Of a stretch of 22,033 bases of DNA, positions 1-22,033 are shown piece after piece. The DNA is from a virus (Duplodnaviria; Heunggongvirae; Uroviricota; Caudoviricetes). The position numbers were made by a program, and so were the translations under genes. The stretch is taken from the IMG/VR virus record IMGVR_UViG_3300034126_000013. One strand, given 5' to 3'. The notes under the pieces are model-generated. The model was not told the origin of the DNA and did not search any database. It worked only from the letters and a program-made list of their open reading frames with translations. Each line of letters begins with the position of its first letter. The stretch's first letter is position 1.

Positions 1-2
1 CT

Positions 3-212
3 TTCGCAAAAGTCAAGTCCCAACCATATGAAGAGTTCGGCACCTTCGTCGCAAAAGAAGCAAACGTTGATGAACTGGTAGCTCTGTTCGCCGGTACTTG
101 CAAGATCGTTGAAACAGTGAAAGCGAATGGCTCCAATCGTAATGGTTTTGTAGTCCACGACTACAACATTAAGTTCATGTCGCAGTACGAACGTCGTCAA
201 TACGGGTTCTAA
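3..212 (+). CDS. hypothetical protein, 3' part (truncated by window edge)
   Basis: Open frame 3 from the window start to TAA 210-212 (...YERRQYGF*), directly followed by the ATG at 215. Confidence 0.7.
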   Translation, partial: FAKVKSQPYEEFGTFVAKEANVDELVALFAGTCKIVETVKANGSNRNGFVVHDYNIKFMSQYERRQYGF

Positions 213-214
213 CT

Positions 215-622
215 ATGAAATGGGTTGACTACACTGAAGAACAGCGTAAGTCATCCAAAGACATGAATGAAGGTAATGACTGCACCGTGTTCGCATGGTG
301 CAATGTCTTTGATGCACCTTACGTAAGCTCCCACAGTTGGCTCAGGAGGCACGGTAGGCAGAAGGGTAGGGGTATGTTTGCGAAGGCAATTAAAACTGCA
401 CTATCTTCATGTAAAAAGGCCATAACTAAGGTTGGACCGTATAGCAAGAAGAACAGAATCACTGTTGCATCATTTTGCCAAAAACATCCCGTTGGTCGGT
501 ACTATGTCTGGAATGTGAATCATGCATTTGCAATCAAGGATGGTGTCGTGTATGATCATCACCATGGACCGAGGCGACAAATCACCGGAGCCGTGAGAGT
601 TTACTTAGAGGGTGAGCTATGA
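215..622 (+). CDS. conserved phage hypothetical protein with a possible Cys/His catalytic pair
   Basis: 135-aa ORF with NDCTV and NHAFAIKDG motifs; overlaps the next gene (ATGA). Confidence 0.8.
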   Translation: MKWVDYTEEQRKSSKDMNEGNDCTVFAWCNVFDAPYVSSHSWLRRHGRQKGRGMFAKAIKTALSSCKKAITKVGPYSKKNRITVASFCQKHPVGRYYVWNVNHAFAIKDGVVYDHHHGPRRQITGAVRVYLEGEL

Positions 623-756
623 AAGAATATGGACCTTGTACAAAATGCTTATCACCTTGGCGTCCAAGACGATACTGGAATGGTAAATACTTGATTTGGT
701 ATCAGGGATGTTCAAACTGTAAAAATATGTCGTTTTGGTCTGGTGGTGAAACATGA
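619..756 (+). CDS. small zinc-ribbon protein (45 aa; below the ORF track cutoff)
   Basis: MKEYGPCTKC...GCSNCKNMSFWSGGET with two CxxC pairs; ATGA overlaps at both ends. Confidence 0.75.
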   Translation: MKEYGPCTKCLSPWRPRRYWNGKYLIWYQGCSNCKNMSFWSGGET

Positions 757-1184
757 AACACAAAATGATTGAACCGTACATGGCTACAGCAAGAGCATTT
801 GCAAAGCTGTCCCATGCACAACGTAGAAAGGTTGGAGCGATTGCCGTCACTCCTCAAGATGTGGTTATCTATTCGTGGAATGGTAGACCATCTGGTGACG
901 ACAACTGTTGTGAAGTAAATCCAGAACTCACACACCCTGAAGTCTTACATGCTGAATCGAACATCGTTGCGAAAGCAGCACGAGAAGGAATCTCGTTGAA
1001 AGATGCTGACGTGTATGTTACTCTCAGTCCTTGTTTACCATGTGCCTTGCAGTTGTATCAGGCAGGTGTTAAAATGGTGACATACGACGAAGAGTATCGT
1101 CTGACAGATGGGATAGACTTCCTGAAGCGGAAGAAAATCACAGTTAACAAATATGAGGAGAACGATATTGAAAATCATGGTTGA
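753..1184 (+). CDS. dCMP deaminase (cytidine/deoxycytidylate deaminase family)
   Basis: Zinc-deaminase motifs HAESN and SPCLPC, plus R-K-V-G-A and WNG-P-S-G as in T4 Cd/ComEB-like enzymes. Confidence 0.95.
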   Translation: MKHKMIEPYMATARAFAKLSHAQRRKVGAIAVTPQDVVIYSWNGRPSGDDNCCEVNPELTHPEVLHAESNIVAKAAREGISLKDADVYVTLSPCLPCALQLYQAGVKMVTYDEEYRLTDGIDFLKRKKITVNKYEENDIENHG

Positions 1185-1365
1185 GAAGTTGTTAGGTGAT
1201 GCATCCGTATCGATCTATAACAAGAGTGGTGATCTGATCCACGTTGAACAGTTCCACGGTAAGACTGATACCTCGTACATCCGAAGCATCCCTGTTGTTG
1301 AATGTGAGTACGGTCATTCTAAAGCATTGCATTCCGGTTCATTTGAATATAAGGTGATTGCGTGA
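1177..1365 (+). CDS. hypothetical protein
   Basis: ORF in the coupled operon; start uncertain (1153 or 1177). Confidence 0.7.
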   Translation: MVEKLLGDASVSIYNKSGDLIHVEQFHGKTDTSYIRSIPVVECEYGHSKALHSGSFEYKVIA

Positions 1366-1550
1366 GTGATTATCGCATTATACAAAATACACATCGTGAC
1401 CTGACATTTACGTATAAGATCGAAAAGCGTTCAGAGGTTGATCCTACACGGTGGAATACAATTACCACTCGTGATAGTATTGATGAAGCTCGACATGCAA
1501 CCAAACAGTTGTATAATCAGGAAATTATTAGTAGTGAGGTTGTAAAATGA
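1362..1550 (+). CDS. hypothetical protein
   Basis: 62 aa; GTGA/ATGA overlaps with its neighbours. Confidence 0.75.
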   Translation: MSDYRIIQNTHRDLTFTYKIEKRSEVDPTRWNTITTRDSIDEARHATKQLYNQEIISSEVVK

Positions 1551-1819
1551 TTCCAAATCAAGAATATATGAAGAACGTCTTTGAGATTGCCGCAAATCAG
1601 GAAGTCACCGCTCAGCAAACAGAAGATGGAAACGCGAAACGTGAGGAGCTTCGCGCACAAGCAATGAAGTTCCTGTATGATAACCAAGAGTGTTATGTGG
1701 CTCAGTGGATTCTTCAAAATCCATTTGCAAACCCTGAGCATTATGCGTTAAAATTCGTCTACAATGATTCGTCGATGCTCGGCTATTCAGTTACCATGGA
1801 GAAACTACCAAATGTTTGA
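1547..1819 (+). CDS. hypothetical protein
   Basis: 90 aa; coupled start with a GAGG SD upstream. Confidence 0.8.
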   Translation: MIPNQEYMKNVFEIAANQEVTAQQTEDGNAKREELRAQAMKFLYDNQECYVAQWILQNPFANPEHYALKFVYNDSSMLGYSVTMEKLPNV

Positions 1820-3077
1820 GAAGAACCTGTTCGGTCTGGAAAAGAATGGTGATGTAAAGGTTTGGTCTATCCATGTATACATGGCAGATCATGTTGATTA
1901 TGAATACTCACAAGCATTGATTTCCATTCGTCACGGTAAAGAAGGCGGTAAACTAACAACTAAAACGGAATGGGTTTTCGAAGGTAAGCAAGGCCGCACA
2001 CCATACGAACAAGCAGTATCAATGGCTGAAGGTCGTATCAAGAAACAAATCGATAAGAACTATCGTGAGAATCGTGAAGACCTATTTGGTAAACTTCCAC
2101 TTCTGGCAATGCTGGCTAAAGATGCTTCCATGGCGAAGCTCGATAAAGTCAAGTTCAAGTATAAAGAAGGCTTGCACATCTCCGACAAACTGGATGGTGT
2201 CCGTTGCCTTGCAAAATGTGTATATGATGATGAGCTTCAACATTCGGTAATCACAATCGAATCACGAACTGGTCAACCATATGATGTTCCGCATATTCTT
2301 GCTGAGCTGTATAGCATCATGGAACCGGGCGATATCCTTGATGGTGAGTTGTATGTACATGGTCCTGTACTTGAAGATATCACCAGTGCCGTTAAACGTA
2401 CTGACCCACAAGCCAAGATCGATGAAACATACCTGAAAGTTGCAAAGCAGTTGAACAAGTATGGTCCTGACAGTCCTGAGTATGCAAAAGCAAAAACGGA
2501 TTATGAAGAAGCCAACTTGATCGCCAAGATTCGACCAACTCTGGAGTTCCGAGTGTTCGATCTGGTTAAAATGGATGTAGGTTTCCGTGATCGTCTGTTT
2601 GATCTACAAGCATATGCCGCCGATCGCTTCCAGTTCAACGGTAAGGTCTTTGCTGTTGGCTATGTAACCGCATACTCGAAAGAGGAACTGCGTGCACTCC
2701 ATAAGGATGCAGTAGAGCGTGGTTACGAAGGTGTGATGATTCGCACACACGACGGTATTTACGAAAGTGGTAAGCGTTCTTCAGGTCTGTACAAATATAA
2801 AGAGTTCATGGACGGTGAGTTCCAGATTCTTGATATCATTCCTGACAAACAGGGTAATGCGGTATTCGTATTGCAGAACAACCGAAACGGTGAAGTGTTC
2901 ACTTGCGTAATGGGTGACATGGAACAACGTGCGTTCTACCTTGCGAACAAACATCTGTTTATTGGCAAGTGGTTGAAGGTAAAATATCAGTCTCGCTACA
3001 AAAAGACCTTGCTTCCGCAATTTCCTTGCGGTATCATGTTTCGTGAATGTGATGAACAAGGAAACCCAATCGAATGA
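1812..3077 (+). CDS. lig: ATP-dependent DNA ligase
   Basis: Nucleotidyltransferase motifs I (SDKLDGVR), III (LDGEL), IIIa (FRVFDL), IV (EGVMIR) and V (YKYKEF), plus a C-terminal OB region. Start placed at ATG 1812 (SD TGGAGA). Confidence 0.96.
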   Translation: MFEKNLFGLEKNGDVKVWSIHVYMADHVDYEYSQALISIRHGKEGGKLTTKTEWVFEGKQGRTPYEQAVSMAEGRIKKQIDKNYRENREDLFGKLPLLAMLAKDASMAKLDKVKFKYKEGLHISDKLDGVRCLAKCVYDDELQHSVITIESRTGQPYDVPHILAELYSIMEPGDILDGELYVHGPVLEDITSAVKRTDPQAKIDETYLKVAKQLNKYGPDSPEYAKAKTDYEEANLIAKIRPTLEFRVFDLVKMDVGFRDRLFDLQAYAADRFQFNGKVFAVGYVTAYSKEELRALHKDAVERGYEGVMIRTHDGIYESGKRSSGLYKYKEFMDGEFQILDIIPDKQGNAVFVLQNNRNGEVFTCVMGDMEQRAFYLANKHLFIGKWLKVKYQSRYKKTLLPQFPCGIMFRECDEQGNPIE

Positions 3078-3604
3078 TCAATCTACGGGAACACGCAAGC
3101 AGTAGTTATGCTCCGCGTACATGGCATAATGCTTCCCAAGGTGTAACCCTCGCTCTGGCTGTGGATTTCAACACAGCCGGCGAGCGGCTAACAACAAAGG
3201 CAGCACAGAAAATGGGTATTGTCCATGCTGACGCTACCAGCTTTGCAACCGACTGGATTCGGGCGTCTCGTGAATTGTACAAGAAGCTAAAAGAAACGGA
3301 CTGTCGAGTGGTAAACGTTGCTGGTAACGGTATCTACACTTATGCGAAGCACGGTTTTACTCAGCAAGGTGTTAACCACATGGTTCATGCTATTCTGAAG
3401 CAGGTTCACGATCATTGGAAGCTCGATCATATCGTCTCTGGTGGTCAAACCGGTGCGGACCTTGCAGGGTTAATTGCGGCTGCACACATGGACATCGATT
3501 GTACAGGTATGTGGCCTCGCGGGTATAAAATGCGTTTTCAAAACGGTGTTGATGTCAATCATACACAAGCACAGATAATGGAGATTATTAATCAATATGC
3601 GTAA
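3074..3604 (+). CDS. SLOG-superfamily (YpsA/cpYpsA-like) nucleotide-binding protein
   Basis: IVSGGQTGADLAGL and VVNVAGN motifs typical of cpYpsA-type SLOG proteins. Confidence 0.75.
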   Translation: MINLREHASSSYAPRTWHNASQGVTLALAVDFNTAGERLTTKAAQKMGIVHADATSFATDWIRASRELYKKLKETDCRVVNVAGNGIYTYAKHGFTQQGVNHMVHAILKQVHDHWKLDHIVSGGQTGADLAGLIAAAHMDIDCTGMWPRGYKMRFQNGVDVNHTQAQIMEIINQYA

Positions 3605-4331
3605 ACTCATTGGATCGTGCAACCACGTAGCTCAATACGATCTGCGTAATTTCAAAGGTCGAATCTTTGTAGTAAGTGACTTGCACGGTCACTATGACTT
3701 ACTGCATGATGCACTTCGGGAGATGGGGTTTAACTCCGCAACCGATTTACTGTTCGTAATCGGAGACTGGACTGACAGAGGACCAGATAGTCAATACGTT
3801 CTGGATTACGTTAATGAGAGTTGGGTTCATAGCGTACAAGGTAATCACGAAAAAATGTTCATTGATGGCTTCGAGTCACACTGGCATCCAAACAATCGAA
3901 GCGTGTTGACATTGAAGGCACATGGCGGTGAGTGGATTTGGCGATTAACTGATCTGGATAAGATTCTGATCCACGAAGCATTCACAAACATGCCAATTGG
4001 TATGGAATTATTGTTGCCTAATGAGAAGAAGGTTGCTATGATTCACGCCGAAGTGCCGTACAACGATTGGAACAAGTTCTTAAACATCTCTAAAGCAGAG
4101 CTTGAGTGGGATGGGTTGGCTACAGCACAATGGGCTAGAAGGCGCTATAGTGCTGCTGACGGCACGTTAGTTAAGAACGCTGACCTTGTTATGGTTGGGC
4201 ACACTCCAACAGACAGTGGGCTCTGTGAGAAGCTTGGGAACGTGTTATACATTGATGGTGGTAGTTTCTTTAACGACCGAATCAATTTTATTGAAATCAA
4301 CTCTGAATTTATGGAGAAAATGGGAATATGA
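3597..4331 (+). CDS. calcineurin-like metallophosphoesterase (lambda NinI-type Ser/Thr phosphatase family)
   Basis: SDLHG, GDWTDRG, GNHE and GHT motifs. Confidence 0.93.
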   Translation: MRKLIGSCNHVAQYDLRNFKGRIFVVSDLHGHYDLLHDALREMGFNSATDLLFVIGDWTDRGPDSQYVLDYVNESWVHSVQGNHEKMFIDGFESHWHPNNRSVLTLKAHGGEWIWRLTDLDKILIHEAFTNMPIGMELLLPNEKKVAMIHAEVPYNDWNKFLNISKAELEWDGLATAQWARRRYSAADGTLVKNADLVMVGHTPTDSGLCEKLGNVLYIDGGSFFNDRINFIEINSEFMEKMGI

Positions 4332-4510
4332 CTTTAGAAGGTATTGTTGAGCAACCAACGGTTCGAATGAATCAGTTCAAGAATCTGGATGCAGCACTTG
4401 ACTTCTGCAAGTTTATTCGGGCAGAAGAGATTGGTATCAGGAAAATCATCAATGGTGTAGAATCTATTGGTTGGGAAGTTTCTTATGTTGGTAGCGAGGG
4501 ACAACGATGA
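4328..4510 (+). CDS. hypothetical protein
   Basis: 60 aa; ATGA overlaps. Confidence 0.7.
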   Translation: MTLEGIVEQPTVRMNQFKNLDAALDFCKFIRAEEIGIRKIINGVESIGWEVSYVGSEGQR

Positions 4511-4692
4511 GCAAGAAGCCAGAAGTATTACGTAATCAACCAGACGGTCAACCAACCGCTTTATGGAACTCGTTTAAGCGTGTTATCAAAGATATGGGCA
4601 CTTTGACAAATGAACAAATTGCAGCACTTCATTATGAATCTTGGCACGCTGCTTTCGTTCGATCAAATGGCGTGGAACCGGGCAACGTATGA
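4507..4692 (+). CDS. hypothetical protein
   Basis: 61 aa; SD GAGGG and ATGA overlap. Confidence 0.7.
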   Translation: MSKKPEVLRNQPDGQPTALWNSFKRVIKDMGTLTNEQIAALHYESWHAAFVRSNGVEPGNV

Positions 4693-5072
4693 ATGTTCAA
4701 TACGCAGATGAACTAAGCGTTCAGATGTGTCAAGATAACCCTGATGACATCTTTGTCTTCGGGGGCAATCTTGCAGGTAGTGGTTTTGCAGGTCAGGCAA
4801 TCATTCGTACTGAGTATAATGCTTTCGAGATTCCCACAAAGCGTTACCCGTCAACACATATCGGGGCTTACTTCAAGGATAAGGAATGTGAGCGAAACCA
4901 CGTACTAAATTCACTCAGGGAGTTGTATACTCTGGGGAAACATCGTACAATCGTGTTTCCAACGAAGGGTGTCGGGACTGGTATGGCAAAGATGGCTCAA
5001 TATAGCCCAAAAATCTTTGCTGAGATGAACGGAATTCTTTTAAAACACTTTGGGGTAGGGAATGGGTCATGA
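4689..5072 (+). CDS. conserved phage protein (FVFGxNL..G..GQA / IPTK family), possibly a nucleotide-binding alpha/beta fold
   Basis: IFVFGGNLAGSGFAGQA, AFEIPTK and GVGTGMA glycine-rich motifs. Start at the coupled ATG 4689. Confidence 0.75.
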   Translation: MNVQYADELSVQMCQDNPDDIFVFGGNLAGSGFAGQAIIRTEYNAFEIPTKRYPSTHIGAYFKDKECERNHVLNSLRELYTLGKHRTIVFPTKGVGTGMAKMAQYSPKIFAEMNGILLKHFGVGNGS

Positions 5073-5260
5073 GAACAACGTCAATGTGGCGAGACAAGTA
5101 TGACTGGCATGAATGGTTTGTTTGGTATCCTATTTGGGTACACACAGGTCATTGTAAAGGTACTTGGGTTTGGTTAGAACGAGTACAACGTAAACTAGAG
5201 ATGACTTATGACGGCGTTACAACCCGTATTCGAAATCTAGATGGGAGTGATATAGATTGA
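5069..5260 (+). CDS. Trp-rich hypothetical protein
   Basis: WHEWFVWYP...WVWLE; coupled on both sides. Confidence 0.75.
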   Translation: MRTTSMWRDKYDWHEWFVWYPIWVHTGHCKGTWVWLERVQRKLEMTYDGVTTRIRNLDGSDID

Positions 5261-5784
5261 ATTTAGTCAAGCATTTAATGTCAAGGAACTATGACCCAAC
5301 AAGATACAAAAATCAGGTTTTAGACTTTGACAATAAGGTCTTGACCGTTTATCTTACAAACCTTTGTGGTCAATTTTCTGGATTTCAGCAGTATCGACCT
5401 GAAGTTGAATTTAAGAGGCTTAATCTACCAAATGAAGCAAGGTATTTCACATACAGTCAACGTGGTATTAATGCCTGTTGGGGACTGGAAACGCTTGACC
5501 CTAGTAAGAAAGACCTTTACCTTGTTGAAGGGATATTCAAAGCGAGCGCATTACATATGCTTGGACATAATGCTCTAGGTCTGCTAACATCAAACCCTAA
5601 ACCAATGAAAAGTTGGTTACACACGTTACCATATAACCTAATCGGTATCGGTGACGCAGATAAAGCTGGTCGAGACATGCCAAAGATTGCAGGTAAAGGG
5701 TTCCAATCTGAACTTGATCTTGATGAATACAGTTTAGAAGAGCTTGATAAGCTAATTAGAGGGAAACCATGGATGTCTGTTTAG
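5257..5784 (+). CDS. Toprim-domain (primase-like) protein lacking a zinc-binding domain
   Basis: YLVEG and GDADKAG (DxD) Toprim motifs. EGIFKA departs from the canonical EGxxD. Confidence 0.7.
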   Translation: MNLVKHLMSRNYDPTRYKNQVLDFDNKVLTVYLTNLCGQFSGFQQYRPEVEFKRLNLPNEARYFTYSQRGINACWGLETLDPSKKDLYLVEGIFKASALHMLGHNALGLLTSNPKPMKSWLHTLPYNLIGIGDADKAGRDMPKIAGKGFQSELDLDEYSLEELDKLIRGKPWMSV

Positions 5785-5960
5785 AGTGTTATCCTAATCC
5801 TCCTAGATTTTGGCGTGACGGTCCAATGAACGAAGAGATTCGAAATAACCTGACGTGGCAAAGACACGCCAATCTTTACTATTTTACTCTGGATGAAGCA
5901 CTTACAGTCTGGGGAGAACAAATCGAGGAGAAGTATCATGTATCGAATCAAACTGGATGA
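5769..5960 (+). CDS. hypothetical protein
   Basis: 63-aa ORF within the operon. Confidence 0.65.
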   Translation: MDVCLECYPNPPRFWRDGPMNEEIRNNLTWQRHANLYYFTLDEALTVWGEQIEEKYHVSNQTG

Positions 5961-6135
5961 CGCCTGTACAGTTTTCAGCCTATATCGTAATAATGAACTG
6001 TTGGGTGTTGATTCATTGGTTGGTCAACATCTACTAACTATTGCAAATGCGCATGGAATAGATATAAGTAGATGTGAATCTGATAGTCATATACTTGCTG
6101 TCATTCAACAATACCAAACAGTTGAGATTGAATAA
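5938..6135 (+). CDS. hypothetical protein
   Basis: Strong SD GAGGAG before ATG 5938. Confidence 0.75.
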   Translation: MYRIKLDDACTVFSLYRNNELLGVDSLVGQHLLTIANAHGIDISRCESDSHILAVIQQYQTVEIE

Positions 6136-6458
6136 TGAGAACCGAACGTGAAGGTCGTTTCTTTGGGACTATCGGTGAGATGCACATCGATATGCGACAA
6201 CATACAATGGATGGTGGTTTGTTCAACCTAGCAACGTCGTCATGGCGTTCAACATGTGGTAGTCGAAGCATACAATGGTTTGTAATTCGTGAGTTCAAGG
6301 ATGTTTACAGTATTTCAGGTGTATGCTTTCATAAAGTAATGCTTGACATCTCGTTACCTGATTTTGAATCCATGAAGTTCATTATGAGTCGCCTGCGAAG
6401 CCCGAATCCGCGACCGATTTTTCGCATAGCTCAATCGAAAAGCATCTACCCCGCGTAA
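6135..6458 (+). CDS. hypothetical protein
   Basis: 107 aa; TAATG coupling; followed by a terminator. Confidence 0.7.
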   Translation: MRTEREGRFFGTIGEMHIDMRQHTMDGGLFNLATSSWRSTCGSRSIQWFVIREFKDVYSISGVCFHKVMLDISLPDFESMKFIMSRLRSPNPRPIFRIAQSKSIYPA

Positions 6459-6473
6459 GCGGGGCTTTTCTTT
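6449..6473 (+). terminator. Rho-independent terminator
   Basis: CCCCGC-GTAA-GCGGGG stem (GNRA loop) followed by CTTTTCTTT. Confidence 0.85.
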
Positions 6474-6522
6474 ACCTAGAGTTTAGTGTATGATGGTGAT
6501 CCATCAACAGGAGGGGCACAAA

Positions 6523-6990
6523 ATGGTATTCTGGAAACGTAAGCAAATTAATCTGGGAGAACAAGCTGTTACAGAACTGACAATCCTCGAATGGAAAAGA
6601 TTCTTCAGTATTAAGCTGTTCGATTTCCATCCGACAACAGGAAAGCAAGACAGGTTTCATACTCATGCATTTAACGCACTAAGTATCTTGCTGTCAGGTG
6701 ATTACACTGAAGAAGTAGTCAAGTATGGTACTGCTGTTCATCAATTAAAACGCAGTCGTAAACGATTCCTGTATATTCCAGCAAACGAATACCATCGAAT
6801 CACCAAGAGTAACGGATGTCGTACACTATTAATCACTGGACCATGGGGTAATGCCTTTAGAGAGTTACGTTATCTTTGTGACTCATCCAGAGTTGGTGAC
6901 ACTTGGTGGTCAGAACATATTTGTGGACCACAACGTAAAGACATTGAACAATTACCACATAGCCGACTATTAATTGGAGCAGATGCATGA
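6523..6990 (+). CDS. cupin-fold protein
   Basis: FHTHAF...SGDYTEE...YHRI cupin metal motifs; SD GGAGGGG before ATG 6523. Confidence 0.75.
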   Translation: MVFWKRKQINLGEQAVTELTILEWKRFFSIKLFDFHPTTGKQDRFHTHAFNALSILLSGDYTEEVVKYGTAVHQLKRSRKRFLYIPANEYHRITKSNGCRTLLITGPWGNAFRELRYLCDSSRVGDTWWSEHICGPQRKDIEQLPHSRLLIGADA

Positions 6991-7268
6991 AACGTGAACA
7001 GTTTGTAAACACCTTTCTCGAAGGTTCAACGCTTACATCCACTTCACCAGATACATTGATTCGCAATCTGGTAGGTATGGTATTCGACCTTCGGTCAAAG
7101 ATCAGCGGACATGAAGAACACATCGCGTACATGGATGATGTTGCAAGGGAGAACGATATCAAAATGACCTGTCGTTCATGTCAGAACAAGTATGAGATTC
7201 CATGCGAACTCAGTGAAGTGTCAAACGAAGGTAACTATTGCGGAGGAAGTGAAAGATGCTGCCCATAA
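6987..7268 (+). CDS. hypothetical protein with a C-terminal Cys cluster
   Basis: 93 aa; CxxC...C...C; ATGA overlap. Confidence 0.75.
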   Translation: MKREQFVNTFLEGSTLTSTSPDTLIRNLVGMVFDLRSKISGHEEHIAYMDDVARENDIKMTCRSCQNKYEIPCELSEVSNEGNYCGGSERCCP

Positions 7269-7747
7269 TCACACACGATTCACTCTGCTTACAGGCTGAG
7301 AAGTTCTTAAAGAGTAATGGCTTCGGTGTTGTGTTCCATGACAAATTTCGTGCAATCACTAACTCTGGTGAGCAACCTGATGCACTTGGTTTTCGATCTG
7401 GTGTAAGTTGCCTAATCGAATGCAAGACTTCACGTGCAGATTTCCTTGCTGATCGCAAGAAGAAGTTCCGCGTTGAACCATCCTTAGGTATGGGTGACTG
7501 GCGATTCATGCTGACACCTAAAGGATTGATCAAAGTCGAAGAACTTCCTCCCAATTGGGGACTCTTGGAGACAGACGGTAAGAAGATTCGCAAAATACAT
7601 GGTTTCCCTGCGAACACAATGTGGTATGATAAACCATTCCACGCCAACAGGCTGGCTGAGAACCAGTATATGTATTCAGCACTGCGACGGATGGTAATTC
7701 GCGGTCACTTTAACGAGATATACGAAGGAATCCCCAAAGATGGTTAA
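7256..7747 (+). CDS. PD-(D/E)xK nuclease-like protein (MmcB-like)
   Basis: QPDALGF...LIECKTSRADFLAD.KK motif. Confidence 0.75.
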   Translation: MLPIITHDSLCLQAEKFLKSNGFGVVFHDKFRAITNSGEQPDALGFRSGVSCLIECKTSRADFLADRKKKFRVEPSLGMGDWRFMLTPKGLIKVEELPPNWGLLETDGKKIRKIHGFPANTMWYDKPFHANRLAENQYMYSALRRMVIRGHFNEIYEGIPKDG

Positions 7748-8042
7748 GCGTATAGTCGATTGTCCAGTAGTAAACCCTCACGATGTGAGGAAACATTACG
7801 GACTTCTGTTCTGGCAGCAGTGCTGGTTTTGTGAAATGGAGTTTCGGCGTGAAGCCGGGTATAAATGGCTCTTCGGAGGACGTACATGGTGTTACTCGTG
7901 CAGCGATTGCTCCGCATCAATCAGTCATTGTAACGACAATCTGAGTTGGCGTAATGCAACAGCAGTGGCAAAGATGAAAGCGCTACCACCACCAATGCGT
8001 ACATTCAGTAATGCACGTCGTCAACCATTATGGACCGACTAA
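7740..8042 (+). CDS. putative zinc-binding hypothetical protein
   Basis: CWFC...CSDC motifs. Confidence 0.75.
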   Translation: MVKRIVDCPVVNPHDVRKHYGLLFWQQCWFCEMEFRREAGYKWLFGGRTWCYSCSDCSASISHCNDNLSWRNATAVAKMKALPPPMRTFSNARRQPLWTD

Positions 8043-8043
8043 T

Positions 8044-8157
8044 ATGAGCATGGAAATAGAAGCACTACTAATCACACTCGGTGTATTTGGACCATTCATT
8101 GTGGTAGGTGTATTCGTTGGAGTATGCCTACTCACATCAAACCCTTGGAGACGATAA
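8044..8157 (+). CDS. small single-pass membrane protein (37 aa)
   Basis: MSMEIEALLITLGVFGPFIVVGVFVGVCLLTSNPWRR; fills the gap and is coupled to the next ATG. Confidence 0.7.
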   Translation: MSMEIEALLITLGVFGPFIVVGVFVGVCLLTSNPWRR

Positions 8158-8324
8158 TGAATATTCGTAAACTAATTAACCAACTTGAAGAAATAGCAGA
8201 ACTCGCAGGTGACGATCAAATCGTATATACTTGGTGTCCTGACGGTGAGGACTGGTTCCCGATCACAGGATTCACATACGGTGGTGGAGATAATATCATT
8301 CAGATTTACAATGATGAGGGCTAA
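8157..8324 (+). CDS. hypothetical protein
   Basis: SD GGAG and TAATG coupling (MNIRKL...). Confidence 0.75.
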   Translation: MNIRKLINQLEEIAELAGDDQIVYTWCPDGEDWFPITGFTYGGGDNIIQIYNDEG

Positions 8325-8619
8325 GCAAGTTTTATACCTGATGAGCAATCCCTTCAAGCTCTTCAAAATAGGTATATCAAAGAATCCAATTAAGCGTTGT
8401 AGACAAATAGAACTTGCATCCGGCTCACCAGTTGCCATAATAAAGTGCTGGCAGACGCTGGATGCACCTGCTTTCGAAGTGGAACAGTACCTACATCGTC
8501 TATTTGCACGCAAAAGAAAACAGGGAGAATGGTTTGACAACATCACCATCTCCGATATAGAATATGCAGGTTACGACTTAACCGAATGTAATCATAATGG
8601 AACACTCAGGAGAAAATAA
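8311..8619 (+). CDS. GIY-YIG family protein (T5orf172/MUG113-like)
   Basis: VLYLM...FKIGISKNPIKR...E..LH..F...R.QGEWF pattern. Confidence 0.85.
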   Translation: MMRAKQVLYLMSNPFKLFKIGISKNPIKRCRQIELASGSPVAIIKCWQTLDAPAFEVEQYLHRLFARKRKQGEWFDNITISDIEYAGYDLTECNHNGTLRRK

Positions 8620-8810
8620 TGAAATGGTATGAAATTATTATTGATGGTGGTGATGGCTCTTCCTCTGTTCATCGGTATAGAACAATCGAAGAAGCTAATG
8701 AAGCAATCCAAATCGAATTCGAAGCCTACGGAATGGAACCAGAAGGCCCAAACCTTGTAGATACAGATTCCCCTGACTTCTTTGATACAGTGAGCGACTA
8801 CAATGACTGA
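8619..8810 (+). CDS. acidic hypothetical protein
   Basis: 63 aa; TAATG coupling. Confidence 0.75.
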   Translation: MKWYEIIIDGGDGSSSVHRYRTIEEANEAIQIEFEAYGMEPEGPNLVDTDSPDFFDTVSDYND

Positions 8811-9039
8811 ATATACAATCAAGTATGAATACGAATATATTGACCACGAATGTCCATGCTGTGCTTATAGTGATAAAACAATCACCATCTATGAGAACAA
8901 CCGTACAGACGGGGTTTACACTTCGTCATTCGATACATTTCTGATCGCAGAAGATGAAAATGTATTACGTGAATTCATCAACGACTACTACCCTGAATAT
9001 AACGACTTCAGCGTACACGAAGACACAAGGTGGTTCTAA
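8803..9039 (+). CDS. hypothetical protein
   Basis: 78 aa with a CPCC motif; overlaps its neighbours. Confidence 0.75.
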   Translation: MTEYTIKYEYEYIDHECPCCAYSDKTITIYENNRTDGVYTSSFDTFLIAEDENVLREFINDYYPEYNDFSVHEDTRWF

Positions 9040-9350
9040 TGTTTGAGCAACCCGGCGTAGCCAACATCCGTGAACGTAAAGCAGCTAACGAAGCAAGACA
9101 AAGACGTGAGCGAGAAGGTGATAACTCACCACCACGAAAAGGTACGATTGATCATTTGGTTTGGGTAGCTCGTCAAAATACAACACCCGAAGATAAAGCT
9201 AGAAGAGTGCAAGCACAGTTGGATTTCAATAAAAGAATGCGTGAGTATGAAGCTGATCGAGTGAAAAGAAATACTTGCGGTGATTGTGGTGCTGACACAC
9301 TAAACTACAGCCATTCATTTAAATGCCGTTGGAGAGGGAGTGGGTTCTAA
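9039..9350 (+). CDS. hypothetical protein with a C-terminal CxxC
   Basis: Coupled start at 9039 (MFEQPG...). Confidence 0.75.
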   Translation: MFEQPGVANIRERKAANEARQRREREGDNSPPRKGTIDHLVWVARQNTTPEDKARRVQAQLDFNKRMREYEADRVKRNTCGDCGADTLNYSHSFKCRWRGSGF

Positions 9351-9598
9351 TGAGTAACAAACAATGTCCATGCTGTCTGCGTAAACGTGTAGGTCCAATC
9401 AAAACATGGCGACGTAACACTCAATACGTAGAAGACTCAATCAACTACATGACAACATGCGTACACTGCATCATGGAAGACGATATCAACTACGCATACG
9501 ATTGGGCAGACTACTACAACGGTACAGGCGTAGGTGGCTACTCACATTACACCGACTTCCTAATCAATCGACGCTGGCCTTGGAGAACACTGAAATGA
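9350..9598 (+). CDS. putative zinc-binding hypothetical protein
   Basis: CPCC...CVHC; SD GAGGGAG and TAATG coupling. Confidence 0.75.
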   Translation: MSNKQCPCCLRKRVGPIKTWRRNTQYVEDSINYMTTCVHCIMEDDINYAYDWADYYNGTGVGGYSHYTDFLINRRWPWRTLK

Positions 9599-9750
9599 TC
9601 AAGCTAATCGCATTCCTATTCACAGGGTGCTGGCATAAGTGGGAACTATCTAGCAAACATACACTACTCAGTGACGGTCAATCACGTGGAATGACTTACA
9701 TCTCAAGATGCTCAAAATGCGGTAAACATAAAAGAGAAGACTTAAAATGA
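9595..9750 (+). CDS. small hypothetical protein
   Basis: MIKLIAFLFTGCWHKW...CSKCG; ATGA overlaps. Confidence 0.7.
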   Translation: MIKLIAFLFTGCWHKWELSSKHTLLSDGQSRGMTYISRCSKCGKHKREDLK

Positions 9751-9974
9751 CAGACGTACAACGATTCAGACAGAGTGGATACGACAACAGTCTACTACCA
9801 TCATCAAACGATGGTGATGCACACTACATGTACTACAAAGATCATGCTGTCATCGTCTCATTACTGCGTGAACAACTCGACAGCAAAGATGCACAGATAC
9901 AGACAGCAAACGAACAAAATGAAAGACTACTTCGTGTAATCGATAGAATGCTTGAGGAGATGAGAAGTCGATGA
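9747..9974 (+). CDS. hypothetical protein with a coiled coil
   Basis: 75 aa; heptad-like C-terminal half. Confidence 0.75.
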   Translation: MTDVQRFRQSGYDNSLLPSSNDGDAHYMYYKDHAVIVSLLREQLDSKDAQIQTANEQNERLLRVIDRMLEEMRSR

Positions 9975-10522
9975 GTAAATTAATTTACGCTGTTGGTGTT
10001 AATGATGCAGATTATAAAGTATCTACCAAAATTAGTGGGAAAACTATAAAGTGTGAATATTATTCGAGATGGCATGCTATGTTGACGAGATGTTATGGTT
10101 CTACATATCCTACTTATATTGGATGTTCTGTTGATCCTCGCTGGTACTCATTTATGTCTTTCAAAGCTTGGATGGAGAAACAAGACTGGAACGATAAATT
10201 TTTAGATAAGGATATTTTGTTCACTTCGAACAAAATATATGGTCCCGACACATGTGTGTTTGTCAGTAGAGAAGTTAATCTGTTCATTACCGACAGTAAT
10301 AAGTCAAGGGGTGTGTGGCCAGTTGGTGTACGTTTACACAGAGATGGTAAGTTTGAGGCACAAATTAGTGCCAACAACAGAAGAACATATCTTGGTTTAT
10401 TTGATACACCAGAAGCGGCATATCAAGCTTGGTACAAACGTAAACGTGAGCTAGCAATCGAACTAGCAGCACAACAAACTGATCCACGTGTAGCAGCAGC
10501 ATTAATCGCACGATTCCCATAA
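9971..10522 (+). CDS. HNH-type homing endonuclease with a C-terminal AP2 DNA-binding domain
   Basis: W..ML.RCY, LDKDIL...NK.Y.P.TCVFV and the AP2 signature YLGLFDTPEAAYQAW. Confidence 0.88.
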   Translation: MSKLIYAVGVNDADYKVSTKISGKTIKCEYYSRWHAMLTRCYGSTYPTYIGCSVDPRWYSFMSFKAWMEKQDWNDKFLDKDILFTSNKIYGPDTCVFVSREVNLFITDSNKSRGVWPVGVRLHRDGKFEAQISANNRRTYLGLFDTPEAAYQAWYKRKRELAIELAAQQTDPRVAAALIARFP

Positions 10523-10566
10523 CCTTCTTCGGAAGGTACAGCCTCGCTAACGCGGGGCTTCTTTTT
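10522..10566 (+). terminator. double-hairpin Rho-independent terminator ending the + strand operon
   Basis: ACCTTC-TTCG-GAAGGT (UUCG loop), then AGCCTCGC-TAAC-GCGGGGCT followed by TCTTTTT. Confidence 0.85.
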
Positions 10567-10743
10567 GCCCCAAATTCCATTCCCCCTATTTTTGACTTCC
10601 CCATTTACAACCCTTCCCCAAATCCTACTCCCCGATAATCCCTACTCGTTTAACAGGATATTCATCTAGTGGGTTTAACCGCCCGGACCCCCACCAGTAT
10701 ACCACCCGTCCAACAATCCACAAATCCGTGGACAAATATATCA

Positions 10744-10762
10744 GACCATGATAATCAACCTA
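10744..10762. promoter_or_regulatory. Fur box-like site
   Basis: GACCATGATAATCAACCTA, 13/19 to GATAATGATAATCATTATC. Confidence 0.35.
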
Positions 10763-10766
10763 CCCA

Positions 10767-10779
10767 AATCAAAACCTTG
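10767..10779 (+). promoter_or_regulatory. IHF consensus match
   Basis: AATCAA-AACC-TTG fits WATCAA-N4-TTR. Confidence 0.35.
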
Positions 10780-10807
10780 ACAAAATAGGTCGTATATGCA
10801 TATGTAG

Positions 10808-10826
10808 CGTAATGATAATCATTCAA
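10808..10826. promoter_or_regulatory. Fur box-like site
   Basis: CGTAATGATAATCATTCAA, 14 contiguous matches to the Fur 19-mer. Confidence 0.55.
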
Positions 10827-10906
10827 TGGCGTTTAACATAATACTGATTATACGCAAGGCACATACCCCTCCCGTGTAATCGTCGTATAGCTGTAATGTA
10901 GGGGAT

Positions 10907-10954
10907 TCGGTGATTGACCATCAAACGTCCGCATTGCACGAACTCTTCACCAAT
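10907..10954 (-). ncRNA. candidate small RNA / 5' hairpin motif, copy C
   Basis: Starts after promoter 10960-10988; UUGGUGA...GUCAAUCACCGA closes a 7-bp helix. Confidence 0.35.
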
Positions 10955-10959
10955 GACAC

Positions 10960-10988
10960 ATATTACCACCTTCGGGGCGGAATGACTA
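10960..10988 (-). promoter_or_regulatory. sigma70-type promoter
   Basis: TAGTCA-N17-TAATAT with an extended -10 TG. Confidence 0.5.
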
Positions 10989-11023
10989 GCTTTTTCTCTT
11001 TCTTTCCTCGGATTGCCCTATGT

Positions 11024-11042
11024 GAGAATGATAATCGTTTAT
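11024..11042. promoter_or_regulatory. Fur box-like site
   Basis: GAGAATGATAATCGTTTAT, 14/19 to the Fur consensus. Confidence 0.5.
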
Positions 11043-11059
11043 TAAATAAACAGTGTAAT

Positions 11060-11075
11060 TGTTCCATGTGGAACA
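11060..11075. promoter_or_regulatory. parS: parS-like site 1 (ParB-binding palindrome)
   Basis: TGTTCCATGTGGAACA, 15/16 to TGTTCCACGTGGAACA. Confidence 0.75.
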
Positions 11076-11392
11076 CATGAATAGATATAATTAGAGAGGG
11101 ATGCTTAACCCATCTGTCGATGTGTACGCCTATCCCTCGAATAGCCTATATGTGAATATGTCAGTATTATGTCGTAATGACGACATGCAATGATGTACTA
11201 GAATGGCTGAAAGCCATTGATTATAAGGCTTTTAGAGAAGCGTTATATTATGGGCCTAGCCCATGGTAGGGATGGTTTATTGCGTAGCAATGAGGGGTAC
11301 TGTAGGAGCTTAGGGAGGGTATGCTACCGCATACAAGAGGGATAACAGAGGGTTATTACCCTGATACTAACCTGTTTACTAAGTCTGTTAAC

Positions 11393-11412
11393 TACTGTTG
11401 TATACAACAGAA
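11393..11412. promoter_or_regulatory. LexA (SOS) box-like palindrome
   Basis: TA-CTGT-TGTATACA-ACAG-AA: a perfect 16-bp palindrome of the CTGT-N8-ACAG form. Confidence 0.55.
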
Positions 11413-11509
11413 TATATATACTTCTTTAAGAGGGGAGGGGTTCCCCTCTCTCTCCCTCTCTCTATGCTCTCTAATAGCTCACTGGGGGAGTTCCCCCAGA
11501 AGATAAGGC

Positions 11510-11539
11510 ATTATACCCCTTGACATGCGGTTCTGTCTA
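11510..11539 (-). promoter_or_regulatory. sigma70-type promoter firing into the non-coding region
   Basis: TAGACA-N18-TATAAT, followed by the hairpin CTGGGGGA/TCCCCCAG (11481-11499). Confidence 0.6.
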
Positions 11540-11558
11540 TGCTGGTCTGGGACACATA

Positions 11559-11625
11559 CGTACACAATAGCGACACTATGTCAAGCGTTTATATTCATAG
11601 GACAGAAACGTACATAAATGCGACA
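11559..11625. repeat. two copies of the 17-bp motif YGTAYAYAWWWGCGACA
   Basis: 11559-11575 CGTACACAATAGCGACA and 11609-11625 CGTACATAAATGCGACA. Confidence 0.7.
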
Positions 11626-11630
11626 CATAC

Positions 11631-11655
11631 AAAGAAACCCCTACAGAGAGGGGTT
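11631..11655 (-). terminator. Rho-independent terminator of the early operon
   Basis: AACCCCT-N6-AGGGGTT stem with a U-rich tail on the minus strand. Confidence 0.8.
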
Positions 11656-11673
11656 ATTATTGGAAGGGGTTTG

Positions 11674-11925
11674 TTATTCACCTAAACCTAAAGCGTTACG
11701 TTCTTCAACAGTGAGTTTGGCAAGGGCTTGTTTCTTGAGTTCACCAGACTTTAAGAATTCATATTCTTCTTTACTTTCATGAATAATAAATGTTCGTTTA
11801 TATACTGCACCGTGTTGACCGGCGATGGCTTTAGCGTCGTCTTTGTCCACAACGTAACATTCGTGATAGTGACGGTCGCCGCCGTCCCATAACTGCACGT
11901 CGTAGCATTCGATAATTTTAGTCAT
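11674..11925 (-). CDS. early hypothetical protein
   Basis: 83 aa; SD AAGGTG; C-terminus ALAKLTVEERNALGL. Confidence 0.85.
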   Translation of the reverse strand: MTKIIECYDVQLWDGGDRHYHECYVVDKDDAKAIAGQHGAVYKRTFIIHESKEEYEFLKSGELKKQALAKLTVEERNALGLGE

Positions 11926-11928
11926 GAT

Positions 11929-12057
11929 TTACACCTTGTTAGGAATGAGTTTAGTTCCGCAATGACCGCACCATGCAAAGCCTTGGGCTACAACTGGTTT
12001 ATGTTTGCTTGTCTTACCATGCAAGGCACCACAATTAGAACATGGTTTGTATTTCAT
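11929..12057 (-). CDS. small zinc-ribbon protein (42 aa)
   Basis: MKYKPCSNC...WCGHCGTKLIPNKV; ATGA-coupled to the upstream gene. Confidence 0.75.
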   Translation of the reverse strand: MKYKPCSNCGALHGKTSKHKPVVAQGFAWCGHCGTKLIPNKV

Positions 12058-12269
12058 TTTGTCACCTTCCGGCTACGTTTACCGGTCATTGCACGGCATT
12101 GATAATCGCACAGTTTAAAGATGCGTTTCCATTTGGCGGATACATGACCGTCTTTCAAATTACGAACCTTGCGGCCTTTCGGGAAGTCGGTACAAGCTTG
12201 TTTAGTGCAATGCACCATGATTTCTTTAGTAACAGTATTCATGATGTTATTGACATAAGAAGTTTTCAT
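12054..12269 (-). CDS. basic early hypothetical protein
   Basis: 71 aa; SD AAGGTG; directly downstream of promoter 12320-12348. Confidence 0.8.
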   Translation of the reverse strand: MKTSYVNNIMNTVTKEIMVHCTKQACTDFPKGRKVRNLKDGHVSAKWKRIFKLCDYQCRAMTGKRSRKVTK

Positions 12270-12319
12270 GGTGTCACCTTTTAGACAACTGGGGAGACAT
12301 TCCCCGTTTCGTTAAAGCG

Positions 12320-12348
12320 ATTGTACCGACTAATCAACATCGGTACAA
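12320..12348 (-). promoter_or_regulatory. sigma70-type promoter embedded in a 9-bp inverted repeat
   Basis: TTGTAC-N17-TACAAT; arms TTGTACCGA (12321-29) and TCGGTACAA (12340-48). Confidence 0.65.
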
Positions 12349-12366
12349 GAAGTATTTTAGTTTATT

Positions 12367-12630
12367 TCAAAGCCCTACCAGATTACCAAGGAAGCGCCGG
12401 GTTTCTACAGTTGCAACGATAGGACCGTTGACAACTTCCACCACAGCGTGGTCAGTCCACTCTGGGTTCCAAGGTTGAATGACGCGCTTTTCAGCAGCTT
12501 CCTTGGTTTTGAACATCCCCGAGATAACCAGTTTACCTTCGTACATGCTGACCACTACGTGGGTGATGTCAGTCTTTGCTGTTTTCTTGCTTACCGATTG
12601 ACCGTTGTGTTGAACAGTAAGAGTTTTCAT
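12367..12630 (-). CDS. early hypothetical protein
   Basis: MKTLTVQH..., 87 aa; SD AGGA; start trimmed from the track's 12702. Confidence 0.8.
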   Translation of the reverse strand: MKTLTVQHNGQSVSKKTAKTDITHVVVSMYEGKLVISGMFKTKEAAEKRVIQPWNPEWTDHAVVEVVNGPIVATVETRRFLGNLVGL

Positions 12631-12670
12631 TTCGGTAATTCCTGTTTGGTTGTTTGCTTTCGATGTGTTC

Positions 12671-12699
12671 ATTCTACTAAGGAATCTAGTCTGTGTATA
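12671..12699 (-). promoter_or_regulatory. sigma70-type promoter
   Basis: TATACA-N17-TAGAAT, ~35 nt upstream of the 12630 start. Confidence 0.5.
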
Positions 12700-12898
12700 C
12701 ATTTATTTTTAGTTTATTATGAAAATAGTTCTAAATAGTTCGGATGCTCTATAAGCTCCTATAAGCCGTTTTGGGGAGTGCTAACGATTACCCTTAATGC
12801 TGATATGTCTTTGTTCTTAAAACAGCGTACCAAGATGCGTGCCAACATTAGACAATGCTTCGGGAAAATAACGTGCCAATACTTTATTGCAGGGTCGG

Positions 12899-12926
12899 TC
12901 GGTGATTGCCTCCGATCCTCACCGGT
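12899..12926 (-). ncRNA. candidate small RNA / 5' hairpin motif, copy A (3' end unknown)
   Basis: CGGUGA-GGAUCGGAGGCAA-UCACCGA directly after promoter 12933-12962; no credible ORF before the next promoter. Confidence 0.4.
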
Positions 12927-12932
12927 AGTTGT

Positions 12933-12962
12933 ATTGTAGCAAAGAATTTAGAACGATGTCTA
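12933..12962 (-). promoter_or_regulatory. sigma70-type promoter
   Basis: TAGACA-N18-TACAAT. Confidence 0.6.
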
Positions 12963-12977
12963 CATTTATTTACAGAC

Positions 12978-13006
12978 AAAAGAAAGCCCCCAATTAAGGA
13001 GGCTTT
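12978..13006 (-). terminator. Rho-independent terminator
   Basis: AAAGCC...GGCTTT stem with a U-tract on the minus strand. Confidence 0.75.
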
Positions 13007-13019
13007 ATTGTGGGTTGGC

Positions 13020-13238
13020 TTATGATTCAATGATCTTGACAGAGAAGCCAGCTAGAACATACTTACCAATCATTTGCTCGACTTCGCGTTGCTCATACAG
13101 ACTATCTATTTGCAGGTCAATCTTTTTCGTTTCTTCGTCTACTAACCAGACGCTACCAGCATAGCCCGCCCCGCCTGCAATGTTAACCACTTGCACTTCG
13201 TTTGTGTGGTTGATGTTGCCGATAATTAGAGTTTTCAT
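13020..13238 (-). CDS. early hypothetical protein
   Basis: MKTLIIGN...; start uncertain (13238, 13286 or 13295). Confidence 0.75.
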   Translation of the reverse strand: MKTLIIGNINHTNEVQVVNIAGGAGYAGSVWLVDEETKKIDLQIDSLYEQREVEQMIGKYVLAGFSVKIIES

Positions 13239-13288
13239 GGGTGGCCCTAGATCAATGATGTTAGAGATTATACCGGTCTGGTTCATGG

Positions 13289-13546
13289 TCAGCAATCACA
13301 TTCGTCGTCTTCTTTGAATTGGCTTACGAATTCATTAACTCGTTTAGTCAAGGATTTGTGAGCCGATTCTACATCTTTCAAACGATCTTGATAATACTCA
13401 AGAGCTTTTATAAATGCTTCCCGTTCGGTCTTGGCACGCATAGCCAGATTCATACCACGTGTTTCATCATAGAGCCAGAAGCCGTCTGTGCACTCGCTTA
13501 ATGCAAGCTTACTGGTCAATACTTCGTGTTTAATTACCTTACCCAT
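13289..13546 (-). CDS. early hypothetical protein
   Basis: MGKVIKHE..., 85 aa; SD AGAGG before 13546. Confidence 0.8.
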   Translation of the reverse strand: MGKVIKHEVLTSKLALSECTDGFWLYDETRGMNLAMRAKTEREAFIKALEYYQDRLKDVESAHKSLTKRVNEFVSQFKEDDECDC

Positions 13547-13550
13547 GATA

Positions 13551-13727
13551 TTAAACCTCTTTATCATCAATGATTTGAATTTGGGAAATGATACCAAATT
13601 GCCCTTGAGACAACAACTCAATGTGTTGTTTGATTAGCTCGACTTGCTCAATGTCTAAGCAGTCTTCGTGCTTACCAGCGAACAACGCAATCTTTAAAGC
13701 TTGGATCAATTCTTGATTGTATTGCAT
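13551..13727 (-). CDS. early hypothetical protein
   Basis: MQYNQELIQALK..., 58 aa; SD AAGGTG. Confidence 0.75.
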   Translation of the reverse strand: MQYNQELIQALKIALFAGKHEDCLDIEQVELIKQHIELLSQGQFGIISQIQIIDDKEV

Positions 13728-13728
13728 G

Positions 13729-13902
13729 TTACACCTTTTCATTATGTTCTAGACGACGACCATTTTGGACGGTTACGCGTTTACCCGCAAGCGAAATAAA
13801 CGACATAGCTTCACCTTCAAACGCGTTCATTGCCTTGTAATACGTTTCAGAGAATTGATCGTCTAACTGTTTACGTAGCTTGCGAAGTTGAAAGCGGTTC
13901 AT
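13729..13902 (-). CDS. early hypothetical protein (57 aa; not in the track)
   Basis: MNRFQLRKLRKQLDDQFSE...HNEKV; SD AAGGGG. Confidence 0.75.
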   Translation of the reverse strand: MNRFQLRKLRKQLDDQFSETYYKAMNAFEGEAMSFISLAGKRVTVQNGRRLEHNEKV

Positions 13903-13914
13903 GTCGTTAACCCC

Positions 13915-14223
13915 TTACAAGCAAAATTTGTATTTATCAGAAATTGAATCAAACTCAGGATCGATATCGCATTCGTCTTCATCGATGATAATGGCTTCAA
14001 CGAAGTATTCCCATTCAGGACCGAAGCGAGACGATATTTGGTTATCCGTGTTGAAAGCGCGAATATCAGTAACATCATCTGCATCCAGTTCACCGCATAC
14101 ACGTTCAATGTAATCAGCAACATCGATTTGAGCAACTTCTACACGACCGCATTCAACAAACCAAGCATTGTGACCGATTACAAAGTCAGTACCAGTTTTA
14201 ACGATTTTGATTTCTACGATCAT
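13915..14223 (-). CDS. acidic early hypothetical protein
   Basis: MIVEIKIV..., 102 aa; downstream of promoter 14273-14300. Confidence 0.8.
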   Translation of the reverse strand: MIVEIKIVKTGTDFVIGHNAWFVECGRVEVAQIDVADYIERVCGELDADDVTDIRAFNTDNQISSRFGPEWEYFVEAIIIDEDECDIDPEFDSISDKYKFCL

Positions 14224-14272
14224 GATAAGTGCCTTTACAAAAGTGGTTGGCTGAATGCCTTTCATGTGGTCC

Positions 14273-14300
14273 ATTCTACACTCTTTAGACAACAGGTCAA
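14273..14300 (-). promoter_or_regulatory. early promoter (16-bp spacer class, TCTAAA in spacer)
   Basis: TTGACC-TGTTGTCTAAAGAGTG-TAGAAT. Confidence 0.8.
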
Positions 14301-14309
14301 GCTTTAAAA

Positions 14310-14348
14310 CGTATATATTTGCGACATTGAATGTATATAAATGCGACA
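14310..14348. repeat. two copies of the 17-bp motif YGTAYAYAWWWGCGACA, 22 bp apart
   Basis: 14310-14326 CGTATATATTTGCGACA and 14332-14348 TGTATATAAATGCGACA. Confidence 0.7.
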
Positions 14349-14353
14349 TAGAG

Positions 14354-14374
14354 AAAAGCCCCGACTAGCGGGGC
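14354..14374 (-). terminator. Rho-independent terminator
   Basis: GCCCCG-ACTAG-CGGGGC with AAAA on the + strand (U-tract on minus). Confidence 0.8.
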
Positions 14375-14379
14375 GATTG

Positions 14380-14395
14380 TGTTTCACGTGGAACA
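14380..14395. promoter_or_regulatory. parS: parS-like site 2
   Basis: TGTTTCACGTGGAACA, 15/16 to both TGTTTCACGTGAAACA and TGTTCCACGTGGAACA. Confidence 0.85.
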
Positions 14396-14396
14396 T

Positions 14397-14699
14397 TTAC
14401 TTATCATGATGCCAGTCAATAATAGTTTTGACATGCTGTTCTGTTGTAAAGGTGTAATCAGTAAATACCTGAGTACCACACAAGCCGAATGCATACCAGT
14501 TTGATAGACGACCTTTCATGATTTCAATCTGTCGATAAACCGATATCGATTTGACTAATTCTGCACCGTTGTCTGTAACCCATTTATCAAGCTTTGCCAA
14601 TGTAGGGAATTTGTCGGGAACTTGATTCCCTTTCTGTTCACCAGTGAGAAAGCGTAGCTTATGAAAGTCGCCGTATTTCTCACGCTTTACCAGACTCAC
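14397..14699 (-). CDS. early hypothetical protein
   Basis: 100 aa; coupled to the upstream ORF. Confidence 0.8.
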   Translation of the reverse strand: MSLVKREKYGDFHKLRFLTGEQKGNQVPDKFPTLAKLDKWVTDNGAELVKSISVYRQIEIMKGRLSNWYAFGLCGTQVFTDYTFTTEQHVKTIIDWHHDK

Positions 14700-14887
14700 A
14701 AGCTTGATTCCTTTTTCATTGTGTCGATTAGCTTTGTTACATGATCCGCATATACATAACCCGGCGTTGGTTCAACAAGGGTTTTCAATCGTTCATGTGC
14801 AGCGGTTAAACGCGTTGGTGTGTCGTGTCCTGCATCATACATCATCCGCAATGCAAAGCGTTGGGATACTGCGATTTTATCAGCCAT
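14696..14887 (-). CDS. early hypothetical protein
   Basis: 63 aa; SD AAGGTG. Confidence 0.8.
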   Translation of the reverse strand: MADKIAVSQRFALRMMYDAGHDTPTRLTAAHERLKTLVEPTPGYVYADHVTKLIDTMKKESSL

Positions 14888-14896
14888 GATACACCT

Positions 14897-14971
14897 TTAG
14901 ATAACGTTTACAACAGACCAAACCGCAATACTTACAAGTGTAGCCAATGAAGCGATAAATGCGATTTTCAT
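14897..14971 (-). CDS. 24-aa hydrophobic peptide
   Basis: MKIAFIASLATLVSIAVWSVVNVI; SD GAGG; first gene after promoter 15002-15029. Confidence 0.65.
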   Translation of the reverse strand: MKIAFIASLATLVSIAVWSVVNVI

Positions 14972-15001
14972 GATGTAGCCTCGATTTGTTTGGTGTTGTC
15001 C

Positions 15002-15029
15002 ATTCTACAGGAATAAACCATATGGTCAA
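15002..15029 (-). promoter_or_regulatory. early promoter (16-bp spacer class)
   Basis: TTGACC-N16-TAGAAT. Confidence 0.8.
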
Positions 15030-15211
15030 GACATTATTTTAACTATTTCGTTATTCAAAGCAAGTAAAAGCTCGGATGAGCAATAGATGCTAATTGGTGC
15101 AAGAACAAGGTATTGCCATGTGCGTGTTACAATACCATAAACGATAGCAAGGATTCCAGAACTGAATAGAATATAGAGAACGAAAGTACAAAGACTAATA
15201 AGTGACATCAT
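15026..15211 (-). CDS. small membrane protein (two hydrophobic segments)
   Basis: 61 aa, strongly hydrophobic. Confidence 0.75.
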   Translation of the reverse strand: MMSLISLCTFVLYILFSSGILAIVYGIVTRTWQYLVLAPISIYCSSELLLALNNEIVKIMS

Positions 15212-15260
15212 GATGTAAAACCTGATTTTAGTAATGGGTTATTTGCCTTTCTTGTCACTC

Positions 15261-15288
15261 ATTCTACAGACTTTAAAGAGTAGGTCAA
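15261..15288 (-). promoter_or_regulatory. early promoter (16-bp spacer class)
   Basis: TTGACC-N16-TAGAAT; TTTAAA variant at the TCTAAA position. Confidence 0.8.
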
Positions 15289-15321
15289 CAAGTATTTTCA
15301 TTTATTGTTGGCATGATCTTT

Positions 15322-15394
15322 GATGCGAAGGTTTCGTATTACCAGATAGTCAGGCTCCTTCGGTGATTGTCTCGTGTCTGACTTCGCACCGTGT
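15322..15394 (-). ncRNA. candidate structured small RNA, copy B
   Basis: Starts after the TAGAAT at 15401-06. It has CGGUG/CACCG, GGUGCGAAG/CUUCGCAUC and AGUCAG/CUGACU pairings and no evident ORF. Confidence 0.4.
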
Positions 15395-15405
15395 AAAACT
15401 ATTCT

Positions 15406-15449
15406 ACAGGAAGCGTAAAGGTTCCACGTGGAACCTTTACGCTTCCTGT
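15406..15449. repeat. perfect 44-bp palindrome
   Basis: ACAGGAAGCGTAAAGGTTCCAC|GTGGAACCTTTACGCTTCCTGT. Confidence 0.95.
15420..15435. promoter_or_regulatory. parS: parS-like site 3
   Basis: GGTTCCACGTGGAACC; central 14 bp identical to TGTTCCACGTGGAACA. Confidence 0.8.
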
Positions 15450-15763
15450 TTAGCCAGTTCAATAGCTTTGTCGAATGCTTCCATTACTTCGGCGTGTGTG
15501 TGCTCATCATTATATCGTGCAAACGTTGTTGGACCATGATTTACAACCTTAGACAAAAGCTTTTCTGCCTCGTTATTAGTCCAGTCAAGTTCGAAAGATT
15601 CTATATCGAAATTAATTTCAGGTTTCATTGCTTTACTAATTGCACCCAATGAGCAGAAGCATTCCCGACCATCAACCACCTTTTTATAGTACTTGCCTTG
15701 TATCCAATTCGAAGGATCGGCAATAAGTGCTTTTGCTTGGATCAATACGTCTACAGTTTTCAT
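15437..15763 (-). CDS. conserved phage protein, DUF6197-like
   Basis: W.QG...CSLGAI...YND.HTHAEV..AFDKAI pattern, recognised from memory. Confidence 0.65.
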   Translation of the reverse strand: MKTVDVLIQAKALIADPSNWIQGKYYKKVVDGRECFCSLGAISKAMKPEINFDIESFELDWTNNEAEKLLSKVVNHGPTTFARYNDEHTHAEVMEAFDKAIELAKQEA

Positions 15764-15772
15764 GTTATACCC

Positions 15773-15949
15773 TTATACAGTGACTTCTGAAAGGCGACGA
15801 ACTTCGACAACTGGACATTCTGGGAACTGGCTTGCGGCCATGAAAAAGGCAGTTGACTTATTAGCCACGTTGTAAGTAATAGCAAATGTAAACTGTTCAC
15901 CTTCAAAGGTGTCAGTCATTGCAACACGGAACTTATATTTCTTTGACAT
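15773..15949 (-). CDS. early hypothetical protein (58 aa)
   Basis: MSKKYKFRVAMTDTF...; SD AAGGA. Confidence 0.75.
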   Translation of the reverse strand: MSKKYKFRVAMTDTFEGEQFTFAITYNVANKSTAFFMAASQFPECPVVEVRRLSEVTV

Positions 15950-15959
15950 TTATATATCC

Positions 15960-16112
15960 TTAGATCAATTCATTTTGTGCAATGTGCACACCAGTAGCAA
16001 CAGTAAAAGCAATCAACGCTAATTTAGCGAAAAAGTCAAACTTGCTTCTAGTTCCATCAAGAAAGATTGTAAGTACAACCATAATAATTAAAAGTTCAAT
16101 CGAGGTAATCAT
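15960..16112 (-). CDS. small membrane protein (50 aa, two hydrophobic segments)
   Basis: MITSIELLIIMVVLTIFL...LALIAFTVATGVHIA...; ATGA-coupled. Confidence 0.7.
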   Translation of the reverse strand: MITSIELLIIMVVLTIFLDGTRSKFDFFAKLALIAFTVATGVHIAQNELI

Positions 16113-16261
16113 TTAACTTGCCTTGTTAGTTTGGCTTTAGTTAGATCGTTCGGGTTCATCATATCAAGTTGAACAACCCAGACGGAACTACCTGCAAAGT
16201 TCTTGATAAACACGATACCTTCATGTTTGCCGATCTTACCATGTAATCGCATCACGTTCAT
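16109..16261 (-). CDS. early hypothetical protein (~50 aa)
   Basis: MNVMRLHGKIGKHEGIVF...; start uncertain. Confidence 0.65.
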   Translation of the reverse strand: MNVMRLHGKIGKHEGIVFIKNFAGSSVWVVQLDMMNPNDLTKAKLTRQVK

Positions 16262-16281
16262 AACTAAGTCAAACTCTTTAA

Positions 16282-16545
16282 CTAATTGAGGTTTGTAGTA
16301 TAATGCTGTTTTATCGCCTTTGCAACAACTTTCGTTATATCTTTTGAACTATCACCATAGACAGTAAATCGTTTGTCTATGTATTGCAGCCGCATAATAT
16401 TGCGACCGTTTCGGTCTTGGATATAACAACGATTACCATGGCCATTCATCAAGTGACCTTGACCAGTTCCTGCTAACTTCATTGCAAGTTGAATTTTAGC
16501 AATCATTGTAGGGTGTGTCAAGCTAGTTACAGTAATCATTTTCAC
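16282..16545 (-). CDS. basic early hypothetical protein
   Basis: 87 aa; SD AAGGAG. Confidence 0.8.
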   Translation of the reverse strand: MKMITVTSLTHPTMIAKIQLAMKLAGTGQGHLMNGHGNRCYIQDRNGRNIMRLQYIDKRFTVYGDSSKDITKVVAKAIKQHYTTNLN

Positions 16546-16649
16546 TCCTTATCTTTATAAATTGAATACAATACCGTAACAATTAAGGAAAATGACATAA
16601 ATACCACAGGTATTAAACATGCAATAATTATTTTATGTTCATATGTCAT
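16542..16649 (-). CDS. 35-aa single-pass membrane peptide
   Basis: MTYEHKIIIACLIPVVFMSFSLIVTVLYSIYKDKE. Confidence 0.65.
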   Translation of the reverse strand: MTYEHKIIIACLIPVVFMSFSLIVTVLYSIYKDKE

Positions 16650-16657
16650 TTTACAAC

Positions 16658-16762
16658 TCACATTACTGGTGGTTTTGGGAAGTGATGCATTACTGTAACC
16701 ATTACAATCAATACATCGATTGCAACGATAAACCATAATGTTCTTTTCAGTTCATCATCCAT
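16658..16762 (-). CDS. 34-aa single-pass membrane peptide
   Basis: MDDELKRTLWFIVAIDVLIVMVTVMHHFPKPPVM; SD AAGGA. Confidence 0.65.
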   Translation of the reverse strand: MDDELKRTLWFIVAIDVLIVMVTVMHHFPKPPVM

Positions 16763-16811
16763 TTTTATTATTCCTTATCAGGAGAGAACCATTTCTCTCC
16801 TCTTGATACCC

Positions 16812-16839
16812 ATTCTACATCCTTTAGATAACCCGTCAA
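16812..16839 (-). promoter_or_regulatory. early promoter (16-bp spacer class, TCTAAA) with a 5' hairpin at 16780-16801
   Basis: TTGACG-GGTTATCTAAAGGATG-TAGAAT. Confidence 0.8.
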
Positions 16840-16846
16840 CAACTAT

Positions 16847-17098
16847 TTACGGGATATCTTGTTCTTTGATTTCCTTTGTTTCCATTTCAATCGAAACGAT
16901 TTCGAAAACAGTTTCACCGATTTGGAACTCAGTCAACCATTTTGTTAGCTTCGTTTCATCTTCCCACAAGGCAAGAAAACGATCATCTTGCTTTTGAGTG
17001 TTGACGTTTGCGTCTTGTACAGTTGACGCCCTGTCAATAACATATTCATTGCAAGTGGCCATTGTGCAAACGAGTGCGACGGTTGCGAAGATTGACAT
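16847..17098 (-). CDS. hypothetical protein with a hydrophobic N-terminus (possibly exported)
   Basis: MSIFATVALVCTMATC...; SD AGAGG. Confidence 0.75.
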   Translation of the reverse strand: MSIFATVALVCTMATCNEYVIDRASTVQDANVNTQKQDDRFLALWEDETKLTKWLTEFQIGETVFEIVSIEMETKEIKEQDIP

Positions 17099-17158
17099 GA
17101 TAAACCTCTTTAGAATTGATTGTCTTCTACTGACTCAGCCCCAATTAAGGGGCTTTTA

Positions 17159-17383
17159 TCACTTGTGTGATTCTACAGGAACGAAACCCATATCGCAAAG
17201 TAAACTGTATGTTTCTTGCATCAACTGAGATTGCTCATGTTCACCGAATGCTCGCCAGAATGCCCAACCTACACAATCAGCAAAAGAGTCAAATGCAAAC
17301 TGAATATCCACTTGACGACGAAACTCAATTGCAGCAGCTTCCATAATATCAGCGAGTTTTGTAGCAATTTCAATGTTCAACAT
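17159..17383 (-). CDS. early hypothetical protein
   Basis: 74 aa; SD AGAGG. Confidence 0.8.
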   Translation of the reverse strand: MLNIEIATKLADIMEAAAIEFRRQVDIQFAFDSFADCVGWAFWRAFGEHEQSQLMQETYSLLCDMGFVPVESHK

Positions 17384-17424
17384 GGTGAACCTCTTTAGAT
17401 AACTTGTTTTGTTTCGACGGGGTT

Positions 17425-17453
17425 ATAGTCTCATTTGGCTAACCCCGTGTCAA
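17425..17453 (-). promoter_or_regulatory. sigma70-type promoter overlapped by a 9-bp inverted repeat
   Basis: TTGACA-N17-GACTAT; arms ACGGGGTTA (17417-25) and TAACCCCGT (17440-48). Confidence 0.55.
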
Positions 17454-17462
17454 CACCTATTT

Positions 17463-17714
17463 TCACAATTCCGGCTTAAACTTGCAAAGGATATGGGGCG
17501 GGGCAATGAACTGCAAAGCGTATGCCTGTGCGTCTTGTATGTCACGAAAGGGTTTGAACTCCCAATCAACCCCAACGCCGCCTGAATGCGTAGAAACCTC
17601 AAAGTGGCAACCCTTGAACACTGGTTCCTCACTTTCGTAAATACGTGCTACGCGATCATACGGAACCTTGTAAGCCAAATATGTAGCAGTGTATATAGCT
17701 ATTCGACGGGACAT
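17463..17714 (-). CDS. early hypothetical protein
   Basis: 83 aa; SD GAGGTG. Confidence 0.8.
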   Translation of the reverse strand: MSRRIAIYTATYLAYKVPYDRVARIYESEEPVFKGCHFEVSTHSGGVGVDWEFKPFRDIQDAQAYALQFIAPPHILCKFKPEL

Positions 17715-17716
17715 GA

Positions 17717-17935
17717 TTACACCTCAGACTTGACAGAAAGAGAATTAAACCAGTGGGCATATGCACGCTTGCCCATCTTACGCTCTAGCGCTTCGTTCAT
17801 TGCATCGAATAGAACCGAAGGCCATTTAGGTTCGTTCCAGTCGTCTATGATTGCAGCCTGTAGACCGTCTACAGACATAAGCATAGCATGATTGCGAAGT
17901 GCGTTTACATGTTTCTTGTATTCACGAGTGTCCAT
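17717..17935 (-). CDS. early hypothetical protein
   Basis: 72 aa; downstream of promoter 18003-18030. Confidence 0.8.
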   Translation of the reverse strand: MDTREYKKHVNALRNHAMLMSVDGLQAAIIDDWNEPKWPSVLFDAMNEALERKMGKRAYAHWFNSLSVKSEV

Positions 17936-18002
17936 TTTGCATACCTATCTTGTTAAAGATTATTTGGCAGCTACTGCGAACTTTCTGCTGTCTACATGGT
18001 GA

Positions 18003-18030
18003 ATCTTAGCACGTCTGTTTGGCTTGTCAA
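18003..18030 (-). promoter_or_regulatory. early promoter (16-bp spacer class)
   Basis: TTGACA-N16-TAAGAT. Confidence 0.75.
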
Positions 18031-18329
18031 GCGTTTATTTTCAGATTCGGCCAGTCTTTACAATATCGTTTTTTGTACAGGCGTGGTGGTCTACCAATAC
18101 CACAACCGTCGTCAACTGTACCGACTCGACTGGTAAGCTTGCCCAGTGTTTCGAGCCTAATCATCTCATTGCTAACAGCCTTTGTAATTTCGACATCCGC
18201 TAAGCTCGCATGAGCTTGTTTCAGGTCGTTTACAATTGAAGGTACACACATTTCAAGTGTACCAGCTTGAGCAACCCACAAGGCCACACACTGTCTTACA
18301 AATGGAGTTTCGTTGTTCTGACTAGCCAT
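18027..18329 (-). CDS. putative winged-helix DNA-binding protein
   Basis: Helical core followed by GCGIGRPPRLY, resembling a GRP..Y wing; SD AAGGA. Confidence 0.5.
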   Translation of the reverse strand: MASQNNETPFVRQCVALWVAQAGTLEMCVPSIVNDLKQAHASLADVEITKAVSNEMIRLETLGKLTSRVGTVDDGCGIGRPPRLYKKRYCKDWPNLKINA

Positions 18330-18334
18330 TACGT

Positions 18335-18427
18335 TTAATCCTTGGAACACATACGACAAAACAAGCCGGGGCGATTACTAAACAAGGCACCGCAAGACAT
18401 ACACGTTTTACGTTTGAGAATAGCCAC
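18335..18427 (-). CDS. 30-aa zinc-ribbon peptide (GTG start)
   Basis: (M)AILKRKTCMSCGALFSNRPGLFCRMCSKD; SD AAGGTG; its stop overlaps the next SD. Confidence 0.6.
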   Translation of the reverse strand: MAILKRKTCMSCGALFSNRPGLFCRMCSKD

Positions 18428-18436
18428 ATGTCACCT

Positions 18437-18682
18437 TTAATCGTAAAAATCATCATTCATTGATATAGGGAATGGATCAAAATAATCATCTTCATAATTA
18501 TAACGATCATCTTCGTAAAACCAGTCGTCAGGTTCTTCTATTTTATTGAAGTCTTCCCAGTCTACACCATGACCATCCCACTCCCTATGTTCACGGTCTA
18601 ACTCATCTGATTCTAGCTCAGACTGTAACGTGTGTTCTTCATTGAATTCAGCGTCAATGTAACTACGATCAACTTTCGCCAT
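18437..18682 (-). CDS. highly acidic protein (30 D/E in 81 aa)
   Basis: Counted 17 D + 13 E versus 6 K/R; aromatic-rich C-terminus. Confidence 0.8.
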   Translation of the reverse strand: MAKVDRSYIDAEFNEEHTLQSELESDELDREHREWDGHGVDWEDFNKIEEPDDWFYEDDRYNYEDDYFDPFPISMNDDFYD

Positions 18683-18716
18683 GATATCAACTCGGTTTGT
18701 TTACAGATGGTTTACT

Positions 18717-18740
18717 AAAAGCGCCCATTCTAGAGCGCTT
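18717..18740 (-). terminator. probable Rho-independent terminator
   Basis: AAGCGC-N10-GCGCTT with a U-tract on the minus strand. Confidence 0.6.
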
Positions 18741-18754
18741 CTATAAATCAACTG

Positions 18755-19159
18755 TTATTCGTCGTCTTTGCACTCGTCATTAAATGCTTGACATGTACCA
18801 CAGATACCATCCTCGTTTAGTTCTTCAAAAGTACCACCGCAATCGGAGCATTCATTTTCCTCATCGTCAAGGTCGTCAATAAAGTCGATATCGCTATCAT
18901 CTTCGTTTTCCAGTTGACTTTCCAATTCAGATTGAATACTGCTTTCATGATCCCCTTTGCCACAACGGAAAGCAGTAGGGTCAGCATCTTGTAACAATGA
19001 ACCAGAACCGAAGGTCATACCACACACTTGTACATCACCGTAAATCTCGTCAAGAAAATCAACATACTCGCTATCAGAGATTGACACTTCACCATTTTCA
19101 ACATCGTGACCACGAAAGGATTTAACGTTGTCGATGTTCCAGAATTCTGCTGCTTTCAT
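18755..19159 (-). CDS. highly acidic protein with a C-terminal Cys4 motif (40 D/E in 134 aa)
   Basis: CSDC...CGTC; 6 K/R; SD AGGA. Confidence 0.85.
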   Translation of the reverse strand: MKAAEFWNIDNVKSFRGHDVENGEVSISDSEYVDFLDEIYGDVQVCGMTFGSGSLLQDADPTAFRCGKGDHESSIQSELESQLENEDDSDIDFIDDLDDEENECSDCGGTFEELNEDGICGTCQAFNDECKDDE

Positions 19160-19193
19160 GTTCGTATTCCTGATTAGATAAGTAATGTTGCTG

Positions 19194-19221
19194 ATTATAC
19201 AGTCTTTAGATAAGTCGTCAA
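19194..19221 (-). promoter_or_regulatory. early promoter (16-bp spacer class, TCTAAA)
   Basis: TTGACG-ACTTATCTAAAGACTG-TATAAT. Confidence 0.85.
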
Positions 19222-19224
19222 GCT

Positions 19225-19314
19225 TTATTTAACGACAACCATATGGCAAGGATTATGAGGAACTACAACCATATGGCAAGGATTATGGAAAATACGCTTA
19301 ATCATTTTGATCAT
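19225..19314 (-). CDS. 29-aa peptide with an in-frame tandem duplication
   Basis: MIKMIKRIF-HNPCHMVVV-P-HNPCHMVVV-K; weak SD. Confidence 0.45.
   Translation of the reverse strand: MIKMIKRIFHNPCHMVVVPHNPCHMVVVK
19235..19287. repeat. 23-bp exact direct repeat, period 30
   Basis: ACAACCATATGGCAAGGATTATG at 19235-57 and 19265-87. Confidence 0.95.
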
Positions 19315-19362
19315 GATCTTTCTCTAGGTTGTGGGAGAGAAAATCTCTCCCTTGTGTGACTG

Positions 19363-19390
19363 ATTATAAACTGTTTAGACAACTGGTCAA
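19363..19390 (-). promoter_or_regulatory. early promoter (16-bp spacer class, TCTAAA) with a 5' hairpin at 19333-19351
   Basis: TTGACC-AGTTGTCTAAACAGTT-TATAAT. Confidence 0.85.
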
Positions 19391-19398
19391 GCTTTATT

Positions 19399-19716
19399 TT
19401 AAACGATTTCCCAGCTACCATCCCACTCTTTACCATTCAGGAACCATACACCTTTACGTTGTACAACAGAAACACCGGGAAGGCCATTCAAACGTTCTTT
19501 AGTAGTATTGGACTGCCAACCCGCATTGCTAACTTCGATTTCATTACTACCAACAATACGTTGGGCGATCTTGTTACCGTGCAAACGAAGTACCACCATT
19601 TTTTCTTCGAACATTGCAAACTGTACAGGTTCGATTGTAACAGTTGTATTGTCTAAACGGAACTCTTTAGCAGACATGAATGCGTGGGAAGCTTGAGTAG
19701 TGATTTTGCGAGCCAT
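19399..19716 (-). CDS. conserved early hypothetical protein
   Basis: 105 aa; LHGN.IA...GW.S.TTKERLN motif; SD AAGAG. Confidence 0.85.
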   Translation of the reverse strand: MARKITTQASHAFMSAKEFRLDNTTVTIEPVQFAMFEEKMVVLRLHGNKIAQRIVGSNEIEVSNAGWQSNTTKERLNGLPGVSVVQRKGVWFLNGKEWDGSWEIV

Positions 19717-19770
19717 GTTCTTAATCTCTTCTGTTATGTGAGAGAGGTTTTCCTCTCTCTTGTGTGGTTG

Positions 19771-19798
19771 ATTCTACAGTCTTTAGATAACTAGTCAA
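19771..19798 (-). promoter_or_regulatory. early promoter (16-bp spacer class, TCTAAA) with a 5' hairpin at 19740-19759
   Basis: TTGACT-AGTTATCTAAAGACTG-TAGAAT. Confidence 0.85.
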
Positions 19799-19802
19799 GC
19801 TT

Positions 19803-19958
19803 TTATTTTGCTACTTTTACAACTTCATTCTGACCCCAGTAAAACACACGACCTACACCTTTAATCTTTGCTGTTCGTGTACTTTGCTTTGTTGCTGTAA
19901 TTCCGTTGAACTCAAACTCTTTACCGATTTGAACATCTTTAAATTTCATGCGTTGCAT
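19803..19958 (-). CDS. small basic early protein
   Basis: (MQR)MKFKDVQIGKEFEFNG...; SD GAAGGG; start 19958 or 19949. Confidence 0.75.
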   Translation of the reverse strand: MQRMKFKDVQIGKEFEFNGITATKQSTRTAKIKGVGRVFYWGQNEVVKVAK

Positions 19959-20007
19959 CTGTCTAACCCTTCTTTGTGTCCGGGGTGTTTCCCCTTTCTT
20001 GACGCCC

Positions 20008-20035
20008 ATTCTACACCCAGCAGAACACACGTCAA
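20008..20035 (-). promoter_or_regulatory. early promoter (16-bp spacer class)
   Basis: TTGACG-N16-TAGAAT. Confidence 0.8.
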
Positions 20036-20068
20036 CAACTATTTTCTTTTCACTGAATTGCGGGCATG

Positions 20069-20092
20069 AAAAAGCCCCGACAATGCGGGGCT
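20069..20092 (-). terminator. Rho-independent terminator
   Basis: AGCCCCG-ACAATG-CGGGGCT with a U-tract on the minus strand. Confidence 0.8.
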
Positions 20093-20095
20093 ATG

Positions 20096-20482
20096 TCACC
20101 AATCACAATTGGTTATTAGTTCACCTGTTACATTATCACGACGGATAATCATAGGGCAACCGGTAAGCTTGAACTTATCGTTATACTTGCTAATAAGCGA
20201 GTCCAGTTCAAGCGCATAGCTATTTTCCCCCTTCAATTCGTAAGGGTCAAGGTTTTCGTCCATCTCCCATGATTCGCTAGGATCATCGTCGTATTCTTCC
20301 CATTGACAACCGAAAGAAATACTACCCATTGCCATACAAAAGCTTTTTGCCCGGTGACTTGTTTCTATCACACGTTTGGCTAGACGCTCAATCTCTTTTA
20401 ATAGCGCCTCCTCAAAGGCACTTTCTGCTTTCAGGTAAGCCCGTTCACGAGCTTTAAACATACTAGCCACGTTATGCCCCAC
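20096..20482 (-). CDS. early hypothetical protein
   Basis: 128 aa from the GTG start, or from ATG 20461. Confidence 0.8.
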   Translation of the reverse strand: MGHNVASMFKARERAYLKAESAFEEALLKEIERLAKRVIETSHRAKSFCMAMGSISFGCQWEEYDDDPSESWEMDENLDPYELKGENSYALELDSLISKYNDKFKLTGCPMIIRRDNVTGELITNCDW

Positions 20483-20612
20483 GATTGATCAGATAACCCC
20501 AACGACGGCCCGGTGCGGAGTCAGAACCATGGTCTACAACCTTACCGTTCTTTACTTCTTTAGCGTCGTTGAATGCACGGGCCAGAGTACGGGATTTGAA
20601 GAAGATAGTCAT
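20472..20612 (-). CDS. small conserved phage protein (46 aa; not in the track)
   Basis: MTIFFKSRTLARAFNDAKEVKNGKVVDHGSDSAPGRRWGY...; SD AGGA; first gene after promoter 20658. Confidence 0.8.
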   Translation of the reverse strand: MTIFFKSRTLARAFNDAKEVKNGKVVDHGSDSAPGRRWGYLINRGA

Positions 20613-20657
20613 GTTCGGTATTCCTGATTAAGTTGGTTTGTCTTGTTTACGTGGTTC

Positions 20658-20685
20658 ATTCTACAGCGTTCGGTGTGACTGTCAA
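20658..20685 (-). promoter_or_regulatory. early promoter (16-bp spacer class)
   Basis: TTGACA-N16-TAGAAT. Confidence 0.85.
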
Positions 20686-20689
20686 CCCT

Positions 20690-21079
20690 TTATTTCATTT
20701 CTTTTTGAAGTTGACCAATTTTAGCGAACATCCGAATTGCATCATTTACAGACAGGAAAGTATTAGGGTCTTCCAGTACACCTTTCACGCTATTAGCGGC
20801 AGAACATACAGCAATTACATTCCCACGTACATATCCCTTGTTACTATCAACCCGCTCAATCGTCAGGTCCGCATTAACAGGATGGCCTTGTTTGTGTAGT
20901 GTAAGTGGAATACCAGTATAAGCGCAACGCTTTTTCAACAACAGATTACGAAATTCATTCAGAGTCAAAGCGAAGTCGATCCCACGGCTTTTGGCGTTGT
21001 CAACCTTACCGCGATATTTATTTGCCACAAGCAATTCAAATTCAACGAGTGGCATATCTTGGATCATTTGCGCTTGCAT
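20690..21079 (-). CDS. beta-beta-alpha-Me/HNH-like protein resembling the T4 Srd family
   Basis: NKY..K..NAK.RGI.F.L...CAYTG...TIERVD..KGY..GNV..V...AN pattern, recognised from memory. Confidence 0.55.
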   Translation of the reverse strand: MQAQMIQDMPLVEFELLVANKYRGKVDNAKSRGIDFALTLNEFRNLLLKKRCAYTGIPLTLHKQGHPVNADLTIERVDSNKGYVRGNVIAVCSAANSVKGVLEDPNTFLSVNDAIRMFAKIGQLQKEMK

Positions 21080-21114
21080 TGTTCTGGTTCCCAGTACGTT
21101 AGTTGATGTTAGCT

Positions 21115-21143
21115 ATCTTGCCATAGACACCTGAGCTAGTCAA
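21115..21143 (-). promoter_or_regulatory. possible promoter overlapped by an inverted repeat
   Basis: TTGACT-N17-CAAGAT; arms TAGACAC (21124-30) and GTGTCTA (21144-50). Confidence 0.45.
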
Positions 21144-21168
21144 GTGTCTACAGTCAAAAATCTACATC

Positions 21169-21945
21169 TTATTTTGCGAGACGTTTAACGCCATGTTGTT
21201 GACCGAGTGCGTAGTCTAGCACAGCCTCTTCACGTTTCAAAGCTTCAATCTGTGCGTTCATTGCGGCTAGTTGACCTTCAATCTCGTTACGCTTCGCAAC
21301 CGTTTCAGCGTGCACAGTTAAGAACTCAGCTACTGTTCTTTCTGGTTGATCCAATGTCGGCAGAATGATGATGCGTCGCAAGTCAATAGAGCGTCGGTCG
21401 TCCTCAGTTCCACCCAATGGCATGAAGTAAGGATCAGTAGACCCATCGTCGTATTGTAGCACGAACAAATCACCATCCACAATACGTTGAACAACCGTAA
21501 CTTCTTTAACAATCCCGACACGCTTAGCAGGTGTCATTGATTGCGTTAGTTCATCATCCCACTGATTAGTCACATAGTCAACCAGTTCGCGAAGTTGTTG
21601 AACACGGTTCGCCCCGTAACCATCCGCCCACTTGTTCGAAAACTCACAGTAAGCATTTTCCGCTTCGTCTACCAAGCTTCGACCATCACGCGGCATAGGG
21701 TGATGCACAGGGTAATGATAGTTACCCGAGTAAGACGGTACACGACGGATTACGTTGTCTTTAACCATCGACAGAATGTTATCGTCTGCACTAGGAGGCG
21801 CGCAACGAGCAATGTTATCACAAATACCGTAACCGGTGTAAAACAAATCGCTATCGTTAGCGCCCGGATTAGCGCGGTAGGCTTCAGCACGCGACAACAT
21901 TGTAGTAAAGGTGGAAATTGCGTGCTGGTGATGAACGTTAGACAC
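21169..21945 (-). CDS. hypothetical protein with a C-terminal coiled coil
   Basis: 258 aa; SD AAGGAG; heptad-rich C-terminus. Confidence 0.85.
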   Translation of the reverse strand: MSNVHHQHAISTFTTMLSRAEAYRANPGANDSDLFYTGYGICDNIARCAPPSADDNILSMVKDNVIRRVPSYSGNYHYPVHHPMPRDGRSLVDEAENAYCEFSNKWADGYGANRVQQLRELVDYVTNQWDDELTQSMTPAKRVGIVKEVTVVQRIVDGDLFVLQYDDGSTDPYFMPLGGTEDDRRSIDLRRIIILPTLDQPERTVAEFLTVHAETVAKRNEIEGQLAAMNAQIEALKREEAVLDYALGQQHGVKRLAK

Positions 21946-21999
21946 TTGAAACTCCTTAGACTTGCACTTAGTGAGGTTGGTTTGTCTTGCTTGTGGCCC

Positions 22000-22027
22000 A
22001 TTCTATCAGAGTGAACCACGCTGTCAA
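22000..22027 (-). promoter_or_regulatory. early promoter (16-bp spacer class)
   Basis: TTGACA-N16-TAGAAT. Confidence 0.8.
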
Positions 22028-22033
22028 TGGTTT

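Follow-up and report, generated by a model that had tools for sequence, protein, structure and literature searches.

Of three sites with a common 10-mer in a viral genome fragment, two hold a non-coding promoter-leader cassette that also occurs in Pseudomonas phages

The analysed window, a 22,033-nt stretch of viral DNA (IMGVR_UViG_3300034126_000013), carries one 10-mer at three minus-strand, promoter-proximal sites, here termed A, B and C, and we find that these three sites belong to two different inherited elements. Sites A and B are paralogues, each a copy of a modular cassette of promoter plus leader that is non-coding and shared with Pseudomonas phages, and site C is a conserved RNA hairpin of which both helices are kept via compensatory change in six related phages. 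Because the elements are found in relatives, they are inherited features and not products of chance. The reading of a first-pass annotation, in which the sites form "one sRNA family", is attractive but overstated and is corrected here.

On the plus strand of the whole window, the 10-mer TCGGTGATTG occurs exactly three times, at 10907 (site C), 12899 (site A) and 15360 (site B), with the minus strand reading CAATCACCGA at all three sites; the sole copy with one mismatch is found at 9277. The ORF map places all three copies between credible genes, and the six small ORFs that overlap them gave no PHROG match. Each copy lies 24–44 nt downstream of a sigma-70-type -10 box on the minus strand, and a complementary GGTG stands 1–3 nt past the predicted start: the exact copies, the ORF map and the hexamers thus confirm what the first-pass annotation had observed. 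Three copies of one 10-mer, taken alone, are not rare in this window, where 55 different 10-mers reach three or more copies (dinucleotide shuffles give 15.7 ± 3.7), the majority of them promoter words. The joint pattern of same strand, intergenic location, promoter proximity and upstream complement is uncommon: an upstream complement accompanies every copy for 5 of 112 strand-specific repeated 10-mers, and one of these five is a terminator word.

Transcription starts at all three sites are predicted from hexamers. The promoter of site A (12933–12962, minus strand), identified by promoter scan and by reading the sequence, comprises TAGACA, an 18-bp spacer and TACAAT (12933–12938) with TG, and lies directly behind a terminator at 12983–13006. 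At site B, the sequence reads a TG-extended TAGAAT (15401–15406, minus strand) without a -35 element, and eight homologues likewise have a terminator or palindrome ahead of a -10 box. In case of site C, TAATAT (10960–10965, minus strand) is preceded by TGG and by a -35-like TAGTCA 17 bp upstream (10983–10988, minus strand), a position that is TAGACA in relatives; this promoter, the start region and the GGTG are conserved in six relatives and in vB_PpS_SYP. The distance from hexamer to GGTG is 8 nt (C), 9 nt (A) and 10 nt (B), and with starts predicted at ~10954 (C), ~12926 (A) and ~15394 (B) the RNAs would therefore have just 1–3 unpaired 5′ bases. GGUG is retained right behind the start in every homologue of all three types. 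As for the opposite end, no minus-strand intrinsic terminator was found between any of the three sites and its next promoter, and no terminal hairpin ahead of a U-run appears in the site A fold: the proposal that these are discrete small RNAs is not supported, with the proviso that RNA 3′ ends may still come from processing.

Site C forms a two-helix stem-loop (10907–10953, minus strand) according to RNAalifold on six orthologues, with an outer helix in which 10947–10953 pairs with 10907–10913 and an inner helix, 100% paired among the orthologues, in which 10937–10943 pairs with 10927–10933. Compensatory changes are present at 5 of the 14 pairs and 90.5% of cells are paired, compared to 26–48% in controls with slid partners; energy minimisation of the single sequence gives the two-helix fold as well. 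R1, a covariance model of the six orthologues, detects exactly one copy per genome in six genomes (E<1e-15). The exact 10-mer is itself not conserved in these orthologues, with just UCACC or wobble equivalents remaining. The stem-loop heads a long ORF-less transcript within a conserved 1.1-kb convergent junction, and the rest of this transcript (10545–10906, minus strand) aligns in six phages as conserved sequence blocks, some invariant, with little supported structure. Another hairpin is seen at 11482–11499 of the same junction. Folding energies do not set the sites apart from shuffled sequence: none of the 50-nt 5′ segments of A, B and C folds better than its shuffles (z = -0.6 to -0.8), and longer segments of the three sites gave z = +1.4, -0.8 and +0.95.

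Site A is a conserved non-coding element (12800–12926, minus strand) that shows 94% identity over 120 nt to G001, the nearest full-length relative, against a mean of 74.6%, and ranks second of 8049 windows of 120 nt in this comparison; the high identity concerns two genomes only and could partly reflect recent exchange. Conservation starts at the predicted +1, whilst the promoter spacer has diverged, and homologues are found in G002, G003, SYP and two metagenome contigs. The element contains two TTGGCACG boxes (12872–12879 and 12838–12845) and a variant box, TTGGTACG (12826–12833), all on the minus strand, and no structure is conserved in its 3′ part. The hairpin proposed for this site (12900–12924, minus strand; CGGUGA at 12919–12924 pairing with UCACCG at 12900–12905 around a 13-nt loop) is present in the sequence, but the minimum-energy structure uses a different, mutually exclusive stem, in which GGAUCGG pairs with bases immediately 3′ of the 10-mer, and this competing stem is perfect in G001. 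Only two sequences carry the proposed stem, and they are identical in the 5′ stem region.

The leader module at site B (15300–15394, minus strand) combines the GGTG with a core of degenerate box plus GACAAWC and with a purine-rich tract, AAGGAG, and continues into the next promoter at 15261–15288. Here, energy minimisation of the single sequence does give the proposed stem (15361–15391, minus strand; CGGUG at 15387–15391 with CACCG at 15361–15365; -9 kcal/mol, z = -0.56). In an alignment of eight homologues, pairing extends to 72.9% of cells with 0 compensatory pairs, the stem has lost its G-C base in 4–5 of the eight and the 10-mer is not kept in half; the absence of the stem from about half of the homologues argues against an essential role for it at B. 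Among homologues, compensatory changes preserve the GGUG/CACC helix at C, and none do so at B. An HMM of the B type finds one copy per related genome (E 1e-12 to 1e-17), and the orthologues diverge rapidly outside a ~45-nt core. A 174-aa ORF of G004 has the B module as its 5′ UTR, which leads into it via AAGGAGG-N4-ATG; in the window the AAGGAG tract is kept but no start codon follows. These properties of B would suit an explanation in which A and B are decaying remnants of the promoters and 5′ UTRs of lost genes, kept only for the help that their promoters give to downstream expression, with the shared word due to descent and chance (chance alone would produce about 16 10-mers with three copies). 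We consider this unlikely, given that few stretches of the region are as conserved as A, that the box core is identical between phages whose proteins are just ~50% identical and that compensatory evolution is seen in C.

Taken together, A and B share the order terminator, sigma-70 promoter, leader of ~100–130 nt and next early promoter. The conserved features of the leader are linear, namely one to four TTGGCACG boxes, the GACAAWC core and the purine-rich tract, and the stem is lineage-specific. The cassette is present in at least 10 related phages, with homologues of A and B in G001, G002, G003, G004, phiPto-bp6g, vB_PpS_SYP and two metagenome contigs; in G002 and G003 a B-type 5′ part is fused to an A-type 3′ part, and in four genomes the homologues have an identical length of 117 nt without codon periodicity. 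Distant versions occur in 128 Pakpunavirus records and phiPMW, and also in vB_PpS_SYP, with weak homology between window B and the Pakpunavirus cassette (nhmmer E = 0.005). The PAK_P4 record (KC862300) annotates a "putative antisense RNA PAK_P4as16" and "promoter_03" over the cassette based on RNA-seq (Blasdel et al. 2017, PMC5563952), and according to this record the cassette strand is transcribed in infected cells. As in the window, the Pakpunavirus version begins with a TG-extended sigma-70 promoter, followed by a leader sharing the ...GCACCGGAGAYAAACA... core, a purine-rich tract and GCCTG, and then by an AT-rich stretch, a TTGGCAYG box and a second sigma-70 promoter. Unlike window B, it has no GGUG/CACC stem, contains a perfect -12 TTGCA in its box, faces away from the neighbouring genes and lies beside iteron-like repeats.

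It could be argued that the transcripts encode leaderless or GTG-started micro-peptides, with the word read as Asn-His-Arg and a 38-codon hydrophobic peptide in relatives as an example. Short in-frame ORFs do start from GTG or ATG of the GGTG region (12 codons at A, 16 codons at B), and a frame of 38–39 codons is open and free of indels in G002, G003 and two metagenome contigs; however, variable columns are distributed 14/14/12 by codon position, without an excess at the third. G003 and SYP1 have ACG in place of the start codon, SYP1 also has an in-frame stop, box spacing differs by 34, 36 and 26 nt among homologues and so shifts the frame, nucleotide blocks are identical regardless of frame and the C stems vary by paired substitutions. 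With no coding signal in the homologues, several of which have lost starts or suffered frame-shifting indels, peptides are a highly improbable explanation.

According to the first-pass annotation, A, B and C would be one trans-acting early sRNA family whose determinant, either the hairpin or the CAAUCACCGA word, serves as protein decoy or antisense seed. This would account for three exact 10-mers at equivalent positions behind promoters, for the pairing retained through U.G in site C, for the universally retained GGUG and for the pair beside it switching from A-U to U-A or G.U in some homologues, but cross-searches fail to unite the sites under a common GGUG...CAAUCACCGA hairpin: R1 detects only C-type copies and not A or B at E≤10, and the B HMM recovers eight B homologues but has no match to A or C. 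The 10-mer is unconserved in the C orthologues and in half of the B homologues, covariation is lacking in B, terminators are absent and the B module in G004 is simply the 5′ UTR of a gene, so that we judge a single family to be improbable. What is borne out is that ORF-less, promoter-proximal non-coding elements, conserved in relatives, are present at all sites; that their motif had not been recognised agrees with a permissive cmscan of the whole window against Rfam 15, which returned no match at E≤1. Small non-coding RNAs are known from a related Pseudomonas myophage group: ncRNA1 and ncRNA2 of PAK_P3 are late, processed 3′ UTRs without starts of their own, located among tRNA genes (PMC4933390, PMC10914365), unlike A, B and C, which are promoter-proximal, in the early region and without a tRNA nearby.

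The explanation that we favour, and to which we give an even chance, is that the sites provide 5′-stem-capped non-coding early leaders, with C as an RNA stem-loop and A and B as a box cassette. The 10-mers would form the 3′ arm of a short stem closing on GGUG 1–3 nt past predicted sigma-70-type starts, which would place the stems at the extreme 5′ end of untranslated early RNAs, where they may shield primary transcripts from 5′-end-dependent decay. In E. coli, the hairpin of the ompA 5′ UTR blocks 5′-end-dependent RNase E attack. The stems of A, B and C likewise begin within 1–3 nt of the predicted 5′ end, a geometry that fits a 5′ stabiliser if transcription starts 7 nt past the -10 box; different from ompA-type stabilisers, no translated gene lies directly downstream and a competing stem is predicted in A. 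Without a terminator, the RNAs would be leaders reading into downstream early genes with the boxes aboard, and we infer that these boxes form the functional payload of A and B, the candidate ligands being an RNA-binding factor from host or phage, or sigma-54 holoenzyme on DNA. Stem-loops right behind early promoters in several copies per genome are reminiscent of lambdoid elements (lambda nut boxA/boxB, HK022 put), but A, B and C bear no sequence or size resemblance to put and have no terminators within their units to suggest a need for antitermination. Matches to the rrn boxA word number 10, against 9.5 expected by chance, with none near A, B or C.

The A/B boxes could also act at the DNA level, with the RNA then being incidental; the first-pass annotation, too, had named a conserved DNA operator right behind the start as an alternative. 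The -24/-12 consensus of sigma-54 is TGGCACG-N4-TTGCW, and the TTGGCACG boxes resemble its -24 element, being an exact match over 8 nt with a T always 4 nt on. A, B and their relatives might hence be DNA elements that bind the host sigma-54 holoenzyme, either as activator-dependent promoters behind a constitutive early promoter or as stable closed complexes gating read-through, and the RNA stem would be a by-product. In relatives, the middle box reads TTGGCAYG-N4-TAGCAT, and the Pakpunavirus, phiPMW and SYP version TTGGCAYG-N4-TTGCAA: two conserved boxes with a variable spacer between them are what characterises a -24/-12 promoter. RNA structure is absent from the conserved 3′ part of A, and the identical 117-nt length without codon periodicity fits a spacing constraint. 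However, when GG at -24 and GC at -12, 10 bp apart, are sought within the consensus, the full feature is found in relatives only: both A boxes of the window lack the -12 GC despite a full -24, with TTTCC (12863–12878) and TTGGT (12829–12844) in its place. An apparent -12 TTGG in the last box was rejected as the beginning of a further TTGGYACG repeat. Moreover, B has only a degenerate box and C none, full-consensus matches are not enriched in the window (6 against 3.3 expected), nor is TTGGCACG genome-wide in relatives, no upstream enhancer dyad was identified and no activator gene (Sigma54_activat, PF00158) was found in the complete relative G001, although a host AAA+ enhancer-binding activator could serve the boxes. 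Precedent for sigma-54 (RpoN) use exists in Pseudomonas phage YuA (Ceyssens et al. 2008, as cited in PMC10914365). Overall, we regard the DNA-level explanation as possible but doubtful.

Early ncRNAs and leaders of virulent phages are poorly catalogued, and the window yields one covariation-backed stem-loop (C) as well as one non-coding cassette with strong conservation (A/B), of which Pakpunavirus, therapy phages with existing transcriptome data, carry distant versions. Binding of the TTGGCACG boxes by sigma-54 holoenzyme or a different host factor, should it occur, would represent a new coupling of early expression to host physiology; otherwise, the elements would be ordinary stabilised leaders. 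Rather speculatively, the A/B cassette may, together with its relatives in Pakpunavirus, phiPMW and SYP, constitute an undescribed regulatory class, in which TTGGCACG arrays directly behind an early sigma-70 promoter recruit host sigma-54 holoenzyme to the genome as it enters or titrate a host factor as a multi-site RNA, with C and the 11482–11499 hairpin as further structured early ncRNAs of one junction. If this were true, the TTGGCACG arrays would let these phages switch according to host state within the first minutes of infection.

The plus-strand genes of the window extend to 10522, in a block that includes an ATP-dependent DNA ligase, a NinI-like phosphatase and an HNH endonuclease, whilst the early genes occupy the minus strand between 22033 and 11674; the convergent blocks meet at an ORF-less junction of ~1.1 kb. 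Pseudomonas myophages with genomes of 90–107 kb (the phiPsa374/KIL group, phiPMW, vB_PpS_SYP and phiPto-bp6g among them) encode proteins with 41–54% identity to those of the window, and a megablast search of the phage collection identified no close DNA relative, the sole match being a 32-nt terminator. The junction and the three sites analysed here could be traced in phiPto-bp6g, four complete, uncultured phage genomes of ~100–107 kb (G001–G004), vB_PpS_SYP (SYP) and two metagenome contigs. The phage of the window itself seems to be uncultured, whereas vB_PpS_SYP and Pakpunavirus phages are in culture. The junction (10545–11640) exhibits ~72–74% DNA identity to relatives, as compared to 41–54% at the protein level; it contains invariant blocks and three GATTATCAT-type (Fur-box-like) words, with five GGGGA(A) repeats at 11–17 nt spacing near 10560–10650, and may represent an origin or packaging region.

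The first-pass annotation had reported a 10-mer shared by sites A (12899–12908), B (15360–15369) and C (10907–10916), and had interpreted the transcripts predicted to start nearby (~12926, ~15394 and ~10954, respectively) as one family of early small RNAs closed by a GGUG...10-mer hairpin. Its coordinates and sequence facts are right: the 10-mer occurs exactly three times, always on the same strand and outside credible genes (the overlapping ORFs have no PHROG match), and each minus-strand copy is preceded by a -10-like hexamer, with GGTG 8, 9 or 10 nt past the hexamer. Given a predicted start 7 nt after the hexamer, 1–3 unpaired bases would therefore lie 5' of the stem. Three-copy 10-mers are unremarkable alone (55 observed against ~16 expected, mostly promoter words); the joint configuration of strand, place, promoter and complement is uncommon. 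The minus-strand promoters of A and C exhibit the -35 elements TAGACA (18 bp spacing) and TAGTCA (17 bp spacing; TAGACA in relatives), and that of B combines a TG-extended TAGAAT -10 box with a 30-bp perfect palindrome (15411–15440) at the place of the -35 element. The sequence at the centre of this palindrome, GTTCCACGTGGAAC, matches the core of chromosomal parS, and words resembling it are found in the window at 14385–14394 and ~11055–11072. Resembling words also occur in relatives: in G001 and G004 they lie directly 5' of the terminator and promoter of the B-type cassettes, and in phiPto-bp6g where the junction begins. At 16780–16810, 19330–19360, 19740–19770 and 19975–20005, canonical early promoters (TTGACN, 16 bp, TAGAAT) are each followed by a short GA-rich 5' UTR hairpin ~8–10 nt downstream of the predicted start, and as this arrangement recurs, the early mRNAs of this phage seem generally to carry hairpins in their leaders.

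Coding potential was considered for short GTG/ATG frames and for a frame of 38–39 codons, the latter open in four relatives; frames through the 10-mer would read Asn-His-Arg. These were rejected for want of codon periodicity (substitutions by codon position 14/14/12), starts lost in two homologues and box spacings that differ by non-multiples of three. Neighbouring small genes gave no Pfam match, and no boxA-like word was found near the three sites. Equivalence to ncRNA1/2 of PAK_P3 was also excluded, since those are late, processed RNAs, unlike the elements in the window.

The predicted RNAs of A, B and C fold no better than shuffled sequence; evidence for structure thus comes from covariation, present only for C and for a further hairpin at 11482–11499. 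The orthologues of C establish it as a genuine RNA structure: all six keep an inner hairpin and an outer helix, in which GGUGR pairs with YCACC or wobble equivalents, and the sequence of the inner hairpin is wholly replaced between lineages with retention of pairing. RNAalifold returned 14 pairs, five of these with compensatory changes, and 90.5% of alignment cells are paired (100% in the inner helix) as compared to 26–48% when the partners are slid. These orthologues do not retain the exact 10-mer. A covariance model built from them identified one copy per genome (E<1e-15), together with a weak, shortened version behind the conserved promoter in SYP. Alignment folding of the transcript downstream of C revealed invariant sequence blocks and few supported helices, and no minus-strand terminator was found there. 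The hairpin at 11482–11499, absent from the first-pass annotation, lies past another promoter of the window (11482–11539; TAGACA, 18 bp, TATAAT) in an ORF-less, promoter-proximal position: its 7-bp stem, which carries a tetraloop, differs in sequence in five phages and remains fully paired.

A and B are versions of a single modular cassette comprising a terminator, a sigma-70 promoter, a leader of ~100–130 nt and the next early promoter. Each related genome has a single B-type module, except SYP with two (SYP1 and SYP2); all lie behind a terminator and a -10 box extended by TG, and share GGTG, a purine-rich tract and a (T)TGGCACG box to which GACAAWC is fused. Four copies (B of the window, SYP1, SYP2 and one from a metagenome) carry intact the stem proposed in the first-pass annotation; G002 has part of it, and five other homologues lack it. 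In G004 (L078:8570–9153) the B-type module leads directly to a 174-aa ORF that lacks any Pfam match and is preceded by a strong ribosome-binding site, and can thus serve as an ordinary 5' UTR. A jumbo-phage contig of 485 kb (L049 and L064; G005:8111–8124) carries TGTAGAAT, GGTGG and an exact 15-nt box-plus-core word in B-type module order, and may hold a distant cassette member in an unrelated genome type.

Over 120 nt, site A and G001 share 94% identity, the background being 74.6% (rank 2 of 8049 windows), with conservation beginning at the predicted +1 and the promoter spacer diverged. Homologues of the 3' part of A are found in G002, G003, SYP2 and two metagenome contigs, where each is joined to a B-type 5' part, and A and B are thus paralogous mosaics. 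This 3' part bears two to four TTGGCACG or TTGGYACG boxes, and no conserved secondary structure was found in it. The minimum-energy fold of A contains a stem other than that of the first-pass annotation, mutually exclusive with it and perfect in G001; an H-type pseudoknot formed from both stems is, by our reasoning, ruled out by connecting loops of 0 nt and 1 nt. A metagenome scan with the A-type 3' end gave 19 matches, two of them true members, and both lack the window-type A stem. Box 2 of A (12835–12845) is perfectly complementary over 11 nt to 13430–13440 in the mRNA of the upstream gene 13289–13621; the complement is partly kept in G002, and its absence from G001 led us to reject an antisense target site and to regard the match as probably due to chance.

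Thus, whilst the promoter-anchored non-coding elements are real and conserved, the hairpin family proposed to unite them is unsupported: neither the covariance model of C nor an HMM of B links the three sites. Compensatory change preserves pairing in C; in B, eight aligned homologues reveal none. As read from these comparisons, C is a structured 5' stem-loop, and A and B represent a conserved cassette distinct from it, where the stem appears optional and the linear boxes appear to be what selection keeps.

The boxes TTGGCACG equal the -24 element of sigma-54 promoters, and hence could instead be sigma-54 sites: TAGCAT is conserved at the -12 position of the middle box in relatives, and a distant cassette version in 128 Pakpunavirus records, phiPMW and SYP exhibits TTGGCAYG-N4-TTGCAA with variable spacer. 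This distant version is annotated in the PAK_P4 record with a promoter and an ncRNA derived from RNA-seq. However, the boxes of the window itself lack the -12 GC, neither sigma-54 consensus matches in the window nor TTGGCACG across the genomes of relatives are enriched, and no sigma-54 activator gene was found in the complete relative G001, and we therefore retain this explanation only as a rival to the leader interpretation. Pakpunavirus (PA10, PAK_P4), phiPMW and SYP all retain near-perfect predicted -24/-12 promoters in which the spacer varies (L027:2525–2545, L081:1586–1602, L082:2581–2597 and L026:11957–11973). Downstream of each lie ATTGCA, GTGCCA in inverted orientation and a second sigma-70 promoter, which in PA10 and PAK_P4 drives a structured RNA of ~140 nt adjoining iteron-like GCTAAC repeats.

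The tRNA/tmRNA scan of the window gave no match, nor did the Rfam search suggested in the first-pass annotation (E≤1), and no like element was found in Rfam or in the publications consulted on PAK_P3, PAK_P4, phiPMW or the ONT-cappable-seq survey. The most likely role of the A, B and C RNAs is that of 5'-stem-capped, untranslated early leaders, which would read into the next operon.

Follow-up and report, generated by a model that had tools for sequence, protein, structure and literature searches.

Palindromes matching the host chromosomal parS site in the early region of a virulent-type Pseudomonas phage: candidate loading sites for host ParB

Introduction

Three copies of a palindrome resembling the chromosomal parS site lie clustered within 4.4 kb, an occurrence far above chance, in a 22,033 nt stretch of tailed virus DNA (IMG/VR record IMGVR_UViG_3300034126_000013; hereafter, the window). 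Judged from its relatives, the virus is probably a virulent-type Pseudomonas phage with a genome of about 100 kb. What would such a phage do with the centromere of a bacterial chromosome? The reading favored here, with a probability of roughly 0.7, is that the palindromes serve as functional sites at which the ParB protein of the host chromosome loads, that is, orphan centromeres in a phage lacking its own partition genes.

Results and Discussion

Three parS-like palindromes

An earlier note on this DNA, made from the sequence letters, had reported palindromes at positions 11060–11075 (TGTTCCATGTGGAACA, site 1), 14380–14395 (TGTTTCACGTGGAACA, site 2) and 15420–15435 (GGTTCCACGTGGAACC, site 3), and these sequences were found at exactly those coordinates; none has a strand assigned. 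They share the 16-bp palindrome of chromosomal-type parS, with site 2 matching the consensus TGTTNCACGTGNAACA at 16/16 positions, site 1 at 15/16 (a central C-to-T change, giving a CATGTG variant) and site 3 at 14/16, both outer bases being different and the 14-bp core perfect. With up to two mismatches allowed, there are five matches in the window against 0.17 expected, and none of 100 shuffles reached five. The two additional two-mismatch matches (1235 and 10480) are both within genes and are probably due to chance. Perfect 14-bp cores are also in excess (two against 0.0006 expected, P = 2e-7), and the same is true of three relatives, G001 (3 versus 0.003), ventosus (4 versus 0.003) and KoPa-4 (3 versus 0.002), with P values from 2e-7 to 2e-12 across the window and these genomes.

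In P. aeruginosa, ChIP-seq of ParB identified parS as TGTTCCACGTGGAACM, with four copies in 6.3 Mb and none more at one mismatch, while sites with two mismatches were not bound in vivo (PMC5098823). Each of the window sites departs from TGTTCCACGTGGAACM at one position (position 8 in site 1, 5 in site 2 and 1 in site 3), this consensus being that of P. aeruginosa, which may not be the host of the phage. On the chromosome, ParB nucleates at a small cluster of parS sites lying no more than a few kb apart and from there spreads over more than 20 kb (PMC5098823). The phage sites have the same 16-bp palindrome as the Pseudomonas chromosomal ParABS system, but they are not near an oriC and no parAB operon lies alongside them.

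Distribution and conservation among related phages

The recurrence in related phages that the earlier note had proposed to look for was found across diverged genomes: parS sites are carried by 12 of 16 related phages of 93–107 kb, at 1–6 sites each. The closest complete relative, G001 (a syntenic 104-kb IMG/VR contig, CheckV 100%), carries in the same early region three perfect 16-bp parS sites, all within 3.9 kb. Many exact copies of the P. aeruginosa site TGTTCCACGTGGAACM occur in the relatives, and the hosts given in the GenBank records of two phages with perfect sites are P. putida KT2440 (KoPa-4) and P. aeruginosa (XD2). The four related phages without sites are VCM, Kremar, phiK7A1 and Bobbio; three of them infect Pseudomonas syringae, and the trait is thus dispensable. 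Bobbio, a Dickeya phage, is of no use as a host control, as its entire genus is without sites. No parS sites were found in seven unrelated phages, or in 163 kb of metagenome loci encoding a homologue of ORF 13289–13621. A tree of core proteins indicates that the parS trait is old: both of the deep clades contain carriers, with the four non-carriers nested among these.

Conservation of individual sites is uneven. The orthologue of site 2 in G001 (22285–22300) is identical at 16/16 positions, while the flanks are 59% identical. The flanks of site 1 can be aligned with the two nearest relatives (G001 and phiPto-bp6g), but no parS is present at the orthologous position there, a point against the favored reading. 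For sites kept in both of the relatives compared, identity is 94% over the 16-mer and 57% over the 40-nt flanks, a comparison biased by the choice of pairs. The form seen at site 1 recurs elsewhere: all three sites of phiPMW are its CATGTG/CACATG variant. In vB_PpS_SYP, a perfect parS is arranged in the way of site 1, beside the same AAACGAT(A/T)ATCATTCTCA box.

Such turnover between relatives, the decay of site 1 in two of them and the ability of four related phages to manage without sites would fit sequences that bind host ParB but bring the phage no benefit, whether they are neutral leftovers from the capture of host DNA or palindromes that arose by chance and are tolerated because they lie in spacers. 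This is very improbable. By chance, only about 1e-3 sites per genome would be expected, and carriage extends to both deep clades, with most carriers holding 3–6 sites per genome despite the turnover. Host-like sequence is not seen in the flanks, and the gaps that are used differ by lineage, which indicates that the sites arose or moved repeatedly.

Genomic context and placement

The sites lie outside coding sequence, as the earlier note had stated, in the gaps between small early genes of the minus strand. Site 1 is within a 1.1 kb non-coding junction (10560–11650, no strand assigned) between convergent plus-strand and minus-strand gene blocks, with terminators at its edges (10540–10559, plus strand; 11636–11655, minus strand), and is overlapped by just one unconvincing ORF of 56 aa. 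Sites 2 and 3 are between minus-strand genes. The note had also placed them 1 nt after a TAA stop, and this is true, but the stops belong to the minus-strand ORFs 14397–14699 and 15437–15763. The former (100 aa) has no match in Pfam, PHROG or by tblastn against phages, and the latter (108 aa) encodes a DUF6197 protein (phrog_762).

Directly after site 2, on the minus strand, is a rho-independent terminator (14358–14374) with the G+C-rich hairpin and T-run of this class (six G-C pairs and a loop of 5, then TTTTCT). Site 3 is the center of a perfect 44-bp palindrome (15406–15449, no strand assigned; 22 + 22 nt, 100% complementary, no spacer), the right arm of which includes the final codons and stop of ORF 15437–15763. 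As minus-strand RNA this palindrome is predicted to form a 20-bp stem (centroid −36.8 kcal/mol), and the 96-nt stretch that holds it has a minimum free energy of −41.7 (z = −8.1). As a possible terminator, the palindrome has a very stable stem, but the first T-run (TTTT) begins about 9 nt past it. Adjoining the palindrome is a minus-strand −10-like hexamer, TAGAAT (15401–15406), read from the sequence, which has no TTGACN −35 box; parS site 3 occupies the −35 position. The TGTAGAAT motif at this hexamer is common to a repeated promoter family (repeat D3), an example of which is the promoter-like TTGACC-16-TAGAAT on the minus strand at 14273–14300 (repeat families D1–D3 and D6), with further copies at 15261–15288 and 15002–15029.

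A similar placement is seen across the carriers. In annotated genomes, which are about 90% coding, 14 of 16 sites are intergenic. Nearly half of all sites (16/35) begin within 3 nt of a stop codon, compared with about 5% of random intergenic positions, and a terminator follows about 14 of the 35; other sites are upstream of start codons or within long non-coding junctions.

Positions between stop codon and terminator, together with the strong stem of which site 3 forms the tip, could be taken to mean that the conserved element is a 3′ untranslated RNA hairpin that stabilizes or processes early transcripts, its likeness to parS being incidental. There is little to commend this explanation when the sites upstream of start codons or in long junctions are considered, and the element matches no Rfam family. 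Asymmetric variants are mostly GTTCCACGTGAAAC in the direction of transcription, an orientation that produces a C-A mismatch in the transcript, and so the RNA hairpin is not what is conserved. Only two positions vary, the same ones that vary among bacterial parS sites; compensatory changes in the stem are not seen, conservation includes the outer T and A, which do not pair, and a 5-bp stem would have no need of 16/16 identity to a host centromere. We consider it about as improbable as neutral retention.

Search for phage-encoded partners

Phages such as P1 (parABS) and N15 (sopAB), which carry centromeres, are temperate plasmid prophages with their own ParA/ParB or SopA/SopB proteins and centromeres that differ from that of the host. 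The phages studied here resemble them in having centromere sites on their genomes, but no partition genes or integrase were found in the genomes tested and the site is that of the host. The earlier note had seen no parA or parB in the window, and none was detected at the Pfam level among the 30 ORFs scanned (83–437 aa); absence of a phage ParB was thus assessed directly for these ORFs of the 22-kb window and from relatives for the rest of the genome. The N-terminal domain of ParB (ParB_N) was not found in any of 16 complete genomes, TIGR00180 was not found in G001, and HTH_ParB was not found in five carrier genomes. Neither ParA families (AAA_31, CbiA) nor a tyrosine integrase were found in ten carrier genomes. 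A self-contained parABS cassette, with its own parA and parB, was likewise not found in G001, in the carrier relatives tested or among the window ORFs scanned. When the genes of 13 genomes were clustered, no real cluster tracked the carriage of sites. The only cluster present in 7/9 carriers and in no non-carriers was rejected: it has no Pfam or PHROG match, G001 and 254 lack it, and it resembles an antisense ORF.

The sites might instead be operators for a phage DNA-binding protein that shares the specificity of ParB, or for a ParB-fold protein too diverged to detect. The place of site 3 at the would-be −35 box of the TAGAAT promoter agrees with this, as do the sites of several relatives that are just upstream of a ribosome-binding site, and most early proteins have no known function. 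A gene of the DndB family, a member of the ParB-fold superfamily, is flanked by parS sites in four relatives. A DndB-like gene is, however, absent from eight site carriers (G001, the window, phiPto-bp6g, XD2, Bitten, 254, Y1-MI and phiPMW) and present in VCM and Kremar, both of which are free of sites. The failure to find ParB_N or HTH_ParB in the genomes tested, or a gene cluster that follows carriage, also speaks against operators, and identity to the host centromere at every one of 16 positions, in lineages so diverged, is more than an operator would require. This explanation is unlikely, albeit less so than an RNA element or neutral retention.

Host-type parS sites in a phage and most of its relatives, with no partition genes found in those tested, mean that the phage most likely borrows the ParB of its host. 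The recruitment of host ParB proposed in the earlier note has thereby gained a motif used in vivo by Pseudomonas, recurrence across deep branches, intergenic placement and the lack of a phage ParB, ParA or co-occurring gene; binding by ParB, and all that would follow from it, is predicted from sequence.

Proposed mechanism and comparison with known systems

If host ParB is borrowed, then following entry of the phage DNA, ParB-CTP dimers of the host would nucleate on the palindromes; once closed into clamps, they would spread across both the early region and the non-coding junction. The resulting partition-type complex could engage host ParA and possibly SMC. No benefit for a fast lytic cycle is evident. 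The best guess, offered tentatively, is that the gain is in the placement or segregation of phage chromosomes on the nucleoid, which would be most important for infections that stall in slow-growing cells, as a counterpart to the Spo0J-dependent entrapment of phi29 in spores. A weaker candidate is ParB-dependent damping of nearby early promoters, suggested because site 3 sits where a −35 box would be. The titration of ParB and the loading of SMC are less likely than either. None of the purposes suggested in the earlier note, namely compaction of the phage genome, disguise from Wadjet/Mks surveillance and ParB titration, is favored by the present results.

The nearest precedent is in Bacillus. 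PMC2731898 describes five parS sites in phi29 and use of the host protein Spo0J (Meijer et al. 2005, cited therein), as well as Spo0A boxes, sites for a host regulator, near the early promoters. Four perfect parS sites were found in a phi29-like IMG/VR contig with the same motif scan. Like phi29 and Nf, the present phage combines a virulent-type genome (a lifestyle judged from relatives) with several copies of the host chromosomal parS and no ParB found. The differences are that its host is a non-sporulating Gram-negative, its genome measures about 100 kb, against 19 kb, and its lineage is unrelated; its sites lie close together in the early region, in tight gaps between stop codons and terminators. 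Given the precedent of phi29 and Spo0J, the principle itself is not new. To our knowledge, phi29 is the only phage for which use of host ParB has been demonstrated experimentally, and spore entrapment is the sole known rationale. Since Pseudomonas does not sporulate, spore entrapment cannot be the purpose here.

A broader view, which we hold with somewhat less than even confidence, is that these virulent Pseudomonas phages of about 100 kb, an old group with deep branches, have kept orphan host centromeres as a means of plugging into the ParB-ParA(-SMC) machinery, a second and independent evolution of the phi29 strategy for a different purpose. In slow-growing cells, for example, stalled genomes might in this way be stably positioned and inherited (a carrier state). 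Should host ParB load at these sites, a lytic phage would be using the chromosome segregation machinery where the spore-entrapment rationale fails, raising the question of what role ParB, ParA or SMC has for a virulent phage. The role could lie in positioning, in inheritance of a carrier state, in silencing of early genes or in sabotage of host segregation. A mode of persistence, if there is one, would be relevant to biocontrol and therapy, for which these phages are candidates.

The system is tractable, as intergenic sites can be scrambled with the genes left untouched. The dispersed centromeres of N15 are near promoters, and binding to them also affects expression. In infections by the lytic phage Bas54 engineered to carry parS, the site was bound by its cognate P1 ParB-mScarlet and foci were formed (PMC11946911). 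There, too, parS lay between genes of a lytic phage, but it was an artificial, heterologous P1 site with an expressed ParB, whereas the sites described here are natural and match the motif of the host ParB. Natural parS sites of this kind would permit phage DNA to be imaged through tagged host ParB.

parS sites in the window

The earlier note had reported three copies of parS, the 16-bp palindromic chromosomal centromere loaded by ParB, and each was found in the sequence exactly where it had been placed, so that the observation of three sites is confirmed. All 16 positions of site 2 (14380-95) agree with the universal parS consensus TGTTNCACGTGNAACA; site 1 (11060-75) departs from it by one central transition (CATGTG where the consensus has CACGTG), and in site 3 (15420-35) the 14-bp core is perfect and both outer bases are altered. 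With up to two mismatches allowed there are five matches to parS in the window against 0.17 expected, a number reached in none of 100 shuffles, and the perfect 14-bp core GTTYCACGTGRAAC occurs twice against 0.0006 expected under a first-order Markov model (P = 2e-7). The two additional 16-mers with two mismatches (1235-1250 and 10480-10495) both begin with TGATCCACGT and lie within coding sequence; they are probably due to chance, though two slightly exceeds the 0.17 expected. Counts of the half-sites GTTCCAC and GTTTCAC were without clear excess over the full sites. The ParB site determined by ChIP-seq in P. aeruginosa is TGTTCCACGTGGAACM, with four occurrences in 6.3 Mb and none further at one mismatch (PMC5098823), and the phage motif is this same site. 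Each window site differs at one position from the strict P. aeruginosa consensus.

The window appears to come from a large Pseudomonas phage, and its DNA similarity is to Pseudomonas phages of 93–107 kb and to the 26.5-kb record phiPto-bp6g. In a plus-strand block (1-10522) there are genes for a dCMP deaminase, an ATP-dependent DNA ligase, a cpYpsA protein, a metallophosphatase and homing-endonuclease-like proteins. This block is interrupted at 8209-8619 and 9971-10522 by two probable homing endonucleases; one has T5orf172/MUG113 domains, while the other matches PHROG HNH-endonuclease families and has a weak, sub-threshold Pfam AP2-domain match. On the minus strand, from 22033 down to about 11674, small ORFs follow one another in an array. 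For most of them no function is known, and terminators and a promoter family are interspersed among them, as is typical of an early region. Between the two converging blocks is a non-coding junction of 1.1 kb (10560-11650), which contains site 1. The promoter-like repeat is present in at least eight minus-strand copies (13363-20027), each consisting of TTGACC/TTGACN, 16 nt and TAGAAT, often with TG before it, and these predicted TTGACC-N16-TAGAAT promoters would drive the small early genes. Neither tRNA genes nor Rfam matches were found in the window.

Sites 2 and 3 are placed alike, the first base of each lying 1 nt past the TAA of an ORF (14397-14699 and 15437-15763, respectively, the latter a DUF6197 protein). 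A terminator (14374-14358, minus strand) follows 5 nt beyond site 2. Site 3 is the centre of a perfect, spacer-less 44-bp palindrome (15406-15449) that is predicted to fold as a 20-bp RNA stem. It adjoins a hexamer, TAGAAT, of the -10 type found in the promoter family, and parS lies where a -35 box would be expected. Besides being a candidate ParB site, this palindrome could serve for termination, as a target of RNase III or as a cruciform. The final four codons and stop of ORF 15437-15763 lie in its right arm, which recodes them.

Distribution among related phages

Megablast of the window against phages gave no match, nor did a ligase search of genome contigs for close relatives, a search of viral contigs with ORF 15437-15763, or tblastn with ORF 14397-14699; 163 kb of metagenome loci with a distant homologue of ORF 13289-13621 held no parS. 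The closest complete relative, IMGVR_UViG_3300041407_000052 (hereafter G001; 104,392 bp, CheckV 100% complete), was reached via the ligase and is syntenic with the window. It carries three perfect 16-bp parS (18406, 20214 and 22285) within the corresponding early region, and the site at 22285 is orthologous to window site 2, with 16/16 identical bases and flanks at 59%.

Perfect cores, expected by chance at about 0.002–0.003 per genome, number six in vB_PpS_SYP (SYP), four each in ventosus, XD2 and UAVern, three each in KoPa-4 and Bitten, and one in vB_PseuGesM_254; Y1-MI has one plus one CATGTG variant. Two of the SYP sites are held in its exact terminal redundancy of 351 bp, and its distinct sites may be five rather than six. 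The single parS of phiPto-bp6g has a stop codon on one side and a terminator on the other. phiPMW (KU862660.1) has no perfect core, and its three sites (15423, 20516 and 20736) all have the central CATGTG/CACATG variant seen in window site 1, a usage suggesting that such a change is either tolerated or preferred. Neither parS nor ParB comes up in the phiPMW genome paper, which discusses the Delftia phage phiW-14, whose DNA has hypermodified thymine. No parS was found in the related phages VCM, Kremar, phiK7A1 and Bobbio, or in the unrelated pf16, phiKZ, PB1, PAK_P1, LUZ19, YuA and phiW-14.

A tree of eight concatenated core proteins, with strong support on all inner branches, has carriers in both deep clades, and phiK7A1 and a Bobbio, Kremar and VCM group nested among them. 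If the tree is rooted provisionally at its midpoint, the simplest history would be old carriage of parS with two losses.

Placement and turnover of the sites

Site positions were taken from deposited annotations and stop-to-stop analysis. In annotated genomes, 14 of 16 parS are intergenic, though about 90% of each genome is coding, and across 12 phages 16 of 35 sites start no more than 3 nt from the stop codon that ends an ORF of 40 codons or longer, compared with about 5% of random intergenic positions under what is a crude null. A G+C-rich terminator hairpin follows 0–20 nt after about 14 of the 35, and others lie in a stop-to-RBS gap, just upstream of a start codon, or in a long non-coding junction. 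The 'deliberate placement' after stops proposed for the window is therefore real and general: parS is squeezed into the little unoccupied sequence that a densely packed genome leaves. By a crude, greedy gene caller, 8 of 13 sites would count as coding, an artefact of spurious long ORFs. In UAVern, the parS at 43121 immediately follows the stop codon of a gene annotated as an RNA ligase, where there is a convergent terminator, and Bitten 3311 and XD2 17314 have a similar stop-parS-terminator context.

Action of parS at the RNA level, as part of the transcript, is unlikely. Only two positions vary, and bacterial parS are variable at these too; the asymmetric variant in its commoner orientation would leave a C-A mismatch in the transcript, and many parS lie outside 3' untranslated regions.

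Individual sites turn over. Where G001 and phiPto-bp6g align with window site 1, neither has a parS, and the G001 sites at 18406 and 20214 are without a counterpart in the window, yet the number of sites per genome stays similar. In retained pairs the 16-mer is 94% identical versus 57% for the 40-nt flanks, a comparison biased by the choice of pairs.

Search for a phage-encoded binder

As the earlier note had claimed, there is no ParA or ParB among the 30 window ORFs (83–437 aa) scanned against Pfam. ParB_N was absent from all 16 genomes tested, HTH_ParB from five of five and TIGR00180 from G001, while ParA families and tyrosine integrases were both absent from the same ten carrier genomes. 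Among the genomes searched, no candidate for a phage-encoded binder of parS was found.

One gene considered for this role encodes a protein of about 485 aa of the DndB family, which we take to be a ParB-fold family. It is flanked by parS in four relatives, lying inside the parS cluster of SYP (7671-9125), ventosus (43878-45341), KoPa-4 (61574-63037) and UAVern (about 5450-6910), with a site either at the stop codon or immediately before the start. The distribution of the gene does not follow that of parS: G001, the window and phiPto-bp6g lack the gene, and the parS-free phages VCM and Kremar have it, so that it is not the parS partner. Phyletic profiling of every ORF of 50 aa or longer across 13 genomes revealed no credible gene limited to carriers. 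The only cluster present in 7/9 carriers and no non-carriers had no Pfam or PHROG match and was missing from G001 and vB_PseuGesM_254, and a second match was an antisense ORF inside the ligase gene; both were taken as spurious.

To our knowledge, Enterobacterales are without chromosomal ParABS, and Bobbio, listed on Dickeya, has no parS. This host control was rejected as evidence: since its close relatives on Pseudomonas syringae (VCM and Kremar) and the separately nested phiK7A1 are also without parS, Bobbio lacks the sites through lineage and not host. The early region of Bobbio gave no alignment with ventosus or KoPa-4.

Precedents and possible function

The Bacillus phage phi29 has five parS, and host Spo0J brings its genome into the forespore (PMC2731898). 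Engineered parS in the lytic phage Bas54 was bound by its ParB during infection (PMC11946911). A literature search turned up no report of parS in lytic Pseudomonas phages. In a 14-mer scan of IMG/VR, single matches among those listed were judged close to chance; a 16-mer scan was more useful, and its matches included multi-site contigs without ParB_N. One recovered contig, a phi29-like podovirus sequence of 12.3 kb, has four perfect parS, in keeping with the phi29 precedent; another, of 8.3 kb, has four in mirror-image spacing and could represent the same element. In a 77-kb contig (97% complete) from an unrelated phage, three parS fall within 260 bp and ParB_N is absent, which makes it a further phage lineage with host-type parS without ParB.

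The best reading of the window sites, to which we give a probability of roughly 0.7, is that they are host-ParB loading sites kept by selection. Because phi29 already uses host Spo0J at parS, the Pseudomonas phage case would be a variant of a known strategy and not a new principle. Weak points of the host-ParB reading are the one-position departure of every window site from the strict P. aeruginosa consensus, the lineage-specific site 1, the four related phages that live without sites, and the failed Bobbio control. Among possible benefits to the phage, we rank first that phage chromosomes are positioned or segregated, perhaps so as to persist in cells that grow slowly, followed by ParB-dependent damping of early promoters, then ParB titration, and lastly SMC loading. 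Loading of host ParB at these sites is open to direct tests in P. putida and P. aeruginosa.

Other conserved elements in the junction

The non-coding junction also holds two Fur-box-like sequences GAGAATGATAATCGTTTAT (10808-10826 and 11024-11042), the second 17 nt from site 1, which score 14/19 against what we take to be the Fur-box consensus. With up to five mismatches there are six matches in the window versus 1.1 in mononucleotide shuffles (maximum 6). They are kept in phiPto-bp6g, G001 (about 17650) and SYP (about 240-270), and their position near site 1 recalls the pairing of parS with Spo0A boxes in phi29. An inverted repeat, ATGTCGT..ACGACAT (11165-11187), is near-exact in the window, phiPto-bp6g and G001 while adjacent sequence diverges, and could be an operator or origin element.
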